Part shown: one piece after another, positions 1 to 64,000 of the stretch
How the letters are laid out: the number at the start of each line of letters is the position of its first letter
Position numbering within the stretch: the stretch's first letter is position 1
Notes under the pieces: model-generated
Database searches by the model: none
Told to the model about the DNA's origin: nothing
The model's input: only the letters and a program-made list of their open reading frames with translations
NCBI GenBank assembly: GCA_049302185.1
Contig: JBAQLV010000010.1
Span: 38,742 to 102,741 of the forward strand
Length of the DNA: 64,000 bases
Source: Thermodesulfovibrionales bacterium
Lineage (GTDB): Bacteria; Nitrospirota; Thermodesulfovibrionia; Thermodesulfovibrionales; UBA1546
Direction of reading: 5' to 3'
Program-made: the position numbers and the translations under genes

Positions 1-63
1 AATGACAGGCTGGGATATAAAGCATTTCGGAAATATCGCTATTTTTGGTGTCGGGAGGAAGAG

Positions 64-2469
64 ATGAAGGTTACAGACCCCATCTGCAAGATGGTCATAG
101 ACCCAAAGGGCGCTGCTGGTTCATCCCTCCATAAAGGTTTGACTTACTATTTCTGTTCTACTCATTGCAAGGTAAAGTTTGACAGAGATCCTGAAGCATA
201 TATAGGAGAAAAACCAAAGGAAGCAGTCAGCACATCCACACAGGCGCCGAAAGGAACAAAATATACATGCCCTATGGACCCTGAGATCATGCAGGATAAA
301 CCCGGAGCTTGCCCTAAGTGCGGCATGGCGCTTGAACCGCTTATGCCGGTAATAGCAATGGCAAAAACAGAGTGGATATGTCCCATGCATCCTGAGATTG
401 TGCGTGATTCGCCGGGGAATTGTCCAATCTGCGGTATGGCGCTTGAGCCGAGGACTGCTCTTGAGGAAGAAAATCCAGAATTAATTGATATGACAAGGCG
501 ATTCAAAGTTGGGGTGATTCTTACTATCCCGCTTATTATAATTGCCATGAGGGGAATGATTCCCGTGATAAACATAGAGAGTATCCTTCCTCCAACCTTA
601 TTAAATTTACTTGAACTCTTACTTGCGACACCTGTTGTTCTCTGGGCCGGCTGGCCGTTTTTCGTTCGCGGCTGGCAATCTCTTATGACCCGCAATCTTA
701 ATATGTTTACATTGATAGGGATTGGCGTTGGTGTTGCTTATATATACAGCATTGTTGCAGCGCTTTTTCCGGGTATATTCCCTGTCTCGTTCAGGAAAGA
801 CGGAGAAGTGGGAGTCTATTTTGAGGCCGCAGCAGTCATAGTGACCCTTGTTCTTCTTGGTCAGGTGCTTGAATTAAAGGCACGAAGCAAAACAGGCGCA
901 GCCATTAAATTGCTGCTCGGCCTTGCGCCAAAGACAGCAAGGCGTATAAAAAACGGCAAAGAAGAAGATGTTCCCCTCGATCATGTAAAAATAGATGATA
1001 TTCTCCGTGTGCGTCCCGGTGAAAAGATACCTGTGGACGGCGTAGTTATTGACGGTTTAAGTTCGGTTGATGAATCAATGGTTACTGGAGAGCCGATTCC
1101 TGTTCAGAAGCAAAAGGAAGACCGTGTTATCGGAGCAACTGTTAACGGAACAGGCATGCTCATAATGAAAGCAGAGAAGGTTGGTGCTGATACCCTGCTG
1201 TCACAGATAGTTAATATGGTTGCAGAGGCGCAGAGAAGCCGTGCGCCCATCCAGAAACTTGCAGATATTGTTGCAGCATATTTTGTCCAGATTGTTATGG
1301 CAGTTGCAGTTCTTACCTTCGTCGTATGGGCATGGCTTGGCCCCGAACCCAGAATGGCGCACGCAATCATCAATGCAGTGGCAGTCTTAATCATTGCCTG
1401 TCCATGCGCACTCGGCCTAGCAACACCAATGTCCATAATGGTTGCAATGGGAAAGGGCGCAATGGCAGGCGTGCTTTTCAAAAACGCAGAGGCAATAGAA
1501 GTGATGAGAAAAATTGACACGCTTGTAGTGGATAAGACAGGAACCCTTACCGTAGGCAAACCTAAACTAATAAACATAATTCCGGCAAATGGATTTGATG
1601 AAAAATCCGTGCTCCATTTTGGCGCAAGCATTGAGAGGGGAAGCGAACATCCCCTTGCATCTGCAATCGTAAAAGGGGCAGAAGAAAGAGGTATAAACCT
1701 TATTGGGGTTGATGGTTTTGAATCAGTGACAGGCAAAGGAGTCATGGGCAAGATTGAAGGGCATAAGATTGCGCTGGGCAACCGGAAACTCCTTGAAGAC
1801 ATAGGCATTGATCCGGGTGAACTTTCACAAAAGGCTGAGGCAATGCGTACAGAGGGGCAGACCGTGATGTTTATTACGATAGATGGAAAAGCTGCAGGAC
1901 TTTTAGGCGTTGCCGACCCTATAAAGGAAACAACTCCGGAGGCTATAAGCGCTCTCCATAAGGAGAATATCAGGATTGTAATGCTTACAGGAGACAACCG
2001 CACTACAGCGGAGGCTGTTGCGAAGAAACTCAAGCTTGACGATGTAATTGCAGAAGTGCTGCCTGACCAGAAGGCAGATATTGTCAAGCGTCTTCAGAAT
2101 GAAGGTAAAATAGTTGCCATGGCAGGCGACGGAATAAATGATGCGCCTGCATTAGCACAGGCTCATGTGGGTGTGGCAATGGGAACAGGAACAGACGTTG
2201 CAATGGAAAGTGCGGGCGTTACATTGGTCAAAGGCGACCTCAGAGGGATAGTGAGGGCAAGACGGTTAAGCAGGGCAACGATGAGAAACATCAAGCAGAA
2301 CCTTTTCTGGGCATTTATATATAATTCAATGGGTGTTCCGGTTGCGGCAGGGATTCTTTATCCGTTCTTCGGGATACTTTTAAGCCCGATAATGGCTGCG
2401 GCAGCGATGAGCTTTAGCTCGGTATCTGTAATAATGAATGCGCTCAGGCTGCGCGGCGCAAAGCTTTAA
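64..2469 (+). CDS. copA: Copper/heavy-metal translocating P1B-type ATPase with a TRASH/YHS-like N-terminus and two CPMxPE...CPxCGMALEP metal-binding modules
   Basis: 801-aa ORF with the CPC membrane motif ([12 protein letters not shown]), DKTGTLT phosphorylation site, TGDN and the GDGINDAP hinge. The N-terminus has Cys-rich modules. Confidence 0.93.
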
Positions 2470-2490
2470 GGCAAGCGAAGAAGGCGTTAT

Positions 2491-2772
2491 TTAGAAATAC
2501 CGCACTGAGAATGTATCAAATTCGCCTTTGAAAATTTCCCATTTGACGTCAATATTGTTTACTTTAGCGGCAGGGGGGCCTTTGTAACAGAGCCCGATTG
2601 CCTTTTCTATATTTTCTTTTTCGCCTTCAAACAACGCCTCCACTTTTCCATCGCTGCAATTTTTCACCCAGCCCTTGAGTCCGAGCGAATGTGCCGCATC
2701 TTCTGTGAAAGCCCTGTAAAATACTCCCTGAACCCTGCCTGAGATTAAAAGATGCGCCCGTGCGTTTGCCAT
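2491..2772 (-). CDS. acyP: Acylphosphatase
   Basis: 93 aa with the signature RVQGVFYR...GWVKN..DG.VE. Confidence 0.85.
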   Translation of the reverse strand: MANARAHLLISGRVQGVFYRAFTEDAAHSLGLKGWVKNCSDGKVEALFEGEKENIEKAIGLCYKGPPAAKVNNIDVKWEIFKGEFDTFSVRYF

Positions 2773-2861
2773 GGATGAAATTATATCACATGAAGAAAGT
2801 GGTGTTACGACAAAACTGTGCGGCGGCTACAAGCCATCCGCGCGCGAGATTTGTTAGAAGA

Positions 2862-3164
2862 TTATTTTCTCTTTATCCTTTCTCTCCAATAACCTGGTTT
2901 TCGCCGTAAGTGTGCCACAGCAACGATTACAATTTCTTCTGGTTCAATGCGATATAAAATACCCAATGGGAATCTTCTGACAAGACGCCTTCTAAGTTCA
3001 CTTTCAATTACCGGCCATGTCATAGGTAACTCTGCAATAGAGTTTACATCTCGTTCTATTTCTGAAAGAAAATCTATACCTAAATATGTTGCCTGGGACT
3101 CGTAATATCTTGCCGCTTCAAGCATCTCTTGCTCCGCCTCAGGAAGGAATACAACAGGCTTCAT
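2862..3164 (-). CDS. Type II toxin, ParE/RelE family
   Basis: 100 aa. It has a ParE-like C-terminus (RRFPLGILYRIEPEEIVIVAVAHLRRKPGYW) and a 4-nt overlap with the upstream small ORF. Confidence 0.8.
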   Translation of the reverse strand: MKPVVFLPEAEQEMLEAARYYESQATYLGIDFLSEIERDVNSIAELPMTWPVIESELRRRLVRRFPLGILYRIEPEEIVIVAVAHLRRKPGYWRERIKRK

Positions 3165-3391
3165 CCTAATTTTGAGCGAGCCTCTTTAAACACTGCCTCC
3201 GCTGGTTTTGCCTTAACCCTGCCTTCTTTATACTCTCTATAGCGGCGTTCAGCTTCTTCTATCCAGAGCTTTTCCGCATTTGGGTCTTCTTCTGTATCCA
3301 AACTATGGATAAGATGTTCTGCTAATTGGGCTCGCTCATGAGGTGAAAGTCGGAGGGCTTTTCCTTCAATTTCTTTAACACTCAATGGCAT
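3161..3391 (-). CDS. Putative addiction-module antitoxin
   Basis: 76 aa, LSPHERAQLAEHLIHSLD-type N-terminus, translationally coupled to the ParE-like toxin. Confidence 0.7.
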   Translation of the reverse strand: MPLSVKEIEGKALRLSPHERAQLAEHLIHSLDTEEDPNAEKLWIEEAERRYREYKEGRVKAKPAEAVFKEARSKLG

Positions 3392-3760
3392 TAAATACCT
3401 CCAGTTACTATTTTTTTATATATTAACTTGAAGTTAAAGGTAATGCAAGCTGTCTTCCCCAAGACATTCTGACGATTATTAAAATAAGCAGACTAATCAC
3501 CCGCTATACTTACTGATGAGGTATGCCAGGTGCGACTAATCTTGCAATTCGCGCCATGCAGTTAATATATGACTACTGTTATACTCACTGAAATATTCCA
3601 AAAACCATCAGAGAGCGGTATGTTAAGGTGTCGAAAAATAAATTTTTTCACAATCCCGATGTGTATCGGGACATTATTTAAATACGTTTTTGAGTTAACT
3701 CAGGCTATTCTGAAATGTGAAGGGGTAATGATAGAATGAACATAAAAAGGAGACAATAGA

Positions 3761-4612
3761 TTGCTTGAAAAAATAACCCTATATCTGAAGATGATTAAGT
3801 TTTCCCACTCTGTTTTTGCCCTTCCTTTTGCACTGACAGGCGCTGTGATAGCTGCATCCGGGATTCCGTCTCTGATGCAGCTATTCTGGATTGTTGTTGC
3901 AATGGTCAGCGCAAGGTCAGGGGCAATGGGATTAAACAGGATTATTGACAGAAAGATTGACGCTGCAAATCCGAGGACAGCGAATCGGGAAATACCTTCC
4001 GGCAAGATAAAGACATCCAATGCTGTTTTATTTGCGATGATCTCATTTGGTGTTCTTATTTTTGCCGCATATATGCTTAATCCCCTCTGCCTGAAACTTT
4101 CTCCGCTGGCGATTGCAGTGCTGTTTCTTTATTCATATACAAAGAGATTCACATGGCTCTCGCACTTTGTCCTCGGCATTGCGCTTTCAGCAGCGCCTGT
4201 GGGAGCATGGATTGCCGTAAGAGGCGCATTTAACTCAGAGATACTGCCGATGGTGTTTGCTGTAGTCTTCTGGCTTGCAGGGTTTGATGTGCTTTACGCG
4301 CTTCAGGATGTTGGATTTGACAGGGCGCACGGCCTTCGCTCAATTCCTGAGAAGTTCGGCATTAAGGATGCGCTGCTTTTTTCAAGAGTTTTCCATGTTA
4401 TAACATGGGGACTGCTCGCATTTACAGGGTTAATCTTTGACCTTGGGATATTTTACTGGATTGGAATGACTTTCACAGGAGGACTTTTCATATATGAGCA
4501 TTCCCTTGTGAAGAATAATGACCTCAGCAGCCTTAATATGGCATTTTTTAACATGAACGGCTATATAAGCATAACAGTGTTTGTGTTTACACTGTTTGAT
4601 TATCTTTTTTGA
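3761..4612 (+). CDS. UbiA-family aromatic prenyltransferase (4-hydroxybenzoate polyprenyltransferase-like)
   Basis: 283 aa, polytopic. It has NRIIDRKID and a YALQDVGFD Asp-rich motif, with a TTG start. Confidence 0.85.
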   Translation: MLEKITLYLKMIKFSHSVFALPFALTGAVIAASGIPSLMQLFWIVVAMVSARSGAMGLNRIIDRKIDAANPRTANREIPSGKIKTSNAVLFAMISFGVLIFAAYMLNPLCLKLSPLAIAVLFLYSYTKRFTWLSHFVLGIALSAAPVGAWIAVRGAFNSEILPMVFAVVFWLAGFDVLYALQDVGFDRAHGLRSIPEKFGIKDALLFSRVFHVITWGLLAFTGLIFDLGIFYWIGMTFTGGLFIYEHSLVKNNDLSSLNMAFFNMNGYISITVFVFTLFDYLF

Positions 4613-4655
4613 GAGCTTAATACTAATACGGTTATTAGTAAATCTACGCATTGTC

Positions 4656-4783
4656 GGGGATTGGTCCGCAATCCCTCTTCACGCTGTCATGCTGGCTTGT
4701 CCAGCATCCTTCCTGCTTGTCAGGAATCTCAGAATGATTCCGAACAAGTCGGAATGACAAACCCGACAAGCGGGAATGACAGT
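4656..4783. repeat. Mosaic of short hairpin units (family A: GTCATTCC..GGAATGAC, GATGCTGGACAAGCCAGCATGACA)
   Basis: Intergenic. The same modules recur at 43447-43551, 46347-46419, 54731-54806 (inverted order) and 58541-58631. Confidence 0.85.
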
Positions 4784-4881
4784 GAATATGCTCTTACTTA
4801 TGGCCTCCTTAGTAAGTCATATGCCGCGCCGCCGATCTTTATTTGTGGTAAACTTTAATTAATTTAATTTCAAGAGAGGAA

Positions 4882-6135
4882 ATGCAAATGCCTTCTTACA
4901 GAAAGCGTATTTTTTGGTTTCTTTCGGCAATAATTCTTTTGGTAATGTTTTTTATCCTCAAAAGAACCTTCAGTTCAGTTGATGTCAAAACAACGCCTGT
5001 AAGTAGGCAGGAACTTGCGATTACAGTAACTGCAACGTCAACAGGGACAATAAAATCAGAAACAGAGGTTAAGATTACAGCGCAGAGAATTGGGAAGATT
5101 ACAAAGCTCTTTGTTGAAGAGGGCAGCATAGTTAAGCCCGGCTCAATGATAGCAGAGCTTGACCCTGAGGAGGCGCATCTGAGCCTTCAGGCTGCGCGGG
5201 CATCGCTTGAAAAGGCTCAATCAAGGCTCAAGGAACTCAGGAATTCTCATGACTCCCTGAAAGTGGAGATAGAAACTAATATTGAAAAAGCAAGGGCGGT
5301 TTTGAAAGAGGCGGAGATGAGATTCAAGAGATTCAATGATTTAAAAGACAAGGGATATATGGCGCAGATGGATGTTGATTCTGTCCAGAAGGAATATGAA
5401 GTGGCAAAGGCAAGCCTTGAGTCTGCCATCGCCGCAAAAAGCCGCATAACCGCACAGACCGAAGAGATAAAGGCGCAGGAGGCTGCTGTCAGAGAGGCGG
5501 AGAGTTCACTTTCGCTTGCAAAGCTTAACTATGATTATTCGTTTATAAAATCTCCGATATCAGGCGTGGTAATATCAAGGCCTGTCAAGGTTGGCGAGAC
5601 AACTGTAACGGGCGCTTTAGCGGGCGCTTTGGTGGCGCATGTTGTCTCTATGGAGGACCTTTATATAGAGGCGTTTATAGATGAGGCTGATGTTGCAAAG
5701 GTTAAACTGAGGCAGCAGGCTAATATCTCAATGGATGCGTATCAGGGGAATATTTTTAAAGGTGAAATTTATCTGATATCGCCTGTTGTCCTTGGCGGCA
5801 AACAGGAAACAAGGACCTTTGAGGTGAGGACACGGCTTAAAGAAAAACAAATCATTATAAAACCGGGGATGTCTGCTGATGTAGAGATTATTGTGGACAA
5901 CATTAAAAATGCGCTTGTGGTTCCATCCCATGCGCTTATGGAGAAAAACGGCAAAAAATTTGTATTTATCAAAAAAGGTTCAACAGCAAAACTTATTCCC
6001 GTTGAAACAGGGCAGTTCAACTGGAATTTTACAGAGATAACATCAGGCGTTAAAGAGGGTGATACAGTGATTATCAACCCGGATGCGACGGGACTTGCTG
6101 ACGGCAGGAGAGTGAAGGAAACGGTGAATAGGTGA
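4882..6135 (+). CDS. Efflux periplasmic adaptor (HlyD/MacA family)
   Basis: 417 aa with an N-terminal TM, a long coiled-coil hairpin and beta-barrel domains. It lies upstream of MacB-like ABC genes. Confidence 0.85.
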   Translation: MQMPSYRKRIFWFLSAIILLVMFFILKRTFSSVDVKTTPVSRQELAITVTATSTGTIKSETEVKITAQRIGKITKLFVEEGSIVKPGSMIAELDPEEAHLSLQAARASLEKAQSRLKELRNSHDSLKVEIETNIEKARAVLKEAEMRFKRFNDLKDKGYMAQMDVDSVQKEYEVAKASLESAIAAKSRITAQTEEIKAQEAAVREAESSLSLAKLNYDYSFIKSPISGVVISRPVKVGETTVTGALAGALVAHVVSMEDLYIEAFIDEADVAKVKLRQQANISMDAYQGNIFKGEIYLISPVVLGGKQETRTFEVRTRLKEKQIIIKPGMSADVEIIVDNIKNALVVPSHALMEKNGKKFVFIKKGSTAKLIPVETGQFNWNFTEITSGVKEGDTVIINPDATGLADGRRVKETVNR

Positions 6136-6156
6136 AAAGGTGAATCGGTGAATAGG
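6123..6156. repeat. Octamer tandem array GGTGAAWN x4
   Basis: ggtgaata ggtgaaaa ggtgaatc ggtgaata, read directly. It spans the stop codon of the adaptor gene. Confidence 0.9.
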
Positions 6157-6179
6157 AAAAACAAAGATAGCAAGATAAA

Positions 6180-6851
6180 GTGATTGTTCTGAAGGATATA
6201 AGGAAGTCGTATGTGCTGCCAAAGGTGACTGTGGATGTCTTAAGGGGCATAGACATGGAAGTCGCTGAAAAGGATTTTGTGGCAATAATGGGGCCTTCAG
6301 GCTCAGGAAAATCAACGCTCCTTCACATCATCGGCTGCCTTGACAGGCCGACATCAGGGCAATATCTGCTCCTTGATGTTGATGTCAGCCGGAAAACAGA
6401 CAATGAGCTTGCAGAGATAAGAAACAGAAAAATCGGCTTCGTATTCCAGAGTTTTAATCTTCTTCCTAAACTTATTGCATGGAAAAATGTCGAGCTGCCT
6501 CTGCTTTACGGCGGGGTGGAGCCTGATACAAGGAAAAAAAAAGCGTTTGAGATGCTTGAGAAGTTCGGCCTTTCTCACAGGGCAGAGCATTACCCGAGCG
6601 AACTTTCAGGAGGGGAGCAGCAGAGGGTTGCAATTGCAAGGGCGCTCATAAACGACCCTGCGATAATACTTGCGGATGAGCCTACAGGAAACCTTGACAG
6701 CCGTTCGGGAAAAGAAATCATAGAGGCATTTAAAGGTTTAAATAAGGAAGGCGTAACGATTGTGGTTGTTACCCATGAGAAAGATATTGCTGACGAGGCA
6801 GGGAAGATAATAACAATAAGAGACGGGGTTTGCCAGAGTGGATGTTATTGA
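6180..6851 (+). CDS. ABC transporter ATP-binding protein (MacB/LolD-like)
   Basis: Walker A GPSGSGKST, signature LSGGEQQR, Walker B ILADEPT. GTG start. Confidence 0.9.
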   Translation: MIVLKDIRKSYVLPKVTVDVLRGIDMEVAEKDFVAIMGPSGSGKSTLLHIIGCLDRPTSGQYLLLDVDVSRKTDNELAEIRNRKIGFVFQSFNLLPKLIAWKNVELPLLYGGVEPDTRKKKAFEMLEKFGLSHRAEHYPSELSGGEQQRVAIARALINDPAIILADEPTGNLDSRSGKEIIEAFKGLNKEGVTIVVVTHEKDIADEAGKIITIRDGVCQSGCY

Positions 6852-8046
6852 GATTATAAGGGTTTCAAGGGACTCTCTTATGGGCAACAGGGTAAGGTCG
6901 TTCCTTACAATGCTCGGCGTTGTTATCGGGGTTGCGTCCGTCATTATGCTTGTTTCAATAGGCGAGGGCGCAAGGTCCTACATAGGCAGAGAGCTTGGCA
7001 ATCTCGGAACGAACATATTGATTGTAGTGCCGGGCAAAACTTCTGCCAAGGGAGGGTTTCATCCGCCTGCCGCAACTACGGTCAGGAAACTTGTCTATGA
7101 TGATGCTCTAATAATTAAAAAACGTTCAAGGCATATTCAAGACGCAGTCCCGCTGATTCTTGGCACCTCCAAGATTAAATATCTGAACCAGAGCAGGGAT
7201 AATTCTGTAGTTGGGATTACGGAAACTTATTTTGATATCAGAAATCTCTCAGTTGAATCAGGCAGATTTATAAACGCATCGGATGTTGATTCAAGAAGAA
7301 AAGTATGCGTTCTCGGAAGGACAGTGAAAAAAGATCTTTTCGGAGATAAGAATGCGCTTGGCACCCTTGTGGCAATAGGCGACGGCAAATACCGCGTCAT
7401 AGGTGTGATGGAAAAGAAAGGCGTTACGCTCGGAATTGATTTTGATGACATAGTGTTTATACCTACAACCGCTGCGCAGGAATTGTTTGATACCGACAGC
7501 CTGTTTAATATAACTGTCAAGGTTAGAAGCGCAACTGAGATAGACGCTGCAAAAGAGGACATAAGGCAGATACTGATGAAAAGACATGCAGGCAGGGAAG
7601 ACTTTACGATAATGAGTCAGGATGAGATGGTTGCCGTGATGGGCAAGATATTGAATATCATGACTGCTGTGCTTGCAGGCATAGCTGCAATTTCCTTGAT
7701 TGTTGGCGGGATAGGGATAATGAATATAATGCTTGTCTCAGTAAGGGAGAGGACGCGGGAGATAGGGATAAGAAAGGCGCTTGGCGCAAAGAACAGGGAT
7801 ATTTTATTACAGTTTCTGATAGAGTCTGTTACGCTGAGCCTTATAGGCGGAACAGTGGGCATTCTGTTTGCTGGCTTGCTCTCTCTTGTTATTCCTTATT
7901 TTGTTGAATTTCTTCCGACACATCTTGCCCTGTGGTCTGTTATTGTCGCTTTTTTGTTTTCAGCGGCAGTCGGAATATTCTTCGGTGTATATCCTGCAAG
8001 AAAGGCATCGCTGTATGATCCCATAAAAGCGTTGAGGTATGAGTGA
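6838..8046 (+). CDS. ABC transporter permease (MacB/FtsX family)
   Basis: 402 aa with a MacB-type periplasmic domain and a C-terminal FtsX-like 3-TM bundle. It overlaps the ATPase gene. Confidence 0.9.
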   Translation: MDVIEIIRVSRDSLMGNRVRSFLTMLGVVIGVASVIMLVSIGEGARSYIGRELGNLGTNILIVVPGKTSAKGGFHPPAATTVRKLVYDDALIIKKRSRHIQDAVPLILGTSKIKYLNQSRDNSVVGITETYFDIRNLSVESGRFINASDVDSRRKVCVLGRTVKKDLFGDKNALGTLVAIGDGKYRVIGVMEKKGVTLGIDFDDIVFIPTTAAQELFDTDSLFNITVKVRSATEIDAAKEDIRQILMKRHAGREDFTIMSQDEMVAVMGKILNIMTAVLAGIAAISLIVGGIGIMNIMLVSVRERTREIGIRKALGAKNRDILLQFLIESVTLSLIGGTVGILFAGLLSLVIPYFVEFLPTHLALWSVIVAFLFSAAVGIFFGVYPARKASLYDPIKALRYE

Positions 8047-8148
8047 GGTATAGATTTTTTAGATGAGATGAACGTCTTGTGCATGGACGAAGCTTTTAGG
8101 TTTGTAAGTTTTCTGTTTGTGCCGCTGTTATGCGACCATTGTAGCAGT

Positions 8149-8892
8149 TTAGCGTCCGTCAACATCAAGCAATTTTGATCTCTTTTTTAACGTTCTTAAT
8201 ACAAGATAAGTTATTAATCCAATTATGAATAATAAACCCCAGCCAAAATCTACTTTAAATTTACCCTCTACAAATAAGCCTTCGAGGGAATCAAGAACAG
8301 GAAAAGATATAGTTATCACAAAAAAGGCAGTGTATTCTCTTTTAAGAACATTTTTGAATGAAAAAGGCAAAGCAGGTTTTCGCCAGCTCTTAAATTTTGG
8401 CAGAAAAGCTGGAGTCTTCTCTGCCCATTCTAAGAATAAAGCCCCATACTTTACTCGTAAAAAACCTTCTTCCGCAAATATTATACGTTCGTAATATATA
8501 AAAAATGCCAGAACGGCTATTAACACAAACCACCACACTTGAATAAACAATATTACTCCCCCAAAAATTATAAAATTTCCTAAATAAAGAGGGTGCCGAA
8601 CTATTGAATACATCCCTGTAGTATTAAGTGCTTCCGCTATCTGTTTTTTTGTATTTCTGCCTGATGTCCCTTTGGGGATATAACCTATAGTAAGGCAACG
8701 AATGGCAAGGCCGACAAAAGATAATAATAAACAGAAAATCTCCCAAAAGTGATCACTCACTTTTAAGACCCTTTTCAAAAATTCAGACTCATTTAAGGCA
8801 ATTAATAAGATTGGAAGGATTAAAAAAGGCAAGTAACTTCGCCATCTAAAAAGCCAATTGCCCTGCTTTTCTAATTCTTTATGGATAGTCAT
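8149..8892 (-). CDS. Membrane methyltransferase family protein (ICMT/PEMT-like)
   Basis: 247 aa, polytopic, with RHPLYLGNFIIFGG...YERIIFAEEGFL typical of the isoprenylcysteine carboxyl / phospholipid methyltransferase fold. Visibly AT-rich. Confidence 0.65.
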   Translation of the reverse strand: MTIHKELEKQGNWLFRWRSYLPFLILPILLIALNESEFLKRVLKVSDHFWEIFCLLLSFVGLAIRCLTIGYIPKGTSGRNTKKQIAEALNTTGMYSIVRHPLYLGNFIIFGGVILFIQVWWFVLIAVLAFFIYYERIIFAEEGFLRVKYGALFLEWAEKTPAFLPKFKSWRKPALPFSFKNVLKREYTAFFVITISFPVLDSLEGLFVEGKFKVDFGWGLLFIIGLITYLVLRTLKKRSKLLDVDGR

Positions 8893-8896
8893 TTAT

Positions 8897-9082
8897 TCAC
8901 TCCCCAATAGTGCCACAATGTCGCCTACTTCTTTTTAATAGATGAGTGGCGAGGTTATGTCTAACAGTATGCACAGAAACATCCTTTTTTTTAAGCATTA
9001 TCACCCCATAAGTAATGCCCTGCTTTGGAAATATGTATGTGCGTTTATTATTAATTAAAGCCCCTTTATTGTCAAGGAGCAT
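8897..9082 (-). pseudogene. Tyrosine recombinase C-terminal remnant, frameshifted
   Basis: VSVHTVRHNLATHLLK matches the HxLRHxxATHLL box. The following GDIVALLG segment is only readable in another frame, and there is no N-terminal domain. Confidence 0.55.
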
Positions 9083-9122
9083 AGCTTGTGCTTTTCAATG
9101 CGCATTAGTATCATAAGATTAA

Positions 9123-10103
9123 ATGCCGATAATAAAGGTTGAGAATTTAGTAAAGAGATTTGGCAGTATCACTGCTGTAAATAATATCTCCTTTAATGTG
9201 GAGGAAGGAGCGATATTCGGCTTCCTCGGGCCTAACGGCGCAGGCAAGACAACAACGATAAGCATCCTGTGTACACTGCTTGTGCCAACTTCAGGGAATG
9301 CTTTTGTGAATGGATATGACTGCACAAAAGAATCCTCATCTGTAAGGAGATCAATCGGCATAGTCTTTCAGGATACAACTCTGGATAAAGACCTAACCGC
9401 AGAGGAAAACCTTTTATTTCATGCGTATCTTTATAATGTTGAAAAGACCGAACGCAGAAAAAGGGTTGATGATGTCTTGAAGCTTGTTGATTTATTCAAC
9501 AGGAAAGATGACCTTGTTAAGAAATTTTCCGGAGGCATGAAGAGAAGGCTTGAAGTTGCAAGAGGGCTGATACACAGACCAAAGGTGCTGTTTCTGGATG
9601 AACCAACACTTGGGCTTGATCCGCAGAGCAGATCAAATCTATGGGAATTCATAACAGCGCTTCCGGAAAAATATGGAGTAACAATCTTCATGACGACGCA
9701 TTACATGGATGAGGCAGAGGTCTGCGATAACATAGCCATTATTGATAATGGAAACATTATTGCAATGAACAGTCCCGAAGAACTCAAAAAAGTGATAGGC
9801 GGGGATGTCATATATCTGAAAACGAGGGATAATGCAAAGGCAAAGGATGAGATAAAGAGCACGCTGGATATTGACGCATCAATAAGGGACGGCGAGCTTT
9901 TTATCTCAACAGTCAGGGGAGATACATGCATTCCCGAACTTATAAGGACACTCGGCGATAGTGTTTTGTCTGTGAGGCTCCAGAGGCCGACTCTGAATGA
10001 TGTTTTTTTAAAGCTGACAGGGAAGGCGATAAGAGACGAGGAGGGCGCTGATACGGATACGATAAAAGCGGAGGTGAGGGCTTACAGGAGGAGGCATGAG
10101 TGA
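9123..10103 (+). CDS. ABC transporter ATP-binding protein (DrrA/ABC-2 type)
   Basis: Walker A GPNGAGKTT, signature FSGGMKRR, Walker B LFLDEPT. Confidence 0.9.
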   Translation: MPIIKVENLVKRFGSITAVNNISFNVEEGAIFGFLGPNGAGKTTTISILCTLLVPTSGNAFVNGYDCTKESSSVRRSIGIVFQDTTLDKDLTAEENLLFHAYLYNVEKTERRKRVDDVLKLVDLFNRKDDLVKKFSGGMKRRLEVARGLIHRPKVLFLDEPTLGLDPQSRSNLWEFITALPEKYGVTIFMTTHYMDEAEVCDNIAIIDNGNIIAMNSPEELKKVIGGDVIYLKTRDNAKAKDEIKSTLDIDASIRDGELFISTVRGDTCIPELIRTLGDSVLSVRLQRPTLNDVFLKLTGKAIRDEEGADTDTIKAEVRAYRRRHE

Positions 10104-10147
10104 TGCCGCTCATTCTTATCCTGTTTCTACGAGGTTGAAAAACGAAT

Positions 10148-10912
10148 ATGGAATTTAATGCGATATACGTTATAGTTGCGCGGGAGTTCAAGAAATTTGT
10201 GAGGGAAAGGTCCAGGCTTGTCTCTGCAATAGCAAGGCCTCTTGTATGGCTTTTCCTTGTCGGCGCGGGGATGTCAAGGCTTGTCCCTCCTGTTGACGGC
10301 GTTTCATACATGCAGTTCATATTCCCGGGCATATTGGGCATGACAATTCTGTTCAGCGCAATGTTCTCCTCAATCTCTATTATCTGGGATAAAGAGTTTG
10401 GTTTTATGAAAGAGATTCTTGTTGCTCCTGTATCTCGGATATCTATAGTTGTAGGGAAGGCATTGAGCGGTATGATTATATCAACAATTCAGGCTGTTAT
10501 TGTACTTTTGCTTTTCCCTCTTCTTGGGCTTAAGCTTGGTGTTACAGATATAATCAGCGCAGTATTTATATGTATGCTTGTGTCTTTCTCGGTGTCTGCC
10601 TTCGGAATAGTAATAGCGACTTTTTATGAGAGTTATGAGAGCTTTAGCGCAATTATGAATTTCATCATCATGCCGATGTTTTTTCTCTCAGGCGCGATGT
10701 ATCCTGTAAAACTTCTGCCAGAGGCTTTGAGGTTTGCAGCCAAGCTTAATCCGCTCACTTACGGCGTAGATGCGCTGAAGCATGTGATCTCTCCGCTTGC
10801 GCACGGGCCGATGAGCCCTGATTTCAGCATTGTTACTGACCTTGCGGTTATTATTGTGCTGTCGGTTATCTTTGTTTTTGCCGGAGCAAAGGCATTTGAG
10901 AGAAGAGGGTAG
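10148..10912 (+). CDS. ABC-2 type transporter permease
   Basis: 254 aa, six predicted TM helices, directly downstream of the DrrA-like ATPase. Confidence 0.85.
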   Translation: MEFNAIYVIVAREFKKFVRERSRLVSAIARPLVWLFLVGAGMSRLVPPVDGVSYMQFIFPGILGMTILFSAMFSSISIIWDKEFGFMKEILVAPVSRISIVVGKALSGMIISTIQAVIVLLLFPLLGLKLGVTDIISAVFICMLVSFSVSAFGIVIATFYESYESFSAIMNFIIMPMFFLSGAMYPVKLLPEALRFAAKLNPLTYGVDALKHVISPLAHGPMSPDFSIVTDLAVIIVLSVIFVFAGAKAFERRG

Positions 10913-10971
10913 GAGAGTTTGACACAGCAGCGCTTTTTTGGTGTATAATAAAAATCTTCTAACCGAGAAAT

Positions 10972-11047
10972 TCCCGGGTAGCTCAGCTGGCAGAGCAGGT
11001 GGCTGTTAACCACCCTGTCGGGGGTTCGAATCCCTCCCCGGGAGCCA
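10972..11047 (+). tRNA. tRNA-Asn (anticodon GTT), CCA encoded
   Basis: Cloverleaf folded by eye: acceptor tcccggg/cccggga, anticodon loop ctGTTaa, T-loop ttcgaat. Confidence 0.9.
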
Positions 11048-11125
11048 AATACCCAAAATCCTGTCTCTTTTTTTCATAATCTGATAATATGAATTATATC
11101 AAATCTTAAAGAATAGGTATGCGTT

Positions 11126-13171
11126 ATGAATATCGATGAGTTATGCATTAACACTATCAGGATGCTTTCTGTTGATATGGTGGAAGAAGCCAATTCAGGG
11201 CATCCGGGAATGCCAATGGGCGCGGCTCCTATGGCGTATGTTCTCTGGACAAGGTTTCTTAAACATAATCCTGAAAATCCAAAATGGCATGACAGGGATC
11301 GGTTTGTACTTTCCGCAGGTCACGGCTCTGCTCTTCTTTATTCGCTTCTGCATTTAACCGGATACGATTTGCCCATTGAAGAAATTAAGAGATTCAGGCA
11401 ATGGGGAAGCAAGACGCCCGGGCATATTGAGTATGGAGATACGCCCGGAGTTGAATGCACGACAGGTCCTCTGGGGCAGGGATTTGGGATGGGTGTAGGA
11501 ATGGCGATTGCCGAAAGATTTTTTGCGGCAAAGTTTAATCAACCGGGACATGAAATAGTAAATCACTTCACATATGCGATAGTTAGCGACGGAGATATGA
11601 TGGAGGGAATCTCCTCAGAAGCAGCATCACTTGCAGGGCACTTTAAGCTGGGAAATCTGATATACCTCTATGACAATAACCACATTTCTCTGTCAGGAGA
11701 GACAAAACTTACCTTCACCGAGGACGTATGCAAGAGGTTTGAGGCATACGGATGGCATGTTCAGAATGTTGAAGACGGCAATGACATAGAGGCTGTTTCA
11801 AGGGCAGTAAAAAAAGCACAGGAAGAAACAGAACGCCCATCCTTGATTTCGGTAAGGACGCACATAGGATATGGAAGCCCTCATAAACAGGATACATTTG
11901 AAGTGCACGGCTCTCCGCTCGGGCATGATGAGGTCACAGCCACAAAGAAGAACCTCGGCTGGCCCTTGGAACCAAAATTTTATATACCGAAAGAAGCTAT
12001 CACGCAATTCAGAAAAGCGGTAGATAGAGGCGCAAGGCTTGAATCAGAATGGAAGGAGAAATTTAATTCATATAGGAAAACATATCCTGAGTTTGCATCT
12101 GAATGGGATAATATGATGAATTTCAAATTCCCTGATGCATGGGATAAGGACATCCCTGTTTTCCCTCCCGACTCGAAGGGCATTGCAACACGCTCTGCTT
12201 CGGGAAAAGTAATGAATGAAATAGCGAATCATATCCCTTCTTTGATAGGCGGCTCTGCTGATTTGAATCCTTCAACCAATACTGAGCTTAAAGGAAAAGG
12301 CAATTTCCAGTTTCCTGATTCAGCGGATAAAAATGTGCAGGGTGCAGCATCAGGTGAATGGGGATATGGAGGGGCAAACATAGCTTTTGGCGTGCGAGAA
12401 CATGCAATGGGAAGCATATCAAACGGAATGGCGCTTCATGGAGGATTGATTCCTTTTGCGGGCACTTTTTTAATATTTTCAGATTATATGAGACCTGCCG
12501 TCAGGCTTGCTGCGTTAATGAAATTGCATGTCATCTATATCTTTACGCATGACTCCTTAGCCCTTGGAGAGGACGGGCCGACTCACCAGCCCGTTGAACA
12601 GCTTTCAAGCCTGAGGGCAATGCCGGGATTGACAGTTATAAGACCTGCTGATGCCAATGAAGCTGCAAAGGCATGGGAAATAGCAGTTACGCATAAGCAC
12701 GGTCCTGTTGCTCTGATTTTCACAAGACAAAAGGTTCCTGTTATAGACAGAGATAAGTATGAATCTGCCGAAGGAGTAAAAAGAGGAGGCTATATACTTG
12801 CTGATTCTGCTCCTCATAATCCTGAAGTTATATTAATTGCAACCGGTTCAGAGGCGCATATTGCGCTTGAGGCATATGAAAGGCTTAAGACTGAAAACAT
12901 TAAAGCGCGCGTTGTGAATATGGCGTCGTGGGAACTTTTTGAGGAGCAGTCGGAAGAGTATAAGAATAAGGTGCTGCCGCGTGATATTAAGGCGAGGGTC
13001 TCTGTTGAGGCAGGTTCAACGCATGGCTGGCATAAGTATATCGGATTGGACGGAATAGTAATTGGAATAGACCATTTCGGAGCATCTGCACCAGGAGAGA
13101 TACTGCTTGAGAAGTTCGGATTTACAACGGAAAATATAGTAAATAAGGCAAAGATGCTTTTAGCGAAATAG
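11126..13171 (+). CDS. tkt: Transketolase
   Basis: 681 aa with the GHPG motif, a SDGDMMEG ThDP site and [16 protein letters not shown]. Confidence 0.95.
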
Positions 13172-13184
13172 ATGCAGATATTAC

Positions 13185-13222
13185 TTTCGCCTCAGCGAAT
13201 CCGCCGAGGCGGACAAAAATTT
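13185..13222. repeat. Hairpin module of repeat family B (TTCGCCTCAGCGAATCCGCCGAGGCGGACAAAAATTT)
   Basis: A near-identical copy lies at 43373-43412, and an inverted related core is inside 20668-20775. It sits right after the tkt stop and is a possible terminator. Confidence 0.75.
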
Positions 13223-13252
13223 CTTTAACTCGATGAGGTTTGTGGAGGATTA

Positions 13253-14884
13253 ATGGTTCGGGAGTTCAGGGATGCTGCTTCCTGCTGGAAAGAAATACTG
13301 TCAGATGTTTCAAAAAACAGAGAACTGCTTTCTGTTATAGAGAGGTTTGCGAGACAAAATACCACACCGGCAAAAATAGTATTTGGCACTTCGGGATGGC
13401 GCGGTGAGATAGGAACTGACTTTACATTCAATAATCTGCGCATTGTGACTTCAGCAATTATAGAAATGCTTAAAAGCAAAGATGAGTCAGTGATGCAGGC
13501 AATTGGCGTTTCAGGTTTTGAAAATGTAAAAACCCATGGAGTTATTGTTGGACATGACAACAGATTCCTCGGCCCTGATTTTGCGATGGAAATCATCGGG
13601 CTTCTTCAAAAACAAGGCATAAGAACATGGTATGCAGGCGAAGCAGCCACGCCTGAGTTTTCAGCAGGGATAGAGATGTTGGGCGCAGCGTGTGCTGTTA
13701 ACTTAACTCCTTCGCATAATCCTGCAAATTATGCCGGGCTCAAGTTTAATCCCTCGGACGGAGGGCCTGCGGGAGCCGATATTACAGCAAAAATAGAAGA
13801 GATAGCAAACAGGATGATGAGAGAGAATGTAATTTTGGAACCGGTGAAACCTGAGAGCGTTGAAAAAATTGATATTGCAGTACTCTATATCAGATACATA
13901 AATGAGAGAAAGACGCTGGATATAGAAAAAATCAGGAGTTTTATAGACAACGAGGATTGTATTTTCTGCGTTGACAATGTTCACGGAGCGACAAGAGGAC
14001 GCATACAGAAGATTCTCGGTGAAAGCACTAAGGTTAAATACCTAAGGACAGAAGACGATTTTCTTTTCGGTGGCGTGGCTCCTGAGCCGTCAGAGAAAAA
14101 CATGCAAGGGGTTGAAAGGGTTTTGCGTGAGAGCAATGCGAGGTTCAGAATGGGGGTTATCATAGACCCTGACGGCGACCGCATAAGACACGCTGACGCA
14201 AATATGCAGATACCTATGAATTATTTCGGAGCAATGGCATTTCATTTTCTGAGCGTATATAAAGGGATTAAGGGAGTAGGTGTGAAATCTGTCGGCACGA
14301 GCAATCTCGTTAATGCCATAGCAAAAAAACTTGGCACAGGCGTAAGAGAGACAAAAGTAGGGTTTAAAAATTTCAGACCGTATATGCTCCGGTCATCAAA
14401 AGAAAGGGCAGTGGTTGCTTTTGAAGAATCAGACGGTATGACAGGATATAATCATACGCTTGAAAAGGATGCGATCTTCGGGTTTCTTCTTGCAATAGAG
14501 ATGATGGCAGTAACAGGCAGGAACCTGAGCGAATATCTGAAAGACATAATGAATGAATTCGGACATTACTATCCTGACCGCTCCGGCATTTCAGTTGACC
14601 GCTCTCTTGCCGGAGAGCCGTTGATTAAAAAACTTTCAGTTATCGGAGAGCATTACAAAGTTGGAGCCACGCTTGATATCGGCGAAAACAAAAGAACCGT
14701 CAGTGATGTTATTATAGGTGATGGAACAAAACTTGTTTTTGACGATGGTTCATGGCTGATGATAAGGCCTTCAGGGACAGAGCCGAAGGTAAGGTTTTAC
14801 ATTGAGGCAAGAACAGAAGAAGAAAAGAAGGCAGTGTTTGAGGCAGCGGAAAAAATAACGAAAGAGGCTATTGGGCTAATATGA
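13253..14884 (+). CDS. Phosphoglucomutase/phosphomannomutase family protein
   Basis: 543 aa with the active-site loop TPSHNP and the metal loop DPDGDR. Confidence 0.85.
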   Translation: MVREFRDAASCWKEILSDVSKNRELLSVIERFARQNTTPAKIVFGTSGWRGEIGTDFTFNNLRIVTSAIIEMLKSKDESVMQAIGVSGFENVKTHGVIVGHDNRFLGPDFAMEIIGLLQKQGIRTWYAGEAATPEFSAGIEMLGAACAVNLTPSHNPANYAGLKFNPSDGGPAGADITAKIEEIANRMMRENVILEPVKPESVEKIDIAVLYIRYINERKTLDIEKIRSFIDNEDCIFCVDNVHGATRGRIQKILGESTKVKYLRTEDDFLFGGVAPEPSEKNMQGVERVLRESNARFRMGVIIDPDGDRIRHADANMQIPMNYFGAMAFHFLSVYKGIKGVGVKSVGTSNLVNAIAKKLGTGVRETKVGFKNFRPYMLRSSKERAVVAFEESDGMTGYNHTLEKDAIFGFLLAIEMMAVTGRNLSEYLKDIMNEFGHYYPDRSGISVDRSLAGEPLIKKLSVIGEHYKVGATLDIGENKRTVSDVIIGDGTKLVFDDGSWLMIRPSGTEPKVRFYIEARTEEEKKAVFEAAEKITKEAIGLI

Positions 14885-15651
14885 TACAAAACACCTTCAG
14901 CATATTAAATGGAATCGGTGTGAAACTTGAAAGAAGGCTTTGGGAAAACGGAATTCTCACTTGGAAGGATTTCTTGAATACCCCGAAGATGAATTTTATA
15001 AGCTCTGACAAAAAAGCGATTTTCGACAACAGCCTTTGTTCCGCTTTGCAGGAGCTTAAAAATTCAAATGCGAGATATTTTGCCGGCACAGTAAAAAGGA
15101 GAGAACACTGGAGGCTGTTTGATACATTCAAAGGCGAGGCAGTATGCCTGGATATAGAGACAAGCGGCCTGATGCCTGAAAAGGGCGGATATGTAACTGT
15201 TGTAGGCATGTATGACGGCTGTGATTACAGGTGCTTTGTCAGAGGCAACGGTCTTTCACCGGAGAATCTTAATAAGGCACTTTCAGGATATAAATATCTT
15301 ATAACGTTTTACGGCGCTGCATTTGACATACCTTTTCTTTTTCGTTCCATGCCCGGGCTGAGGTTTGACATCCCTCATTTTGATATATGTTTCGGTTCAA
15401 GAAAACTCGGATTTCAGGGCGGACTTAAAAAACTTGAAAACAGCATGGGAGTTGAAAGAGACGAGGCTGTCAAGGGTATGGACGGTTATGATGCCGTGAA
15501 ATTATGGGGATCTGCGCAAAACGGAAGCGCTGAGGCTCTTGACCTGTTAAAGCTTTATAACAGGGAGGATACCGTAAATTTATTCGGTATAGCTGAAGTT
15601 ATTTATCAGCGATTAAGAGCGCAGACCGGCATAGAAGAGTATCTCCGGTAA
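14881..15651 (+). CDS. RNase H-like (DEDD/YprB-type) exonuclease domain protein
   Basis: CLDIETSGL, FYGAAFDIPFL and YNREDTVNL resemble the exo I-III motifs. ATGA overlap with the upstream gene. Confidence 0.6.
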   Translation: MIQNTFSILNGIGVKLERRLWENGILTWKDFLNTPKMNFISSDKKAIFDNSLCSALQELKNSNARYFAGTVKRREHWRLFDTFKGEAVCLDIETSGLMPEKGGYVTVVGMYDGCDYRCFVRGNGLSPENLNKALSGYKYLITFYGAAFDIPFLFRSMPGLRFDIPHFDICFGSRKLGFQGGLKKLENSMGVERDEAVKGMDGYDAVKLWGSAQNGSAEALDLLKLYNREDTVNLFGIAEVIYQRLRAQTGIEEYLR

Positions 15652-15757
15652 AATCTCTGTGGTGCAGAGAGTTTTATCCTTACATTTTCTGATAACCCCT
15701 TGACTTTAACTACATGCTTCTTTTATCTTGTTTAAGCAAATTCATATTTATTAAGGA

Positions 15758-16537
15758 GTGATAATGGGGAAGATAAAAGTCGGCATAATCGGCGGCTCGG
15801 GGATGGATGACCCGCGCCTTATGAAGAATAAGAAAGAAAAAAAGGTAAAGACGCCTTACGGGAATCCTTCATCTCCTCTTACCATAGGTAAGATAGAAGG
15901 TGTCGATACGGTTATCCTTGCGCGGCATGGCAAAGACCATTCCATTTACCCGACAGGCGTTAATTTCAGGGCAAATATCTACGCGCTTAAAAAAGAAGGA
16001 TGCACGCATATCCTTGCCACCACTGCGGTGGGCTCCCTCAGAGAGAAAATAAAGCCCGGCGACCTCGTATTTACGGACCAGTTCATAGACCATACAAAAC
16101 ACAGAGCCCTTACATTCCATGATGAAAAGGTTATTCACACTCCAATGGCTGAACCTTTCTGCAAAGACCTCCGCTCCCTGCTGATAAGCTCTGCAAAAGG
16201 ACTTAGGATGAGGCATCATGCTAAAGGCACTGTAATCACAATTGAAGGCCCGAGGTTTTCCACAAAGGCAGAGTCTCACATGTTCAGGAGCTTTGGCGCT
16301 GATGTGATTAATATGTCAACTGTGCCTGAGGTTATACTTGCAAGGGAACTCGGCATCTGCTATCAGACTATTGCAATGTCAACAGATTATGACTGCTGGA
16401 AAGAGGGCGAAGAGCCTGTAACATGGGAAATGATACTGTCTATAATGAACAAGAACTCAGAGAATGTTAAGAAGCTTCTTCTTAAGACAATAGGGAAGAT
16501 AAAATACGAACACTGCGAAACGTGCAAATCCCGTTAG
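15758..16537 (+). CDS. mtnP: S-methyl-5'-thioadenosine phosphorylase
   Basis: 259 aa, IGIIGGSG N-terminus, MTAP-type PNP family motifs (NMSTVPE). Confidence 0.9.
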   Translation: MIMGKIKVGIIGGSGMDDPRLMKNKKEKKVKTPYGNPSSPLTIGKIEGVDTVILARHGKDHSIYPTGVNFRANIYALKKEGCTHILATTAVGSLREKIKPGDLVFTDQFIDHTKHRALTFHDEKVIHTPMAEPFCKDLRSLLISSAKGLRMRHHAKGTVITIEGPRFSTKAESHMFRSFGADVINMSTVPEVILARELGICYQTIAMSTDYDCWKEGEEPVTWEMILSIMNKNSENVKKLLLKTIGKIKYEHCETCKSR

Positions 16538-16562
16538 AAATACAGGATTAATTTCTAACGGG
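16530..16562. repeat. Dispersed hairpin CCCGTTAGAAAT-loop-ATTTCTAACGGG
   Basis: 12-bp stem overlapping the mtnP stop codon. A second copy of the same stem lies at 62548-62574. Confidence 0.8.
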
Positions 16563-16580
16563 ACAAATCATAGGAGGAAG

Positions 16581-17117
16581 ATGATGCCGATAAAATCAAA
16601 GATAAGAACAGTTCCTGATTATCCGAAGAAGGGCATAATGTTCAGGGATATAACTACTCTCATTAAAGACCCAGTCGGATTCAGGCTTGTAATTGACAGT
16701 CTGACACAGAGATACATCACGGGAGATATAAAGTTTGATGTTATAGTCGGGATAGAATCAAGGGGATTTATAATAGGCGGAGCGCTTTCTTATACCCTTG
16801 GCAGGGGATTTGTTCCGATAAGGAAAAAGGGAAAACTTCCTGCTGAGACAATAAAACACGAATACGAACTTGAATACGGCACCGATATTATAGAGATTCA
16901 CAAGGATGCGATAGGGAAGGGTGATAAGGTGTTGCTTATTGATGACCTGCTTGCGACAGGAGGCACAGCGCTCGCTGCCGCTGCACTGATAGAAAAACTC
17001 GGAGGCACGGTCTCTGAGATGTGCTTTATCGTTGACCTTCCCGATGTGGGCGGCAGAAAAAAAGTTGAGGCAAAGGGATACAAGGTCTTTGCGCTTACGG
17101 AGTTTGAGGGGGATTAA
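16581..17117 (+). CDS. apt: Adenine phosphoribosyltransferase
   Basis: 178 aa with the PRPP loop VLLIDDLLATGGT. Confidence 0.93.
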   Translation: MMPIKSKIRTVPDYPKKGIMFRDITTLIKDPVGFRLVIDSLTQRYITGDIKFDVIVGIESRGFIIGGALSYTLGRGFVPIRKKGKLPAETIKHEYELEYGTDIIEIHKDAIGKGDKVLLIDDLLATGGTALAAAALIEKLGGTVSEMCFIVDLPDVGGRKKVEAKGYKVFALTEFEGD

Positions 17118-17875
17118 ACACCAAGGAACTTATTTAATTGCCCCATGCTTTTTTTTGCATTCTCAGGATTGTGGGCTTCAAGGGTATAAATAAGGTCTTT
17201 GCCTTTCATGGCTGAGAACAATTTACCAAAATCAAATGTTCCTTCGCCAATCGGGAGATGCTGGTCAGAGGTTTTGTTGTTGTCATGCAGGTGAAGCTCA
17301 ATAATATAGGGCTTCAGATGCCACAGCCAATCTTCAAGTGATACTTTAGAAAAAAGGTTAAAGTGCCCAGAATCAAAGCAAATTCCAAAGCTGTTATTCT
17401 CCATTTTTTTCATCAACATTTTCAGATTTGTCGGCTCATCCTCAAAGATATTTTCAATAGCAATTTTGGCGCCGATATCCTCCGCTTTTTTCATCAAAGG
17501 TTTCCATGTCAGGAGGCTTTGCTCAAGCCAGAGGTCTATGTTTAAGGCATATTTCCATTTTTCATATCCGGAATGGAATACGACACATTTCACTTTTAAT
17601 TCTTTTGCAATGTCCAAAACATGATGGAACCTTTCCATTGTTACAGCCCTGACCTTTGAATCAACTGCGCCCGGCGATAAATCCATAAACGGAGCATGGA
17701 TTGTCAGGGAAGGGTTGTAATCAAACTGATTTTTAAGCTGTGATATATTTTCTCTGCTTATTGAGTCAAGGGTTTTTGATTCAAGATAGAGTTCAAGGTT
17801 GAGTTTTTCCTGCCTGATGAACGAAAGGTGTTCTGCTATTTTGTGATAGGGGATATGGACATGAAAGTCTGTCAC
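17114..17875 (-). CDS. Sugar phosphate isomerase/epimerase (xylose-isomerase-like TIM barrel)
   Basis: 253 aa. VVFHSG, IAIENIF and CFDSGHFN...ELHLHDN are metal-ligand motifs of this fold. Confidence 0.8.
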   Translation of the reverse strand: MTDFHVHIPYHKIAEHLSFIRQEKLNLELYLESKTLDSISRENISQLKNQFDYNPSLTIHAPFMDLSPGAVDSKVRAVTMERFHHVLDIAKELKVKCVVFHSGYEKWKYALNIDLWLEQSLLTWKPLMKKAEDIGAKIAIENIFEDEPTNLKMLMKKMENNSFGICFDSGHFNLFSKVSLEDWLWHLKPYIIELHLHDNNKTSDQHLPIGEGTFDFGKLFSAMKGKDLIYTLEAHNPENAKKSMGQLNKFLGV

Positions 17876-18177
17876 TATGCCTTTGCCGCTGACTCAGTTT
17901 TTGTATCTGCTTTGGTTTGTGCATCTGTCTTGGGTTCTGTTTTCGGCTCAGTCCCTGCGTTTTTCTTTGCTTCAGACTTTTTTCCAGATTCGGCGGGCTT
18001 TGATGCATAATCTGTTTTATACCAGCCTGTGCCTTTCAGGATGAATGATGTATTTGAGATAAGCTTTTTCAATGTTCCGCTGCATTTTGGGCATTTACTC
18101 AGCGGCTTATCGCTGAATTTCTGGCGCGCCTCATGCACCTCAGCGCAGTTCAGGCACTCATATTCGTATATCGGCAT
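17875..18177 (-). CDS. FmdB-family zinc-ribbon protein with a Lys/Thr/Glu-rich tail
   Basis: MPIYEYECLNC...CPKCSG, a double CxxC. Confidence 0.8.
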   Translation of the reverse strand: MPIYEYECLNCAEVHEARQKFSDKPLSKCPKCSGTLKKLISNTSFILKGTGWYKTDYASKPAESGKKSEAKKNAGTEPKTEPKTDAQTKADTKTESAAKA

Positions 18178-18283
18178 TTTGCAAACCTCCGGGCAAAAAA
18201 CTTAACTCGTTATTATAACTTAATAATGAGTTTGCGGTCAATCACGCTTGACTTTATGAGAAAAGGTTTTTATTATTCTCTAT

Positions 18284-18360
18284 CGGGGCGTAGCGCAGTC
18301 TGGTAGCGCACACGGTTCGGGACCGTGGGGCCGAAGGTTCAAATCCTTTCGCCCCGACCA
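18284..18360 (+). tRNA. tRNA-Pro (anticodon CGG), CCA encoded
   Basis: Acceptor cggggcg/cgccccg, anticodon loop ttCGGga, T-loop ttcaaat. Confidence 0.9.
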
Positions 18361-18602
18361 AGAATAATCAATCTTTTCTGTTGACTCTCAAAGGGCATTT
18401 AACAAAATGTCTGGCAGGCATATGCGCCTCAAAACCTTTACGACGCAGCGGGATTTTATTAGTTGTGTTATCTAAAATGTTTGGGATTCAAATATGAATA
18501 CTTTATTATTATCACAAATGTCTTACAAAGGTGCTGCCGTAAAGCTTTTTCAGCACACACGCCTGCCATAAAGAAGATTGAAGTACATTTTTCTGGTTTC
18601 AG

Positions 18603-19496
18603 TTAATTCAGCCTGCCTTCTTGTTTCAGCTTATTCACTATTCCCTGTATCTTCGGCAAAGCCTCAATCGCTGCTTTTTCTCCTTCAAGGACAGCCTCAT
18701 GCCTCTTTGAAAAATCAGCGTTGCCTATGTAACCGACCTTTGGCTTTATCACAACATCCGCTTTTGAAAGCTGTATGGCCGCAAGTTTGGAGTACATTAT
18801 GTTTATTGACTGTAAGATGGTCTCGATTGTCCCCTCTGGCTGGGATGAGTCAATATCGCCTGCTATATCCACTGCAATTACTATGTCAGCGCCGAGCCTC
18901 TTTGCTGCGTCAACCGCAACAGGACTGACAACGCCGCCGTCAACATACAGCTTCCCTAAAATATTTACGGGCCTGAATATGCCGGGTATTGAACAGCTTG
19001 CCCTTACAGCGGTGCCTGTATTGCCTGACCCAAAAACAACTTCTTTTCCGCTTTGAATATCAGTTGCAACAGCATAGAATGGAATTTTAAGCTTTTCCAG
19101 CGGTGTGTTTTTTAGTATGCGGTTTATGTACGCCTCAAGTTTTTCCCCCTTTATGAAACCATTGTCTGGGATTGTCAGGTCAGCGACATCGCCTTTTTCT
19201 ATGGAGAATGAGAGTTTCTGGAGTTCAAATGCATTATATCCATAGGCATAAAGCGAACCTACAAAACTTCCCGCGCTTGTGCCGATTATCATGTGTACGG
19301 GTATCTTGTTTGATTCAAGCACCTTAAGAACTCCGATATGCGCAAATCCCTTTGATGCTCCTGCGCCGAGGACAACCGCAATCTTTACGGGAGGCAGAGG
19401 AGGTTTAACTTCTTCTTTTGGAGCGCATGAAAATATAAAAATGACAAGAAAAAAGCAGGTTAAAAATCTTGATGCATTAATCATAATAGAACTCAT
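18603..19496 (-). CDS. Patatin-like phospholipase
   Basis: 297 aa with a signal/TM N-terminus, GAGASKG oxyanion hole, GTSAGS nucleophile elbow and DGG. Confidence 0.88.
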   Translation of the reverse strand: MSSIMINASRFLTCFFLVIFIFSCAPKEEVKPPLPPVKIAVVLGAGASKGFAHIGVLKVLESNKIPVHMIIGTSAGSFVGSLYAYGYNAFELQKLSFSIEKGDVADLTIPDNGFIKGEKLEAYINRILKNTPLEKLKIPFYAVATDIQSGKEVVFGSGNTGTAVRASCSIPGIFRPVNILGKLYVDGGVVSPVAVDAAKRLGADIVIAVDIAGDIDSSQPEGTIETILQSINIMYSKLAAIQLSKADVVIKPKVGYIGNADFSKRHEAVLEGEKAAIEALPKIQGIVNKLKQEGRLN

Positions 19497-19509
19497 TTAA
19501 TTTAGAATC

Positions 19510-19641
19510 GCAGACAGGACATAGTATTTGAGCGGTTTTTTTTGACGATATTCCATAGGAAGATTTATATAATGAGGCAAAAACCTCGGAGCCCCGATAT
19601 TATCGGGGCGAGAATGAGCGAAGATGCTATGTCCTGCCTGC
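19510..19641. repeat. MITE-like element (family B) with 14/15 terminal inverted repeats GCAGRCAGGACATAG
   Basis: TIRs at 19510-19524 and 19627-19641, with an internal GCCCCGAT-atta-TCGGGGC hairpin. It fills the patatin/hypE spacer. Confidence 0.75.
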
Positions 19642-19647
19642 CTCATC

Positions 19648-20661
19648 TCAGCATATCCTTGGAAGCTGTTCGCCTGAAAGCATATCTATAATGCGTGTTC
19701 CGCCGATTCTTGTTTTCAGCAAGACTTTACCTTCGGGCGATTCAGAGACTTCGCCGATAATATTAGCGTCTTTTCCCAAAGGGTTTTTCCTCAGTATCGC
19801 AAGCAGGCTTTCAGCTGCATCTTTCCTGACAACAGCTATTAAAATACCTTCATTTGCAATGTAAAGAGGGTCAATACCTAAAAGTTCAGATGCGCCTCTC
19901 ACTCCGTCCGGAACAGGGATTGACGCTTCTCGTATAGAAAAGCATAGGCCTGATTCCAGAGCCATTTCCTTGAGTGTCGTAGCCAGTCCTCCTCTTGTAG
20001 GGTCTCTCATTGCGTGCACGCCGCCGTATCCGATAATCTCCTCCACCATCTGATTCAGCGGCGCTGTGTCGCTCAGGACAGGAGGATTGAAGCTCAGCCC
20101 GTTTCTTTCAGCCATGACAGCAACTCCGTGGTTGCCGATTGTTCCGCTCACGATGATTTTATCCCCTGATTTTATATTTGCGAGTGAGATATTTACTCCG
20201 TCGTCAAGGATTCCGATGCCGGATGTATTTATGAATATTCCGTCTCCCTTTCCCCTATTGACAACCTTTGTGTCTCCTGTAATAATCTTTACCCCTGATC
20301 TTTTAGCGGCGTCTGCCATTGACGCGAGAATCTTTTTCAGGTCATTCATTAAAAATCCCTCTTCAAGTATTAATCCTGCGCTCATGCAAAGAGGTTTTGC
20401 GCCGACCATTGAGAGGTCATTCACCGTACCGTAAACCGCAAGTTCTCCGATATTTCCTCCCGGGAAAAAGATAGGCGAGACAACATATGAGTCAGTTGTA
20501 AAGGCAAGCCTAATAGGTGAATGGGACAAATCAACAATCGCAGAGTCTCCGAGGCTTTTCATCTCAAATTCAGGGACAAAATACTCCCTTATCAGCTTAT
20601 GCATTGCAGTCCCGCCGCTTCCGTGCGCAAGAAGGATTTTATCCACTGAATCCTCCCACAA
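19648..20661 (-). CDS. hypE: Hydrogenase maturation protein HypE
   Basis: 337 aa, PurM-like fold motifs, C-terminal PRIC. Confidence 0.95.
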   Translation of the reverse strand: MWEDSVDKILLAHGSGGTAMHKLIREYFVPEFEMKSLGDSAIVDLSHSPIRLAFTTDSYVVSPIFFPGGNIGELAVYGTVNDLSMVGAKPLCMSAGLILEEGFLMNDLKKILASMADAAKRSGVKIITGDTKVVNRGKGDGIFINTSGIGILDDGVNISLANIKSGDKIIVSGTIGNHGVAVMAERNGLSFNPPVLSDTAPLNQMVEEIIGYGGVHAMRDPTRGGLATTLKEMALESGLCFSIREASIPVPDGVRGASELLGIDPLYIANEGILIAVVRKDAAESLLAILRKNPLGKDANIIGEVSESPEGKVLLKTRIGGTRIIDMLSGEQLPRIC

Positions 20662-20667
20662 AATCTA

Positions 20668-20775
20668 AAGTCAGCAGGATTGGCTTGAGCGGCATCAGTC
20701 CGCCTGAGGCGGATTCGGTAATCCCGAATGTCTTCGGGATCGAAAAATATCGTAGCAAGCGAAAGGCAGTCCTGC
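20668..20775. repeat. Diverged second copy of the family B MITE-like element
   Basis: It shares the left TTGAGCGG, right AGCGAA and GTCCTGC ends and internal CCGCCTGAGGCGG and ATCCCGAA-tgtc-TTCGGGAT hairpins. It fills the hypD/hypE spacer. Confidence 0.6.
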
Positions 20776-20781
20776 TTACTA

Positions 20782-21852
20782 TCATTTATGACCTCCGTAT
20801 TTGTAATATGCGGCGCAGCTTCCTTCTGTGCTTACCATGCACGCTCCGACAGGGTTTTCAGGTGTGCATACGCCTGCAAAGAGCGGGCATTCATCAGGTG
20901 TTTTTATACCTTTAAGTATCTCTCCGCAGGAGCATCCCTTCGGTTCCTGAGGGCCTGAGATAAATAAGGTTTCAATCTTAATCACTGAGTTTATGTCTCT
21001 GTGTTTGTATTTTTCTCTCAGTTTAAGCCCGCTCAATGGTATGGTCCCTATCCCTCTCCAGTATGCATCGCACGGTTCAAAATATTCGTTTATGAGAGCA
21101 ACTGCCTTAGGATTTCCTTCTTCCCTTACAACTTTTTTATATTGTATTTCAACCTCTGCTCTGTTGGATAGAATCTGTTCAAGGAGCATGTTTATCCCCT
21201 GAAGTATGTCTCCTGCTTCGAACCCTGTTATCACTGACGGCTTATGATATTTGTCGGTTATAAACTTGTATGGCTTGCTGCCTATAATTGTGCTGACATG
21301 CCCGGGAAGTATAAAGCCGTCAATTTTTACTTCGCCTGAACCCAGCAATGCGTCCAGAGCAGGGGGAACAAGTTTGTGAACAGAATATATGTAGAAGTTG
21401 CTTATTCCTCTTTTCTCCGCCTCAAACAGCGTGGCAGCTACAGAGGGAGATGTTGTCTCAAAACCTGTTGCAAAAAATACAATCTTTTTGTCTTTATTTT
21501 CTGATGCAATCTTAAGCGCATCTATCGGAGAATATAGAACTCTTATGTCAGCGCCCTCTGCCTTAGTTTCAGAGAGATTTTTCTTGATGCCGGGCACGCG
21601 CATCATGTCGCCGAAAGTCGTGAATATAACATTTTCTTTTCTTGAGATTTCCATTGCCTTCTCAATATCCTCAACTGCGGTGACGCACACCGGACACCCG
21701 GGACCGCTTATAAGGCTTAACCCATCAGGCAGCAGTTCCCTGATGCCCTGCCTGAATATAGCAACGGTATGGGTGCCGCAGACTTCCATCAGCCTTACCT
21801 GCTTTCCGATTTGCTTTGTAAGATTTTTTAATGCTTCAACTGACAAGCTCAA
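20782..21852 (-). CDS. hypD: Hydrogenase maturation protein HypD
   Basis: 356 aa with GPGCPVCV and the C-terminal Cys cluster. Confidence 0.95.
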   Translation of the reverse strand: MSLSVEALKNLTKQIGKQVRLMEVCGTHTVAIFRQGIRELLPDGLSLISGPGCPVCVTAVEDIEKAMEISRKENVIFTTFGDMMRVPGIKKNLSETKAEGADIRVLYSPIDALKIASENKDKKIVFFATGFETTSPSVAATLFEAEKRGISNFYIYSVHKLVPPALDALLGSGEVKIDGFILPGHVSTIIGSKPYKFITDKYHKPSVITGFEAGDILQGINMLLEQILSNRAEVEIQYKKVVREEGNPKAVALINEYFEPCDAYWRGIGTIPLSGLKLREKYKHRDINSVIKIETLFISGPQEPKGCSCGEILKGIKTPDECPLFAGVCTPENPVGACMVSTEGSCAAYYKYGGHK

Positions 21853-21864
21853 TGATAACTCCTT

Positions 21865-24276
21865 TTATTCTTTAGTCTGGGATGACTGTTTTATTCTTTC
21901 CCTCACTATGTATGCCTGCCCCAGCGATATGCCAGCATCATTTGCAGGAACCTTTTCATTAGTATAAACATTCATTCCTATTGATTTTAGCCTGTCTATA
22001 GTATTTTTTAGAAGATACATGTTCTGAAAAACTCCGCCACTTAAAACTACATCATGCAGCTTATGAACCATGCCGAGCCGCTGGACGACTCCGGCAATAA
22101 TTGTGACTATGGTGTTGTGAAACTTAGTGGCGATAATATCTTTTCCAATGCCTTTCGCCATATCCTGTATCAGCCTGAACAGAGTCAGGCAAAAGTCTAT
22201 TTCAATCCTGTCTTTCAATCCGATGTCAGCAGGGTAGTCTTCCTCTATGTTATCTATTGTATAAGATTCAAGCGCCATTGCTGCCTCGCCTTCAAAGGTG
22301 TTTGTGTCGCATATCCCGAGTATTGCCGAGACCGCATCAAAGAGCCTTCCTGCGCTTGATGAAAGGGGTGAGAAATCTCTGTTGTCAATGATTCTGAGAA
22401 TGCTGTTTATCTTATCACTGCCGTATTTTTCAATGAAGCCTATGGACTCCAGATAGTGCATGACCTCATCTCCCGTGATATATCTTATGTAGCTGACCGC
22501 AACTCTCCACGGCTCTCTGATTGCCGTCTCTCCTCCAGGAAGGGGGATGTATTTAAAGTGTCCTGCCCTCTTAAAGTCATCTATATCGGCAATCAGGAAT
22601 TCACTTCCCCATAGATTCCCGTCAGTTCCGTAGCCTGTGCCGTCAAATGCCACGCCTATGACTTTTCTCTTTATTCCGTTTTCTGCCATGACAGATGCAA
22701 TATGGGCATAATGATGCTGAATGCCATAAAAAGATAGTGACGAGTGACGAGTTTTTTGCTCCTGACTGCTAACTGCTGACTGCTGGGCCAGCGCCCATTT
22801 TGTTGAAAGATAATTGGGATGCAGGTCATATCCAATTGCAACAGGGTTCACCCTGTAAACTTTTTTTAGATTGCTGAGGCTTTCTTCAAAGAATTTTACA
22901 GTCTCGTAATTTTCCATATCTCCTATGTGATGGCTTGGAATAGCATAGCTTCCTTTTGTGAGGGTAAATGTGTTTTTTATATCAGCTCCGCAGCCGAGCA
23001 CTTCGGGACCATCATTGTCCAGAGATATGGGTTCAGGCGCATAGCCCCTTGAACGGCGGATAAAAATAGGTTTTGTCCTGTGAGCTAAAAAATGATTTCT
23101 TATAACAGAATCATCTACACGCATGAAGATGTCCCTGTTATGGATAAGGAGGGCATCAACCATATCGGAGAATTTTGATACTGCCTCGTCATTGCTGACA
23201 ACTATCGGCTCTTCCGAGATGTTGCCGCTGGTCATTACAAGGGATTTGAAATGGGGCATACCATTTACCCCCCCTTCGCCCCCCCTTACCAAGGGGGGGA
23301 TGGGGGGGTGGGGATAATAGAATAACAGATAATGCAGAGGCGTGTATGGGAGCATGAAGCCGATGTGCAGATTATTAGGGCTGATCGAATCAGGCAAGAG
23401 CGCTGAATTGTCTTGCGCAGTTTTTTTCCTGAGGAGCACAATCGGTCTCTTATTGGAGGTCAGGAGTTCTTGCTCTTTCTCCGATACCTCGCAGTATTTT
23501 TTAATTGTTTCTATGTCAGGAGCCATAAGCGCAAAAGGCTTGTTGTTCTTTCTTTTCCTTTCTCTTAATCTTTCAACCGCATCTTTGTTTGCGGCATCGC
23601 ATGCGATATGAAAACCGCCAAGCCCCTTTATTGCAATGATACAGCCGTCTCGTAGAAGTCTTATTGTTTCTTTTATCGGATTTTCTGCCTTATTAACTTT
23701 TAACTTTTCACTTTTAATTTTTAATTCAACATGCGGTCCGCATACCGCACATGCATTAGGCTGGGCATGGAATCTCCTGTCGGAAGTGTTGTTGTATTCG
23801 CTTTCGCATTCATTGCACATTTTAAAAACAGACATGGTGGTGTTGTGTCTATCATAAGGCACAGCATTTGTGATGGTGTATCGCGGCCCGCAGTTGATAC
23901 AGTTTATGAAAGGGTAGAGATAACGCCTGTTGTCTTTGTCAAGCATCTCTTTAAGGCAGTCATCGCATATTGAGACGTCAGAAGATATAAGCGTAAAACT
24001 TCCGCTGTCTCTGCTTTTTACTATCTCAAAATCTTTGTGCCCGTAAAGAGGCATAGGCGAAATATCAATCTTGTTTATCTCTGATAATGGAGGCGCTTCT
24101 TTTGGAAGCCTGCCTATAAATGACGTGATGTCTTCGCCTTCTATGTCAATTGCCACGCCGTCAGAGGTATTGGTCACTGTGCCTTTCAGGTTAAGGGATT
24201 TGGCAAGGTTATAGACAAAGGGCCTGAAGCCGACTCCCTGCACAACGCCTTTGATATTGATGAGGACACGGTTCAT
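21865..24276 (-). CDS. hypF: Carbamoyltransferase HypF
   Basis: 803 aa with an acylphosphatase-like N-domain, four CxxC zinc-finger motifs and YrdC-like and Kae1-like domains. It carries two repeat-derived in-frame insertions. Confidence 0.95.
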   Translation of the reverse strand: MNRVLINIKGVVQGVGFRPFVYNLAKSLNLKGTVTNTSDGVAIDIEGEDITSFIGRLPKEAPPLSEINKIDISPMPLYGHKDFEIVKSRDSGSFTLISSDVSICDDCLKEMLDKDNRRYLYPFINCINCGPRYTITNAVPYDRHNTTMSVFKMCNECESEYNNTSDRRFHAQPNACAVCGPHVELKIKSEKLKVNKAENPIKETIRLLRDGCIIAIKGLGGFHIACDAANKDAVERLRERKRKNNKPFALMAPDIETIKKYCEVSEKEQELLTSNKRPIVLLRKKTAQDNSALLPDSISPNNLHIGFMLPYTPLHYLLFYYPHPPIPPLVRGGEGGVNGMPHFKSLVMTSGNISEEPIVVSNDEAVSKFSDMVDALLIHNRDIFMRVDDSVIRNHFLAHRTKPIFIRRSRGYAPEPISLDNDGPEVLGCGADIKNTFTLTKGSYAIPSHHIGDMENYETVKFFEESLSNLKKVYRVNPVAIGYDLHPNYLSTKWALAQQSAVSSQEQKTRHSSLSFYGIQHHYAHIASVMAENGIKRKVIGVAFDGTGYGTDGNLWGSEFLIADIDDFKRAGHFKYIPLPGGETAIREPWRVAVSYIRYITGDEVMHYLESIGFIEKYGSDKINSILRIIDNRDFSPLSSSAGRLFDAVSAILGICDTNTFEGEAAMALESYTIDNIEEDYPADIGLKDRIEIDFCLTLFRLIQDMAKGIGKDIIATKFHNTIVTIIAGVVQRLGMVHKLHDVVLSGGVFQNMYLLKNTIDRLKSIGMNVYTNEKVPANDAGISLGQAYIVRERIKQSSQTKE
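22736..22786. repeat. Heptamer arrays inside hypF (AGTGACG x2; CTRACTG x3)
   Basis: Read directly. They encode the AVSSQEQKTRHSSLS stretch, which looks like an insertion relative to HypF as I know it. Confidence 0.8.
23268..23313. repeat. GC-rich palindromic mini-element, in frame in hypF
   Basis: cccccccttcgccccccttaccaagggggggatgggggggtgggg. It is the near-exact reverse complement of 45716-45759 and encodes PHPPIPPLVRGGEGG. Confidence 0.9.
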
Positions 24277-24299
24277 TTAACTTCTAACTCTTAACTTTC
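24277..24299. repeat. Heptamer array TTAACTT CTAACTC TTAACTT
   Basis: It covers the hypB stop, the hypF start spacer and the last codons of hypB. Confidence 0.75.
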
Positions 24300-24931
24300 T
24301 CTGTCAGCCAGTCCGCCCATTCCGCGATTCCCTTGCCTGTTTTGCATGAAACCTCAAATATTTTCAGCGAAGGATTTAAAGACATTGCATCTTTCCTGAT
24401 TTTCTCTATGCTTGCATTTGTATATGGCAGAAGGTCAATTTTGTTCAATATCAAGGCTGATGATTCCTGAAACATCAGGGGATATTTTAACGGCTTGTCA
24501 TCACCTTCTGTTATGCTCAAAACCATTGCCTTCATATCCTCGCCTATATTGAATTCCGCGGGGCATACAAGATTTCCTACGTTTTCAACAAAAAGCAGGT
24601 CAGTCTCCTTCAGAGGAAGAGATTCCAAAACCTCGTTAATCATGTTAGCGTCAAGATGACATGCGCCGCCTGTATTTATCTGTATAACAGGGACTCCGAG
24701 ACTGCTGATCCTTTCGGCATCAGCTGTGCCTGCAATGTCTCCTTCTATAACAGCGGGCTTTATTTTTCCGCTCAGCTCTTTTATGGTCTTTTCCAGCAGG
24801 GATGTCTTGCCTGCGCCGGGTGCGCTCATCAGGTTAATGACATAGACCCTTGCCTCGTCAAAAAGCCTGCGGTTTTCCGCTGCGATTCTCTCATTTGCCT
24901 CAAGTATCCTTGTCACGACTTTAACTTTCAC
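24284..24931 (-). CDS. hypB: Hydrogenase nickel-incorporation GTPase HypB
   Basis: 215 aa with P-loop SAPGAGKTS and CH motif GGACHLD. Confidence 0.93.
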   Translation of the reverse strand: MKVKVVTRILEANERIAAENRRLFDEARVYVINLMSAPGAGKTSLLEKTIKELSGKIKPAVIEGDIAGTADAERISSLGVPVIQINTGGACHLDANMINEVLESLPLKETDLLFVENVGNLVCPAEFNIGEDMKAMVLSITEGDDKPLKYPLMFQESSALILNKIDLLPYTNASIEKIRKDAMSLNPSLKIFEVSCKTGKGIAEWADWLTEKVKS

Positions 24932-24976
24932 TTTATTTGCCCCCTGATAGTTTTTTGCATGCTGTTAGTTTGTTCT

Positions 24977-25321
24977 TCAAAATACTTCCATATCTATGAT
25001 TTCAAGTTCACGCCCTGTTTTTATATTAAATGATGTACTGCTGCATTCAGGACAGCACAATACATATTTTTCTTCTGTGACAAAATCTTTGCCGCAGCTG
25101 CTGCACAAGCCGCTTACAGGTATCTCATCTATTATAACGCTTGCTTCTGCTGCAATTGTGTCTGCTTTGACGGCATTGAATGCAAAAAGGAGGGCGTCGA
25201 TCATTATGCCCGACGCCTTCCCAATCTTTAACCGTATTGATTCTATCCTGTTATAACCTGCTTTCCTGCAGTTGTCAACGGCAATCTCAAGTACGCTCAG
25301 CGCAATAGAAGCCTCATGCAT
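24977..25321 (-). CDS. hypA: Hydrogenase nickel-insertion protein HypA
   Basis: 114 aa with an MHE N-terminus and CxxC...CxxC zinc site. Confidence 0.9.
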   Translation of the reverse strand: MHEASIALSVLEIAVDNCRKAGYNRIESIRLKIGKASGIMIDALLFAFNAVKADTIAAEASVIIDEIPVSGLCSSCGKDFVTEEKYVLCCPECSSTSFNIKTGRELEIIDMEVF

Positions 25322-25329
25322 TATCAGGT

Positions 25330-25641
25330 CTAACCCTTGGAGAGCCTCTCTTTTTCTTTTTCGTATGCCTTTTTGCCTGCTTCAACTGCCGCAGTAATGG
25401 CGGATTTTTTTTCCTCGTAAAAGTCTTTTCCTTCCTCCACTGTTGATGTTACGCCCTTTTTGATATCCTCAACGTAGTCTTCTGCCTTTTCCCGCATATC
25501 ATCTGCGAATTCCTTTATCCTTTTTCTGGTCTCGCTTCCAGACTGCGGCGCCAAAAGCATAGCAAGCCCTGCTCCTACAATCCCTCCAAAAAGAAAGGAA
25601 AGAAATACCGTGCCTGCGCTGTGTCCGTCATTGTCTCTCAT
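25330..25641 (-). CDS. YtxH domain-containing protein
   Basis: 103 aa with GGIVGAGLAMLLAPQSGSETRKRI and a helical charged tail. Confidence 0.8.
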   Translation of the reverse strand: MRDNDGHSAGTVFLSFLFGGIVGAGLAMLLAPQSGSETRKRIKEFADDMREKAEDYVEDIKKGVTSTVEEGKDFYEEKKSAITAAVEAGKKAYEKEKERLSKG

Positions 25642-26030
25642 TTGGTACCTCCTTTTGTCAGAAAATTCTTTATTAAGACTTCAAGTGCTGTTCTAATCCC
25701 AACCCTTAATCCCGAAACCTTTATTATGGCATCCGCGCTGACTTCATTTAAAAGCACGCTTATTTTTTTTAAGTTCTGTCCGATATCCCTCACGCTGCCC
25801 GATACCAGCCTTATGTCCTCTGTGACAGAATTGACATCATCAGTGACCTTTCTCATGCCTTTCAGTGTCCGCTGAAGTTCTTCCAGCGCAGGTTTCAGGG
25901 AATCCTCTGTTGTCCTGAGAAAATCTGTGAGCGCCCTTGCTGATTTTCTCAGTTCAAGCAGCACATATACGAGAAAGCATACAACTATTAAAAAAGCAAT
26001 TGTCATGAGCGCAAACCATATCTGGTTCAT
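25638..26030 (-). CDS. DUF948-like membrane-anchored helical protein
   Basis: 130 aa with an N-terminal TM and a long helix. 4-nt overlap with the YtxH gene. Confidence 0.6.
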   Translation of the reverse strand: MNQIWFALMTIAFLIVVCFLVYVLLELRKSARALTDFLRTTEDSLKPALEELQRTLKGMRKVTDDVNSVTEDIRLVSGSVRDIGQNLKKISVLLNEVSADAIIKVSGLRVGIRTALEVLIKNFLTKGGTK

Positions 26031-26199
26031 CGTCCCTCCTCAAGTCAATTATATCACAAGCATAAATAAGGTCAATAGCCGAAGTTTAATGCTATTATAG
26101 ATGCTCTATCTCTTTATCCCGATTGCCATAAATACAACAATGTAAGTATGCCTGTATTTTATTAAAGCATTAATTCGTGAAAAATTGTTATAATTTTTT

Positions 26200-26319
26200 A
26201 TGCTTTCAGAAACAGAGATAATAATTCGTCTTGTCCTTGGCGCTGTTTTAGGCGGCATCATAGGGTTTGAAAGGCAGGTTCACGGAAGGCAGGCAGGGTT
26301 CAGGCACTCTCTGACTTAA
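26200..26319 (+). pseudogene. MgtC/SapB family N-terminal fragment (39 codons)
   Basis: MLSETEIIIRLVLGAVLGGIIGFERQVHGRQAGFR matches the start of the MgtC family. The ORF then stops. Confidence 0.55.
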
Positions 26320-26436
26320 ATTGTTTATCCTGCGTCCAACTTTATTGGTTGTAATTGACAAAGCAATAAATACTATAATATCTTATATGCCTGTAAATAG
26401 TGTAGAATAAACAGAATAAGGAAATTAATCTCTCAA

Positions 26437-27531
26437 ATGTTTTCCCCATTGATTATAAAAGGCAAAGCCATTTCGCTTCCTATTATTCAGGGCGGTATGG
26501 GCGTAGGTGTTTCCCTTTATCCTCTTGCAAGCGCTGTTGCGAGGGAAGGCGGGCTGGGCATTGTATCAAGCGCAGCTCTTGATAGGCTTGTCTCAAAGAG
26601 AACGGGGAAAAAATACAATACATACGAAGCTACATACGAAGAGGTTTGCCGCGCTAAAGAAAACGGCGGTTTTGCAGGCATAAACATTATGCGCGCGCTT
26701 GTCAGGGATTATGACGATTCTGTGAAAGGCGCTCTTGATGCAAGGGCAGATGTAATCATTTCAGGAGCAGGGCTGCCTATTTCACTGCCTACAATTCAAC
26801 CGCCAAAGGATACCGCGCTTATTCCAATCGTGTCATCTGCAAGAGCCCTTGACATCATCTGCAAGAAATGGGAGAAGAACGGTTACAGGCCTGATGCCGT
26901 TGTTTTGGAGGGACCACTTGCAGGAGGGCATCTCGGCTTTAAGATGGACGAGATTGACAGCGATGAAAACAGGCTTGAAAACCTGCTTCCGCCTGTGAAA
27001 GATATGGCTCAGAAATACGGAGGTTTTCCGGTCATTGTCGCAGGAGGTATTTATACCTATGACGACATCATCAGATTTATGAAAATGGGCGCTGATGGTG
27101 TGCAGATGGGAACCCGATTCCTTGCTACTGAGGAGAGCAGCGCAACTGTAGAATATAAACAGGCTGTTATTGATGCAAGGGAAGATGATATTGTTGTTGC
27201 GCACGATCCCGGTTCTCCATGCGGTATGCCTTTCAGGGTCATAAAGCAGTCGCCCATGTATGTCTCTACCCTGCAGAAACTGAGAAAGCCAAAATGCGAC
27301 AAAACCTATGTTCTGCTTAAGGACAAAGAAGGCAAATTCAGTCTCTGCCCTGCAAAAGAAAGCAACGAGCACCATTTCTGCATATGCAACGGTTTGCTGA
27401 GTTCAGCCGGCTACAATGCTGACAAAGAAGAGCCTCTTTATACTGTGGGCACAAATGCTCACAGAGTTGACAGGATTTTGTCAGTCAAGGATCTGATGGC
27501 AGAGTTAACCGGAAAAGCTGTTCTTGTCTGA
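26437..27531 (+). CDS. Nitronate monooxygenase / FMN-dependent NAD(P)H oxidoreductase family (FabK-like)
   Basis: 364 aa with IIQGGMGVGVS, an EGPLAGGH motif and GADGVQMGTRF. Confidence 0.85.
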   Translation: MFSPLIIKGKAISLPIIQGGMGVGVSLYPLASAVAREGGLGIVSSAALDRLVSKRTGKKYNTYEATYEEVCRAKENGGFAGINIMRALVRDYDDSVKGALDARADVIISGAGLPISLPTIQPPKDTALIPIVSSARALDIICKKWEKNGYRPDAVVLEGPLAGGHLGFKMDEIDSDENRLENLLPPVKDMAQKYGGFPVIVAGGIYTYDDIIRFMKMGADGVQMGTRFLATEESSATVEYKQAVIDAREDDIVVAHDPGSPCGMPFRVIKQSPMYVSTLQKLRKPKCDKTYVLLKDKEGKFSLCPAKESNEHHFCICNGLLSSAGYNADKEEPLYTVGTNAHRVDRILSVKDLMAELTGKAVLV

Positions 27532-27568
27532 TTGAATCCTCTGCTTTAAACTCACAGCGCCCATCTGT

Positions 27569-28735
27569 TTACTCAATCAATAAAAATGCGCATTTGAGGT
27601 ATTCTGTCTCTGGCATTGAGAGGAGGATGGGGTGGTCAGGACTTTGAGAGCTGAGGCTGAGAAGCCTGATTCTTCTTCCTGAATCCCTTGCAGAAACCTT
27701 GAGCATATCAATAAACATCTCCCTGCTGATGTGATACGAACATGAAGACGTTGCAAGGATTCCGCCTTTCTTCATAAGCCTCATGCAGATGCTGTTTAAT
27801 CCCCTGTATGCCTTCAGCGCCTCTTTAATTCTGGATGAGCTTTTCACAAATGCAGGAGGGTCAAGGACTATGAAATCATATCCCTGTTCATTTTTCTGGG
27901 ATTCACTTTTCAAAAAAGCAAAGACATCATCCTTTATGAATTTTGCTTTGTCCTGTAAATTGTTTATTTCAGCATTCTTCTTAGCTTGTGCAACTGCTTT
28001 TTCGGATTCATCAATTCCTGTGACTTCTGCTCCTGCTGATGCAAGATGGATTGACCACGCGCCTGTATAGCAGAACAGGTCAAGCCCCTTGCCGCCTTTG
28101 ATAAGATTTTTCAGGGCAATCCTGTTCTCTCTCTGGTCAAGAAAAAATCCTGTTTTCTGTCCTTCGTATGGATTAATCTCAAAGAGAATCCCATCCTCGT
28201 TTATCACAGGCAGAGTGTCCAAATTCCCTTTTACAATTTCTTTATGAAGCGCAAGCCCCTCAAGTATTCGTGAACGTCCATCGTTTCTGAGTATGATTAC
28301 TTCAGGCACTAACATCTCATCAAACAGATTTATGATTGTCTCTTTCATGGCTTCTATCCCTGCTGTGAGAAACTGAAGGACGAGGCAGTTTTTATACTTA
28401 TCTGCTATGAGTCCGGGAAGAAAATCTCCTTCACTGTAAATCAAGCGCATGGCGTCTCTTGCGCCTAAGAGTTTTTCCCTCAGCATGAGCGCATCTTTTA
28501 TACGCTTGCTGAAGAATTCCTTATCAACAGGCTCTTTGTCTCTTGTAAGGATTCTTACAGAGATGAGGCTCTGAGGGTTGATGTATCCAATGCCGATAAA
28601 GGCATCCTTCATGTCATAAAGTTCAACAATAGAGCCTGAAGCATACTTTTTTGGATTTTCATACAGCTCATTTGAAAACACCCACAGATGTCCGTCGTTA
28701 ATTCTTTTTGTCCTTTTCAGATGAATCTTTTGCAT
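27569..28735 (-). CDS. Class I SAM-dependent rRNA methyltransferase (RlmI-like, PUA domain)
   Basis: 388 aa with an N-terminal PUA-like region, DLFCYTGAWS SAM motif and VLDPPAF. Confidence 0.85.
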   Translation of the reverse strand: MQKIHLKRTKRINDGHLWVFSNELYENPKKYASGSIVELYDMKDAFIGIGYINPQSLISVRILTRDKEPVDKEFFSKRIKDALMLREKLLGARDAMRLIYSEGDFLPGLIADKYKNCLVLQFLTAGIEAMKETIINLFDEMLVPEVIILRNDGRSRILEGLALHKEIVKGNLDTLPVINEDGILFEINPYEGQKTGFFLDQRENRIALKNLIKGGKGLDLFCYTGAWSIHLASAGAEVTGIDESEKAVAQAKKNAEINNLQDKAKFIKDDVFAFLKSESQKNEQGYDFIVLDPPAFVKSSSRIKEALKAYRGLNSICMRLMKKGGILATSSCSYHISREMFIDMLKVSARDSGRRIRLLSLSSQSPDHPILLSMPETEYLKCAFLLIE

Positions 28736-28772
28736 TTCAATGATTGATTTTTTAACTTCTAACTGATTGCTA

Positions 28773-29918
28773 TCATAACATCGTATACCGATTTTTAATG
28801 GTGAATCCTCTTAATGCAGGTTTGCGGCTGCCTTTGTACTGTATTATGACCTTGTGCGTTTCTCCCATTGTACCCGGAAGAATTAATTTTTTGATTCTGG
28901 CAACTTCAAACGGATAATCAGCAGAATTTTTATGGATTTCAGCGATAACCTCATCAATACCGAGGGAAACGAGAAATACGCCCTGACGGCAGAAGCCTAT
29001 AGTTTTTATGCCGAGTTCATAACCCCATTTTTTTACTGATGAGAAATTGACATGCGCTGTGATATCCTGCTCTCCTGTATTTTGGTAAGGGTCTTCTGTT
29101 ACTTGATGCTCATGATAGCAAAGGAGTGTCCCTCTGTTTCTGTCTTCACTGTAATAGTCTTCGGAAGAATAGCCGTAGTCAATAGTTAATAAAAATCCCT
29201 CTGTTAAAGCGCGGTTTATTTCAGAAAGCCATTTTTTGATTTCAAGATTTATCTCTGTCCTATGTCCTTTCTCAAGTTCTATGGAAAACTCGTTGATGTA
29301 ATCTATTATCACGCTTGTGCTTGGCGCTCCTTTGATTTCTGTTAATTTCTCATTTTCTGCGGAAACGAATATTTCCTTGATTTCATCCTTCATCTCTATA
29401 ATATGTACAGGGAAGGCATCAAGAAGCTCGTTTGAGAGAATGCAGCCTCTTATAGCGCTGAGTTCTTTAATGGATGAGACCCATCGAACTTTGTCCGAGA
29501 ACTCAGACAAAAGATTTTTCTGGTTCTCTCTCATTAAGGGATTAAGTTCAACGATTATGTATTGCAGGTTTTTTATTATTTCTCTTTCTAACCCCTGACC
29601 CCCAATCCCTAAACCCTTGTAGTATTCAAGAATATCTTTACAGAGATAACCTACGCCTGAGCCCATTTCAACGATTTGAAAATCAGAAGGCCTGCCCATT
29701 ATCTCCCACATCTCTTCTATCTGTTTTCCAATCATCATTCCGAATGCAGGATGGAGATGAGAGCTTGTGTAGAAATCGCCGCTTCTTCCAATCCTTGTTT
29801 TTTGAGAGGTGTAATAGCCGAGTTCAGGTTCGTAGAGAGCCATCTCCATGAAGGCTCTGAATGTGATATGTCCTTCTTTTTTTATCTTGCCTATGATTTT
29901 TTGCTGAAGAGGATTCAT
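28773..29918 (-). CDS. SAM-dependent methyltransferase, MidA/NDUFAF7-like
   Basis: 381 aa with YYTS...GDFYTS and EMGSGVGYL motifs. It contains a heptamer-derived insert. Confidence 0.8.
   Translation of the reverse strand: MNPLQQKIIGKIKKEGHITFRAFMEMALYEPELGYYTSQKTRIGRSGDFYTSSHLHPAFGMMIGKQIEEMWEIMGRPSDFQIVEMGSGVGYLCKDILEYYKGLGIGGQGLEREIIKNLQYIIVELNPLMRENQKNLLSEFSDKVRWVSSIKELSAIRGCILSNELLDAFPVHIIEMKDEIKEIFVSAENEKLTEIKGAPSTSVIIDYINEFSIELEKGHRTEINLEIKKWLSEINRALTEGFLLTIDYGYSSEDYYSEDRNRGTLLCYHEHQVTEDPYQNTGEQDITAHVNFSSVKKWGYELGIKTIGFCRQGVFLVSLGIDEVIAEIHKNSADYPFEVARIKKLILPGTMGETHKVIIQYKGSRKPALRGFTIKNRYTML
29589..29616. repeat. Heptamer array TAACCCC TGACCCC CAATCCC TAAACCC inside the MidA-like gene
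   Basis: Read directly. It encodes GLGIGGQGL on the coding strand. Confidence 0.8.
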
Positions 29919-30250
29919 GTGAAGACATTATAAACTTATTTGGTGGTATACAGGCAAGGGATAGCATTTTCTCTCAAGCACCATCCCCTCCCATCATTGA
30001 GTTGTTGATAGGTAGGATTGGGGTTGAGCGATATTAGAGATTTTTCGTTTTCGTTCTTGGCGAGTGGAGCGTTACAGCCGCAACTGTCTGAACCCGAAGG
30101 GTGAGTTTTGCCCCGAAAACATTCGGGATAGTGGAATGAGCCTTAGAACGACAGAAAAATATCTGCAGAAAGCGAAACCTCTATCCTGCCTATAATTTAA
30201 TGTTAGCCTTCTTATTTGACAAACAGCCTCATTTAAAAGTAATTTAAAAC

Positions 30251-30865
30251 ATGATTGCAATTGTTGATTATGGAATGGGAAATTTAAGGAGCGTTGAAAA
30301 AGGCTTCCAAAAAGTCGGCGTTGACGCGCGCATTGTCACTGATGCCGTTTCCATTGATAATGCCGATGGAATAGTCCTTCCGGGTGTCGGAGCATTTATT
30401 GACTGCATAAAAAACCTCACTGACATGAAACTAACTGAGGCGATCATAAAATCAATCCAGAAAGGCAAGCCATATCTCGGCATCTGCCTCGGGCTTCAGG
30501 TGTTGTTTACAGAGTCAGAGGAATTCGGGGTATGCAAAGGCCTGAATGTTTTTAAAGGCAAGGTTGTAAGATTTCCCAAAATGGATTTAAAAGTTCCTCA
30601 CATGGGGTGGAATACGCTGAACATCAAAAATAAACCGCCGATATTTAATGGAATAGGGGGCAGTTCGTATTTTTATTTTGTGCACTCTTTTTATGTTGCG
30701 CCGGAAGATGAAGGCATAATCGCAGCTACGACAGACTACGGAATAAACTTTACATCAATGGTCTGGAAGGATAATGTCTTTGCTATGCAGTTCCATCCTG
30801 AAAAAAGTCAGGAACTCGGCTTGAAGATACTGAAGGGTTACGGAGATTTTGTAAAAAAGGCATGA
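30251..30865 (+). CDS. hisH: Imidazole glycerol phosphate synthase, glutamine amidotransferase subunit
   Basis: 204 aa with GICLGLQ nucleophile Cys and QFHPEKS. Confidence 0.93.
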   Translation: MIAIVDYGMGNLRSVEKGFQKVGVDARIVTDAVSIDNADGIVLPGVGAFIDCIKNLTDMKLTEAIIKSIQKGKPYLGICLGLQVLFTESEEFGVCKGLNVFKGKVVRFPKMDLKVPHMGWNTLNIKNKPPIFNGIGGSSYFYFVHSFYVAPEDEGIIAATTDYGINFTSMVWKDNVFAMQFHPEKSQELGLKILKGYGDFVKKA

Positions 30866-31100
30866 CATAGAAATACATGAGGTAATGCCTGTAAACAGGG
30901 ATTCCCTGCGAGAAATGATATTGGAGAAGATTTTGGAGTTACTTGGGAATGAGAGAAGACAAGTAAGGTAACGTATGCGTCACTGACGAGTGCCACTAAA
31001 TCATAAACAAATGCCTGAAACTAATTTGCACACCTTAACACAATGCAAGCTAAAAAAGCGTCCTGTGGCACTCGTTCATGTGCACGCAATGGTTAGCTTA

Positions 31101-31676
31101 TCATGTTATTTGAACCTCTCCGATATTCTCTGTGCATACTTCGAACTTTTTCTGAAGATCAAATGATGCTTCCAGTAATTTACGATATTCATTAATTGAA
31201 TTTATAAAAGTCCTTTTTAAAAGTGGAACATTAACCTTAAAAACCTTTTGTGTCACTTCTGAAACACATTCAGTCGCACCATCAGAATCATCAATGTGAA
31301 ACTCATAAATTTCCTGCCCTTTCTTTTTTCTTGTTGATAACCGATAGCCATGTGCGAGTGCGTGGCGAAATTGAGCCAGGGCATCGGCTTTATCACTTGG
31401 CAAACCTGTAACGTTCTCCAAGAAGGAAATTAATTCCTTGCTCTCTGCTTGATAGTTACCTGACCACATCTTAGCCAATAACTCGAATCCAACCATTATG
31501 CCCAAACATGCAAGCAAGGGTGCTTTTACTGACCCGTTTCTATTTTCATGCCCGTATAGGAGTTCCAAATCCCTCCGAAGTAAATAGAGGAAAGGTGTTC
31601 GATGATCTGGCAAAGGGTGAGAAGGAGCAGTAAAAACTCGCGCTATTTTTGTTTGAACATTTTTGCTAAACAGCAT
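31101..31676 (-). CDS. Hypothetical protein with a HEPN-like R-x4-H motif
   Basis: 191 aa, all-helical appearance, FRHALAHGY at residues 103-111 (nt 31344-31370). AT-rich. No other recognisable motif. Confidence 0.35.
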   Translation of the reverse strand: MLFSKNVQTKIARVFTAPSHPLPDHRTPFLYLLRRDLELLYGHENRNGSVKAPLLACLGIMVGFELLAKMWSGNYQAESKELISFLENVTGLPSDKADALAQFRHALAHGYRLSTRKKKGQEIYEFHIDDSDGATECVSEVTQKVFKVNVPLLKRTFINSINEYRKLLEASFDLQKKFEVCTENIGEVQIT

Positions 31677-31984
31677 ATATCCTTATTGCCTCTCCAAACA
31701 ATTTAGTTAATGTCGTGGCTGTTTATTGATCTTTATCAGTTTTTTCGTTATTATTCTCGGTGCCGTTATTTTCTTTAATGCCGTGACCTGCCGTAATTTC
31801 ATTTATATTACATGAATCCCTTGATATATCTGAGAACATCATATGGCACTGGAAAAGCAACGCCGTCTTGAGTTGCCTGCTTAACTATATCGTGCCAGCT
31901 TCCGCCAAAAGTCTTCGCAACGCGCTCTGTCACCTTCACACTATTCGCAATCTCAACTACAACTAGGGGAATAATTAGGGGAAT

Positions 31985-32743
31985 AATTAGGGACACATCC
32001 CATAATTTTCTTTTACTTTTTTTTCTTCCTCGGTCTTCCGGGAGATTTCAGTATAAATCTCCTTTCAAGCTTCTTTTCCATTTTCTTTATGAACTCTTCG
32101 CTGCCCAACGGTCTCCCCGTTCTCGTATGATACCTTATACCGTTTATCTCTTTCTCCGCAATACCTGATTTAATAAGTTTTCTGTAGTCCTTCCTCTGCC
32201 TTGCTTCAAACAATTCCTCTTCCAATATCTCATTCACTATGCCATTTATGTGAGCATTTGCACTTGAATATGTAAAGTCCTCTGCCTTTTTCACTATCCG
32301 TGCTCTTACAGGGTTCTGTTCAATGTATCTTGCCACAGCCCACAAATACTTATCCTTATCTACTATGCAGGAATGATATCTGCTTTCCCATAATCTGCCT
32401 GTCCGTTGGTATTTTCTATTTATATGCTGCGTGTAACACAGCGTTACTCCCTGCATCATCTTATATAAGGATTCTTCACTTTTTGGCCGTGTCAATAGGT
32501 GGATATGGTTGCTCATAAGACAATAGGCAAGGATTGGTGAATCCCATTTGTCTGAATATTTCTTAAGTAATTCCAAATATTTCTTTCTGTCTTCACCTTT
32601 AAAAAAGACCTTTTCTCTGTTATTGCCTCTCTGGACTACATGATGGAAAAAACCCGTTGCAACTGCTCTCGCTATTCTTGGCATGAGAAGATTTTAGATT
32701 ATAGCTGCTCTTTTGTCAAATAATAGGGGATGTGTCCCTAATT
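31985..32743 (-). mobile_element. RAYT/IS200-like unit: Y1 transposase gene bracketed by perfect 17-bp inverted repeats
   Basis: AATTAGGGACACATCCC at 31985-32001 and its exact reverse complement at 32727-32743. Subterminal 12-bp direct repeats lie on both outer flanks. Confidence 0.75.
32013..32684 (-). CDS. REP-associated tyrosine transposase (Y1 / IS200-like family)
   Basis: 223 aa with HHVVQRGNNRE, CLMSNHIHLL (HUH motif) and a conserved Tyr region YIEQNPVRA. Confidence 0.8.
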   Translation of the reverse strand: MPRIARAVATGFFHHVVQRGNNREKVFFKGEDRKKYLELLKKYSDKWDSPILAYCLMSNHIHLLTRPKSEESLYKMMQGVTLCYTQHINRKYQRTGRLWESRYHSCIVDKDKYLWAVARYIEQNPVRARIVKKAEDFTYSSANAHINGIVNEILEEELFEARQRKDYRKLIKSGIAEKEINGIRYHTRTGRPLGSEEFIKKMEKKLERRFILKSPGRPRKKKK

Positions 32744-32972
32744 TTCCAATTTTCCACCTCCCTAATTTTCCATAATTTTCCATTGTCCTAAAATTGTCCC
32801 TAAAATTGTCCCTAAAGCCGGATACAAGCCCAATGACATATGCATTTAGTCCAGCAGTCTCTGATGCAACGGGCTTCGATATATCTGTGATTTGTTTTTT
32901 ACTGTTTTCATCTGCATAGGAAAATATTGTGGTAGAAGACAATAAGAATATAACTGCTATAAAAAGTTTCAT
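32694..32972 (-). CDS. Hypothetical small secreted protein whose 3' half runs into the RAYT flanking repeats
   Basis: Signal-like MKLFIAVIFLLSSTTIFSYA. The C-terminal FRDNFRDNFRTMENYGKLGRWKIGKLG is a translation of the 12-bp repeats. Possibly disrupted. Confidence 0.3.
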   Translation of the reverse strand: MKLFIAVIFLLSSTTIFSYADENSKKQITDISKPVASETAGLNAYVIGLVSGFRDNFRDNFRTMENYGKLGRWKIGKLGTHPLLFDKRAAII

Positions 32973-33047
32973 TCCGTGATTCCCCTTTGCTCTTATCAGT
33001 AAAAAGAGCATATCTTATCGGCTAAAGTTCGATAGCACTTTGTATGT

Positions 33048-33695
33048 TTATTTATGATCAACTATATTTTCTTCTATAAGTTTATAAACAATGTTTTCTG
33101 CAAGCGTGTTAGCTATAGCAGACAAATCCACTGTTGATAGACCTAAATTATCTTTTGAGTATGCTGTTGCTGTCCATACAATTTTCAACTTTTCGCTCTC
33201 AAATGAAGCTTTGACATCAACTAAAAGAATATTAAACGTGACAGTCGTCTGGAATACATTAAAGCCTGGTGATTGTGATGTCTGGCTCTGATATGTCATT
33301 GTGTTACCCATAACCATACCGCTACCCATAGTTGATGAACTTGGGGGAATGTATAAACTGTTGGTATTGGCATTTAATGCTTTTAATATTATTGCTCCAT
33401 CTATATTGTTGTCAATTAATTTACGATTTAAATCTGAATTGCTATAATCAGTTACTGGTGGGAAAAGCTTCAAGCTAGAAACTGCTTTTATACTTGACTG
33501 AGAAAAATGCTCTACAAAAGCATCTTCAAACACTGCTCTTAGAGCAATATCAGATTCTGGTATAAAGATTATTAGATTTTTATATTTATTGTGAGAAAAC
33601 TCTTCATTCCTAACTGAATATAAAGAAGTTCCTGCACACGCTGTTAGATGTAATAGCGAAAAGAATAAAATTACACACTTCTTCACATTTTTCAT
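33048..33695 (-). CDS. Putative lipoprotein
   Basis: 215 aa with a signal peptide and lipobox LHLTAC. AT-rich, no recognisable catalytic motif. Confidence 0.55.
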   Translation of the reverse strand: MKNVKKCVILFFSLLHLTACAGTSLYSVRNEEFSHNKYKNLIIFIPESDIALRAVFEDAFVEHFSQSSIKAVSSLKLFPPVTDYSNSDLNRKLIDNNIDGAIILKALNANTNSLYIPPSSSTMGSGMVMGNTMTYQSQTSQSPGFNVFQTTVTFNILLVDVKASFESEKLKIVWTATAYSKDNLGLSTVDLSAIANTLAENIVYKLIEENIVDHK

Positions 33696-33850
33696 TTTTC
33701 TATTTCAGACTCTCTTGCCTAACATTGTATTTTATGTCTCATGCGTCTTTTTGTTATAATTTTAGGTAAATTTAATAGGTGTGTCAAGAAAAATCGCGGT
33801 GGATGCCTATTTAACTAATTGAAAAATAAGGAAATTAATTTTTTGTTGTA

Positions 33851-33874
33851 AATTATATCGCATGCGATATAATT
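33851..33874. other. Perfect 24-bp palindrome AATTATATCGCATGCGATATAATT
   Basis: Verified by reverse-complementing. It lies 10 bp beyond the folK stop, in the spacer facing the lipoprotein gene promoter region. Confidence 0.9.
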
Positions 33875-33884
33875 AATGAATTAA

Positions 33885-34343
33885 TTATGCGTTCAGGTTT
33901 TTAAGCATTTGCTTGACAGTTTTCTTTATCACAGGATGTTTTTTGTCTGGGGCAATCTCGCAAAGGGGCTTTAAGACAAAAGCCCGTTCATGCATATAAG
34001 GATGGGGAATTTCCAAGTCTTGAGTCTTTAAAATCAGGTCGTCATAAAAGAGAATATCTAAATCAATAACACGCGGCCCCCATTTGACAGTCTCTGTCCG
34101 CCCAATCTCTTTCTCTGTCTCTTCCAGAACTCTGAGAAGCTCTTCAGGTTTTTTATCCGTCTCTGCTTCAATTGCCATGTTGATAAACTTTGGCTGGTCT
34201 TTGACTCCCCACGGTTCTGTCTCATACATGCGCGATTGTTTCCTAACAACAATCCCGTTTTTCTCAATCAGCTTTATTGCTTGTCGGCAGTTCTCTTCCC
34301 TGTCTCCGAGATTTGAACCTATGCTGATGTAAGCGATTGCCAT
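33885..34343 (-). CDS. folK: 2-amino-4-hydroxy-6-hydroxymethyldihydropteridine diphosphokinase
   Basis: 152 aa with YISIGSNLGD, ETEPWG and RVIDLDIL. Confidence 0.92.
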   Translation of the reverse strand: MAIAYISIGSNLGDREENCRQAIKLIEKNGIVVRKQSRMYETEPWGVKDQPKFINMAIEAETDKKPEELLRVLEETEKEIGRTETVKWGPRVIDLDILFYDDLILKTQDLEIPHPYMHERAFVLKPLCEIAPDKKHPVIKKTVKQMLKNLNA

Positions 34344-34346
34344 AAA

Positions 34347-34417
34347 AGTGTCAGTGTCAGTTATCAGTGCGAGTGAATTATTTTACAGACACTAACCACT
34401 GACACTAATCACTGATT
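34347..34417. repeat. Inverted pair of hexa/heptamer arrays (AGTGTC/AGTTATC/AGTGAAT versus CACTAAC/CACTGAC/ACTAATC)
   Basis: It fills the folK-start to dapL-stop spacer and encodes the last 8 residues of the aminotransferase (KSVISVSG). Confidence 0.85.
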
Positions 34418-35570
34418 TAATCCTCTCAACCGTCTCTTTTATCTTCTCCACAGGCACTGTGAGCGCAAACCTGACATATCCTTCTCCTGGCGCTCCGAAA
34501 CCATTTCCGGGTGTTGCGAGCACCCCTGCCTTATTAAGAAGATGAGCAACAAAACCTGAAGAATCAAATCCTGAAGGCACTTTCGCCCAGAGATAGAATG
34601 TTGCCTTTGGTTTTATCAGATTAAAGCCAATGCCCTTTAAACCATTGTAAAGCGCATCTCTTCTGTCCTGATATGTTTTCCTGATGTCTGAGAGGATGGA
34701 ATCATCAGTATTGAATGCAGCAATGGCTGCCTCCTGAATTGCCTGAAACACACCTGAATCAAGGTTTGACTTTATCTTTCCGAGTCCTGCAATAACATCT
34801 TTATTGCCGGCAGCAAAACCGATTCTCCAGCCGGTCATGTTGTAAGTTTTTGAGAGTGAATGAAACTCTATGCCGACATCCTTTGCTCCTTCTATTTCAA
34901 GAAAGCTTATTGGCTTTTCATTGTCATAATAAACCTCTGAATACGCCGCATCATGGCATATTATGATGTTGTATTTTTTCGCAAGGCTTATCGCCTCTTT
35001 GTAAAATCCTGCGTCTGCTGTTGCAGACGTTGGGTTGTTAGGATAGTTTATGAACATGAGTTTTGCTTTTTTTAATATGTCCTCAGGAATTATTTTAAAA
35101 TCAGGGAGAAATCCGTTTTCTCCTTTTAGCGGCATTATGTAACTTTCACCGCCTGCAAACAATGTTCCCACAGGATACACAGGATAGCCCGGAGACGAAA
35201 CAAGAACAACATCGCCGGGATTTATGAATGCAAGAGGAATGTGTCCTATGCCTTCTTTAGAGCCGATAAGAGATAATACTTCTGTCTTTGGATCTAATGA
35301 GACATTGAATCTTTTTTTATACCACACTGCAACTGCATCTCTGTAAGAAAGCATTCCTTCATAAGAAGGATAGCGGTGATGAGCAGGATTTTCTACTGCC
35401 TTTTTCATAGCATTAACTATGTGTGCTGGAGTCGGAATGTCGGGGTCACCGATGCTCAAGTCTATAAGATCAATACCTTTTGCGAGAGCGTCCTGCTTCA
35501 TTTTATCTATTGCCGCAAAGAGATACGGCGGTAGGTTTTTTACCCTGTTGGATAACTGAACGGATATCAT
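34392..35570 (-). CDS. dapL: LL-diaminopimelate aminotransferase-type class I/II aminotransferase
   Basis: 392 aa with NLPPYLFAAIDK...IDLSIGDPDIPTP at the N-terminus and SLSKTYNMTGWRIG for the PLP lysine. Confidence 0.8.
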   Translation of the reverse strand: MISVQLSNRVKNLPPYLFAAIDKMKQDALAKGIDLIDLSIGDPDIPTPAHIVNAMKKAVENPAHHRYPSYEGMLSYRDAVAVWYKKRFNVSLDPKTEVLSLIGSKEGIGHIPLAFINPGDVVLVSSPGYPVYPVGTLFAGGESYIMPLKGENGFLPDFKIIPEDILKKAKLMFINYPNNPTSATADAGFYKEAISLAKKYNIIICHDAAYSEVYYDNEKPISFLEIEGAKDVGIEFHSLSKTYNMTGWRIGFAAGNKDVIAGLGKIKSNLDSGVFQAIQEAAIAAFNTDDSILSDIRKTYQDRRDALYNGLKGIGFNLIKPKATFYLWAKVPSGFDSSGFVAHLLNKAGVLATPGNGFGAPGEGYVRFALTVPVEKIKETVERIKSVISVSG

Positions 35571-35684
35571 TAATTCAAAAACTCCTTCCTGATTAATTTT
35601 TCCTGTTTATTATATACGATAAAAGTTATGAAGTAAACTTGACATGAAACACGCAAACAATTAAAATTACAAAAGGGCGGATAT

Positions 35685-36689
35685 ATGGATAATAACCAAT
35701 GGGAATTATATTTTGATGCTGTAAAGAACAAGAACTGGCAAAAGGCTGTGGATTCGCTTAACGCTATCCTGAAAACTAAGCCAAAAAATCCGAAGGTTCA
35801 TCTGAAGATCGGAGATGTCTTTCAGAAAAAAGGAGATATCAGGCGCGCTGTGTCGGCCTATCAGCAGTCCGCATGGCTTTTGATGAAAGACGGCTTCATG
35901 CAAAAGTCGCTTGCTGTTTTTAAGGTGATACTCAGGCTTGACCCGAATAATGCTGAGGCAATCAAGAGCGCCAAAGAGCTTATGATGGAGATTGAAGGCG
36001 CAAAAATAAAACCCGCTGAAGAGCTTTCTCTGCCTCCGCCTGTGGTTGAAGAGAAACCCGCTGAAGAGGCCGCTGCTGAATCTTATTTTACAGCAGGAGC
36101 AGAATTTGAACCGGAGAAAGAGCATGATATTTCTGTTGAGCCTCCTGCTGAAATGGATTTTATTGAACGGACATCATTTTACGGGGAATCTACGGAGACT
36201 ACGTCTATTCCTGAAGTGAAAGGAGAGGAAAAGATTGCTGTTCAACCTGAAGCAGAGGTGGAAGAGCCTGATTTGCGTATTCCGTTTCTGTCATCCCTTC
36301 CTGAAGATGAAATAAAACAGATAACCGAGAGGCTTAAAGCGCAGTCATTTTTGCCGGGGCAGAAGGTTGTTGAAGAGGGAGATTTCGGTGATTCTATATT
36401 TGTCATAACATCAGGCGAGGCTAAAGTCGTTGCGCATATACTCGGCACTGAAATAGAGCTTGCAACCCTGTCTGTTGGTGATGTATTCGGCGAAATGGCG
36501 TTTCTTACAGGAAGGCCGAGAACTGCTTCTGTCATTGCAGTTGATGAGCTTAGAGTAATGGAATTTAACAGGCTGATTCTTGAAGAGATACTTGAGAAAT
36601 ACCCTGAAATCCTGAAAAAATTAGAGGACTTCTACCAATCCCACCTTGAGGATACCCTTAGCAAGGTAAGAACGAAGATAAAAAAATAG
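35685..36689 (+). CDS. TPR plus cyclic-nucleotide-binding domain protein
   Basis: 334 aa with N-terminal TPR repeats, an acidic linker and a C-terminal cNMP-binding beta-roll (FGEMAFLTGRPRTASV). Confidence 0.8.
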   Translation: MDNNQWELYFDAVKNKNWQKAVDSLNAILKTKPKNPKVHLKIGDVFQKKGDIRRAVSAYQQSAWLLMKDGFMQKSLAVFKVILRLDPNNAEAIKSAKELMMEIEGAKIKPAEELSLPPPVVEEKPAEEAAAESYFTAGAEFEPEKEHDISVEPPAEMDFIERTSFYGESTETTSIPEVKGEEKIAVQPEAEVEEPDLRIPFLSSLPEDEIKQITERLKAQSFLPGQKVVEEGDFGDSIFVITSGEAKVVAHILGTEIELATLSVGDVFGEMAFLTGRPRTASVIAVDELRVMEFNRLILEEILEKYPEILKKLEDFYQSHLEDTLSKVRTKIKK

Positions 36690-36719
36690 GGCGCTAAAAA
36701 TATTTAGCGCCCTATTTTT
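36687..36719. terminator. Bidirectional intrinsic terminator
   Basis: Stem TAGGGCGCTAAA / TTTAGCGCCCTA flanked by an A-run and a T-run, between convergent genes. Confidence 0.75.
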
Positions 36720-36730
36720 GAGAAATAATA

Positions 36731-37156
36731 TTATTTCTTCTTTTCTGCCGGCTTTGCTGGCTCAGTTTTCATAGGCTCTGCCTTCTTTTCCATCTTTGCT
36801 GCTGCTTTCTTTACTACTGACTTTGCAGTGTTTTTGCCGTCTGCTGTGGTGTATTTTGCTGTTACTTTGTCGCCAGCCTTTACATCTGCAAGTGTTTTGT
36901 CGTCAACGGCTATGACAACATCAGCTTTTTTACCTTTTACGGTAATTGTTTTTGCTGCTGCATCAACTGCTGCAACTTCACCGCTTACTGACATTACCTT
37001 TGTTGCAGCCTTTGCTGGTTCAGCCTTCTTCTCAGCAGGAGCAGGAGCAGCTTCCTTCTTTGCAGGAGCAGCCTTCTTCTCCTCTGCTGCGATAGAGACT
37101 GAAGCAACTGCAAATACAAAGAGTACTGCAACGATAAGAGCTATTATCTTCTTCAT
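36731..37156 (-). CDS. Secreted Ala/Lys/Pro-rich protein with a small beta domain
   Basis: I place the start at MKKIIALIV (ATG 37154-37156), behind the AGGGAGGTGA RBS, rather than at the track start 37204. It has a signal peptide and sits downstream of a sigma-54 promoter. Confidence 0.6.
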   Translation of the reverse strand: MKKIIALIVAVLFVFAVASVSIAAEEKKAAPAKKEAAPAPAEKKAEPAKAATKVMSVSGEVAAVDAAAKTITVKGKKADVVIAVDDKTLADVKAGDKVTAKYTTADGKNTAKSVVKKAAAKMEKKAEPMKTEPAKPAEKKK

Positions 37157-37200
37157 AGATTCACCTCCCTTCAATTGAAATATACTGAAAATAGTTAGAA

Positions 37201-37215
37201 GCAATAACTATGCCA
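37201..37215 (-). promoter_or_regulatory. Sigma-54 (-24/-12) promoter TGGCAT-N5-TTGCT
   Basis: The minus strand reads tggcatagttattgc, with 44 nt between the -12 element and the ATG. It lies directly downstream of a sigma-54 enhancer-binding regulator gene. Confidence 0.6.
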
Positions 37216-37266
37216 TGCAGGAAAACATTGAAATGACAGGCTGTTTATGGAAAATTTTCTCCTCTA

Positions 37267-38646
37267 TTAAGAAGGGTTATCCTTTTTTGGGGAGGTATTG
37301 CTGTCGAGTTTTTCCCACCTGTACCAGAAGGTTTTATAACTCATCCCGAGCAGCCTTGCTGCCTTTGCGGCAACATTATTTGCCTTAGACATGGCTTTTT
37401 TCAGAAGTTCATTTTCAAATTCCTCAAAATTTATCCCTTCATCCGGGATATCAATGCTCAGAATGCCGCACGGCTGGGATAACTTTAGTTCGCTCTTTAT
37501 ATCTTTGAGCGTTATTACGTTAGAGTCGCACATTAGAACAGCCTTTTCTATTACAGATTCAAGCTGTCTTATATTGCCGGGCCAGTGGTATTCTGCAAGG
37601 GCTTTCATTGCGCTGTTTTCCGAGTCTTTGATTCTCTTGCCGAATTCCTGATTGTATTTCCTGATAAAAAAATCTGTCAATACAGGTATGTCTTCCTTTC
37701 TTTCACGCAAAGGCGGAAGCTCAATGGTCACTACTTTGAGCCTGTAGTATAGGTCTTCCCTGAAGGCTCCTTTTTGCATTTCTTTTTCTATATCCTTATT
37801 TGTTGCGGCAATAATTCTGACGTCTACTTTTATGGCATCCCTTCCGCCAAGACGCCTTACTTCTTTTTCCTGAAGAACGCGCAGTATTTTTGACTGGGTT
37901 ATCTGTGGCAGATCTCCGACCTCATCAAGAAAAAGTGTGCCGCCTGTTGTTGCTTCAAAAAGTCCTGTCTGTCTTGATGCAGCGCCTGTAAATGCTCCTG
38001 CCTCATAGCCGAACAATTCGCTCTCAAGCAGGGTTTCAGGTATTGCAGCGCAGTTGATTGCAGTAAATGGTTTTATGCGTCTCGGGCTGTTGTAGTGTAT
38101 TGCCTTTGCGGCAAGCTCCTTGCCTGTTCCGCTCTCGCCGAGTATAAGCACAGTGGCAGCGCTTGAAGATACTTTTTTCATAATCTCCACTGCCTCTGTC
38201 ATTTTTTTTGAATTGCCTATGATGCCTTCTATTTTGAACCTGTCAAATAAAGCCTTATGCAGCTGCTGATTTTCTTTAAGCAGTTCAGTTCTTTCAAGCG
38301 CCCTTTTAACTGTAAGCAGGACTATGTCTTTATCAAGCGGTTTGGTCAGGTAGTCAAAAGCGCCTTTTTTCATAGCCTCAACCGCTGATGAAACGGTCCC
38401 GTAGGCGGTCATAATAATCACGGCAGGCGCGATCTCATCTTTTCGCACTTCTCCAAGAAGTTCTACACCGTTCATACCGCCAAGCTTTAGGTCAGTGAGG
38501 ATTATATCAGGGTTAAATTCCCTTGAAATCTTTACGGCATCTTCACCGGAAGACGCTGTATGAATCTCATAACCGCAGTCTTCAAGTATTGTTTTAAGGA
38601 TGTCTCTCTGGAGAGGCTCATCATCAACTACAAGTATGCCCGGCAT
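37267..38646 (-). CDS. Sigma-54-dependent response regulator (NtrC/AtoC family)
   Basis: 459 aa with a receiver domain (DLKLGGMNG), an AAA+ domain with GESGTGKE and the GAFTGA loop, and a C-terminal HTH. Confidence 0.93.
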   Translation of the reverse strand: MPGILVVDDEPLQRDILKTILEDCGYEIHTASSGEDAVKISREFNPDIILTDLKLGGMNGVELLGEVRKDEIAPAVIIMTAYGTVSSAVEAMKKGAFDYLTKPLDKDIVLLTVKRALERTELLKENQQLHKALFDRFKIEGIIGNSKKMTEAVEIMKKVSSSAATVLILGESGTGKELAAKAIHYNSPRRIKPFTAINCAAIPETLLESELFGYEAGAFTGAASRQTGLFEATTGGTLFLDEVGDLPQITQSKILRVLQEKEVRRLGGRDAIKVDVRIIAATNKDIEKEMQKGAFREDLYYRLKVVTIELPPLRERKEDIPVLTDFFIRKYNQEFGKRIKDSENSAMKALAEYHWPGNIRQLESVIEKAVLMCDSNVITLKDIKSELKLSQPCGILSIDIPDEGINFEEFENELLKKAMSKANNVAAKAARLLGMSYKTFWYRWEKLDSNTSPKKDNPS

Positions 38647-38685
38647 TTATTCTCCTCTATTTAGTGAACAGTTTTTTACTAACGA

Positions 38686-40128
38686 CTATTCACTATTCAC
38701 TTTATTAATTACTGGCAAGGTTATAACCACGGTACTGCCGTCTCCTGCAATGCTGTGGATGTTCACTTTTCCTCCGTGCTCCTCAACAACTCTTTTTGTC
38801 ATTGCAAGCCCGAGCCCAAGCCCGTTCCTTTTTGTAGTATAGAATGGTTCAAAGACCTTTGCTAATTCATCTTCAGGAATCCCTTTCCCTGTATCGCTGA
38901 TAGTGATTGAAAGCATTCCTTCCGCAGGTTCTGTTTTTATAGTCAATGCGCCTCCGTCAGGCATTGCCTGAAATGCATTCAATACGACGTTAAAGACGCA
39001 TGTTTTTATAAGGTCAGTGTCTATGTTAAGTGATGGAAGGAAATCGCAGTCTTTTATTATCTTTATCTTTTCTGCCTCTGCTTTTGCCCAGATTATTTCT
39101 ATTGTCTCTTCAAGGAGTTTGCCGATGTCTGCTTTTTGGAGATTGAGTTTAAGCGGTTTCCCGTAATCAAGAAACTCCTCTACGAGTTTGTTCAGCCGCT
39201 GAATTTCCTGTTTGATGTTTGCTATAAGAGAGTGGAATTTTTCTGCATCAATGTTACCGTCAGGAGAGAACTTTTCTTTTATATAGTCTACGCTTAGGCT
39301 TATAAAATTCAGAGGGTTCCTTATCTCATGGGCTATGCTTCTTGAAAGCTGGCCGATGCCTGAAAGGTGTTCTGCCTCGCGCAGTTTTTCCTCCATCTGC
39401 CTCTGCTCGCGCAGCTTCTGAACCATAAAATTAAAACTCTGCGTAAGCTCTCCTATCTCATCTTTGCTGTCAGTTACAAGGGTTTGTTCAAGGTCTCCTG
39501 CCGCAATCCTGTTTGCGGCAGAGACTACATTGTGTATCGGTTTTGTGTATCTCCATGAAAGGAGCATGGCTAAGCCGATGCCGAGTCCGAAGACCATAAG
39601 AGTGCTTATAATCCTTTTTATAATATTGATGCGCAGCGCTTTTGAAAAATCATCAGTATTGATTCTCAGATGAATATATCCGTAATGCTCTTCGCCCGCG
39701 ATAACAGGCACTATTACATTGTATGTCTTTCCCTCTTCGCGCGATACGGATTCGCCGAGTTCTGCCTTGATAATCAGTTCCTTCCTTTTCTGGCTCAGAG
39801 GTTTGCCAATCTTTGTAGGGTTTGAACTTGCAATGATCTCATCGGCATTGCTGATTATTGAAATCTCTTTTACCTCTTTTACATTCAGGCTCTGAAGGTA
39901 TTGCTGGAGTCTTGCCTCATCCGTAGAACCCTGGCTTGTTATCTCTTTAACGCCTATCTGAATTGCCTTTGAAAGCTCAACAATCTGCGCCTCAAATGCC
40001 TTATGCAGCGCCTTCTCGGATTGTGAATAGAGGATCATAAGGATTGACGTGAGGATAAAGCTCAGGAATATCATCATCAGGATGAGCTTTTTATTCAGAG
40101 AAAGGCCGAGAAAAAAGTCTTTTAGCAT
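38686..40128 (-). CDS. Sensor histidine kinase (periplasmic sensor, HAMP, HisKA, HATPase_c)
   Basis: 480 aa with H-box SIAHEIRNPLN and N/G boxes. Its last codons come from the heptamer array CTATTCA x2 at 38686-38706. Confidence 0.9.
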   Translation of the reverse strand: MLKDFFLGLSLNKKLILMMIFLSFILTSILMILYSQSEKALHKAFEAQIVELSKAIQIGVKEITSQGSTDEARLQQYLQSLNVKEVKEISIISNADEIIASSNPTKIGKPLSQKRKELIIKAELGESVSREEGKTYNVIVPVIAGEEHYGYIHLRINTDDFSKALRINIIKRIISTLMVFGLGIGLAMLLSWRYTKPIHNVVSAANRIAAGDLEQTLVTDSKDEIGELTQSFNFMVQKLREQRQMEEKLREAEHLSGIGQLSRSIAHEIRNPLNFISLSVDYIKEKFSPDGNIDAEKFHSLIANIKQEIQRLNKLVEEFLDYGKPLKLNLQKADIGKLLEETIEIIWAKAEAEKIKIIKDCDFLPSLNIDTDLIKTCVFNVVLNAFQAMPDGGALTIKTEPAEGMLSITISDTGKGIPEDELAKVFEPFYTTKRNGLGLGLAMTKRVVEEHGGKVNIHSIAGDGSTVVITLPVINKVNSE

Positions 40129-40242
40129 GCATTTAGCTTATCAGGTATGGAAATTGGAAATCAAGCAGTGGTTTGCTTGCTACTTTCTTCTGCAACATGA
40201 TATATTGCCCTATATATTATTTGAGATTATAAGGAGAAATGT

Positions 40243-40881
40243 ATGTCCAAAGAAGAGGCGCTCAAAACAGAACTTATTCAATCAATCATAAATTATGTAA
40301 GGGCAAATCATGCTGATGCGATAGATAAGGCATATGCATATTTCTGGGATGAGAAAAATCCTGATGAATTCCTTAGCGGGAATGCCCTCTACATAGGATT
40401 TGTAAATTTTGAGGACTGGCTTATATTTGATTACAAAGCCAATGATGCCGGAGAGGCTTTTATTGACCTCTACATAAAGAATTCCACAGGATTAAAAGAC
40501 GGCGAACTTACGCTCCTGAATAAAATAAAAGGCTCCTTATTGAGCCTCTATGAAGCAGTCTCAGTTTCCAAGGATAAGAGAGTTCTGCTTAAAGATCTGC
40601 TTATGGGAGGAGAAGTCTCTATGAAGGACAAGACATTAACAAAAGGCCTGAAAAAAGGCGATATATTCGCGGCAAGGCTTTTGCCTATTGACAAGGGACA
40701 TGCCATGAGCGGAAGCGTTTATCCGTTCAGGGCAGAGGATAAAAAAGCTGTTCTTGATTATGTGAACAGAATGTTCAGGAGATACACAAAAAATGAAAAT
40801 CCAAATGGGACGATGAAGGATTTTCTCAAGGATTACGGTGATGTATTTAATATGGCATGGATAAGGATTATAACAGGTTAG
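40243..40881 (+). CDS. Conserved hypothetical protein
   Basis: 212-aa ORF with good coding appearance and no motif I can assign. Confidence 0.5.
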   Translation: MSKEEALKTELIQSIINYVRANHADAIDKAYAYFWDEKNPDEFLSGNALYIGFVNFEDWLIFDYKANDAGEAFIDLYIKNSTGLKDGELTLLNKIKGSLLSLYEAVSVSKDKRVLLKDLLMGGEVSMKDKTLTKGLKKGDIFAARLLPIDKGHAMSGSVYPFRAEDKKAVLDYVNRMFRRYTKNENPNGTMKDFLKDYGDVFNMAWIRIITG

Positions 40882-40983
40882 TTTTTTAAAAAGACAAATG
40901 GCATATAGGTAAAAAGAGGGAGGTGGGGTTATTCAATATATTCTCTTGCTCTGTGATAAAATAGTTTCAAAAGAAGGATTTGT

Positions 40984-41739
40984 ATGTTCCGAGATATAAA
41001 AGATTCAGAAATATTTACAAGATTGGCGGATTTTTTTGGGAAAAAGTCTGAAGTTTTGCTTGTTTTTCTCTTTGGATCCGCAGCAAGCAGGAAAATGACA
41101 GAATATCTCACAAAGGTAATGGGCTATCCAGAGGAGAATGTTGTAACACTTTTGAATGAACATGCGACAAATGTAGATTTTGCAAAATACTTTGAGAAGT
41201 GGCTTCCTAACAACGTTGAAAAAGATAGAAACCTTTACAAAGTTAAACTTAAAGCTCTTGTTGAACCTGTTTATCCTGAAAAAAGCGAAACTATCTCACT
41301 TAAAGTCTCCCTCTCAAAGACTGTTTTAAAGGAAGGCGATGAGGTTAAGGTTTTTTTTCAGACAAACAGGGACTCTTATGTGTATATCTTTTCGGTAGCA
41401 GCAGACGGCTCTGTGACACTCCTGTTGCCCAACTCCATAAATAAGGACAATCTTATTCTTGCTGGGAGAGCATACACTTTCCCTACTCCTGAAAGCCGGA
41501 TAAGGTTGACGGCAATGTTCCTTCCTGAGTTTAAAGGGAAGATTGCAGAAGAAAAGATAAAGATTATAACCACAAAGAAAAAAGAGGATTTAGTGCCTCT
41601 CGGTTTTCAGGAAGGGATGTTCAAGGTCTATGATGCAAAGTCCACAGGCATGATAAGCGACCTAATCAAAAGACTCAATCAGCTTGAGCCTGCTGACTGG
41701 GCAGAGGCAACGACAGTTTATAGGATTGAGAGAAGATGA
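40984..41739 (+). CDS. DUF4384-like domain protein with a degenerate mosaic N-terminus
   Basis: The C-terminal YVYIFSVAADGSVTLLLPNS...AGRAYTFP resembles DUF4384. The N-terminus carries a nucleotidyltransferase-like LVFLFGSAASR and a caspase-like segment without catalytic His/Cys. Confidence 0.5.
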   Translation: MFRDIKDSEIFTRLADFFGKKSEVLLVFLFGSAASRKMTEYLTKVMGYPEENVVTLLNEHATNVDFAKYFEKWLPNNVEKDRNLYKVKLKALVEPVYPEKSETISLKVSLSKTVLKEGDEVKVFFQTNRDSYVYIFSVAADGSVTLLLPNSINKDNLILAGRAYTFPTPESRIRLTAMFLPEFKGKIAEEKIKIITTKKKEDLVPLGFQEGMFKVYDAKSTGMISDLIKRLNQLEPADWAEATTVYRIERR

Positions 41740-43343
41740 AAGTTGTTACAGCGGAAGAGATGAGAGAGATTGACAGGATGACCATAAGGGATTATGAAAT
41801 AGCCGGTAGTGTGCTCATGGAGAGGGCAGGGCTTGCCGTTGCAGGAAAAATAAGGGAACTTTTTGAGCGGCGGAGAAAGGTTATAGTTCTTTCGGGTGGA
41901 GGCAATAATGGCGGAGACGGCATTGTTGTTGTAAGAAATCTTCATGAATGGGGCTGGAATGTAAAAATCATTCTTCTTTCAAAGGAAAACAAGCTAAGCC
42001 CGGACTGTCTGTTGCAATATAAGATAGCGAAAAAATCAGGCGTGCCGGTTGAGTTTCGGGATTATATCACAGAAAAAGACCTTCATAGCGCTTTGGTTGT
42101 AGATGCAATTTTCGGCACCGGTTTAAGCAAAAATATCACAGGAAAGACGGCCGAGATTATATCGTTTATCAATGCCTCGGATGCTCCTGTAATTTCTGTT
42201 GACATTCCCTCAGGCATTTCATCAGATACAGGGCAGATTATGGGAGAGGCGGTCAGGGCGGATTATACCATAGCGTTCGGTATTCCCAAGAGAGGTCATC
42301 TGCTTTACCCGGGCGCTGATTATACCGGAAGGCTTTTTATTGAAGATATCGGCTTTCCTGAAGAACTGCTTCACTCGGAAAAGCTTAAAGCAGAGCTTCT
42401 TGAAAAAAGAGACATATTTTTATTGATTCCCGAAAGGCAGAGGTATTCGCATAAAGGCGATTATGGCCATGTGCTTGTTATTGCAGGCTCAAGAGGGAAA
42501 ACAGGCGCTGCATTCATGTGTGCAAAGGCATGTCTAAGGTCAGGCGCAGGGCTTGTGACAATAGGAGTTCCGGAATCACTGCTGGATGTTTTTCAGTCAA
42601 GGGTTACAGAAGAGATGACCCTGCCTTTGCCTGACAAAGGAGACGGGACGCTTTCATCAAAGGCATTGGAAAAGATTCTGGAATTTCTTTCTGAAAAGGC
42701 TGATGTGCTTGCAATTGGTCCGGGAATTTCCGTTACCGATGATACTAAGAAGCTTGTCAGAGAACTTTTACTGAATTCAACAGCGTCGGCTGTTATTGAT
42801 GCTGATGCTATAAATTCGCTTCAGGGCAATAAGCAGATACTCAAAAAAGCGAGGTCGCCGCTGATTCTTACGCCTCATCCAGGAGAGATGGCGAGACTCT
42901 TACAGAAGTCACCCCCCCCACCCATCCCTCCCCCTCGAGGGGGGAGGGTGAGGGAGGGGGTGAAAGCTCTAACTTCTGAACTCCAAACCAAAATAGAGCA
43001 GGACAGGATTAATACTGCCATGTTTTTTGCAAAAGAGACAGGGACATATCTTGTTCTTAAAGGCGTGCCGACAGTTATTGCTGAACCGGAAGGCAGAGTG
43101 TTCATCAATCCGACAGGCAATTCCGGTATGGCGAGCGCCGGAACAGGGGATGTCCTGACAGGAATGGTTTCAGGGTTTTTAGGGCAGGGGTTAAACCCGC
43201 TTGAGGCGTCAATTCTTGGAGTTTATATGCATGGACTTGCCGGAGACATAGCTGCGAAAAGCAAGGGAGAACATTCGCTGATTGCATCCGATATTACAGA
43301 TGCGATTCCGGAGGCGTTTCATCTATTGAGGATTATTTCATAA
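41736..43343 (+). CDS. nnr: Bifunctional NAD(P)H-hydrate repair enzyme (epimerase/dehydratase)
   Basis: 535 aa with a YjeF_N domain (GGGNNGGDG) and a carbohydrate-kinase-like C domain (GTGDVLTG). It carries an in-frame GC-palindrome insertion. Confidence 0.92.
   Translation: MKVVTAEEMREIDRMTIRDYEIAGSVLMERAGLAVAGKIRELFERRRKVIVLSGGGNNGGDGIVVVRNLHEWGWNVKIILLSKENKLSPDCLLQYKIAKKSGVPVEFRDYITEKDLHSALVVDAIFGTGLSKNITGKTAEIISFINASDAPVISVDIPSGISSDTGQIMGEAVRADYTIAFGIPKRGHLLYPGADYTGRLFIEDIGFPEELLHSEKLKAELLEKRDIFLLIPERQRYSHKGDYGHVLVIAGSRGKTGAAFMCAKACLRSGAGLVTIGVPESLLDVFQSRVTEEMTLPLPDKGDGTLSSKALEKILEFLSEKADVLAIGPGISVTDDTKKLVRELLLNSTASAVIDADAINSLQGNKQILKKARSPLILTPHPGEMARLLQKSPPPPIPPPRGGRVREGVKALTSELQTKIEQDRINTAMFFAKETGTYLVLKGVPTVIAEPEGRVFINPTGNSGMASAGTGDVLTGMVSGFLGQGLNPLEASILGVYMHGLAGDIAAKSKGEHSLIASDITDAIPEAFHLLRIIS
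42910..42962. repeat. GC-rich palindromic mini-element, in frame in nnr
   Basis: cacccccccacccatccctccccctcgaggggggagggtgagggagggggtg, centred on CTCGAG. It encodes SPPPPIPPPRGGRVREG. Confidence 0.9.
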
Positions 43344-43353
43344 GCTATGTTTA

Positions 43354-43551
43354 AGCAGACAGGACATAGCATCTTCGCTTTCGCCTCAGGCGAATTCGCC
43401 GAGGAGGACAAAAATTTATTTACTAAGACGGCTACAAGTAAGGATACATTCTTGTCATTCTCCTCCTCCGGCTTGACCGGGGGATTGACCGGAGAATCCA
43501 GAAAGGCGCTGGATGCCCGATTAAGAACTTCGGGCATGACGTCAAAAATAA
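43354..43551. repeat. Composite of a family B terminus and hairpin plus family A hairpin units
   Basis: 43354-43377 matches the reverse complement of 19618-19641 at 23/24. 43373-43412 matches 13185-13222. 43447-43551 starts like 46347. Confidence 0.8.
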
Positions 43552-43596
43552 GTTGCATGTGTCCTTACTAATGACCGCATTAGTATTTAGAAATTA

Positions 43597-44274
43597 ATGG
43601 AAACGCTTATATTCCCTGAAATATTCGGAAGACATGTAACAGCCTTTTTTACAGGCAAATCTCCGGGCGCTGACCCTGAAGGAATATCCGGAGCTGTGTC
43701 CGTTGATAAGCAAAAGATTTATCTGCCGATACAGAAGCATACAGACAAGGTGCTTGTGCTGGATTCAGATTTGAGTCCCAGAATTGCAGATGCTGTTATA
43801 ACTAACAATAAGGGCATTCTTCTTGGTGTTCAGGTTGCAGACTGTGTGCCTGTGCTTCTGTATGATGTGAAGAGAAATGTAATTGGGGTTGTTCATGCGG
43901 GGTGGCGGGGAACAGCAGCTTCAATACTTAAAAAGACAATAGAAACAATGCGTGAGAGGTTTGGTTCTTTTCCTGATGATATTAAGATAGCCATAGGCCC
44001 GAGTATAAGATGGTGTTGTTACCACGTAGGGTATAATGTTCTTGAGTCTGTTGAAAAGGCAACAGGCAATGGCGAATATCACATCAACAGAGGCGAGGCA
44101 TATTGTCTTGATATCGCATCAGCTAACAAATATCAGGCGGTATCTGCGGGGATTCACGAAAAGAATATATGGGTATCTGAAGAGTGTACATACTGTCATC
44201 CTGACAAATACTATTCATACAGGTTTGCAAAGGGGACTACCGGAAGACAGGGAGGGTTTATAGGGATTCTTTAA
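43597..44274 (+). CDS. pgeF: Peptidoglycan editing factor PgeF (YfiH/laccase-domain family)
   Basis: 225 aa with VADCVPV, HAGWRG and a C..H motif. Confidence 0.88.
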   Translation: METLIFPEIFGRHVTAFFTGKSPGADPEGISGAVSVDKQKIYLPIQKHTDKVLVLDSDLSPRIADAVITNNKGILLGVQVADCVPVLLYDVKRNVIGVVHAGWRGTAASILKKTIETMRERFGSFPDDIKIAIGPSIRWCCYHVGYNVLESVEKATGNGEYHINRGEAYCLDIASANKYQAVSAGIHEKNIWVSEECTYCHPDKYYSYRFAKGTTGRQGGFIGIL

Positions 44275-44291
44275 ATTAATAAAAAAATAAT

Positions 44292-44735
44292 ATGGCTATA
44301 AAGTTTTTAAGCAGAAATACGGAAGAGACGCAGATGATAGGTTTCAGGCTCGGGAATTTGCTGAGGCCTCATAATGTCGTTTGTCTCTATGGTGAACTCG
44401 GCGCAGGCAAGACAACATTTGTTAAAGGCATTGCGCAGGCGCTGGGTATTTCAGACAGGGATATTACAAGCGCAAGTTTTACTATAATTGCGGAATATGA
44501 CAGCGAAATCCCGCTCTACCATATAGACCTTTACAGGATTGAAAAAAACGCTGATATTGATGAAACAGGGATATGGGATTATATTTACAGTGACGGCATC
44601 ACCGTTATTGAATGGGCTGAACGCCTCGGAGAAATTCAGGATGATTTTATAAGGGTAAAATTTGCTATTATAGATAAAGAAGTAAGGGACATTACGATTG
44701 AGGGAATAGATGAAAAAGATTGGAATCGTATCTAA
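44292..44735 (+). CDS. tsaE: tRNA t6A37 biosynthesis ATPase TsaE
   Basis: 147 aa with GELGAGKTTF and HIDLYR. Confidence 0.88.
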   Translation: MAIKFLSRNTEETQMIGFRLGNLLRPHNVVCLYGELGAGKTTFVKGIAQALGISDRDITSASFTIIAEYDSEIPLYHIDLYRIEKNADIDETGIWDYIYSDGITVIEWAERLGEIQDDFIRVKFAIIDKEVRDITIEGIDEKDWNRI

Positions 44736-45561
44736 AGCTGGAAGATCTGAGCCTATAGAGATACTGAAAGATTTTCTTCCGTGGCTGAATAATAAAGGGC
44801 TTGAGGTTTTTCTGGATTCGGAAACAGCCGCTTTACTTAAGGTGAAGGGCTATCCACGCTCTGAGATGCCTTCCCTTGTTGATATGATAATCGTTCTTGG
44901 CGGCGACGGGACAATGCTCAATGTTGCACGGCTTGTCTGTGAAAGAGGCGTTCCTATTCTCGGAGTGAATCTCGGAGGGCTTGGTTTCATCACAGAGGTT
45001 CGTAAAGAAGAACTCTCTGATGCAATGAGCAAGACGCTCTCAGGCGAATATTCAATTGAAGACAGGATGATGCTTACCGCGCACATACACAGGCATGGGG
45101 AAAAAATTGCTGAATATACTGTGCTGAATGATGTGGTTATAAATAAAGGCGCCCTTGCAAGGATTATTGACCTTGAAACATATATTAACAAGACCTATGT
45201 AACCCTCTTTAAGGCGGATGGGCTTATCGTATCAACTCCGACAGGTTCAACAGCATACTCATTGTCAGCAGGCGGCCCTGTGCTTTATCCGACGCTTGAC
45301 TGTATTATCCTTACGCCTATATGCCCGCATACACTGACAAACAGGCCTACTGTGCTTCCGGATGACGCGCTTATAGAAATAATACTTAAGTCTGTCAGCG
45401 AGGATGTGTTCCTCACGCTTGACGGTCAGGTCGGATTTTCTCTCAGGAAGGATGACGTTGTGGAGGTCAAGAGGTCGCCGTTTAAGACAAGGCTTATCAT
45501 CCCGTTTGAGAGGGATTATTTCCAGATATTAAGGACAAAGCTTAAATGGGGAGAGCGTTAA
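44710..45561 (+). CDS. nadK: NAD kinase
   Basis: 283 aa with GGDGT, the NLGGLGFIT motif and TPTGSTAYSLSAGGP. Confidence 0.93.
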   Translation: MKKIGIVSKAGRSEPIEILKDFLPWLNNKGLEVFLDSETAALLKVKGYPRSEMPSLVDMIIVLGGDGTMLNVARLVCERGVPILGVNLGGLGFITEVRKEELSDAMSKTLSGEYSIEDRMMLTAHIHRHGEKIAEYTVLNDVVINKGALARIIDLETYINKTYVTLFKADGLIVSTPTGSTAYSLSAGGPVLYPTLDCIILTPICPHTLTNRPTVLPDDALIEIILKSVSEDVFLTLDGQVGFSLRKDDVVEVKRSPFKTRLIIPFERDYFQILRTKLKWGER

Positions 45562-45565
45562 AAAC

Positions 45566-45600
45566 AGTTATGAGTTTAGAGTTAAGAGTTAGAAATTAAA
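45566..45600. repeat. Heptamer array AGTTATG AGTTTAG AGTTAAG AGTTAGA AATTAAA
   Basis: Five units make up essentially the whole nadK-UDG intergenic spacer. Confidence 0.85.
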
Positions 45601-46323
45601 ATGACAAATATTGCAGAAGACATAAAGACAGTGCTTGAGTTTTATCAGGCGATGGGGATTGAGAGAATACCCTTAAACATAGCGCTGAAGAGCAGAAGCG
45701 CAGAAGTGCAGAAGCCACCCCCCCATCCCCCCCTTGGTAAGGGGGGGCGAAGGGGGGGTGATTATTCGGAAAAGGTTATTGCTTTAAAAAAATTGCGCGA
45801 TGAGATTGGTGATTGTCAGAGGTGCAAACTCTCAAAGGGGAGAAAGAACATTGTATTCGGGGAAGGCAGCATAGATGCGGAAATAATGTTCATTGGCGAA
45901 GGGCCCGGCGAAGACGAGGACATTCAGGGGCGGCCTTTTGTGGGCAAGGCAGGACAGCTGCTTACAAAACTGATAGAGAAGATGGGATTTAAGAGGGAGG
46001 ATGTCTATATCGGCAATATCGTGAAGTGCCGGCCTCCCGGTAACAGGGACCCTGAGGAAGACGAGATTAACGCCTGTTCTCCGTTCATAAAAAAACAGGC
46101 GGCGATAATCTCTCCGAAGGTTATAGTTTCGCTTGGCCGCATATCTACGCAGACGCTCATCGGCATGAAGATTCCGATAGGCAAGCTGAGGGGCAAATTC
46201 TATCAGTTTGAAGATATTCCGCTGATGCCGACATTTCATCCGTCTTATCTCCTGAGAAACCCCAAAGACAAATGGCTTGTATGGGAAGATGCGCAAAAGG
46301 TTCTTGAAAGGCTGGGAAAGTAG
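45601..46323 (+). CDS. Uracil-DNA glycosylase, family 4
   Basis: 240 aa with CQRC..., GEGPGEDED and HPSYLLRN. It carries an in-frame GC palindrome in the N-terminal extension. Confidence 0.9.
   Translation: MTNIAEDIKTVLEFYQAMGIERIPLNIALKSRSAEVQKPPPHPPLGKGGRRGGDYSEKVIALKKLRDEIGDCQRCKLSKGRKNIVFGEGSIDAEIMFIGEGPGEDEDIQGRPFVGKAGQLLTKLIEKMGFKREDVYIGNIVKCRPPGNRDPEEDEINACSPFIKKQAAIISPKVIVSLGRISTQTLIGMKIPIGKLRGKFYQFEDIPLMPTFHPSYLLRNPKDKWLVWEDAQKVLERLGK
45716..45759. repeat. GC-rich palindromic mini-element, in frame in the UDG gene
   Basis: cacccccccatcccccccttggtaagggggggcgaagggggggtg. It encodes PPPHPPLGKGGRRGG. Confidence 0.9.
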
Positions 46324-46346
46324 TTTGAACGGTTTTTAGATGAACA

Positions 46347-46419
46347 CATTCTTGTCATTCCTGCGCAAGCAGGAATCCAGCAGTTTGAAAACTGGATTCC
46401 CGTTTTCACGAGAATGACA
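46347..46419. repeat. Family A hairpin units (GTCATTCCTGCGCAAGCAGGAATC; CCAGCAGTTTGAAAACTGGATTC)
   Basis: Intergenic between UDG and ubiX. It has the same ACATTCTTGTCATTC start as 43445. Confidence 0.8.
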
Positions 46420-46433
46420 GATAAGGACTTAAG

Positions 46434-47066
46434 ATGAAGAAATATGTTTTTGCCATAAGCGGTGCAAGCGGTTCCATAATCGGGATAAGAGTTCTAAGAG
46501 AATTACTCAAGACTTCTCATGTTCATCTCATAATATCATCACAGTCATTCTCCATTATAAAAGATGAGACAGGCATTGATTGGGCAATTAAAAAAAGTTC
46601 AAAGTTTAAAGTTCAAAATTCAAAGTTAAGAGAAGATAAAATCAGGAAGTATTTTAAAACAGACAGGCTTTTCTTTTATGAGAACACACAGATGGATGCG
46701 CCTGTCGCAAGCGGTTCATTTAAAACAGACGGGATGCTCATTGTGCCATGTTCCATGAAGACGCTTTCAGGCATTGCGAATGGTTATGCAAATAACCTCA
46801 TAGAGCGGGCTGCTGATGTGACGATAAAAGAGGGAAGGACACTGCTTCTTTCGCCGAGGGAGATGCCGTTCAGCGCAATACATCTTGAGAACATGCTCAA
46901 ACTTGCAAGAATCGGGGTGAAGATTGCGCCTCCTGTTTTAGCCTTCTACCACAAGCCTAAAAAGATTGACGATATGATTAATTTCACAGCAGGCAAAATC
47001 CTTGACGCTGTCGGAGTGGAACATGAGATTTATAAGAGATGGGGAACTGATAGCGGTAAGAAATGA
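46434..47066 (+). CDS. ubiX: UbiX-family flavin prenyltransferase
   Basis: 210 aa with [20 protein letters not shown] and REMP. It contains a heptamer-derived insert. Confidence 0.9.
46596..46630. repeat. Heptamer array AGTTCAA AGTTTAA AGTTCAA AATTCAA AGTTAAG inside ubiX
   Basis: It encodes [12 protein letters not shown] within a loop that is about 15 residues longer than in E. coli UbiX as I recall it. Confidence 0.85.
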
Positions 47067-49270
47067 CGATTAAAGAACATATCAAGCTGATTATTAAGGC
47101 TGAGCACTGGGACCCCTTTCAAGCGCTTGGGATGCATGAAGTAAGAACGGAAGGCAAAAAGGCAGTAACAGTTCGCGCATTCATGCCTGATGCTGATAAG
47201 GCGTGGGTTGTTGATGCCGGCAAAAACAAATCCTATGAAATGGAAAAAACGAGCAAGGCAGGTTTTTTTGAGAAGGACTTTGAAAAAAGGAAAGATTTTT
47301 TCCAATATAAACTCAAGATAAAAACATCCGATAACCGCATTGCTGAATTTTTTGACCCTTATTCATTCCTGCCTGTGCTTTCGGATTTTGACCTTCATCT
47401 TATAGGCGAGGGAAGCCACTACAAGAAATACGAAAAACTCGGAGCCCACGTTATTGAGGTTAATGGGATTAAAGGCATTCATTTTGCAGTATGGGCGCCG
47501 AATGCGAAAAGGGTCAGCGTTGTGGGTGATTTCAACAACTGGGACGGAAGAAGGCATCAGATGCGCGTCCTTGGCTCATCAGGCGTGTGGGAGATATTTG
47601 TGCCGGGGCTTGATGAAGGAGAGGTTTATAAGTTTGAGATAAAGTCAAAGTCCGGTGAAATATTTCTGAAGGCAGACCCATATGCATTTTATTTTGAGGT
47701 CAGGCCAAAAAGCGCATCTGTTGTATATGACATAAACAGATACCGATGGAATGACAGCGAATGGCTTGAAATGCGTTCAGAAAAAAACTGGTTTGAATCT
47801 CCTGTCTCTGTTTATGAGGTTCACCTTGGCTCATGGATGCGTGTGCCAGAGGAAGAAAACCGTTTTCTCACTTACAGAGAGCTTGCTGATAAACTGATCG
47901 GCTATGTAAAGGATATGGGATATACACATATTGAACTCATGCCTGTAACAGAGCATCCGCTGGACGCTTCGTGGGGTTATCAAACAGTGGGGTATTTTGC
48001 TCCGACAAGCAGACACGGCGCGCCTGAAGACTTTATGTATTTTGTGGATAAATGCCACCAGAACAAGATAGGCGTTATCCTTGACTGGGTTCCAGCGCAT
48101 TTTCCAAAAGATGCGCATGGGCTTGGATATTTTGACGGCACAGCGCTCTATGAACATGCAGACCCGAGGAAAAGCGAGCACAAAGACTGGGGCACGCTGA
48201 TATTTAACTACGGAAGAAATGAGGTAAGGAATTTTCTGATATCAAGCGCGCTTTTCTGGCTCGAAAAATATCACATAGACGGTTTGCGTGTTGATGCTGT
48301 CGCCTCAATGATTTACCTTGATTATTCAAAAAAAGAAGGTGAATGGGTTCCAAATATATTCGGAGGAAGGGAAAACCTTGAGGCGATAGATTTCCTGAAA
48401 AGATTTAACGAAGTTGTTCACCGGCAGCATCCCGGCATTCTCACGATTGCAGAGGAATCAACTGCGTGGACAGGCGTATCAAGACCTACGTATCTCGGCG
48501 GGCTTGGCTTCAGCCTTAAGTGGAATATGGGATGGATGCATGACATTCTTGAGTATTTTTCAAAAGACCCTGTTTACAGGGAACATCACCACAGCAATCT
48601 TACGTTCAGCCTTCTTTATGCCTTTACGGAGAACTTTATGCTCGTCCTTTCTCACGATGAGGTTGTGCACGGGAAGAGTTCAATGCTCGGCAAGATGCCC
48701 GGAGATATGTGGCAGAAGTTTGCAAACCTTAGACTGCTGTATGGTTTCATGTACGGACATCCGGGGAAGAAACTGCTTTTTATGGGAAGTGAGTTCGGGC
48801 AGTGGGATGAGTGGGACTTTGACCACAGCCTTGACTGGCACCTTCTTCAGTATGAGCCTCATCAAAAACTTCAGCATTATATAAGAGACCTAAACAGGCT
48901 TTACAGAACAAAGCCGCCGCTACATGAGGTTGATTTCAGTTATTCAGGCTTTGAGTGGATAGATTTTCACGATACAGAGCAGAGCGTAATATCATTTATA
49001 AGAAAGGGGAAAAGGGCTGACGATTTCCTTGTGTTTGTGTGCAACTTTACTCCTTTGCCGAGATATAATTACAGGATAGGCGTGCCTGAATCGGGTTTAT
49101 ATAAAGAGATTTTAAACAGTGATTCTGCCGAATACTGGGGAAGCGGAATTGGAAATACAGAGGGTATTTTATCAGAAAATATTTCATGGAATGGAAGGCC
49201 TTATTCTATAAGCATCACATTGCCGCCGCTGGCAGTTGTCGTATTCAAGCCTGACAGGCTAAAGAACTGA
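47063..49270 (+). CDS. glgB: 1,4-alpha-glucan branching enzyme
   Basis: 735 aa with GH13 motifs [17 protein letters not shown] and EESTAW. Confidence 0.95.
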
Positions 49271-49437
49271 TGATATTTTAAGAATGTTAACCTGAAAATA
49301 TTGTGCGATTCCACTGCTTTGTGTGATATGATTTTATTATGAAAGAGCACATTTATGAGGTTGCTGTTTAAATGAATGAACGTCAGCCGAGAAGCTTGAA
49401 CCTGTTTTTATGATATACTTAAACTTCATAAGAAGGG

Positions 49438-49740
49438 TTGAAAGGGCAACATATTTTGGAGATTGATGATTTAATAATAACCGCTGAAATACTTGATAAA
49501 CTCATATGGAAACATAATGTCACCGAGACAGAGGTCAGGCAGGTTTTTCTTGACGCACCCAGATACAGGTTTATTGAAAAAGGCAGATATAAAGGCGAAC
49601 ATCTATATCTTGCTCTCGGTGTTTCTGATTCAGGGAGGTATCTATCAGTGTTTTTTATTTATAAAAAAGACAAGAATGCCTTAATTGTAACAGCAAGAGA
49701 TATGACTGAGAAAGAAAGGAGGAGGTATGCAAAAAAGTAA
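49438..49740 (+). CDS. Putative type II toxin (BrnT/DUF497-like)
   Basis: 100 aa with KHNVTETEVRQVF...GRYLSVFF...ALIVTARDMTEKERRRY. TTG start, and it overlaps the antitoxin gene by 14 nt. Confidence 0.55.
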   Translation: MKGQHILEIDDLIITAEILDKLIWKHNVTETEVRQVFLDAPRYRFIEKGRYKGEHLYLALGVSDSGRYLSVFFIYKKDKNALIVTARDMTEKERRRYAKK

Positions 49741-49999
49741 GAAAAGTGTAGAACCTATTCCTGATGAGTTCACAACACTTGTGGAAGCATCTGATTTCTG
49801 GGATACCCATGATATTTCTGACTACTGGAATAAGACAAAAGAGGTAAAGTTTCAGGTAAGACTGAAAAAAGAACCAAAATATGTTGCTATTGAAGAGAAA
49901 CTTGCAAAAAAAGTTTTTAATATAGCAAAGAAAAAACATATTTCAACAGAGACGCTTATTAACCTATGGCTCAAAGAAAAACTACCTGCTGTGAAATAA
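49727..49999 (+). CDS. CopG/BrnA-type antitoxin
   Basis: 90 aa with the EASDFWDTHDISDYW motif and a C-terminal RHH-like segment. Confidence 0.7.
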   Translation: MQKSKKSVEPIPDEFTTLVEASDFWDTHDISDYWNKTKEVKFQVRLKKEPKYVAIEEKLAKKVFNIAKKKHISTETLINLWLKEKLPAVK

Positions 50000-50004
50000 G
50001 GATT

Positions 50005-50033
50005 GTTCACAGTTCACGGTTCACAGTTCACGG
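50005..50033. repeat. Heptamer array GTTCACR x4
   Basis: gttcaca gttcacg gttcaca gttcacg, between the antitoxin stop and the four-helix-bundle start. Confidence 0.9.
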
Positions 50034-50071
50034 ATTGGGGACAGGGTTTTTTGCTGTCAACAGGAGGTAGC

Positions 50072-50265
50072 ATGGGTTTTAATTTTGAAAAACTGGATGT
50101 TTACAAAGAAGCACTATATTTTGCAAATGAGATCTATCAGATCACTAAACGGTACCCAAAAGATGAGATATTTGGGATAACGAATCAAATAAGAAGGTCG
50201 TCTACGTCTATAGCTCAAAATATTGCAGAGGGCAGTGGTCGAACAAAGAAAGAGTTTCCTCCTGA
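50072..50265 (+). pseudogene. Four-helix-bundle protein (23S rRNA intervening-sequence protein / Avd-like family), 3'-truncated
   Basis: MGFNFEKLDVYKEALYFANEIYQITKRYPKDEIFGITNQIRRSSTSIAQNIAEGSGR is a typical family N-terminus. It breaks off after about 65 residues and reads straight into kinase sequence. Confidence 0.7.
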
Positions 50266-51520
50266 AAGAAGAAATGAGGCATGTGTGAAATGCCACGCTG
50301 CCGTGCGCGGCAACCTTAAGGATGTAGATATCTTTGTGAAATCACTTGAAAAGGATCATGAGAAGGACATAAAAGATTTTGATGCCTTCAGATTTTATGT
50401 GCTTGGATTTTTCTTTATTGGAGCGGTTTTTATTGTGTTTTATATAAGGCAGAGCATTGTTATGCCTGTAGGAAGGCTTAAGGATGCAGCAAAAGAGATT
50501 GAAAAAGGAGATTTTTATGTCAGGGTTGATGTAAAAACGAGCGATGATATCGGGACACTCAGTAAGACATTCAATGAAACGGCTAAGTCTCTTGATTTTC
50601 TTTTTAAAGAGGATATGGAACTTCTGCAGGAACTTGAAGAAAAAGTAAAGGAGAGGACGAAGGAGCTTGAGGGTGCAAACCTTGAGCTTCAAACCTTCAA
50701 CAGAGAGATTCAGCTAAGGAGGGTTGAGGCTGAGGAGGCAAGGCTTTAGGCAGAGGCTGCAAGCAGGGCAAAATCAGAATTCCTTGCAAATATGTCGCAT
50801 GAATTAAGGACACCGTTGAATTCAGTCATAGGCTTTTCAGAGGTTTTGACTGAAGGACTGGCAGGCGATATCACAGACAAGCAGAAAGAATATATTCAGG
50901 ATATATGGGGAAGCGGGAAACATCTTTTGCGGCTTATAAATGATATGCTTGACCTCTCAAAGATAGAGGCGGGCATGATGGAGCTTGACCTCAGTGAAGT
51001 TGACATTAAAGAGCTTATTGAGGGAACTATGCTGATGTTTAAGGAGAAGGCAATAAAACACAAAATTAAATTTACTTCTAACATCCCTGATGATATAGGG
51101 TCTGTGACTGCTGATGCTGTGAAGATAAAACGGGTGCTCCTGAATCTCCTCGGCAATGCCTTCAAGTTTACGGATGACGGTGGAGCCGTCTCTGTGCGGG
51201 CGCGGAGGATACATGATACAAGATACATGATGCAGGATAAAGATATCATGTATCGTGAATCAGGCATCGTGCATCCCGACGGAAATTTCGATAAAATTTC
51301 CGTCGCTGACACAGGCATCGGCATTTCCCCTGAAGACCAGAAGAGACTCTTTCAGCCGTTCCAGCAGCTTGAATCTACGCTTACAAAGAAATATGAAGGC
51401 ACAGGACTTGGACTCAGCATCAGCAAAAGGATTGTTGAATTTCACGGCGGCAGGATTTGGGCTGAGAGCGAGGAAGGAAAGGGAAGCAGGTTTATATTTG
51501 TAATACCGGTGAGGAAATGA
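50266..51520 (+). pseudogene. Sensor histidine kinase, 5'-truncated and interrupted by an in-frame TAG
   Basis: CVKCH heme-c motif, one TM, HAMP and a coiled coil. TAG at 50747-50749 is followed in the same frame by [22 protein letters not shown] (H-box) and HATPase_c. Confidence 0.75.
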
Positions 51521-51906
51521 AAATATTGATTGTTGAGGATAATGAAGAGAACCTGAAGCTTTTTAATATCATAGTGGAATCCGGGGGACATACCACTATT
51601 CTTGCAAGGGACGGTGAAGAAACTGTTGAGACCGCTAAAAGGGAAATTCCTGACATCATACTTATGGATATACAGATGCCGAAGATGAACGGTATTGAGG
51701 CGGCAAAAATACTTAAATCAGAGCAGTCCACTGCAAAGATACCGATAATAGCCCTTACGGCATATGCGATGATAGAGGAAAGAGAAAAATTGGGCGGAGA
51801 GTGGTTTGACGGCTACATTTCAAAGCCGGTTGGTGTAAAGGACATTCTGAATGTAATTGATGAAATAACTCAGCAGAAAGGGGAGAGATACGATACCACG
51901 GACTGA
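51517..51906 (+). CDS. Single-domain response regulator (CheY-like receiver)
   Basis: 129 aa with the DNEEN acidic pocket, phospho-acceptor MDIQMP and ALTA...K. Confidence 0.9.
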
Positions 51907-51928
51907 GAAAGGATATTTAAATGAGCCG

Positions 51929-53077
51929 ATAGGCATTATCCTTCTTAATCTCGGCGGGCCTGATTCTATTCAGGCTGTAAAGCCGTTTCTTTACAATTTA
52001 TTTTCAGACAGAAAGATAATTCAACTTGGCCCTCCATTCCTTCAAAAACCGATTGCACGGCTAATCTCAACACTGAGGTCTAAAAAAACAGAAAGTTGTT
52101 ACCGCCTCATAGGAGGCAGGTCTCCGATACTTGATATTACCAATGCACAGGCAAAGGCGCTGGAAGAAACGCTAAATCAGTTCAGCGTTCAGGGTTCAGC
52201 GTCAGAAAACTCCGAACTCCTAACTCCTAACTCCGAGAAATCCCCCCATCCCCCCTTTGTTAAAGGGGGGCGAGGGGGGATTAAAGTTTTCGTAGGAATG
52301 CGTTACTGGCATCCTTTGATAGAAGACGTGATACCTCAGATTTATAATGATGGAATTAGAAAACTTATCGCCATCAGCCTTTATCCCCAGTATTCTCTGG
52401 CAACATCAGGCTCAGCGCTTGTTAAATTTAAAGAAGCTGTAATAAATACTTATCAGCCGGATAAAACAGAGGTTGAAAAAATGAATAGTTCTTTTGAGTA
52501 TCATGGCAAGCCTTCTTTTACTGTTCACTATTCACTATTCACTATTCACTGTATTTTATCATGGTATGACCATCCGCTTTATATTAAGGCATTGGTGGAT
52601 GTGATAAAGAAGGGGATTGAATCTTTTAACTCCAAACTCCAAACTCCAAACTCTGAACTTAATATCCACGTTCTCTTCAGCGCCCACAGCCTTCCTGAAA
52701 AGTTTATTGATGAGGGTGACCCTTATGTGCGTCATATTGAGAGAACGATTGAAGAGATTGTAAAGCGGATACCAATAAAATGGCATCTGAGTTATCAATC
52801 CAAGAGCGGGCCTGTAAAATGGCTTGGGCCTTCAACAGACGAAAAACTTAAAGAACTTGCAGGCAGGAATGTTAAGAATATTCTCATTGTCCCGATAAGT
52901 TTTGTATCTGACCATATTGAGACGCTTTATGAGATTGATATATTATATATGCAGATGGCAAAAGACCTCGGAATTAATCTGAGACGAACAGATTCCCTGA
53001 ACACACATCCGCTTTTTATTGAAGCGCTGAAAGATATAGTAATAAAAAACATGAAGGAGCTTGGTTGGACAGAATAG
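51929..53077 (+). CDS. hemH: Ferrochelatase (start codon unresolved)
   Basis: The conserved N-terminus GIILLNLGGPDS...FLYNLFSD...IGGRSP is in frame from at least 51932. There is no ATG/GTG/TTG in frame after the stop at 51866-51868. The track start at 52298 would delete about 120 conserved residues. SAHSLPE and DHIETLYE motifs are present. Confidence 0.85.
   Translation: MGIILLNLGGPDSIQAVKPFLYNLFSDRKIIQLGPPFLQKPIARLISTLRSKKTESCYRLIGGRSPILDITNAQAKALEETLNQFSVQGSASENSELLTPNSEKSPHPPFVKGGRGGIKVFVGMRYWHPLIEDVIPQIYNDGIRKLIAISLYPQYSLATSGSALVKFKEAVINTYQPDKTEVEKMNSSFEYHGKPSFTVHYSLFTIHCILSWYDHPLYIKALVDVIKKGIESFNSKLQTPNSELNIHVLFSAHSLPEKFIDEGDPYVRHIERTIEEIVKRIPIKWHLSYQSKSGPVKWLGPSTDEKLKELAGRNVKNILIVPISFVSDHIETLYEIDILYMQMAKDLGINLRRTDSLNTHPLFIEALKDIVIKNMKELGWTE
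52178..52282. repeat. Composite in-frame insertion in hemH: GTTCAG-type heptamers, inverted AACTCCN heptamers, then a GC-rich palindrome (52241-52281)
   Basis: Read directly. It encodes SVQGSASENSELLTPNSEKSPHPPFVKGGRGG just upstream of the conserved VGMRYWHP. Confidence 0.9.
52521..52555. repeat. Heptamer array CTGTTCA CTATTCA x3 CTGTATT inside hemH
   Basis: It encodes FTVHYSLFTIHCI. The same CTATTCA unit appears at 38686-38699. Confidence 0.9.
52628..52660. repeat. Heptamer array AACTCCA x3 AACTCTG AACTT inside hemH
   Basis: It encodes NSKLQTPNSEL just before the conserved LFSAHSLPE. Confidence 0.9.
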
Positions 53078-54456
53078 TCATTGTAGGCGGCGGTATTTCA
53101 GGGCTTTCGCTATCCTATGCGCTTCTTGAATCTAACCCATCAGCAGACGTAGTAATATTTGAATCCGAAAAAAGACCCGGCGGAAAGATATGGACAGAAA
53201 AAGTGAACGGTTTTCTCTGCGAAGGCGGAGCTAACGGTTTTCTTGACAACAGGCCAAAGACTTTAGAGCTTGCCTCAAAACTTCTGATTAATCCGCTGAG
53301 AAGCAGTGACGCAGCCAGAAAGAGATATGTTTTTTCTGGCGGGAAATTAAACATTCTGCCTGAATCTCCTTTATCGTTTCTTACTTCCGATCTCTTGAGC
53401 CTTTACGGACGCTTAAGGGTAATGTATGAGTTTTTCGCTCCAAGTCGGTACGACTCGCAACCGAGGGACAGCTCAGATGATGAAACCCTTGCTGATTTTG
53501 CAAGGAGAAGACTCGGCAAAGAAGCATACGAAAAACTCATTGATCCGATGGCATCAGGCATTTATGCGGGGAATCCTGAGTCGCTAAGCCTTAAAAGTTG
53601 TTTTCCAAAGGTATTCAAACTTGAAGAGAAATACGGAAGCCTTATAAAAGGCATGATAAAACTGAAGAGAGAGGCTAAAAAATCAGGAAATCAAAAAATC
53701 GGAGCCGGCCCCGGAGGCACGCTTACATCTTTTCACGACGGCATGGGAATGATGATAGATTCCATGAAAAATTCATTGAAGGAAAGACTCAGAGCCGGGA
53801 GCAAAGTAATCTCTGTTGAAAGGAAGAATAAGGGTTATGCTGTCCATCTCTCTGACGGCATGGTTGTAGAAGCTGAGATTGTTGTCATTGCATCTCCTGC
53901 ATATTCAGCAGCGGAGATTTTAAAAAATCTTGACAGGCATCTCTCATCGGTTCTTTCAGAAATAACGTATCCTTCTGTCTCTGTTGTGTGTTTTGGATAC
54001 AGGAAAGAACGCATTGCTCATAAACTGGATGGATTTGGTTTTCTCATCCCATATAGGGAGCGCAGAAAAATCCTCGGTTCATTATGGGATTCAAGCATTT
54101 TTCCCGGAAGGGCTCCTGACGGATATGCGCTTTTAAGGAGCATGGTGGGAGGCGCAAGGGCATCCGAGATTGCGATGCAAGATGACAGCAGGCTGATAGA
54201 CATTGTGGCAGAGGAATTAGGGCATATTATGGATATAAAAGTTCAGCCTGATTTTGTAAAAATTTACAGACACGAAAAGGCAATTCCGCAGTATAATATA
54301 GGTCATGACAGGAAATTGAAAGCAGTTGACGAGATGTTATTAAAATACAGAAACCTGTATTTAACAGGGAATGCATACAGGGGAATAGGCGTTAATGACT
54401 GCATAGAAAATTCATATAAATTGGCAGGGACAATAATCAGAAAGGAGGAAATATAA
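53065..54456 (+). CDS. hemY: Protoporphyrinogen/coproporphyrinogen oxidase (HemY type, FAD-dependent)
   Basis: 463 aa with IVGGGISGLS dinucleotide-binding N-terminus. It overlaps the hemH end. Confidence 0.88.
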   Translation: MDRIVIVGGGISGLSLSYALLESNPSADVVIFESEKRPGGKIWTEKVNGFLCEGGANGFLDNRPKTLELASKLLINPLRSSDAARKRYVFSGGKLNILPESPLSFLTSDLLSLYGRLRVMYEFFAPSRYDSQPRDSSDDETLADFARRRLGKEAYEKLIDPMASGIYAGNPESLSLKSCFPKVFKLEEKYGSLIKGMIKLKREAKKSGNQKIGAGPGGTLTSFHDGMGMMIDSMKNSLKERLRAGSKVISVERKNKGYAVHLSDGMVVEAEIVVIASPAYSAAEILKNLDRHLSSVLSEITYPSVSVVCFGYRKERIAHKLDGFGFLIPYRERRKILGSLWDSSIFPGRAPDGYALLRSMVGGARASEIAMQDDSRLIDIVAEELGHIMDIKVQPDFVKIYRHEKAIPQYNIGHDRKLKAVDEMLLKYRNLYLTGNAYRGIGVNDCIENSYKLAGTIIRKEEI

Positions 54457-54457
54457 A

Positions 54458-54688
54458 TTGAAAGAACAGGAGATAGCAGAGATTCTTTTAAAGGAAAACG
54501 AGGAGTATAAAAAACTTGGAGAGGAACATAAAAGTCTTGAAGGGGTGCTTGCAGAAATAGACAAGAAAGTTTATCTCACACCGGAAGGAGAGGTAGAGAG
54601 AAAGAGGATTCAGAAACTGAAACTTACAAAAAAGGACAGAATGGCAGAGCTTATAAGGGAATACAAAAAGAGCCATTCGCTGAATTAA
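54458..54688 (+). CDS. DUF465 (YdcH-like) small coiled-coil protein
   Basis: 76 aa with the LKLTKKDRMAELI-type C-terminus. TTG start. Confidence 0.65.
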   Translation: MKEQEIAEILLKENEEYKKLGEEHKSLEGVLAEIDKKVYLTPEGEVERKRIQKLKLTKKDRMAELIREYKKSHSLN

Positions 54689-54730
54689 ACCTGAATTGAG
54701 CGATTCTATACTCTGTAATTCTGTCTTGTC

Positions 54731-54806
54731 TGTCATTCCGACTTGTTCGGAATCCTTCCTGCTTGTCAGGAATCGTCAGAAAGATGCTGGACAAGCCAGC
54801 ATGACA
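54731..54806. repeat. Family A hairpin mosaic, inverted relative to 4684-4765
   Basis: tgtcattccgacttgttcggaatc + cttcctgcttgtcaggaatc + gatgctggacaagccagcatgaca, the same three modules as the 4.7-kb copy. Confidence 0.85.
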
Positions 54807-54865
54807 AAAAAGGGTGAGGGGTATTTTCGGGTCAATGACAGGAATAAGAAAGGGGTTTTGTTTTC

Positions 54866-56518
54866 ATGAGAAGCAGGACAATTAAGGAAGGATTAGAGCG
54901 TGTTCCGCACAGGGCGCTCCTTTATGCGACAGGCATTCCAAAGAGTGAAATGAAAAAGCCGTTTATCGGCGTTGCAACAAGTTTCACTGATATTATTCCG
55001 GGACACATTGGCATGAGGGATCTGGAGAGATTCATAGAGAAAGGAATACATACAGGAGGAGGCTATCCGTTCTTTTTTGGAATTCCCGGCATCTGCGACG
55101 GCATTGCAATGGGACACAGCGGCATGCATTATTCTCTTCCGTCAAGGGAACTGATTGCCGACATGGTGGAGACTATAGCTCAGGCACATCAGCTTGACGG
55201 GCTTGTGCTCCTTACTAACTGCGACAAGATTACGCCCGGAATGCTCATGGCTGCGGCAAGGATTAATATCCCCTCAATAGTCGTTACTGCAGGCCCTATG
55301 ATTTCAGGACATCTAAGGGGCAAAAGGCTTTCGCTTGTCAATGACACCTTTGAAGCAGTTGGAAAGTATAAAAAAGGGTTGATAAAAAATGATGAGCTTG
55401 AAGCGCTTGAAATGTGCGCATGTCCGGGCGCAGGCTCATGTCAGGGCATGTACACTGCAAATACAATGGCATGCGTTACAGAATCGCTCGGTATGAGTCT
55501 TCCAAGATGCGCCACTGCGCTTGCTGTATCTGCCGACAAGAGGAGAATAGCCTTTGCAAGCGGAGAGCGCATCGTTGAACTGGTAAAGAAAAATATCACG
55601 CCGAGAAAGATAATGACGCGGAAGGCGTTTGAGAATGCGATAATGGCTGACCTTGCATTAGGCGGCTCAACCAATACTGTCCTTCACATCCCTGCAATAG
55701 CGCATGATGCAGGAGTGGAACTTCCGCTTGAGGCATTTGATATCCTGAGCAAGAAAACCCCTCATCTTGCAAATATGCTTCCCGGAGGCGAGCATTATCT
55801 TGAAGACCTTGAATGGGCAGGAGGCATCCCGGCTTTGATGAAGAGATTAAGGGGGAGTTTGAATAATTGCATGACAGTAAGCGGCAGGAGTATTTTTGAG
55901 ATTGCTGATTCCGCAGAGATTATAAATGAAAACGTTATAAGGCCTCTGAGCAAGGCTTATCATAAAGAAGGAGGCATCGCAATCCTGAGGGGCAATCTTG
56001 CGCCTGACGGAGCAGTTGTAAAACAGTCTGCCGTTAGCAAGAACATGATGAAGTTTGAAGGCAGCGCAAAGGTGTTTAACTCAGAGGAAGAGGGCATGAA
56101 GGCAATCCTCAATGGAAAGATAAAGGCAGGCGATGTTGTTGTTATCAGGTATGAGGGGCCTAAGGGAGGTCCCGGAATGAGGGAAATGCTTTCTCCGACA
56201 GCAACAATCGCGGGCATGGGATTGAGCGAATCAGTTGCCCTGATAACAGACGGAAGGTTTTCAGGCGGGACAAGAGGCCCATGCATAGGGCACATATCGC
56301 CTGAAGCAATGGAAGGCGGAATCATAGCAATTATCAAAAACGGCGACAGGATAAAAATTGACATTCCATGGAGAAGGGTTGATGTTCTTCTCTCCGAGAA
56401 AGAGATAAAGGAAAGGCTCAGCAAGTGGAAACCGCCAAAGCCTAAGATAACAAAGGGCTATCTTTCAAGATACGCAAGGATGGTCACTTCTGCTGGAACA
56501 GGAGCGGTGATGAAGTAG
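54866..56518 (+). CDS. ilvD: Dihydroxy-acid dehydratase
   Basis: 550 aa with CDKITPGM, Fe-S ligand context and GGSTN. Confidence 0.95.
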
Positions 56519-56559
56519 CGTCTTGAGTGCTTGAGAAGCTTGAAAGGTTTTGACGTTAG

Positions 56560-56808
56560 TCATACATCTTCTCTGGCCTCAGACCACTTTTTAAACCGAC
56601 CACGTTTGAAATCCTCATCGCCGCTCATAATGCTATTCAGAAAATCTTTATCCTTGATAATCTCTTTTGTAGCTTCGAGTTCCTTAATTTCTCGTTCTGC
56701 CTGACGCATTCCTGCCGTGTCTTTAGGCTTCCACCTGTTGTCCCAGCCTTTCTTGTGCGGTTTGCATAATCCACAACTTCTTTTTTTAGTTTTGTATTGT
56801 TTTCTCAT
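56560..56808 (-). CDS. Small basic CxxC protein with an antitoxin-like C-terminal helix
   Basis: 82 aa. The N-terminus reads KKRSCGLCKPHKKGWDNRWK. The C-terminal IIKDKDFLNSIMSGDEDFKRGRFKKWSE resembles tails of archaeal/thermophile Phd/RelB-type antitoxins. Confidence 0.45.
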   Translation of the reverse strand: MRKQYKTKKRSCGLCKPHKKGWDNRWKPKDTAGMRQAEREIKELEATKEIIKDKDFLNSIMSGDEDFKRGRFKKWSEAREDV

Positions 56809-56960
56809 ATTGATTTTCAGTTAAACTTCAATTTATCCCTTTTCTGCCTGCAATGCGCGGCTAACGTTCCCAGCATACCCGACGTTTTTCCGTAGCGAAG
56901 CGAAGGAAAAATGTGCCGAAGGCCGAGAGCCTGAGCAGAGCGCGAAGTGGGTATGCTGTG

Positions 56961-58071
56961 TTAGGCGATGGGCAGAGCACCATTTTTTGTTCTCTTGATC
57001 TTCAATCCCACGTCTTTTTTCCGTCGTAGCTAAGAATGTTGAAGATGTAAACTCGCTTTATTCTAAGTTTCCTTTACCTATATTACAGTTTGAACAAAGA
57101 GTTTTAAGATTTTCAAAAGTAGTTTCACCATCTTTTGACCAGGGTATTATATGATCAACATGTAATATTATTTTAGGGTCAGTCGCCGGAGATCTGCCAC
57201 AGTATCGGCACTTAAAATTATCTCTTCTCATTACCTTAAATCTAAGTCTATCATTGACTTCCCTTTTAGTTTGATGTGTATTCATTAGTTTTTGTGATGA
57301 TTTTGGTCTCTTGGCTGATGGTGTTTTATCTGCAAACCCAGAAACTAATTCTTCATTGGGATATTCTATAATTGTTGCTTGAGGTAATATGCCCTCTTTA
57401 ATAATTATAGAATTTTCACCCTCAATTGTTGTTTCTTCTTCTTTATTGACATACTCAATAAATCGCTCAAGTGATTTCCGCCAAGTACCAAAATTATGCA
57501 CATAACCACTTCCTGAATATTTAGAAAACGGTATTCGCATATCAGAAAAATGTGGTTGCCTACCGAGTTTTATCCAAACTTCTTCTAAATTTTTAAAATA
57601 CTCCTCATCCGATATACTTGGATGTTCTCTTCTTTTTAAACCGGTTTTTTCTTTTGCTTTTATCCAAGAACCAAATCTATACTCAAGTGTTGAACTATGA
57701 AATTTCCCATGCCGGTTATATTCATCTCTAGTAATTGAATCATTTTTTAACTTAAAAGAAACCCGTTGTAAGTCTGCAATTAATTCTGCATCTTTTATAA
57801 TATTTTTTGTTCTACTTTTTCCGCTTTTTAAACCTGCTTTCGCCAAAGCGTTAGACCAAGAGCCAAATCTGTTATAAAATATGGTAACTCCAAATTTACC
57901 ATGCTTTTTATATTCCCGTTGGGTTAATGAATCTGTTTTTAACTCGGAAGCGACATGTTTTAAGTCCGCAATTAATTCTTTATCTGCAATATGTCTGTTA
58001 AATTTATCTAACTCAAATTTAATCATATTTACTCAACTCTTTTTTATTTTGGTGCTCTGCCTTTCGCCTAA
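56961..58071 (-). mobile_element. HNH endonuclease cassette bounded by 22-bp imperfect inverted repeats
   Basis: TTAGGCGATGGGCAGAGCACCA (56961-56982) matches the reverse complement of 58050-58071 at 20/22. The interior is AT-rich. Confidence 0.35.
57058..58026 (-). CDS. HNH endonuclease with three N-terminal homing-endonuclease-associated repeats
   Basis: 322 aa with three copies of LIADL..V...L..DS(L/I)T..EY..HGKF......RFGSW..A. The C-terminus reads CRYCG...HVDHIIPWSKDG...NLKTLCSNCN. Confidence 0.85.
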   Translation of the reverse strand: MIKFELDKFNRHIADKELIADLKHVASELKTDSLTQREYKKHGKFGVTIFYNRFGSWSNALAKAGLKSGKSRTKNIIKDAELIADLQRVSFKLKNDSITRDEYNRHGKFHSSTLEYRFGSWIKAKEKTGLKRREHPSISDEEYFKNLEEVWIKLGRQPHFSDMRIPFSKYSGSGYVHNFGTWRKSLERFIEYVNKEEETTIEGENSIIIKEGILPQATIIEYPNEELVSGFADKTPSAKRPKSSQKLMNTHQTKREVNDRLRFKVMRRDNFKCRYCGRSPATDPKIILHVDHIIPWSKDGETTFENLKTLCSNCNIGKGNLE

Positions 58072-58189
58072 CTACTTCATAGACGACTTATGTCGCTTTT
58101 TGTCCCGATTTGGGATGTTAGACGACATATGGCGGATATGCTGCGTCTGGCAGATACCCGCTTCCCTTCCTTTTTATTGCCAATAAATG

Positions 58190-58435
58190 TCAAGCATCAC
58201 CTCCCTTTGCGATACTTAAGCTGTCTAACGGACTCTGTATTTTACCTAAACTCTTTGTGCTTACATGCGTATAAATCTCAGTTGTCTTGCTATGTGCGTG
58301 TCCAAGCAACTCTTGTATATATCGTAAATCCACACCACTTTCAAGAAGATGTGTAGCGAAGCTGTGGCGTAGTGTATGTGAAGAGTTTTTGCTGACTGTA
58401 ATTATCCCATTAATAATATCTCCTGAAAATTCGAT
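58190..58435 (-). pseudogene. Tyrosine recombinase C-terminal fragment
   Basis: The minus strand reads [42 protein letters not shown] (R-H-R-Y box II region with the catalytic Tyr). The open frame starts right after a stop, with no N-terminal or core domain. Confidence 0.75.
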
Positions 58436-58540
58436 TTAGTAGATAATATATTCCCCAAATCCTTTATTGTCAATTGAAAATCTCCCTCTGTTTCTACCAA
58501 TTTAGAAATGTCCGGTTTTATGTTATTGCTCAATGCGGTT

Positions 58541-58631
58541 GTCATTCCCGCGTGTCGGGAATCTTTCTTTCCCGCACTCAGGCGTGTTCGCTGTGGCAAC
58601 AAAGAAAGATGCTGGACAAGCCAGCATGACA
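58541..58631. repeat. Family A hairpin units
   Basis: gtcattcccgcgtgtcgggaatc ... gatgctggacaagccagcatgaca, upstream of ilvB. Confidence 0.8.
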
Positions 58632-58737
58632 GACAGGGGAGGGGTAAGATATAAATAAAAACATCAGGTTAATGCAAGAATTTATGGACATTTTCATAAT
58701 CTTTTGTGGTAAAATTATTTAAATTTTAAAAGGAGCT

Positions 58738-60480
58738 GTGTGCGATATGAAGATTTCAGGCTCAGAGATATTAATTGAATGTCTGAAAAAGGAAGGGGTT
58801 AAGTATATCTTCGGCTATCCCGGAGGCGTTGTGCTGAACATCTTTGACTCCCTTTATGACAATAAGGATTTACGTCTGATTCTCACAAGGCACGAACAGG
58901 GTGCTGTTCATGCGGCAGACGGTTATGCGAGGTCATCTGGAAAAGTTGGCGTTGCTCTTGTGACATCAGGCCCCGGAGCGACAAATACAGTTACAGGCAT
59001 TGCTACTGCCTCAATGGATTCCATACCGCTTGTTGTGTTTTCAGGGCAGGTGCCGACAATGCTTATCGGCAATGATGCATTTCAGGAGGCTGATATAGTA
59101 GGCATAACAAGGCCATGCACAAAATATAACTACCTTGTTAAGGATGTGAATGACCTTGCGAGGATAGTGAAAGAGGCATTTTATATAGCGTCTTCAGGCA
59201 GGCCGGGCCCTGTGCTTATAGACCTTCCGAAAGATGTAACTGTAGGAAAAGCTGATTTTGTCTGGCCTGAACTTGACATAAGGAGCTACAAACCCACTTA
59301 CGAAGGCAATAAGTGGATGATTACGCAGGGCGCGCATCTCATAGCAAAATCAAAGAAACCTGTGATAATTGCCGGAGGAGGTGTGATACTCTCAGGAGCT
59401 GCCAAAGAACTCAGAGAGTTCGCAGAGCATACTGACATCCCTGTGACTATGACACTTATGGGGCTTGGAGGATTTCCGGGTTCGCATAAACTTTCCCTCG
59501 GCATGCTTGGAATGCACGGGACTTATTATGCCAACAAGGCAGTTCAGGATTCAGACCTTATTATTGCCGTAGGAATGCGCTTTGATGACAGGGTGACAGG
59601 CAAGGTTGATGCATTCGCGCCTAATGCAAAGATAATTCACATAGACATTGACCCGACATCAATAAAAAAGAATGTGAGAGTTGATGTTCCTGTAGTGGGT
59701 GACGTTAAGAAAGTTCTGGCAGTGATGAATAAGGTGCTGAAAGAGGAAGTGAAAGAACAGTGGGGCGAGGTCAGAAAGGCATGGCTCAAGCAGATAGATG
59801 CATGGCGCGCAGAAAGGCCTCAGACTTATACTCACAGCGATGAGATTATAAAACCGCAGTTTGTTGTTGAGAAGATATATGAGCTTACAAAGGGAGATGC
59901 GATTATAACAACAGAGGTAGGGCAGAACCAGATGTGGACAGCTCAGTTTTATAAATTTGATAAACCGAGAACACTTCTGACATCAGGCGGGCTCGGCACC
60001 ATGGGTTATGGTTTCCCCGCTGCTATCGGCGCGCAGTTCGCACATCCTGAAAAACTTGTTATCGATATTGCAGGCGATGGGAGCATACAGATGAACATAC
60101 AGGAGCTTGCCACAGCTGTTATAAATAAGCTTCCCGTTAAGGTAGCCATACTCAACAACGGATACCTCGGGATGGTAAGACAGTGGCAGGAACTGTTCTT
60201 TGATGAAAGATATTCCCATACCAAGCTTGATGAGAGCGTACCTGACTTTGTAAAGATTGCCGAGGCATACGGCGCTGTGGGATTAAGGGCAACAAAACCG
60301 AGCGAGGTTGAACCTGTGCTTAAAGAGGCTTTCAGGATAAAGAAGACTGTGTTTATGGATTTTGTTGTTGACTGGAAGGAAAATGTTTATCCGATAGTTC
60401 CTCCAGGCGCAGCAATAGACCATATGCTTTTTGAACCGGCAGAAAAAAAGGCCGAAAAGAAATTAAAGTCAGTGAAATAA
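58738..60480 (+). CDS. ilvB: Acetolactate synthase, large subunit (biosynthetic type)
   Basis: 580 aa with a ThDP motif [16 protein letters not shown]...GDGS...NN. The true start may be the ATG at 58747. Confidence 0.95.
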
Positions 60481-60495
60481 ATCTGAGGTGAAGGA

Positions 60496-60981
60496 ATGAG
60501 ACATACTATCTCTGTTCTTGTTGAAAATAAATTCGGTGTGCTTTCAAGGGTATCAGGGCTTTTCAGCGGAAGAGGCTATAACATTGAAAGCCTCTCAGTT
60601 GGAGAGACTATTGACCCTCAGATTTCTGTTATGACAATAGTAACAACCGGGGATGACTCGGTTATTGAGCAGATTACGAAACAGCTCAATAAGCTTATTG
60701 ATGTCATAAAAGTCACTGACATGACAGAGCTTGACCATGTTGAGCGTGAAATGGTGCTCATAAAAGTATCTCCGAGACAGCAGGACAAGGCAGAGGTGTT
60801 AAATCTGACCGAGATATTCAGGGGAAGGATTGTGGATTCAAGCCAGAAGACATATACGATAGAAATCACTGGCGATGAAAAGAAGATAGAGGCGTTTGTG
60901 GAGCTTATGCGTCCTATGGGTATTAAGGAATTTGTAAGGACAGGCAAGGTAGCTATAACAAGAGAAGGCGTAAAGAAGTAA
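60496..60981 (+). CDS. ilvN: Acetolactate synthase, small (regulatory) subunit
   Basis: 161 aa with ACT domain N-terminus HTISVLVENKFGVLSRVSGLFSGRGYNIESL. Confidence 0.93.
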   Translation: MRHTISVLVENKFGVLSRVSGLFSGRGYNIESLSVGETIDPQISVMTIVTTGDDSVIEQITKQLNKLIDVIKVTDMTELDHVEREMVLIKVSPRQQDKAEVLNLTEIFRGRIVDSSQKTYTIEITGDEKKIEAFVELMRPMGIKEFVRTGKVAITREGVKK

Positions 60982-61047
60982 GGTAAATATCCTTTATAGC
61001 AGGCAAAATGGGGAAAGTGCATATATCAAATTAAAAGGAGGAGAGTT

Positions 61048-61680
61048 ATGCGGATATTGGTCATCTTTTTAACTCTAATCGTCTTATCACTGGGTAGTCT
61101 AATCCCGCAGGCAAAGGCAAGTGTGGATATAGGGGTATCCATCGGAGATGAAGGATTAAGAGGGTTTTATCTTGCGGTTGGAGATTACTACAGAGTACCG
61201 CAAAGAGAAGTAGTAATTATTAGAGAAAGGGGTATGCCTTACGAGGAATTACCTGTTGTCTATTTTATTGCCGGCAGGGCTCGCGTTGCGCCTGAAATAA
61301 TAGTAAACCTTAGACTCGGGGGTATGTCATGGATGGATATTACACTCCGTTATGGTTTGTCTCCGGAGATATTCTATGTGCCTGTTAGAGTGGGGCCGCC
61401 TTACGGAAAGGCATATGGCTATTATATGAATAAGCCTAAAAAAGAGTGGAAAAAAATAGTTTTCAAAGATAGCGACATCATAAACCTTGTGAATCTAAAG
61501 TTTACATCAGAACACTACAAATATTCGCCTAATGAAGTAATAAAGATGAGAGAGAAGGGTAAAAACTTTGTAGTAATTAATGATGAAATTAAAAAAGGGA
61601 AGAAAGAGCACAAGGTGAAAGACAAAAGACAGGAAAAAGAAAAACATAAAGGAAAAGGCAAAGATAAGGATAAAGATTAA
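61048..61680 (+). CDS. Secreted hypothetical protein with a Lys-rich tail
   Basis: 210 aa with a strong RBS AAGGAGG, a signal peptide ending AKA|S, and a C-terminal KKGKKEHKVKDKRQEKEKHKGKGKDKDKD. Confidence 0.6.
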   Translation: MRILVIFLTLIVLSLGSLIPQAKASVDIGVSIGDEGLRGFYLAVGDYYRVPQREVVIIRERGMPYEELPVVYFIAGRARVAPEIIVNLRLGGMSWMDITLRYGLSPEIFYVPVRVGPPYGKAYGYYMNKPKKEWKKIVFKDSDIINLVNLKFTSEHYKYSPNEVIKMREKGKNFVVINDEIKKGKKEHKVKDKRQEKEKHKGKGKDKDKD

Positions 61681-61712
61681 TAATTTATAAAAGTGAAGGG
61701 AGGGTGAAAAAA

Positions 61713-62108
61713 ATGAAAATCCGGTTTATGAAACAGATTTCGTGGTATCTTGTCTTTGCAATGTTTATCATCGGGATTGCGCCTAAGGCTGATGCGGGCA
61801 TTGCGCCGTCAGAAATCATTGTCATGTCACAGGTTGACAGGACGGCTGACCTTGGAAAAATCCAGAAGGTTCTTGAGATGAAGATGGTCAGGGAAAGGCT
61901 TGAAAAACTGGGATACGCACAGGAAGAGATTAACAGCAGGCTTGCCCATCTCAGTGACCAGCAGATGCACAATCTGGCGCTCCAGATAGATGGGATTAAG
62001 GTTGGAGGCGATAGTGGTCTCGGTATAGTGATAGCTCTTCTTGTGATAGCCATACTTTTTGTGCTGTTGCTTTGGCTTATGGATCACAAAGTAGTAGTGA
62101 CAAAATAA
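61713..62108 (+). CDS. Small signal-peptide, tail-anchored protein with a juxtamembrane Gly-Gly (paralog 1)
   Basis: I place the start at ATG 61713 (MKIRFMKQISW, homologous to the paralog-2 start, with good RBS spacing). Features are APKADA|G, KVGGD, a hydrophobic helix and HKVVVTK. Confidence 0.7.
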   Translation: MKIRFMKQISWYLVFAMFIIGIAPKADAGIAPSEIIVMSQVDRTADLGKIQKVLEMKMVRERLEKLGYAQEEINSRLAHLSDQQMHNLALQIDGIKVGGDSGLGIVIALLVIAILFVLLLWLMDHKVVVTK

Positions 62109-62129
62109 AATTAAAGGAGGTGAATTAAA

Positions 62130-62519
62130 ATGAGGATACCTTTAATGAAACATTTGTCGTGGTACTTGATAGTTGCAATGTTCATCATCGGGATTGCACC
62201 GAAGGCTGATGCGGGCATTGCGCCGTCTGAAATCATTGTCATGTCACAGGTTGACAGGACGGCTGACCTTGGAAAAATCCAGAAGGTTCTTGAAATGAAA
62301 ATGGTCAGAGAGAGGCTGGAGAAGTTAGGATTTGCTCAGGATGAAATACAGGGCAAGTTAGGCAGTCTCAGTGACCAGCAGATGCACAATCTGGCGCTCC
62401 AGATAGACGATATGAAGGTTGGAGGCGATCTCGGTATAGTGATAGCTCTTCTTGTGATAGCCATACTTGTTGTGCTGTTTATACAGCTTACAGGTCACAG
62501 AGTAGTAGTAACGAAATAG
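62130..62519 (+). CDS. Small signal-peptide, tail-anchored protein with a juxtamembrane Gly-Gly (paralog 2)
   Basis: 129 aa with RBS AAAGGAGGTG and the same architecture as paralog 1. Confidence 0.7.
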   Translation: MRIPLMKHLSWYLIVAMFIIGIAPKADAGIAPSEIIVMSQVDRTADLGKIQKVLEMKMVRERLEKLGFAQDEIQGKLGSLSDQQMHNLALQIDDMKVGGDLGIVIALLVIAILVVLFIQLTGHRVVVTK

Positions 62520-62520
62520 A

Positions 62521-63135
62521 ATGAGGCTAAAATTTCAGTCTGTAAACCCCGTTAGAAAATGGATTTCTAACGGGATAAATAAGCAGGCATGGATTATCTC
62601 CATGCCTGCTTATTTATTTCTTGCTCTTCTCACATTTTTCTTGCATTCATGCGCTGTTGTCAGCAATGGCAATATTCCTGAATCAAGACAAAACAGGATT
62701 GTCAGCAATGTTCCTTTCTACGCTCAAGAGGATTATCAGTGCGGGCCTGCATCTCTTGCAGGCGTTATGAATTACTGGAAGATAGATGTTACGCCTGATG
62801 ATATTGCAAAAGAAATATACAGCAAATCTGCGAAAGGCACCCTGAATATTGATATGGTAATTTATCCTCAGAAGAAGGGATTAACTGCAGAACAATATTC
62901 AGGGAATATGAGAGACCTGAAAAAAAATATAGATTCAGGTTATCCGCTTATTGTGCTTGTTGATTATGGTTTCTGGGCATTGCAGTCAAATCATTTCATG
63001 GTTGTTGTCGGGTATAATGAGGATGGAGTGATTGTAAATTCGGGAAAGGATAAGGGCAAGTTCATATCTGAAGAGGATTTTATAAAGACATGGGAAAAGA
63101 CAAAGTTCTGGACGCTGGTAATAAAAAGAAAGTGA
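62521..63135 (+). CDS. C39-like papain-fold cysteine peptidase, probable lipoprotein
   Basis: Catalytic-type QCGPASL and NHFMVVVGY, lipobox FLHSC. The start is ambiguous (62521, coupled to the upstream stop, or 62602). Confidence 0.72.
   Translation: MRLKFQSVNPVRKWISNGINKQAWIISMPAYLFLALLTFFLHSCAVVSNGNIPESRQNRIVSNVPFYAQEDYQCGPASLAGVMNYWKIDVTPDDIAKEIYSKSAKGTLNIDMVIYPQKKGLTAEQYSGNMRDLKKNIDSGYPLIVLVDYGFWALQSNHFMVVVGYNEDGVIVNSGKDKGKFISEEDFIKTWEKTKFWTLVIKRK
62548..62615 (+). promoter_or_regulatory. Two consecutive strong hairpins at the small-protein/peptidase junction
   Basis: An 11-bp stem at 62548-62574 (a copy of the 16530 hairpin). A 16-bp perfect stem at 62577-62592 / 62600-62615, followed by a T-rich tract. 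The internal ATG at 62602 lies in the 3' arm. Confidence 0.6.
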
Positions 63136-63209
63136 GAAGTGGGAAGTGAGAACCAAGAAAAAAAACATCTATTTCTTACTTCTTACTTCCTACTTCCTAC
63201 TTCTAAGTT
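63130..63209. repeat. Inverted pair of heptamer arrays (AAGTGAG AAGTGGG AAGTGAG ... CTTACTT x2 CCTACTT x2 CTAAGTT)
   Basis: It spans the peptidase stop and the TPR start. The second array encodes the TPR protein signal peptide YFLLLTSYFLLLSS. Confidence 0.9.
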
Positions 63210-63610
63210 CATGTGCCATGCCAAAGATAATTATCCTTGATGATCCGCTGAGCCCGGAGGAGCACATAAACCTCGGGGTTGCATACGAGAAACAAGGAGA
63301 TATTGATAATGCATTGAAGGAATACAGGCTTGCATCAAAAAAACTTCCTCTGGCGTATCTTTATATGGGGAATATATATTTCCAGAAAAATGATCTCGAT
63401 GAGGCTGAATCAGCGTATAAAAAGGCGATTAAAAAGGCTCCTGACAATTCAGACGCATACAATAATCTTGCTTGGCTTTATTACACAAAGAAAGAAAATC
63501 TTGCTGAGGCAGAGTATCTCGCTCTTAAGGCAATAGAGCTTAATCCTTCAAAGAAGGAAATTTATCAGGACACGCTTGAGAAGATTAGAGAATTGAAGGG
63601 TCGGAAGTGA
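63146..63610 (+). CDS. TPR-repeat lipoprotein
   Basis: 154 aa with lipobox LLSSC and three TPR units (NLGVAYEKQGDIDNALKEY, GNIYFQKNDLDEAESAYKKAI, NNLAWLYY). GTG start. Confidence 0.8.
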   Translation: MRTKKKNIYFLLLTSYFLLLSSCAMPKIIILDDPLSPEEHINLGVAYEKQGDIDNALKEYRLASKKLPLAYLYMGNIYFQKNDLDEAESAYKKAIKKAPDNSDAYNNLAWLYYTKKENLAEAEYLALKAIELNPSKKEIYQDTLEKIRELKGRK

Positions 63611-64000
63611 GAGAGAAAAGTCTGTTTATATCAAAAAACTTTTTTGACGAAATGATTTCCCATTGCAGGGATATATATCCGAATGAGGCATGTGGTATTC
63701 TGGCAGGAAAAGGGAGCGAGATTCTTAAGGTTTATAAGATGGCTAATATTGAAAAGTCTCCTGTGAGTTACGAATTTGATTCAAGAGAGCATATCAAAGC
63801 CATAAGAGACATGCGAGAGAACAACCACACAATGCTTGCGATATTTCATTCGCATCCGTCCTCTCCGGCTTATCCGTCTGCAAAGGACATGAACCTTGCA
63901 TTTTATGAAGACTGCATATATGTCATTGTCAGCCTTATTGAGAAACAGCTCGGTTGCGAGTCGAAGCGACCTGTTGTAAAGGGTTTTTTGATAAGGGAAG
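63607..64000 (+). CDS. JAMM/MPN-domain metalloprotease (partial, runs off the window)
   Basis: GTG start in a GTGA overlap with the TPR stop. It has EACGIL and the JAMM motif HSHPSSPAYPSAKD. Confidence 0.8.
   Translation, partial: MREKSLFISKNFFDEMISHCRDIYPNEACGILAGKGSEILKVYKMANIEKSPVSYEFDSREHIKAIRDMRENNHTMLAIFHSHPSSPAYPSAKDMNLAFYEDCIYVIVSLIEKQLGCESKRPVVKGFLIRE

Follow-up and report, generated by a model that had tools for sequence, protein, structure and literature searches.

Bacterial tandem heptamers have a long history, with STRRs known since 1990, long SSRs (LSSRs) since 2007 and TAACTGA repeats since 2015. To our knowledge, there is still no agreement on their mechanism or function, decades on. 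The STRR heptamers of heterocystous cyanobacteria, which Mazel and colleagues are said to have described in 1990, reportedly include the units CCCCAGT and CAACAGT. Heptanucleotide LSSRs occur in many bacteria, as relayed in two later papers (Mrazek, 2007, via PMC4679880 and PMC4692102). Repeats of TAACTGA were reported from Beggiatoaceae, cyanobacteria and Bacteroidetes, in sets of 2-6 copies that lie mostly in spacers just before starts and often across the upstream stop (MacGregor, 2015, PMC4679880). In one orientation they provide stops in all frames, ribosome-binding sites are rare, the reverse orientation is found in ORFs and inverted pairs are rare (PMC4679880). GGGAATC repeats were described in Xanthomonas (Rehm et al., 2015, PMC4692102). 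The first-pass annotation knew of no equivalent description for this kind of genome. In the literature searched none was found for Nitrospirota, but very similar repeats are known elsewhere (PMC4679880, PMC4692102).

The DNA examined here is a 64-kb part of the MAG of an uncultured Thermodesulfovibrionales bacterium (the window), together with about 0.8 Mb of DNA from relatives. Tandem Repeats Finder (TRF) returned 16 period-7 rows in the window, whereas 40 dinucleotide shuffles gave 1.27 on average and 5 at most; for period 8 there were 8 arrays against 1.8 in shuffles. In Thermodesulfovibrionales relatives 186 period-7 arrays were present in 813 kb (about 2.3 per 10 kb), compared with 3 in 175 kb (about 0.17 per 10 kb) of unrelated outgroup loci. 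The first-pass annotation had proposed a pervasive STRR-like family of tandem heptamers and had named an excess over shuffled controls as its check. This excess was found and, together with the density in the relatives, it upholds the family as a lineage-wide one. By the same figures the arrays are LSSRs sensu Mrazek (2007), i.e. tandem units of 5-11 nt above the composition expectation. They mostly have 2-6 units (median 4, maximum 7.6), and some have 8-nt units. All positions listed in the first-pass annotation, from 6123 with its 4.2 copies of an 8-nt unit to 63130, do carry an array. That at 24277 consists of three imperfect units that stay below the TRF threshold, and that at 28752 is a weak array of only two units. 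Arrays at 22762, 23693, 34388, 51208, 52208 and 63173, and an 8-mer array at 45681, had been overlooked.

An assembly artefact could be ruled out, because the arrays of the window are recovered gap-free in four independent Logan assemblies (L001-L004) and arrays recur in dozens of MAGs. Strain-level contigs that are 99.3-99.9% identical showed zero copy-number variation of the arrays. Over such short divergences slippage is therefore not rapid.

The units had been fitted to a loose AGT-N-A-N-N frame. AGT/ACT is indeed the most enriched trinucleotide (21 of 45 distinct units versus 7.1 expected, p=1e-6) and, with the units read by eye, it is present in 12 of the 15 window arrays. Across all relatives, however, it is found in just 32 of the 85 unit types, and 17 of these 32 have an A at position 5. 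The proposed frame thus holds in part. The 85 different units of the relatives share no single motif. Unit families turn up again at various sites and in various genomes, whereas orthologous sites differ in family. An exact tandem search of the 813 kb yielded one CCCCAGT x2 (STRR1), whereas TTGGTCA (STRR2) and CAACAGT (STRR3) were absent. No exact TAACTGA x2 was found in the Thermodesulfovibrionales loci, and the similar units CTAACTG and TCAGTTAG were seen only as single variants; TCAGTTA x7.7 was found in an Anaerolineae locus (L093). This unit-sequence search rules out that the units are identical with STRR1-3 of cyanobacteria, with TAACTGA or with GGGAATC.

Table. Repeat arrays, mini-hairpins and the transposase element of the 64-kb window.
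Feature	Position	Strand	Context
8-nt array GGTGAATA x4.2	6123..6156	+	contains stop of HlyD-family gene (4888-6135); upstream of ABC ATPase gene (6180)
Inverted adjacent arrays AGTGACG x2.4, CTGACTG x3.4	22736..22785	-	in frame, HypF H4; encode QQSAVSSQEQKTRHSS
Array TTAACTT x4.6 (sense AAAGTTA)	23693..23724	-	in frame, HypF hotspot H1
HypB-HypF junction array, sense GAAAGTTAAGAGTTAGAAGTTAA then ATG	24277..24299	-	holds HypB stop, ends at HypF start
Two-unit array, sense CAGTTAG AAGTTAA	28752..28765	-	spacer between two methyltransferase genes
Array CTAACCC x4.3 (sense GGGTTAG)	29588..29617	-	in frame, PF02636 methyltransferase
RAYT-like Y1 (HUH) transposase element	31964..32816	-	gene 32013-32684; candidate enzyme
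AGTG-type inverted pair	34347..34417	-	fills aminotransferase-HPPK spacer; contains upstream stop; hairpin -30 kcal/mol, z -6
Array AGTGAAT x2.4 (sense)	38685..38701	-	contains stop of histidine kinase gene; upstream of sigma-54 response regulator gene
92% copy of 27-nt mobile hairpin element E (TCGCCTCAGGCGAGTCGCCGAGGAGAC)	43381..43408	+	
Flagged array AGTTATG AGTTTAG AGTTAAG AGTTAGA	45566..45593	+	fills nadK-UDG spacer
8-nt array AGCGCAGA x4.4	45681..45715	+	in frame, UDG N-terminus; abuts polyC/polyG hairpin
Array AAAGTTC x4.9	46594..46627	+	in frame, PF02441 flavoprotein
Array GTTCACA/GTTCACG x4	50005..50033	+	begins 6 nt past stop of CopG antitoxin gene
GATACAT-type inverted pair (Family 1)	51208..51268	+	in frame, HATPase domain of histidine kinase
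Family 2 composite (GTTCAGC)3 GTCAGAAA (ACTCCNA)4	52180..52236	+	in frame, ferrochelatase
polyC/polyG hairpin (KSPHPPFVKGGRGG)	52239..52282	.	in frame, ferrochelatase
Array ACTATTC x4.4	52520..52550	+	in frame, ferrochelatase
Array AACTCCA x3.7	52628..52653	+	in frame, ferrochelatase
Inverted pair AAGTGAG x3.3 ... TTCTTAC x4.6	63130..63204	+	C39 peptidase-TPR gene spacer, upstream stop included; hairpin -34 kcal/mol, z -9

For eight of the 21 window arrays a stop codon is at most 10 nt away (1.0 expected, P<0.0002), 10 touch a gene boundary (3.4 expected, P=0.0006) and 11 are wholly inside genes, where every one of them is read through in frame. Both placements described in the first-pass annotation, at stop/start junctions and in frame inside genes, are thus confirmed. 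The hosts of in-frame arrays are HypF, ferrochelatase, the flavoprotein, histidine kinase, methyltransferase and UDG. In ferrochelatase the arrays are extra segments compared with the human enzyme (2qd3), and at the site 52628..52653 relatives carry 8-nt ATTCACC-type arrays instead. The length of the PF02441 flavoprotein segment is 1 mod 3 in the window and in all 10 relatives. The enrichment at stop codons and the placement in spacers are confined to co-directional genes, and 26 of 32 boundary arrays are purine-rich on the sense strand. Units such as AGTTAAG, when repeated in tandem, form stops in all three frames and would therefore survive only outside genes or at their extreme 3' end. It follows that selection alone would also yield the association with stop codons. 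Several start codons downstream of arrays lack a Shine-Dalgarno sequence, as read by eye, and the AAGTTAA family is retained at the HypB-HypF junction of the window and of L032-L038. The purine bias, this retention and the missing Shine-Dalgarno sequences are also what a post-transcriptional function would predict.

The nadK-UDG spacer, the site flagged initially, lies between the end of the NAD kinase ORF (45561) and the start of the UDG ORF (45601). The 39 nt between them consist of AAAAC, the heptamers given in the Table and AATTAAA, and TRF delimits the array to 45566-45591 (3.7 copies, 84% matches). The spacer is filled by heptamers as had been claimed, but with four units and not five. 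The corresponding spacers of the relatives contain differing unit families, their lengths take any value, and that of L007 is only 8 nt long and array-free.

Changes by whole units were observed among related genomes, as is characteristic of LSSRs. The HypB-HypF junction forms a series of 0 (L039/L040), 2 (L032), 3 (window), 4 (L035) and 5 (L033) units, and in L039/L040 an array-free seed, GAAAGTGAA, directly precedes the ATG. At the HypF hotspot H4 the difference between L032 and L036 is 21 nt, which equals 3 units and preserves the frame. The unit family varies, or the array is missing, among relatives at all four HypF hotspots. The arms of the inverted arrays at 22736..22785 are complementary at just 4 of 7 positions and fold no better than shuffles. 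The absence of HIP1 rules out that the distant HypF loci rich in arrays come from cyanobacteria. By its best HypF matches, L093 is Anaerolineae.

Whole arrays were also found at sites that are not homologous. The composite (GTTCAGC)n-GCGNCAGAAA-(ACTCCGA)n, with its conserved linker, occurs at four such sites, namely HypF H4 (L032/L034/L036), the ferrochelatase of the window and two Nnr gene sites (L005 and L009). The Family 1 pair (GATACAG/CATGCAT) is present at at least five loci, including HypF of relatives. When filled and empty sites were compared via HSP chaining, L009 had a GATGCAA-type array in a spacer where the window, L005 and L008 have neither an array nor a seed. In 25 of 26 inverted heptamer pairs, in two phyla, the 5' arm is rich in purines and the 3' arm in pyrimidines. 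This polarity is unexplained by slippage plus selection and points to a directional mechanism. The folding energies of the sense and antisense strands of these pairs showed no consistent direction, which rules out selection on them at the RNA level and makes them look like palindromes at the DNA level.

The arrays are in turn invaded by GC-rich mini-hairpins of 18-45 nt, which are inserted precisely within them, after TC/TCA. The polyC/polyG hairpin of the ferrochelatase gene has further copies in the window at 23267-23309, 42913-42960 and 45716-45760. Hairpin E is located inside arrays in relatives, and L012, L014 and L015 have 27-nt hairpin copies that are 100% identical although their sites differ. 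Within the flavoprotein array corresponding to 46594..46627 a hairpin is inserted in L005, L011, L013 and L015. The filled and empty pair of L014 and L015 revealed insertion of a hairpin without target duplication, and insertions are nested. As these insertions are precise and leave no duplication, the idea that the 7-nt period is the footprint of a transposon target-site duplication is unsupported.

The window also encodes a RAYT-like Y1 protein with HUH and Tyr motifs. It scores 74.3 bits with NF047646, just under the NCBIfam cut-off of 80, and 25 bits with IS200, and no relative was found by sequence in the PDB. A 15-bp inverted repeat, TTAGGGACACATCCC, lies on either side of the gene (31988-32002 and 32726-32740); it flanks the gene in L112-L119 as well, the arrangement known from REPIN/RAYT systems. 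In the window, parts of the element's ends are repeated in short tandem arrays on its borders, and tandem partial copies of ends or junctions border the 15-bp repeat in 5 of 8 homologous loci. These bordering arrays are purine-rich upstream and pyrimidine-rich downstream, which is the polarity of the inverted heptamer pairs. The terminal motif was found in the window only at the gene itself and in 0 of 111 loci (about 0.9 Mb sampled), ruling out that the flanking repeat is an abundant dispersed repeat in the sampled DNA.

Taken together, the arrays are probably (at roughly 60%) heptanucleotide, and sometimes octanucleotide, LSSRs of the STRR/TAACTGA kind, non-essential and fast-evolving, and not gene-boundary signals; their behaviour is that of selfish or neutral DNA which changes quickly. 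Arrays gain and lose units in place by slippage, as the 7-nt steps in spacers show; in HypF the sole difference observed, one of 21 nt (3 units), kept the frame. Whole composite arrays, often inverted pairs with a purine-rich 5' and a pyrimidine-rich 3' arm, have been copied to non-homologous sites, as their distribution shows. Units with stops in all frames may then persist only in operon spacers or across the upstream stop codon, and stop-free orientations may persist in frame within tolerant segments of enzymes. The arrays are preferred landing pads of the 18-45 nt GC-rich hairpins, which enter after TC/TCA without duplication. With low confidence, the Y1 RAYT-like transposase (32013-32684) might mobilise the hairpins and perhaps seed the arrays. 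A link between this transposase and the heptamers is inferred only, with the protein as candidate enzyme. Because of the tandem end copies in 5 of 8 Y1 loci and the polarity shared with 25 of 26 inverted pairs, it can be considered, though as a rather unlikely reading, that the arrays, instead of being passive products of slippage, are generated at small DNA hairpins by an enzyme with strand specificity, for which the conserved RAYT-like Y1 (HUH) transposase is the best candidate. On this reading, inverted pairs would represent miniatures or scars of Y1-type elements. If this were true, a Y1 mechanism would be at hand for the STRR/LSSR heptamers of cyanobacteria, Beggiatoaceae, Xanthomonas, Anaerolineae and Nitrospirota.

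Were slippage in place the only process, each array would have grown locally from a chance 7-nt duplication with nothing mobile involved, and would have expanded since mismatch repair misses loops of 7 nt or since these suit the polymerase, an idea of Mrazek. The HypB-HypF unit series growing from a native seed and the 7-nt and 21-nt copy-number steps agree with this, as does the position of heptamers as the most over-represented class of long SSRs in many bacteria (Mrazek, 2007, via PMC4679880). Slippage as the whole explanation is nevertheless unlikely, as it leaves unaccounted for the two-array composite with its linker at four non-homologous sites, the Family 1 pair at at least five loci, the return of the same unit families at several sites and in several genomes when orthologous sites differ in family, the L009 array at a place where three relatives have an empty site without a seed, and the purine-first polarity of 25 of 26 pairs. 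It is equally doubtful that the arrays are cis-acting post-transcriptional signals. Boundary arrays would in that case bind a periodic ssRNA protein, for which S1, Csp or a CsrA-like protein, suggested likewise for TAACTGA, or a HutP/TRAP-like ring would be candidates. Or they would act as all-frame stop pads that reset ribosomes ahead of starts without a Shine-Dalgarno sequence. In-gene copies would be spill-over. The enrichment at stop codons solely between co-directional genes, the sense-strand bias (26/32), the conserved AAGTTAA family at the HypB-HypF junction and the fact that arrays end 0-8 nt ahead of starts without GGAGG (45601, 24276 and 34343) all count in favour of signals. A conserved triplet at variable spacing furthermore resembles the UAG-N4 sites of HutP. 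The pattern in Beggiatoaceae has been interpreted in this way (PMC4679880). On the other hand, 11 of 21 arrays are intragenic, the 85 different units have no one motif, the nadK-UDG array is missing or replaced in the close relatives L007, L010 and L015, and no candidate for an array-binding protein was identified.

A role in termination or coupling, as suggested in the first-pass annotation, is unsupported, as the arrays match neither a terminator nor Rfam, half of them are in conserved enzymes and the nadK-UDG spacer of L007 has no array. Rfam covariance models at the gathering score matched only two tRNAs in the window and no array, which rules out a known RNA family or riboswitch. That the arrays are transcription terminators or attenuators at gene ends is most improbable, in spite of the long hairpins at 34343-34422 (-30 kcal/mol) and 63126-63210 (-34 kcal/mol) and of a polarity that places the pyrimidine-rich arm 3'. 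The stems of the inverted pairs are AT-rich and imperfect, their strength shows no preference for the sense strand, and single arrays are unfolded. A terminator scan of the window picked up no array among its terminator-like matches, whereas it found genuine-looking GC-rich terminators elsewhere, e.g. at 36682-36719; moreover, arrays lie within operons and within the HypF and ferrochelatase genes, where termination would be harmful. Intrinsic terminators with a GC-rich stem-loop and a T run are ruled out on these grounds. Finally, the arrays could be by-products of the Y1 HUH (RAYT-like) enzyme, which would nick beside hairpins and reiteratively duplicate 7-12 nt, or of repeats added to 3' ends of breaks; here, too, inverted pairs would stand for miniatures or scars of the complete element. 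The Y1 protein of the window (NF047646 74 bits, HUH and Tyr motifs), the tandem end copies at 5 of 8 loci with the polarity of the inverted pairs, and the insertion of hairpins after a fixed short motif without target duplication are consistent with such an origin. IS200/IS605-type elements likewise insert after a fixed short motif without target duplication. This origin is very unlikely all the same, for the Y1 terminal motif is undispersed in the window and the 111 loci, most heptamer units are unlike it, the NF047646 score is just under the NCBIfam cut-off and the association comes from 8 loci. Hairpin E, moreover, lies within direct and not inverted arrays, which are there its targets and not its products. 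We know of no HUH reaction that yields tandem duplications.

The lineage lends itself unusually well to comparison, as it offers many MAGs of graded divergence, sites that are filled, empty or differently filled, copied composites, nested mini-hairpins, a strict polarity of arms and a candidate enzyme. The repeats also have practical consequences. They interrupt the assembly of metagenomes (small repeat elements are where the Logan contigs L002-L004 stop), they swell conserved proteins with low-complexity peptides, as with the five inserts of ferrochelatase and the four hotspots of HypF, and they mislead gene callers on start codons. Should the boundary arrays affect downstream translation, they would amount to a layer of regulation that is widespread among uncultured anaerobes.

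Comparison with known systems shows partial likeness to several of them. The SDR repeats of Nostoc, attributed to Elhai and colleagues in 2008, are said to be hairpins of about 20-27 nt that are nested in heptamer arrays and in each other and are inserted precisely; the mini-hairpins are like these in size, nesting and precision, but their sequences are unrelated and translation also runs through them in frame. The Rickettsia palindromic elements, which Ogata and colleagues reportedly described in 2000, are said to be 100-150 nt long and to lie in frame in conserved genes as extra peptide segments. Both they and the arrays are tolerated in frame, but the former are not tandem heptamers and belong to a different lineage. 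With the STRRs the arrays share tandem 7-nt units in several families, dispersed over many loci, typically in operon spacers, and units that contain AGT/CAGT. They differ in phylum, the closest genomes being Thermodesulfovibrionales/Nitrospirota MAGs and HIP1 octamers being absent, in that STRR1-3 units are essentially absent from the 813 kb, in their small size, and in that conserved genes contain some half of them in frame. The range of copy numbers, the placement at stops and starts, the all-frame stops, the scarcity of ribosome-binding sites, the split of orientations and the rare inverted pairs are those of the TAACTGA repeats, although only about half of the arrays have 2-6 copies near starts or stops. 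In contrast to that single heptamer, which is not found as an exact x2 tandem in the ingroup, there are at least 85 unit types, and the in-gene copies are in core enzymes and not at protein ends. Period-7 over-representation, intergenic bias, variation in length and sequence among close relatives at one intergenic site, occasional inverted pairs and a proposed origin by slippage are common to Mrazek's LSSRs, the GGGAATC repeats and the present arrays, whereas the latter are not of the G-quadruplex type, have composites copied between loci and occur in frame in genes though 7 is not a multiple of 3. Short inverted hairpin pairs and a Y1 gene between inverted copies of a motif recall the REP/REPIN-RAYT system (Bertels and Rainey, 2011, PMC3116915), but here the arms themselves are tandem heptamers and the Y1-flanking motif is undispersed in the sampled DNA. 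What is new compared with these systems is the phylum, the in-frame colonisation of enzymes, the strict purine-arm-first polarity and a RAYT-like transposase bordered by similar arrays.

The spacer between nadK (ORF end 45561) and UDG (ORF start 45601) is 39 nt long and is filled in part by a tandem array of 7-nt units. Five units forming the entire spacer had been described in the first-pass annotation; the array contains four. The same region was recovered gap-free, at 99.3-99.9% identity, from four independent Logan assemblies. The MAGs with the closest relatives of the adjacent NAD kinase (93-98% identity) carry the labels Nitrospirae, Nitrospirota, Thermodesulfovibrionales or, in one instance, Nitrospinota; more distant relatives reach down to 69%. 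Every other coordinate listed in that annotation carries a 7-nt array, one with 8-nt units, although the array at 28752 has two units only, and six more arrays in the window had been overlooked. Tandem Repeats Finder (TRF) returned 16 period-7 rows for the window, whereas 40 dinucleotide-preserving shuffles gave 1.27 on average and 5 at most. Period 8 was likewise raised (8 versus 1.8). Array density around nadK in relatives was mostly 2-5 per 10 kb, and the outgroup comparison gave 3 arrays in 175 kb across eleven unrelated loci. The 813 kb of Thermodesulfovibrionales sequence collected from the surroundings of nadK, HypF and a transposase gene contained 186 period-7 arrays with 85 distinct units, at a median copy number of 4.2 and a maximum of 7.6. 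The heptamer arrays are genuine and more widespread than was first stated.

The most enriched trinucleotide in the units was AGT/ACT (21/45 distinct units, 7.1 expected, p=1e-6), which occurs in the majority of the window arrays. Over all relatives it was present in only 32/85 units, 17 of these 32 having A at position 5. Therefore, the proposed AGT-N-A-N-N frame covers a large subset of the units, not the whole family.

Positional tests used ORF-based gene calls, corrected by Pfam. Of the 21 window arrays, 8 lie at most 10 nt from a stop codon, where 1.0 would be expected (P<0.0002), and 10 touch a gene boundary, against an expectation of 3.4 (P=0.0006), which upholds the suggested enrichment at stop/start junctions. 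All seven spacers with arrays separate co-directional genes, and in five of them (6123, 24277, 34388, 38685 and 63130) the upstream gene has its stop codon within a unit. The sense strand of boundary arrays was mostly purine-rich (AGT-type; 26/32 across relatives). Roles in termination or coupling, which had also been proposed, were unsupported: none of the arrays coincided with a terminator-like site in a scan of the window, whereas GC-rich palindromes elsewhere did match, and an Rfam search of the window returned two tRNAs and nothing else. It is possible that the boundary arrays act in translation. Two perfect long palindromes were observed, of 19 bp at 62575-62617, within the 5' part of a C39-peptidase ORF, and of 17 bp at 36682-36719, where convergent genes meet; the latter is a textbook bidirectional terminator.

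The remaining 11/21 window arrays are intragenic and are read through in frame, as had been claimed for arrays inside genes. The repeat-encoded stretches of ferrochelatase are additional segments between conserved blocks when compared with human ferrochelatase (2qd3). The length of the variable flavoprotein segment is 1 mod 3 in the window and 10/10 relatives, unlike that of the intergenic nadK-UDG spacer, which can be any value. In the window and the relative L007 the ferrochelatase frame (start region 51902-51940) lacks ATG, GTG and TTG codons up to residue ~130; a normal ATG is present in L011. Translation may begin at an ATT codon that follows AAGGAG, as seen in L007; alternatively, a 1-nt indel may lie at the out-of-frame ATG (51922). 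The HAMP/HisKA/HATPase histidine kinase (50003-51520) is broken by an in-frame TAG (50747-50749) within a 21-nt tandem repeat, and its N-terminal ORF starts with a 23S-rRNA-intervening-sequence (Avd-like) fragment (PF05635, profile positions 1-55 of 106).

Arrays and associated elements in the window and in compared loci (L numbers)
Feature	Gene or locus	Position	Remark
Flagged array	nadK-UDG spacer	45566-45593	AGTTATG AGTTTAG AGTTAAG AGTTAGA
In-frame arrays	HypF		3 arrays
In-frame array	PF02636 methyltransferase		1 array
In-frame array	PF02441 flavoprotein		1 array
In-frame array	histidine kinase, HATPase domain		1 array
In-frame arrays	ferrochelatase		4 arrays + polyC/polyG hairpin
In-frame array	UDG N-terminus		8-mer array + hairpin
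GTTCAGC/ACTCCGA composite	HypF hotspot H4		L032, L034, L036 and related loci
GTTCAGC/ACTCCGA composite	window ferrochelatase	52180-52236	
GTTCAGC/ACTCCGA composite	Nnr gene of L005		close to N-terminus
GTTCAGC/ACTCCGA composite	Nnr gene of L009		site other than in L005
27-nt hairpin TCGCCTCAGGCGAGTCGCCGAGGAGAC	window	43381-43408	near-identical
27-nt hairpin TCGCCTCAGGCGAGTCGCCGAGGAGAC	L012	8157	
27-nt hairpin TCGCCTCAGGCGAGTCGCCGAGGAGAC	L014	8443, 10998	
27-nt hairpin TCGCCTCAGGCGAGTCGCCGAGGAGAC	L015	11811	
TCGCCTCAGGCGAGTCGCCGAGGAGAC presence/absence	flavoprotein array		filled in L015
TCGCCTCAGGCGAGTCGCCGAGGAGAC presence/absence	UDG 8-mer array		filled in L014
polyC/polyG hairpins	window	23267-23309, 42913-42960, 45716-45760, 52239-52282	
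TGTCATTCC...GGAATGACA element	window	4738-4781, 46353-46419, 47748-47756, 54731-54752, 58540-58631	
Y1 flanks	window	31964-32002, 32726-32816	TTAGGGACACATCCC + tandem 8-12-nt arrays of partial end copies

Among relatives the nadK-UDG spacer carried an AGTTAAG-type array in the window, L005 and L016, a CAGGTGT-type array in L008 and L012, a CAGTATA-type in L011, a GCTGTCA-type in L013, a degenerate array in L014 and one unit in L015; in L007 it was 8 nt long and without array. The four insertion hotspots in HypF also varied by relative, being occupied by different arrays or hairpins, or empty. At the HypB-HypF junction L039 and L040 have only the native GAAAGTGAA followed by ATG, and the number of units was two in L032, three in the window, four in L035 and five in L033. 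This series is growth in place, one whole unit after another. Within HypF, L032 and L036 differ by 21 nt, i.e. three units.

Polymerase slippage has been hypothesized for heptanucleotide long SSRs (Mrazek 2007, as summarised in PMC4679880). Some arrays are composite elements that were found again at unrelated sites. The linker is conserved in the composite (GTTCAGC)n-GCG[A/T/C]CAGAAA-(ACTCCGA)n, which was found at four places; the site used in Nnr of L009 is occupied by a polyC/polyG hairpin in the window instead. The pair (GGATACA/GGATTCA)n...(CATGCAT)n is present in HypF hotspot H2 and, in the window, within the histidine kinase (51208); L007 and L008 carry it at additional loci. A GATGCAA-type array lies in a spacer of L009, the counterpart of which is empty and seedless in the window, L005 and L008. 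These patterns are out of reach of slippage in place; copying from site to site can yield them.

Small hairpins accompany the arrays. Copies of the 27-nt hairpin TCGCCTCAGGCGAGTCGCCGAGGAGAC that are 100% identical occupy differing sites in separate genomes (L012, L014 and L015), and near-identical ones occur also elsewhere. Most are within a 7/8-nt array, immediately 3' of TC; one is in a polyC/polyG hairpin loop (L006). L014 and L015 differ by its precise presence or absence at two sites, without target duplication. TCGCCTCAGGCGAGTCGCCGAGGAGAC is a mobile element of very small size. Arrays in HypF and in the flavoprotein gene contain an 18-nt hairpin, TCCCGA-N6-TCGGGAC, inserted 3' of TCA. 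PolyC/polyG hairpins (CCCCCCATCCCCCC-loop-GGGGGGCGAGGGGGG, C-arm first in all copies) adjoin arrays or take the place of array centres. Three are translated in frame (HypF, UDG and ferrochelatase) into peptides resembling PPHPPLGKGGRRGG, the copy at 42913 is inside the Nnr ORF, and copies are numerous in relatives, frequently adjoining a heptamer array. A dispersed palindromic element with ends TGTCATTCC...GGAATGACA was also seen (exact 9-mers 6 versus 0.64 expected). Logan contig L002 terminates at one (46380), and the aminotransferase-HPPK spacer is occupied by this element in L008 and by a heptamer pair in the window. An HNH endonuclease gene with three homing-endonuclease-associated repeats (57058-58026, minus strand, among plus-strand genes) adjoins a TGTCATTCC element.

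Many arrays are paired in inverted orientation, and either strand of such a pair folds into a long, imperfect hairpin (z -3 to -9), with no consistent advantage for the sense strand. In 25 of 26 distinct inverted pairs, drawn from Thermodesulfovibrionales and distant HypF loci, the purine-rich arm was 5' (p=8e-7); by distinct unit families our own count was 17/18. Gene orientation cannot account for this polarity, because a palindrome reads alike on both strands. The distant array-rich locus L093 is from Anaerolineae (Chloroflexota) according to its best HypF hits. Among metagenome contigs with HypF 44-47% identical (L072-L111), heptamer arrays were dense, especially in L080, L093, L075, L092 and L096, with for example 11-12 arrays in 15-18 kb and as many as 12 copies. 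TCAGTTA, which is TAACTGA read on the other strand, was among the units (x7.7). Arrays were absent from 15/40 of these loci.

A RAYT-like Y1 transposase of 223 aa (32013-32684, minus strand, PF01797) contains both the HUH and Tyr motifs. Its best NCBIfam model is that of REP-associated tyrosine transposases (74 bits, cut-off 80), the IS200 model reaching only 25 bits. Homologues of 72-86% identity lie in differing genomic contexts. In the window and in homologues a conserved 15-bp inverted repeat, TTAGGGACACATCCC, is present on both sides of the gene, adjoined in 5/8 loci by short tandem arrays of partial end/junction copies, purine-rich upstream and pyrimidine-rich downstream. Dispersal of the TTAGGGACACATCCC motif was not found. 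As source enzyme of the heptamer arrays the Y1 transposase is a candidate only, a lead. GCA_016208915.1 has two diverged Y1 copies in one genome, and in the Y1 locus L118 ~35 nt of target is directly duplicated on both sides of the element. The gene lies in the lowest-GC stretch of the window (32000-36000, 0.383), with which three ORFs without Pfam or NCBIfam match are associated (31101-31676, 32694-33011 and 33048-33695).

A literature search found no earlier description of heptamer arrays in Nitrospirota, in agreement with the first-pass annotation. TAACTGA repeats are known from Beggiatoaceae, cyanobacteria and Bacteroidetes; sets of 2-6 copies stand immediately 5' of start codons and overlap the preceding stop codon, ribosome-binding sites are scarce, and the reverse orientation is seen within ORFs (MacGregor 2015, PMC4679880). 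Heptanucleotides are the commonest long SSR class in most genomes, according to the summary of Mrazek 2007 in that paper. GGGAATC arrays of Xanthomonas differ between close relatives and at times form inverted pairs (Rehm 2015, PMC4692102). The arrays described here belong to this known class of heptanucleotide tandem repeats, with the further properties of in-frame colonisation of core enzymes, composite-element dispersal, arm polarity, nested mini-hairpins and arrays at the Y1 transposase ends. Elhai and colleagues reportedly described small dispersed repeats within heptamer arrays of Nostoc, which the hairpins within the present arrays resemble.

Follow-up and report, generated by a model that had tools for sequence, protein, structure and literature searches.

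The window analysed in this study is a stretch of 64,000 nt, and protein homology assigned its host to an uncultured Thermodesulfovibrionales/Nitrospirota bacterium. The whole window has a G+C content of 42%. A ferrochelatase gene (hemH), followed by hemY, carries in its reading frame a segment composed of two heptamer arrays and a G/C hairpin; these and the related features of the window are collected in Table 1. The hemH frame is free of stop codons from 51869 to 53077 on the plus strand and contains no internal frameshift. In a profile search, its product scored 340 bits against PF00762 (E 1.2e-101; cut-off 27), and human ferrochelatase was the top match among solved structures (E 1e-61). 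The AlphaFold model of HemH (pLDDT 78, pTM 0.79) matched the human enzyme (4kla) in Foldseek with a TM score of 0.82, the insert aside. The catalytic motifs (the histidine of SAHSLP, the His and Glu of DHIETL within SDHIETLYE, and the RY preceding the first insert-free strand) were aligned residue for residue with human ferrochelatase and were invariant in the protein alignment of the relatives. On profile, fold and catalytic motifs, the product can be assigned to the ferrochelatase family (HemH, PF00762). The dN/dS values of hemH against seven relatives were 0.15-0.37, pointing to purifying selection, and the gene looks functional. The original prediction had allowed that hemH might prove to be a pseudogene; the purifying selection and the retention of the catalytic motifs argue against this outcome.

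The 5′ end of hemH is unusual. No ATG, GTG or TTG codon was found in the hemH frame upstream of 52298 (Met127). An ATG does occur nearby, at 51921, but it lies in the wrong frame for hemH and encodes MSR-stop. The same 5′ end lacking a canonical start codon was present in two loci from other metagenomes (L086, obtained from the Hainich groundwater set, and L088), which indicates that the start-less 5′ end is real and apparently stable; in L088, AAGGAG stands 9 nt before an ATT codon at this end. Because a canonical start is absent, hemH would have to be expressed either through translational coupling or from an ATT or ATA codon, and initiation at such a codon is likely. The neighbouring histidine kinase gene is interrupted by an in-frame TAG, suggesting some gene decay near hemH, and an upstream response-regulator/HD gene has been lost.

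Table 1. Coordinates of hemH, its repeats and related features in the window
Feature	Position	Strand	Remarks
hemH (ferrochelatase) frame	51929-53077	+	PF00762 profile match; true start uncertain
In-frame segment of 105 bp, 35 codons, QFSVQGSASENSELLTPNSEKSPHPPFVKGGRGGI	52178-52282	+	Loop between helix 70-91 and strand 121-127
Heptamer array GTTCAGS x3.3 (FSVQGSA)	52180-52202	+	TRF, unit GTTCAGC
Heptamer array AACTCCN x4.1 (NSELLTPNS)	52208-52236	+	TRF, unit AACTCCG; oldest layer of the stack
G/C hairpin of 45 nt, AAATCCCCCCATCCCCCCTTTGTTAAAGGGGGGCGAGGGGGGATT (KSPHPPFVKGGRGGI)	52238-52282	+	Arms 52242-52258 and 52262-52278; AAAT/ATT ends
Second hemH heptamer array, ACTRTTC x4.4 (TVHYSLFTIHC)	52520-52550	+	TRF; ends an insertion absent in L001
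Third hemH heptamer array, AACTCCA x3.7	52628-52653	+	TRF; 21 nt (3 units) over the empty site of L001
G/C hairpin in frame, YrdC-like domain of HypF (HPPIPPLVRGGEGG)	23268-23308	-	41/41 identical to the UDG copy
RAYT-like Y1 transposase gene	32013-32684		Product of 223 aa; PF01797, E 1.8e-19; NCBIfam REP_Tyr_transpos, 74 bits (cut-off 80)
Second-subtype G/C palindrome in frame, carbohydrate-kinase domain of Nnr/YjeF (PPPPIPPPRGGRVREGV)	42913-42960	+
Octamer array AGCGCAGA x4.4	45681-45715	+	TRF; directly 5′ of the UDG hairpin
G/C hairpin in frame, N-terminal region of uracil-DNA glycosylase (UDG) (PPHPPLGKGGRRGG)	45718-45758	+	PF03167

The original prediction described a 105-bp in-frame insertion in hemH, made up of four GTTCAG-type heptamers, four AACTCCN heptamers in the opposite sense and a GC palindrome. 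The segment proved to be stop-free and exactly 35 codons long, and it lies where it had been placed, between ..EETLN and KVFVGMRYWHP. The AACTCCN array was recovered with its four units and the palindrome as a 45-nt hairpin; the GTTCAG-type array is real as well, though it comprises three good units and a degenerate fourth rather than four. The opposite sense of the arrays did not stand, since the reverse complement of AACTCCG (GTTCGGA) matches GTTCAGS at approximately 5/7 positions. A hairpin between the two arrays was considered and rejected because the DNA fold was not significant (z = +0.77); as RNA, the arrays would form a weak G-U stem at most. The hairpin of the segment, which has the architecture AAATCCCCCC..GGGGGGATT at hemH, folded as single-stranded DNA with -19.5 kcal/mol (z = -4.7), and its palindrome core was matched three times in the window against 0.01 matches expected.

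Comparison with the ferrochelatase structure bore out the insertion status of the segment, the human enzyme having 6 residues at this place and the present one 32. Between two sequence anchors, 15-21 residues were counted in outgroup bacteria versus 49 here. The predicted insert peptide contains LNQFSVQGSASENSELLTPNSEK; HemH residues 92-118 had pLDDT values below 50 in the AlphaFold model, and disorder is predicted for the insert. From the general fold of ferrochelatases, we infer that it sits at the N-terminal end of the strand that bears the MRYWHP motif at its C-terminal end, away from the active-site side. L001 carries a nearly identical version of the segment that is different at 1 nt.

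A single composite insertion, as first proposed, is not supported by the alignment of close relatives, which hold nested subsets of the parts. An AACTCYN array occurs at the same place in L187, L004, L185, L186, L005, L088 and L001. In L187 and L004, there is an AACTCTN array (x4) only; L185 has the AACTCTN array and the hairpin; and the window and L001 have GTTCAGS added 5′ of array and hairpin, the 5′ addition in L186 consisting of GGAGTCR units and not GTTCAGS. L005 and L088 have ..AACTCCGAGAAATC.. in common, followed by an array of the octamer GATTCACC at the place of the window's hairpin. These nested subsets indicate that the stack was built stepwise, in layers. The AACTCYN heptamer array emerges from the alignment as the oldest layer; the 45-nt hairpin, which belongs to a dispersed family, was added beside it, and the GTTCAGS array on the 5′ side. 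GCGTTCA, a unit related to GTTCAGS, is present as one copy in L088 and four copies in L005, so that the two loci differ by 21 nt (3 units).

The helix-to-strand loop of hemH was extracted from 145 related loci to define its variation. The loop ranged from 33 to 213 nt in length, was distinct in 137 of these loci and was in frame in 144; the exception, L004, goes off frame at a T-run on a contig with many broken genes. No stop codon occurred in the 72 distinct loops of at least 66 nt. Given that the loop variants remain in frame and stop-free, the loop would be translated and not removed, as deduced solely from the conservation of the reading frame. The suggestion of a hot spot was strongly supported, because the same loop bears different arrays, octamers and at least six distinct palindromes in some relatives and is empty in others, essentially so in L092, L160 and L162. 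The heptamers in the loop include GTTCACA, AACTCTN, GGAGTCA, GAAGTCA, GGTGTCA and CAGTCAG, and further ATACCTC, AAATCTC, GAAATTC, TCACTCG and GGGACGA. Two octamers, AGCGCAGA and GATTCACC, were found in hemH loops, the former filling the loop of L086, L097 and P0004. The G/C palindromes, of which at least six differ in sequence, lie at slightly differing loop positions; they stand without arrays in L093, L101, L104 and L107, and decayed or half-deleted hairpin copies remain in L106, L109 and L125. Relatives with ordinary hemH start codons have equally loaded loops.

Two further heptamer arrays are located downstream in the window's hemH (Table 1). The array at 52520 shows three adjacent ACTATTC units in the window and L002, and all its units are ACTGTTC in L004; the same base change in three adjacent units suggests homogenisation within the array. 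The third array adjoins a native AACTCTGAACTTAAT, which looks like its local seed. For the second hemH insertion (residues ~166-212), the model predicts a structured segment, and proteins with 60-70% overall identity to the query conserve it. The two insertions are distributed separately among the relatives; in the protein alignment, P0002 has insert 1 and lacks insert 2, and P0001 shows the reverse. L001 matches the window at 98-100% over 52109-52348, and L002 matches it at 100% over 52409-52708, with a background hemH identity of mostly ~83-98%. These tracts reveal the window's hemH as a mosaic, the loop alleles of which are exchanged between related populations through homologous recombination.

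Heptamer arrays are not confined to hemH. A period scan of the window detected seven period-7 arrays versus 0-1 for periods 5, 6, 8 and 9, and in all loci fetched up to that scan, period 7 accounted for 156 arrays, period 8 for 51, period 9 for 15 and period 6 for 9. The arrays were concentrated in close relatives and comprised 86 different heptamer units. The dominance of period 7 with so many units favours local generation over one mobile sequence. The units were also 3-4-fold enriched for AACT, GAAC, TGAA and GTGA, an enrichment that pure random slippage does not predict. Arrays of the window are in frame in HypF (three), a Methyltransf_28 protein, a UbiX-like flavoprotein, the HATPase domain of a histidine kinase, UDG (the octamer) and hemH (four), and approximately two-thirds of the window arrays are within Pfam-supported genes. 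Most arrays are unaccompanied by palindromes.

All four G/C palindromes of the window are intragenic singletons; besides the hemH hairpin, near-identical copies are located in HypF, Nnr/YjeF and UDG. The L089 homologue of UDG has this gene's hairpin copy at an equivalent position. Over 41 nt, the HypF and UDG copies are identical when each is taken in the sense of its gene, and they are read in different frames; the peptide was thus taken as not the conserved thing. The Nnr subtype also occupies the hemH loop in L093, L101 and L124. In the window's HypF and Nnr genes and in hemY of L089, palindromes stand without arrays. The L089 hemY copy is of the hemH hairpin subtype, and eight loci, including the window, have no insertion at its site; in this one comparison of a filled and an empty site (+45/-9 nt), no target-site duplication was found. 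A large hemH insertion in L089 was rejected as a candidate because the long match was the hairpin peptide matching the second copy, in hemY.

The hemH hairpin is identical at 45/45 positions between the window and L185, the hemH genes of which have 78.4% nucleotide identity; the chance of such identity would be 0.784^45, or ~2e-5. In some copies, the bulges of the hairpin are fully complementary (ATA/TAT in L094 and TGT/ACA in L107), and this complementarity, together with the 45/45 identity, suggests that the nucleic acid itself is constrained or homogenised. A 5′ AAAT is conserved in the family. The AT...CGA/CAA type is represented by five copies, all in one orientation relative to the gene; a general rule of gene orientation was rejected because the copies in L114 and IMG/VR occur in both orientations. 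A scan of IMG/VR detected the AAATCCCCCC..CCCCCCTTTnnTAAAGGGGGG architecture in 20 stretches of 46-65% G+C, with many copies inside long open frames and ten or more copies on one contig of 23.6 kb. Among the Nitrospirota loci, 14 of the 16 two-block copies are within open frames of at least 245 aa. No Rfam family was matched, a sub-threshold match to Pab91 being taken as chance, and a search with the hairpin peptides as a concatenated 59-aa query yielded no match and just 39 word candidates.

The hemH stack probably consists of three independent repeats without adaptive value that accumulated in layers in an insertion-tolerant surface loop of ferrochelatase. This loop links a helix to the strand at whose end the conserved MRYWHP motif lies. 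Judging from the observed patterns, replication slippage would generate the heptamer arrays and alter their length, and the hairpin would spread by copy-and-paste, either through transposition or through templated repair or conversion from other copies. Within genes, the survivors would be frame-keeping changes (3 units = 21 nt) with stop-free units only, and the uniformity of the hairpin would be maintained at the DNA level and not for the peptide. The inserted 30-odd residues would be translated as a disordered loop in an enzyme that remains functional, and recombination would then reshuffle the loop alleles. The co-location of arrays and palindromes can be explained by both surviving solely at a few tolerant sites.

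A doubtful alternative is that hairpins and arrays arise from one machinery, in which a hairpin-binding, single-strand Y1/HUH RAYT-like transposase moves the hairpin, and its nicking, or the stalling of replication at the hairpin, generates or seeds the neighbouring arrays of 7-8 nt; the stacking would then reflect mechanism beyond tolerance alone. The arrays directly adjoin the hairpins at hemH and UDG, and the RAYT-like gene in the window is flanked by inverted TAGGGACACATCCC hairpins of its own, each beside short tandem arrays, an arrangement kept in L155. However, the TAGGGACACATCCC hairpins differ in sequence from the G/C palindrome, and no further copies of them were found in the window. 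The hemY pair without target duplication is as Y1 enzymes would give, and the conserved 5′ AAAT of the hairpin family and the motif bias common to the heptamer units are also compatible with a single machinery. The 86 different heptamer units speak against it, as do the hairpins standing without arrays (HypF, Nnr, L089 hemY, L093, L101, L104 and L107) and the many arrays standing without a hairpin, and the scarcity of permissive sites confounds the argument from co-location. A wider form of this idea is likewise unlikely; in it, the hairpin would be a mobile element that has no name yet and crosses phyla, is transferred in single-stranded form by a Y1/RAYT-like enzyme, habitually lands and survives within protein-coding genes and nucleates the 7-8-nt arrays. 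The architecture occurs in Nitrospirota and also in IMG/VR contigs classified as viral. If the idea were true, hairpin and arrays would together supply essential enzymes with new loop sequence throughout the lineage.

It is quite improbable that the insert is adaptive, whether by providing HemH with a new interaction or localisation or by acting as an mRNA hairpin that regulates the translation or stability of hemH-hemY. The hairpin nucleotides are conserved despite a gene divergence of 22%, the RNA fold has a z of -3.6, and the structured and conserved second insertion suggests that some inserts may be domesticated. Nevertheless, the loop content is almost unconstrained in close relatives, which have an empty loop, arrays only or different hairpins, and the insert is predicted to be disordered. 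The same hairpin is also found in unrelated enzymes in two different reading frames, and its copies have decayed or been half deleted in L106, L109 and L125. That hemH is a decaying pseudogene or the segment an assembly artefact, as the missing ATG/GTG/TTG start, the out-of-frame ATG at 51921, the broken histidine kinase and the lost response-regulator/HD gene might suggest, is hardly tenable against the agreement of independent assemblies (the insert in L001, the start-less 5′ end in L086 and L088), the low dN/dS, the absence of an internal stop or frameshift and the equally loaded loops of relatives with ordinary starts.

The preferred reading, independent repeats layered in a tolerant loop, was set beside the known families of small bacterial repeats. 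Rickettsia palindromic elements (RPEs) are 100-150 bp long and confined to Rickettsia, whereas the present element spans 45 nt. RPEs are described as dispersed palindromes lying in frame in Rickettsia housekeeping genes and translated at sites compatible with function (Ogata et al. 2000, as cited in PMC3733652). The present element is similarly a dispersed palindrome in frame in functional genes (hemH, HypF, Nnr, UDG and L089 hemY). It differs in its free-living Nitrospirota host, in an apparently unrelated sequence, and in being stacked with heptamer arrays in a loop that was hit repeatedly.

REPs measure 20-40 bp, and intragenic REPs are known from several species, some of them being inside ORFs and encoding 20-30 residues (Di Nocera et al. 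2013, PMC3733652). The imperfect, G/C-rich, dispersed hairpin described here (38-45 nt) resembles them, and the window also includes a RAYT-like gene; with respect to copy number, four hairpin copies are visible in the 64 kb window. Unlike REPs, the element ends in AAAT...ATT(A/T), with the GTAG/CGTC tag in 0 of 24 distinct copies. REPs are mostly extragenic, whereas 4/4 window copies are intragenic singletons, and the RAYT-like gene is flanked here by TAGGGACACATCCC and not by the G/C palindrome. MITEs have terminal inverted repeats with a target-site duplication and are longer (70-300 bp versus 45 nt), and no such duplication marks the hemY pair. By analogy, the hemH case appears to work like an RPE or an intragenic REP, and it falls outside the REPs, the RPE families and the MITEs.

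The arrays have counterparts in the cyanobacterial STRR heptamers and the TAACTGA repeats of Beggiatoaceae and cyanobacteria, which are mainly intergenic (MacGregor 2015, PMC4679880). An excess of heptamers among long simple repeats in prokaryotes has been described (Mrazek et al. 2007, as quoted in PMC4679880 and PMC4692102). The present arrays are similar to STRRs in having ~3-5 tandem units of 7 nt, in being abundant in a lineage with many unit sequences and in keeping stop-bearing units out of coding sequence. They differ in their unit sequences, their Nitrospirota host and the mostly genic location of the window arrays. The small dispersed repeats (SDRs) of Nostoc are reportedly mobile elements of <50 nt that are associated with heptamer tandem repeats and can land in genes; they have other sequences and belong to another phylum. 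In the literature on Nitrospirota/Nitrospirae and Thermodesulfovibrio, of which the coverage was incomplete, no account of such heptamer repeats was found.

The locus suggests that selfish or slippage-derived small repeats can be carried, translated and shuffled in an essential enzyme of a free-living bacterium, thereby extending the phenomenon beyond reduced intracellular genomes such as that of Rickettsia. The presence and absence alleles at one loop constitute a natural experiment on insertion tolerance, in which 21-nt expansions and recombination tracts could be dated against each other, and the loop alleles may be used as strain markers in groundwater Nitrospirota populations. Such repeats also inflate or fragment gene calls, as in split hemH genes, false N-terminal extensions (MVHSSQFTVHG) and PPxPPFxKGGxGG peptides, and annotation pipelines should detect them.

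The second hemH insertion was terminated by an ACTRTTC array and was also detected in proteins with only 60–70% overall identity to the query. The inserted segment was predicted to be structured, forming two helices and a beta-hairpin with pLDDT values mostly about 76–88, and it may represent an older, domesticated insert. The coordinates of this and other features are listed in the table.

Features of the window related to hemH, its neighbouring genes and the repeats
Feature	Position	Strand	Remarks
Inverted TAGGGACACATCCC hairpins	31964-32002 and 32726-32816		Either side of the RAYT-like gene
RAYT-like Y1 transposase gene	32013-32684	-	223 aa; PF01797 at E 1.8e-19
Separate 28-nt inverted repeat (TGTCATTCCTGCGCAAGCAGGAATCCAG / ..GAGAATGACA)	46353-46419		Between UDG and the UbiX-like gene
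Histidine kinase gene	50003-51520		Upstream of hemH
Second hemH insertion	52421-52553		Residues ~166-212; ~24 residues longer than human ferrochelatase there
HNH endonuclease gene	57058-58026	-	With homing-endonuclease-associated repeats; between ilvD and ilvB

The 5′ region of hemH (window 51866-51940) was searched for start codons, and no in-frame ATG, GTG or TTG was found upstream of Met127. An ATG does occur at 51921, but it belongs to another reading frame than that of hemH and yields MSR followed by a stop. This start-less 5′ end is common to two further assemblies (L086 and L088), and in L088 an AAGGAG motif is located 9 nt upstream of an ATT codon, suggesting that the hemH start codon is non-canonical.

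The region upstream of hemH also differed among the compared loci. The response-regulator/HD-domain gene carried by the related loci L001 (3163-4242) and L004 (4566-5645) between the response regulator and hemH is missing from the window at 51906-51929. In these two loci, hemH contains an in-frame GTTCACA x4 array after the start codon (MVHSSQFTVHG..), which is absent from the window. The histidine kinase of L001 and L004 possesses a PilJ sensor, whereas that of the window has a 23S-rRNA-intervening-sequence protein fragment instead, preceded by GTTCACA x3.9; the window gene is broken by an in-frame TAG (50747-50749) between HAMP and HisKA. Downstream, variable sites were also observed in hemY of the window (~53463-53483 and 53677-53700), L001 and the related locus L089 (6654-6691). 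A 21-nt insert (AGTCGGTACGACTCGCAACCG) was specific to the window, and the KKSGNQK site was occupied by an 84-nt insert with AAACTCC heptamers in L001 and by a G/C hairpin in L089. In L004, ilvD adjoins ilvB, and the HNH endonuclease gene lies between them in the window.

The RAYT-like protein scored 74 bits against NCBIfam REP_Tyr_transpos, under the cut-off of 80. Short tandem arrays (TAGGGGAATAAT, ATTGTCCCTAAA) adjoin each of its flanking hairpins, and a homologue with 55% identity, bordered by these same hairpins, was found in the related locus L155 (7150-8080). The 28-nt inverted repeat resembles one that is frequent in genomes from sediment and groundwater. At least 10 copies of the AAATCCCCC..AAAGGGGG hairpin family were carried by a single 23.6-kb virus-classified contig (IMGVR_UViG_3300035670_001258; L166, L170 and L182), part of them paired in tandem about 40 nt apart. 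Among the 86 distinct heptamer units from all loci, the 4-mers AACT, GAAC, TGAA and GTGA were 3–4 times commoner than in random 7-mers sampled from the same sequences.

Follow-up and report, generated by a model that had tools for sequence, protein, structure and literature searches.

The I2 domain of the integron integrase IntI is held to be required for the recombination of single-stranded attC sites. Among described systems, the nearest to the locus analyzed here are the sedentary chromosomal integrons, the CALINs, and the "inverted-integrase" group, in which intI has the same direction as the cassettes (PMC4889954; PMC9668308). The family of loci to which it belongs shares with integrons (i) arrays of mostly promoterless cassettes in a single orientation, (ii) a G|TTRRRY boundary and, at the cassette end, an imperfect hairpin of 54-180 nt (RYYYAAC ... 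GTTRRRY) with a variable loop, (iii) an attI beside a tyrosine recombinase related to Xer, (iv) sites that are similar within a lineage and common to different cargo, (v) cargo rich in toxin-antitoxin and defence genes, and (vi) the common occurrence of integrase-less arrays. Phage defence is a known cargo of integron cassettes (bioRxiv 10.1101/2024.07.02.601719), and in archaeal integrons attI has been reported immediately downstream of intI, which is also its position in the locus analyzed here (PMC9668308). Cury et al. 2016 (PMC4889954) do not count recombinases without the additional domain as integron integrases when these are found near attC sites, report no complete integrons in Firmicutes, and note that it is not known how new cassettes arise; the family described here occurs in Bacillota.

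We analyzed a stretch of 64 kb from a Thermodesulfovibrionales bacterium, referred to as the window, in which a gene for an HNH nuclease is framed by inverted repeats. Very probably, this gene is carried as cargo by an integron-type cassette that occupies the first position at the attI of a decayed integron-like platform.

Terminal repeats and cargo of the HNH cassette

The 22-mer TTAGGCGATGGGCAGAGCACCA is found at 56961-56982 on the plus strand, and an inverted copy with 2 mismatches is located at 58050-58071. A repeat finder extended this pair to arms of 23 nt (56960-56982 and 58050-58072) that are complementary at 21/23 positions (91%) and 1067 nt apart. The corresponding features are as follows.

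56865..58071, minus strand: complete HNH cassette of 1207 nt, starting at TTAGGC and including the G of the core site that follows
58050..58072, minus strand: 5' arm of the cassette, R' core site GTTAGGC followed by GAAA and GGCAGAGCACCA
57058..58026, minus strand: HNH cargo gene, 322 aa, three HNH_repeat units and a C-terminal HNH domain
56960..56982, minus strand: 3' arm of the cassette, which opens the attC site, TGGTGCTCTGCC followed by CATC and the R'' inverse core site GCCTAAC

Between the HNH gene and its arms there are 23 nt on the ATG side and 75 nt on the side of the stop codon, and the interior has a GC content of 0.31-0.33 versus 0.45-0.51 in ilvD/ilvB. In the protein, PF18780 (HNH_repeat) is matched three times (E=3e-41), and PF01844 (HNH) matches the C-terminal part (E=5e-14). 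An earlier note on this DNA had described a 322-aa protein of exactly this composition, framed by inverted repeats matching at 20/22 positions that lie within 80 bp of the gene ends, with an AT-rich interior; all of this was borne out.

A search for homologues of the HNH protein retrieved 1334 sequences, of which the nearest share 79-91% identity and are found in several phyla. PADLOC returned only generic HNH matches. The protein is most likely a defence or restriction-type nuclease, as is other cassette cargo, and it is cargo without a part in mobility rather than the engine of mobility. An identity as IscB or Cas9 was dropped, since the NCBIfam matches concerned span the HNH domain only.

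The outer 7 nt of both arms are the integron core sites GTTAGGC and GCCTAAC, and the arm at 58050..58072 matches the family consensus GTTRNNY-G-M-A-A-(T/G)-N8. Terminal repeats of ~20 bp with the pattern GTTRNNY-G-M-A-[A|G]-T plus a variable paired stem were found in 34 curated cassettes from many phyla with unrelated cargo, and 0.85 Mb of loci contained 45 pairs of 20-nt inverted repeats that begin with GTT, compared with 3-7 in shuffled sequences. We aligned the arms in 35 rows, corresponding to the 34 curated cassettes and one mis-registered pair. Position 11 is A in 32/35 rows of the left arm and G in 29/35 rows of the reverse-complemented right arm. This conserved A·C mismatch reads C·A on the top (sense) strand and as a T·G wobble on the bottom (antisense) strand. 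The breakpoints of homology between loci coincide with the GTTRRRY and RYYYAAC core sites at the arm ends, which are the sites where tyrosine-recombinase cassette exchange occurs. One observation counts against the cassette reading: the homology between the window and locus L001 stops exactly behind GCCTAAC (R'') and not at the end of attC.

The attC site and the orientation of the cassette

We built a covariance model, R1, from 20 training sites of other loci, the window being left out. In the window it gave a single match, on the minus strand and over the full length of the model (34.3 bits, E=1.2e-4).

56859..56966, minus strand: attC of the HNH cassette, 108 nt, matched by R1, with a hairpin predicted by folding

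The site consists of R'' (GCCTAAC), an A, L'' (CAGCATACCC), a variable loop of 65 nt (56881-56945), L' (GGGTATGCTG), GGAAC, and R' (GTTAGCC), and the crossover is predicted between 56865 and 56864. In related loci R1 retrieved 64 sites, 20 of them the training sites and 44 new, and all 64 are on the strand of the integrase. In the L stem of the family sites, compensatory changes were seen in 10/11 pairs, and the covariation score was 0.524 versus 0.161 in shuffles (0/500). An earlier detector that combined a regular expression with folding was noisy, since it gave spurious matches in coding DNA and overlooked sites in which R' is part of a noncognate cassette that comes next. The plus-strand reading, in which the HNH gene would be reversed in its cassette, was ruled out by the minus-strand R1 match and the 64/64 strand bias.

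The segment 56859-56966 thus contains the elements of a strictly defined attC site (R''/R', L''/L', and a variable loop, within 57-141 nt), from which it deviates in its asymmetric spacer and in the general lack of extrahelical bases. Integron attC sites have a 5- to 6-nt unpaired spacer on both arms, whereas the family hairpin has an asymmetric internal loop of 1 nt versus 4-6 nt (A / GRAAC); they also carry extrahelical bases, whereas the L stem of the family is usually perfect and without them. Class 1 cassettes pair over only 2-7 bp beyond the core site and lack the G-M-A-[A|G]-T motif of the family, whose repeats reach ~20 bp and contain an A·C mismatch. R1 matched neither the attC sites of class 1 integron loci nor any part of the loci with an empty insertion site.

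Recombinase-driven inversion switches consist of a gene flanked by ~20-bp inverted repeats beside a tyrosine recombinase. The window has this geometry, and weak NCBIfam matches to tyrosine-type DNA invertases were obtained (E=8e-6), so that the adjoining recombinase might invert the gene between its repeats and thereby turn it on or off with respect to a promoter outside the segment. However, the arms differ systematically at position 11; the orientation of cassettes relative to the integrase strand is constant, whereas free inversion would randomize it; the HNH cargo points the same way in the window and in loci L001 and L022; an attC hairpin follows the arms, and the cassettes form direct arrays; and invertase families score far below Xer/IntI. 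We therefore consider an inversion switch very unlikely.

Predicted folding of the excised cassette

In the cassette reading, the upstream arm consists of the R' core site (G|TTAGGC) and a further 16 nt, and the downstream arm of 16 nt followed by the R'' inverse core site (GCCTAAC), with which the 108-nt attC hairpin starts. Excision, catalyzed by the adjoining IntI/XerA-like tyrosine recombinase, would generate a circle with the junction ...GGAACG|TTAGGCGAAAGG... In this circle both arms are predicted to come together and to form a basal stem of 23 bp below the attC hairpin, which could not form while the cassette is integrated. The calculated folding energies of the excised junction are -41.8 (top strand) and -45.5 (bottom strand) kcal/mol, compared with -24.9 and -31.3 kcal/mol, respectively, for the integrated state; the bottom strand was more stable than the top strand in 11/15 sites. 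In integrons, recombination acts on the folded bottom strand of attC and is resolved by replication. The substrate of the cassette may be a folded single strand, with a possible role of the A·C mismatch and of the extended stem.

Pairing of the two arms might alternatively act at the RNA level, where the 5' and 3' untranslated regions would close the mRNA for stability or translation control; indeed, the two arms fall in the flanks of the HNH coding sequence, which are presumably transcribed but untranslated. In the sense strand, the one that would correspond to the mRNA, the conserved mismatch is however the C·A pair, whereas the T·G wobble is in the antisense DNA. Together with the better fold of the antisense strand, this asymmetry indicates that the arms are adapted to pair in the bottom DNA strand and not in a transcript. 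In addition, Rfam contained no match to 54400-59000. A function in the mRNA is therefore highly improbable. The left flank considered as RNA folded no better than shuffled sequences (z=0.33), and the possibility of an intron (group I/II) or HEARO/omega-type RNA with an ORF-bearing loop closed by the repeat was dropped, as the Rfam search of the same segment was empty at E<=1.

Combinations of arms and cargo among related loci

The same pair of 22-mers surrounds a GmrSD gene in locus L018 and an AAA_13/PDC-S06 gene in L020, both of which are without HNH. A cassette with the HNH gene and the same arms is also present in L022, where it follows an integrase pseudogene, and in L001. In the window and in L022 it is preceded by attI, and the same-arm cassette in L018 is preceded by another attC. 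Conversely, HNH genes at 80-86% protein identity occur without these arms: those in L004, L006, and L007 are in a different cassette frame, and for those in L002 and L008 no cassette frame was recognized. Homology to the window at the DNA level is restricted to the HNH open reading frame (ORF) ± ~10 nt in the loci aligned (L002-L005). L004 and L006 have a common cassette that starts with TTAGGT, and their left flanks are unrelated. The family as a whole was found in Bacillota and in many archaeal and candidate phyla, and the cassette cargo of its loci is rich in defence genes.

These data bear on the possibility that the gene is a free-standing HNH homing element that was copied into the locus by repair of a cut made by its nuclease and whose inverted repeats are its own ends or a palindromic target. 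The HNH protein has features of such elements, namely, an HNH nuclease combined with DNA-binding repeats (PF18780 is named "homing endonuclease associated repeat"), close homologues in a patchy distribution across several phyla, and an interior that is AT-rich relative to the host. Unlike homing genes, it is associated with no intron, intein, or conserved target gene but is part of a bounded, conserved unit, a recombinase cassette. The same arms frame genes without HNH, close HNH homologues lack them or are found in another frame, the arm consensus is common to 34 cassettes with unrelated cargo, and the arm ends are tyrosine-recombinase core sites that adjoin attC and attI. The unit is thus not set by the target site of the nuclease, and the homing explanation is largely refuted and retains only a slight probability. 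Of the earlier proposal of a mobile cassette using a palindromic target, the mobile cassette delimited by the repeats holds, but the arms are not a nuclease target, since they frame non-HNH genes.

The islet between ilvD and ilvB and its relation to an intact platform

In the integron-type reading, the HNH cassette is one part of a larger insertion, which has the following features.

56522..58682, minus strand: inserted islet with integrase remnant, attI, and two cassettes; relatives have an empty site
58190..58435, minus strand: C-terminal remnant of a tyrosine recombinase, IntI/XerA-like (PF00589, E=4e-17)
58073..58189, minus strand: attI-like region, 117 nt, from the integrase stop codon to the first cassette; ~88% DNA identity to locus L024
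56522..56864, minus strand: second cassette, 3' truncated, with an 82-aa ORF; starts with TTAGCCGCGCATTGCAGGCAGAAAAGG

At the empty site of relatives (L112/L119, IlvD 98% identical), 84 nt separate the ilvD stop codon from the ilvB start codon. In the window, 17 nt of this spacer are replaced by the AT-rich islet of 2.16 kb: homology to the empty site breaks off at 56521 and returns at 58683. The empty spacer has no resemblance to cassette arms. At the proximal junction 17 nt are lost and there is no clean site-specific junction, which counts against the platform reading. The earlier view that an islet splits ilvD from ilvBN can thus be extended in that it is a true insertion, to which the integrase fragment also belongs.

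The remnant corresponds to the last ~63 codons of an integrase. In tblastn searches, 58196-58384 matched residues 224-286 of integrase P0179 with 90% identity, and the best NCBIfam matches were TIGR02249 (85.6 bits) and XerD (80.7 bits). The residues HxxR, H, and Y are kept, and the N-terminal two thirds are gone; the protein is therefore inactive. This copy of the HNH cassette is hence frozen unless an intact integrase copy acts in trans, and it may never move again. Of the platform, the 5' part has been deleted; in integrons, the cassette promoter Pc is in or beside intI.

P0179 is encoded in L024, a Nitrospirae MAG (GCA_016208915.1) with an intact platform that consists of this integrase, an attI, and other cassettes, which have terminal repeats of 21-23 bp as well. 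From 58378 to 58062 the window is ~88% identical to the stretch downstream of the L024 integrase. This identity runs out at GTTAG..GAAA, just inside the cassettes, which differ between both loci. The attI-like region of the window contains direct repeats (58080-58095 and 58119-58134) and hairpins, and its strand folds at z=-3.5. Crossover at attI would occur between G58072 and T58071; a putative attI is thus located beside the integrase, and the first cassette appears to begin at G|TTRRRY. The arrays have one orientation (64/64 sites on the integrase strand) and are exchangeable between contexts. In 18/41 loci the first cassette arm was found 46-287 nt past the integrase stop codon, and in 16 of these 18 the distance was 46-135 nt; none of 30 control windows had such an arm. 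The recombinase is encoded codirectionally ~100-140 nt upstream of the insertion point. No conserved 5' boundary that would make the integrase itself a cassette was seen, despite attC sites upstream of it in L069, L066, and L033.

The end of the second cassette is a degenerate attC remnant, with GACTAAC at 56555-56561 and a AAACCTTTCAAGCTTC loop motif; an intact attC is absent. Its first ~20-25 nt (core site and arm) are homologous to the cassette starts in L029 and L034, where the cognate 3' arm is GCCTGCAACGGACGGCTAAC. This arm is missing from the second cassette of the window, and the cargo differs as well. The ORF at 56560-56808 exists as described previously, but the antitoxin likeness then ascribed to it found no support, as its 82-aa product had no family match in Pfam, NCBIfam, PADLOC, or PHROG.

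Taken together, the islet between ilvD and ilvB is what remains of an integron-like platform, now decayed and read on the minus strand, and the repeats around the HNH gene are the ends of a mobile cassette once inserted by the neighboring, now broken integrase. The islet, with its captured and now stranded cassette, accounts for the split of the ilvD-ilvBN operon, and an HNH gene with terminal inverted repeats, puzzling in the window, becomes ordinary biology.

The recombinase family and its relation to IntI and XerA

Six full-length members of the recombinase family (P0122, P0123, P0127, P0131, P0143, and P0179) scored 210-238 bits with TIGR02249, for which the cutoff is 265, and the match is in two stretches (about profile positions 2-180 and 260-315). 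When P0179 was compared with VchIntIA (2a3v), 24 residues of the query were opposite 66 residues of the chain at the position of the additional domain, a gap of ~42, and an insertion of I2 size (~35-40 residues) was found in 0/80 integrase loci. The IntI-specific additional (I2) domain near patch III, which forms part of the strict definition of an integron, is thus lacking. Because the recombinase falls below the definition of IntI, the term integron does not apply in its strict sense.

The family aligns end to end with archaeal XerA (PDB 4a8e and 5hxy; 149 and 146 bits) and passes NCBIfam NF040815 "recomb_XerA_Arch" with 242-249 bits versus a cutoff of 220. Unlike Xer in the Xer/dif system, which is a single-copy housekeeping recombinase acting at one chromosomal dif in the resolution of chromosome dimers, family members are present in multiple copies per genome (at least 2 copies on different contigs in several MAGs: L029/L030, L032/L051, L035/L043, and L093/L102), most copies have an extra N-terminal domain of ~65 residues, and the recombinase is followed by attI and cassette arrays.

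The gene-capture system of which the HNH cassette is part is widespread and integron-like, and its integrase is without the domain that is thought to define integron integrases. We propose, tentatively and with less than even confidence, that the islet is the relic of a distinct, cross-domain class of integron-like capture platforms, previously uncharacterized as such. This class would be defined by (i) a recombinase intermediate between XerA and IntI, without I2, usually with the extra N-terminal domain, and encoded codirectionally ~100-140 nt upstream of attI, (ii) covarying attC hairpins together with ~20-bp repeats (R box, G-M-A-[A|G]-T, and variable stem) whose pairing into a long basal stem is confined to the excised circle, and (iii) an obligatory A·C / T·G asymmetry. 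In the literature, which was incompletely covered, we found no earlier description of I2-less integron-like platforms or of extended attC stems, and the supplements of Ghaly et al. 2022 (PMC9668308) held neither motifs of the recombinase family nor accessions of its archaeal loci.

If this proposal were true, folded-DNA cassette recombination would not need I2, the system could be the ancestral state of integron recombination or an independent solution, and integron-type gene capture would extend to Bacillota and to many archaeal and candidate phyla. I2-less integrases that are consistently followed by attI and arrays of covarying hairpins are at odds with the conclusion of Cury et al. 2016 (PMC4889954), and the need of I2 for folded-site recombination becomes directly testable. 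The extended arms would provide a simple structural asymmetry between the excised and the integrated state that could bias capture over loss. The occurrence of identical site frames on unrelated genes and of one gene in unrelated frames has a bearing on the origin of cassettes. With their cargo rich in defence nucleases, the arrays are furthermore a source of candidate anti-phage genes from uncultured anaerobes.

Copies of the 22-mer and other repeats in the window

Apart from the two arms, no further copy of the 22-mer with up to 3 mismatches was found in the 64 kb, and shuffled sequences predict 0. A metagenome scan gave 11 matches. All 3 related matches are ends of cassettes, and the remaining 8, mostly in GC-rich DNA, are without shared flanks or HNH and look like chance matches. 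Another type of repeat is present in the islet.

58540..58631, no strand assigned: MITE-like palindrome, referred to as the family A hairpin, with 31-nt arms that are 77% complementary

Although the window thus contains MITE-like palindromes, it is hardly conceivable that the 22-mer is a dispersed REP/MITE-type repeat that flanks the gene by chance or mediated its capture, given its two copies in 64 kb, the cassette-end position of all related metagenome copies, and the unrelated sequence of family A. The repeat-mediated capture considered in the earlier note, as well as a 22-mer that is a common dispersed repeat, are not supported by these data, whereas the hairpin it had reported is real.

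The family A hairpin lies outside the cassette system. It occupies the place expected for the 5' part of the integrase gene, and partial copies of it were observed at 54778-54806 and 4684-4708.

Islet between ilvD and ilvB

The earlier note had described an HNH endonuclease gene framed by 22-bp inverted repeats, and this framing is real: within the 64-kb window the 22-mer occurs just twice, at 56961-56982 and, inverted with 20/22 matches, at 58050-58071 (shuffled sequence predicts no copy), and a repeat finder stretched the arms to 23 nt (91% complementarity). The AT-rich interior was borne out by a GC content of 0.31 to 0.33 between the arms, compared with 0.45 to 0.51 in ilvD and ilvB, and the 322-aa product has the make-up proposed, with PF18780 (HNH_repeat) matched three times and an HNH domain at the C terminus. 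An Rfam search of the HNH region gave no match. The integrase fragment, also noted before, is genuine; it matches PF00589 and corresponds to residues 224-286 (90% identity) of P0179, an intact integrase from a Nitrospirae MAG (L024/L028). Its best NCBIfam match was the TIGR02249 integron integrase, with XerD narrowly second.

In relatives with 98% identical IlvD, the ilvD-ilvB gap is 84 nt; in the window, itself from a Thermodesulfovibrionales MAG, 56522-58682 stands in place of 17 nt of this spacer. The islet contains, in minus-strand order:

58540-58631: MITE-like hairpin (family A)
58190-58435, minus strand: integrase remnant
58073-58189: attI-like region
58071-56865: HNH cassette, with the HNH ORF at 57058-58026, minus strand
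Second cassette: 82-aa ORF; its 5' end matches cassette starts in loci L029 and L034, and its cognate 3' arm is lost

We consider it highly probable that the HNH gene and its arms form an integron-type cassette within a decayed platform, with the nuclease as cargo. The 117 nt 3' of the P0179 stop are ~88% identical to the attI region; this identity runs on to GTTAG..GAAA and stops there, as the first cassette carries a PccH-like gene at the P0179 locus but the HNH gene in the window. In L022, the HNH cassette sits after an integrase pseudogene with an internal deletion.

At the distal islet junction (56516-56530 versus L112:7690-7712), the empty site reads CGAAAC|GCTACTT, like the GRAAC|GTTRRRY end of an attC. 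Insertion of the islet at a secondary site can be suggested only tentatively, because the proximal junction, where the 17 nt were lost, is not clean. The family A palindrome occupies the position expected for the upstream two-thirds of the integrase gene and has partial copies at 54778-54806 and 4684-4708; related gtcattgcgagg...aagcaatctc sequences lie within the linker of several integrase genes elsewhere (L028, L033, and L047).

attC-type hairpin

The outer 7 nt of the arms are GTTAGGC and GCCTAAC. Judged by sequence and by the definitions in PMC5027507, the arm ends are an integron core site (GTTRRRY) and an inverse core site (RYYYAAC). The downstream arm opens the following element:

56966 to 56859, minus strand (HNH sense): attC-type hairpin, made of the GCCTAAC end of the downstream arm, then A-CAGCATACCC, a 65-nt loop, and GGGTATGCTG-GGAAC-GTTAGCC

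Arms followed by the same layout were found in L018, L020, and L022, and in L018 a second attC-type hairpin, ending in AGAAC-GTTAGGC, precedes the upstream arm. We aligned 20 attC-type sites, all from loci other than the window. In the L stem, 92.9% of cells were paired and 10 of 11 pairs had compensatory changes; the covariation score was 0.524, versus 0.161 in shuffles (0/500) and 0.04 to 0.13 in slid controls. A covariance model built from these sites, with the window outside the training set, gave a single match in the whole window (56859-56966, minus strand, full length, 34.3 bits, E = 1.2e-4). In 875 kb of fetched loci it gave 64 matches at E ≤ 0.01 (20 training, 44 new), all on the integrase strand; the four class 1 integron loci and the empty-site loci gave no match. 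The nominally variable loops of the aligned sites share CCAAAT near the middle and ACTTC right before L', which is unexpected for a freely varying loop. The same attC type bounds an unusually large cassette of 4.2 kb (L020:7990-12199) with three genes (NurA-like, HerA-like, and a 406-aa ORF).

Arms and cargo

The metagenome scan with the 22-mer that the earlier note had proposed retrieved 11 loci; three are related, and in these the arms frame HNH and other genes alike:

L022: HNH gene with both arms
L018, 6569-6591 / 8489-8511: arm pair enclosing a 595-aa GmrSD-type gene
L020, 5437-5459 / 7920-7942: arm pair enclosing a 786-aa AAA_13/PDC-S06 gene

Conversely, HNH genes with 80 to 86% protein identity (L002-L012) lack such arms, and where flanks were aligned (L002-L005), the DNA resembles the window only across the ORF ± ~10 nt. 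The arm repeat is therefore not a property of the HNH gene. The earlier note's mechanism, in which the nuclease drives mobility, was rejected, since the same arms, as cassette ends, enclose non-HNH cargo and HNH homologues at 80 to 86% identity lack them. In L001, whose HNH protein is 91% identical, the same arms are present, and similarity to the window breaks off precisely where the downstream arm ends on its outer side, GCCTAAC|A, after the R'' box. No attC remainder lies behind this cassette (L001:1171-1400); a family attC occurs further along, at 3342-3431.

In L006, L007, and L004, the HNH ORF lies in another cassette, which starts with G|TTAGGT and ends with ACCTAAC...CAGCCGATCGCT-tac-AGCGTCGGCTG-at-GTTGAGC; the point at which L004 and L006 part in their left flanks is precisely G|TT. 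This frame is unrelated to that of the window and is without the untranslated flanks of the window cassette. The GmrSD cassette of L018 and the HNH cassette of L022, from separate metagenomes, agree in their arms and over most of the attC (L018:8489-8590 and L022:2016-2123; ACAGCATAAAAGGTTCGTG..GGCACTCACCCAAAT). That one frame holds different cargo and one HNH ORF occurs in different frames bears on how cassettes are made.

Family searches with the HNH protein returned generic HNH matches only. Elsewhere, its gene neighbors are PIN, Fic, PemK, AbiJ/Abi_C, and DUF433 genes, cassettes with the same frame carry GmrSD and PDC-S06, and phage defense is known among integron cassette cargo (bioRxiv 10.1101/2024.07.02.601719). 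A putative defense or restriction role is most likely.

Long arms as a family trait

Searched blindly for inverted repeats of 20 nt that begin with GTT and lie 200 to 7,000 nt apart, the loci gave 45 pairs, compared with 3 to 7 in shuffles. We curated 34 cassettes; the window arms conform to their pattern.

Arm pattern by position (35 rows, one mis-registered pair included)
1-7: GTTRNNY, 97 to 100% paired
8: G
9: A or C, matched in every case
11: A in the left arm (32/35), G in the reverse-complemented right arm (29/35)
12: mostly T
13-20: sequence free, yet 74 to 97% paired
>20: pairing falls off

Position 11 therefore forms a conserved A·C mismatch on the top strand and a T·G wobble on the bottom strand. 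Class 1 cassettes (aadA1, aadA2, aacA4, blaOXA-1, and catB3) have 2 to 7 matching bases past the core and lack the family motif; canonical integrons thus have some extension, whereas in the platform family it is far longer and follows a pattern. Long arms characterize this family. In the class 1 integrons L108-L111, aadA2, aacA4, and catB3 have 5 or 6 extra complementary bases past the 7-bp core sites (for catB3, GTTAGACGGCAAA).

In the predicted fold of the excised-circle junction of the HNH cassette (top strand -41.8, bottom strand -45.5 kcal/mol; z-scores, -7.9 and -9.2), the arms make the basal stem; values for the integrated site were -24.9 and -31.3 kcal/mol, respectively. From this folding, the extended arm would give a long duplex R arm to a Xer-like enzyme without I2, the additional domain of IntI, and would favor the excised over the integrated cassette as a substrate.

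Integrase family

The platform family differs from canonical integrons in its integrase, site geometry, and long cassette arms. Aligned integrases of this family, used as the query to scan genomes, retrieved >579 relatives, of which 80 loci were kept, from Nitrospirota, Thermodesulfobacteriota, WOR-3, Atribacterota, Spirochaetota, Bacteroidota, Bacillota, Methanophagales, Altarchaeum, Thermoplasmata, Micrarchaeota, and others. Six full-length members pass NF040815 (XerA_Arch; 242 to 249 bits, cutoff 220) and fail TIGR02249 (210 to 238 bits, cutoff 265), with the latter match split in two stretches. P0179 aligns with VchIntIA (2a3v) over 13-172 / 10-171 and 197-278 / 238-319, leaving 24 residues facing 66 where the additional domain sits, and aligns unbroken with archaeal XerA structures. 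An insertion of that size occurs in none of the 80 loci; most of the genes code for a further N-terminal domain of ~65 residues. On sequence grounds, the platform integrase is not a canonical IntI, whose additional domain is held to define IntI and to be required for attC recombination (PMC4889954, PMC4792948, and PMC7790495).

Arm spacing could be assessed in the 41 of 80 loci with at least 700 nt 3' of the integrase: a cassette-type arm begins 46 to 287 nt past the stop in 18 (16 of them at 46 to 135 nt), compared with 0/30 control windows. In 33 of the 80 loci (L028-L107), <700 nt of contig follow the stop, and a further 6 loci have contigs that end ahead of it; several MAGs have two integrase copies on separate contigs. 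These early ends and double copies suggest variable (population-level) or repeated DNA 3' of the integrase. Attachment sites of the attC type also lie a few hundred bases 5' of the integrase on the same strand (L069:7425-7503, L066:7242-7319, and L033 at about 7400-7520), and no conserved 5' boundary was found; the integrase may be located within arrays or may itself be carried cassette-like.

The window holds a tiny second remnant of this integrase family at 8933-8989 (minus strand), inside a 61-aa ORF (8897-9082). Its 19 residues are 74% identical to P0179 residues 220-238 (E = 1.6e-4), and it may be what is left of a further decayed platform in this genome.
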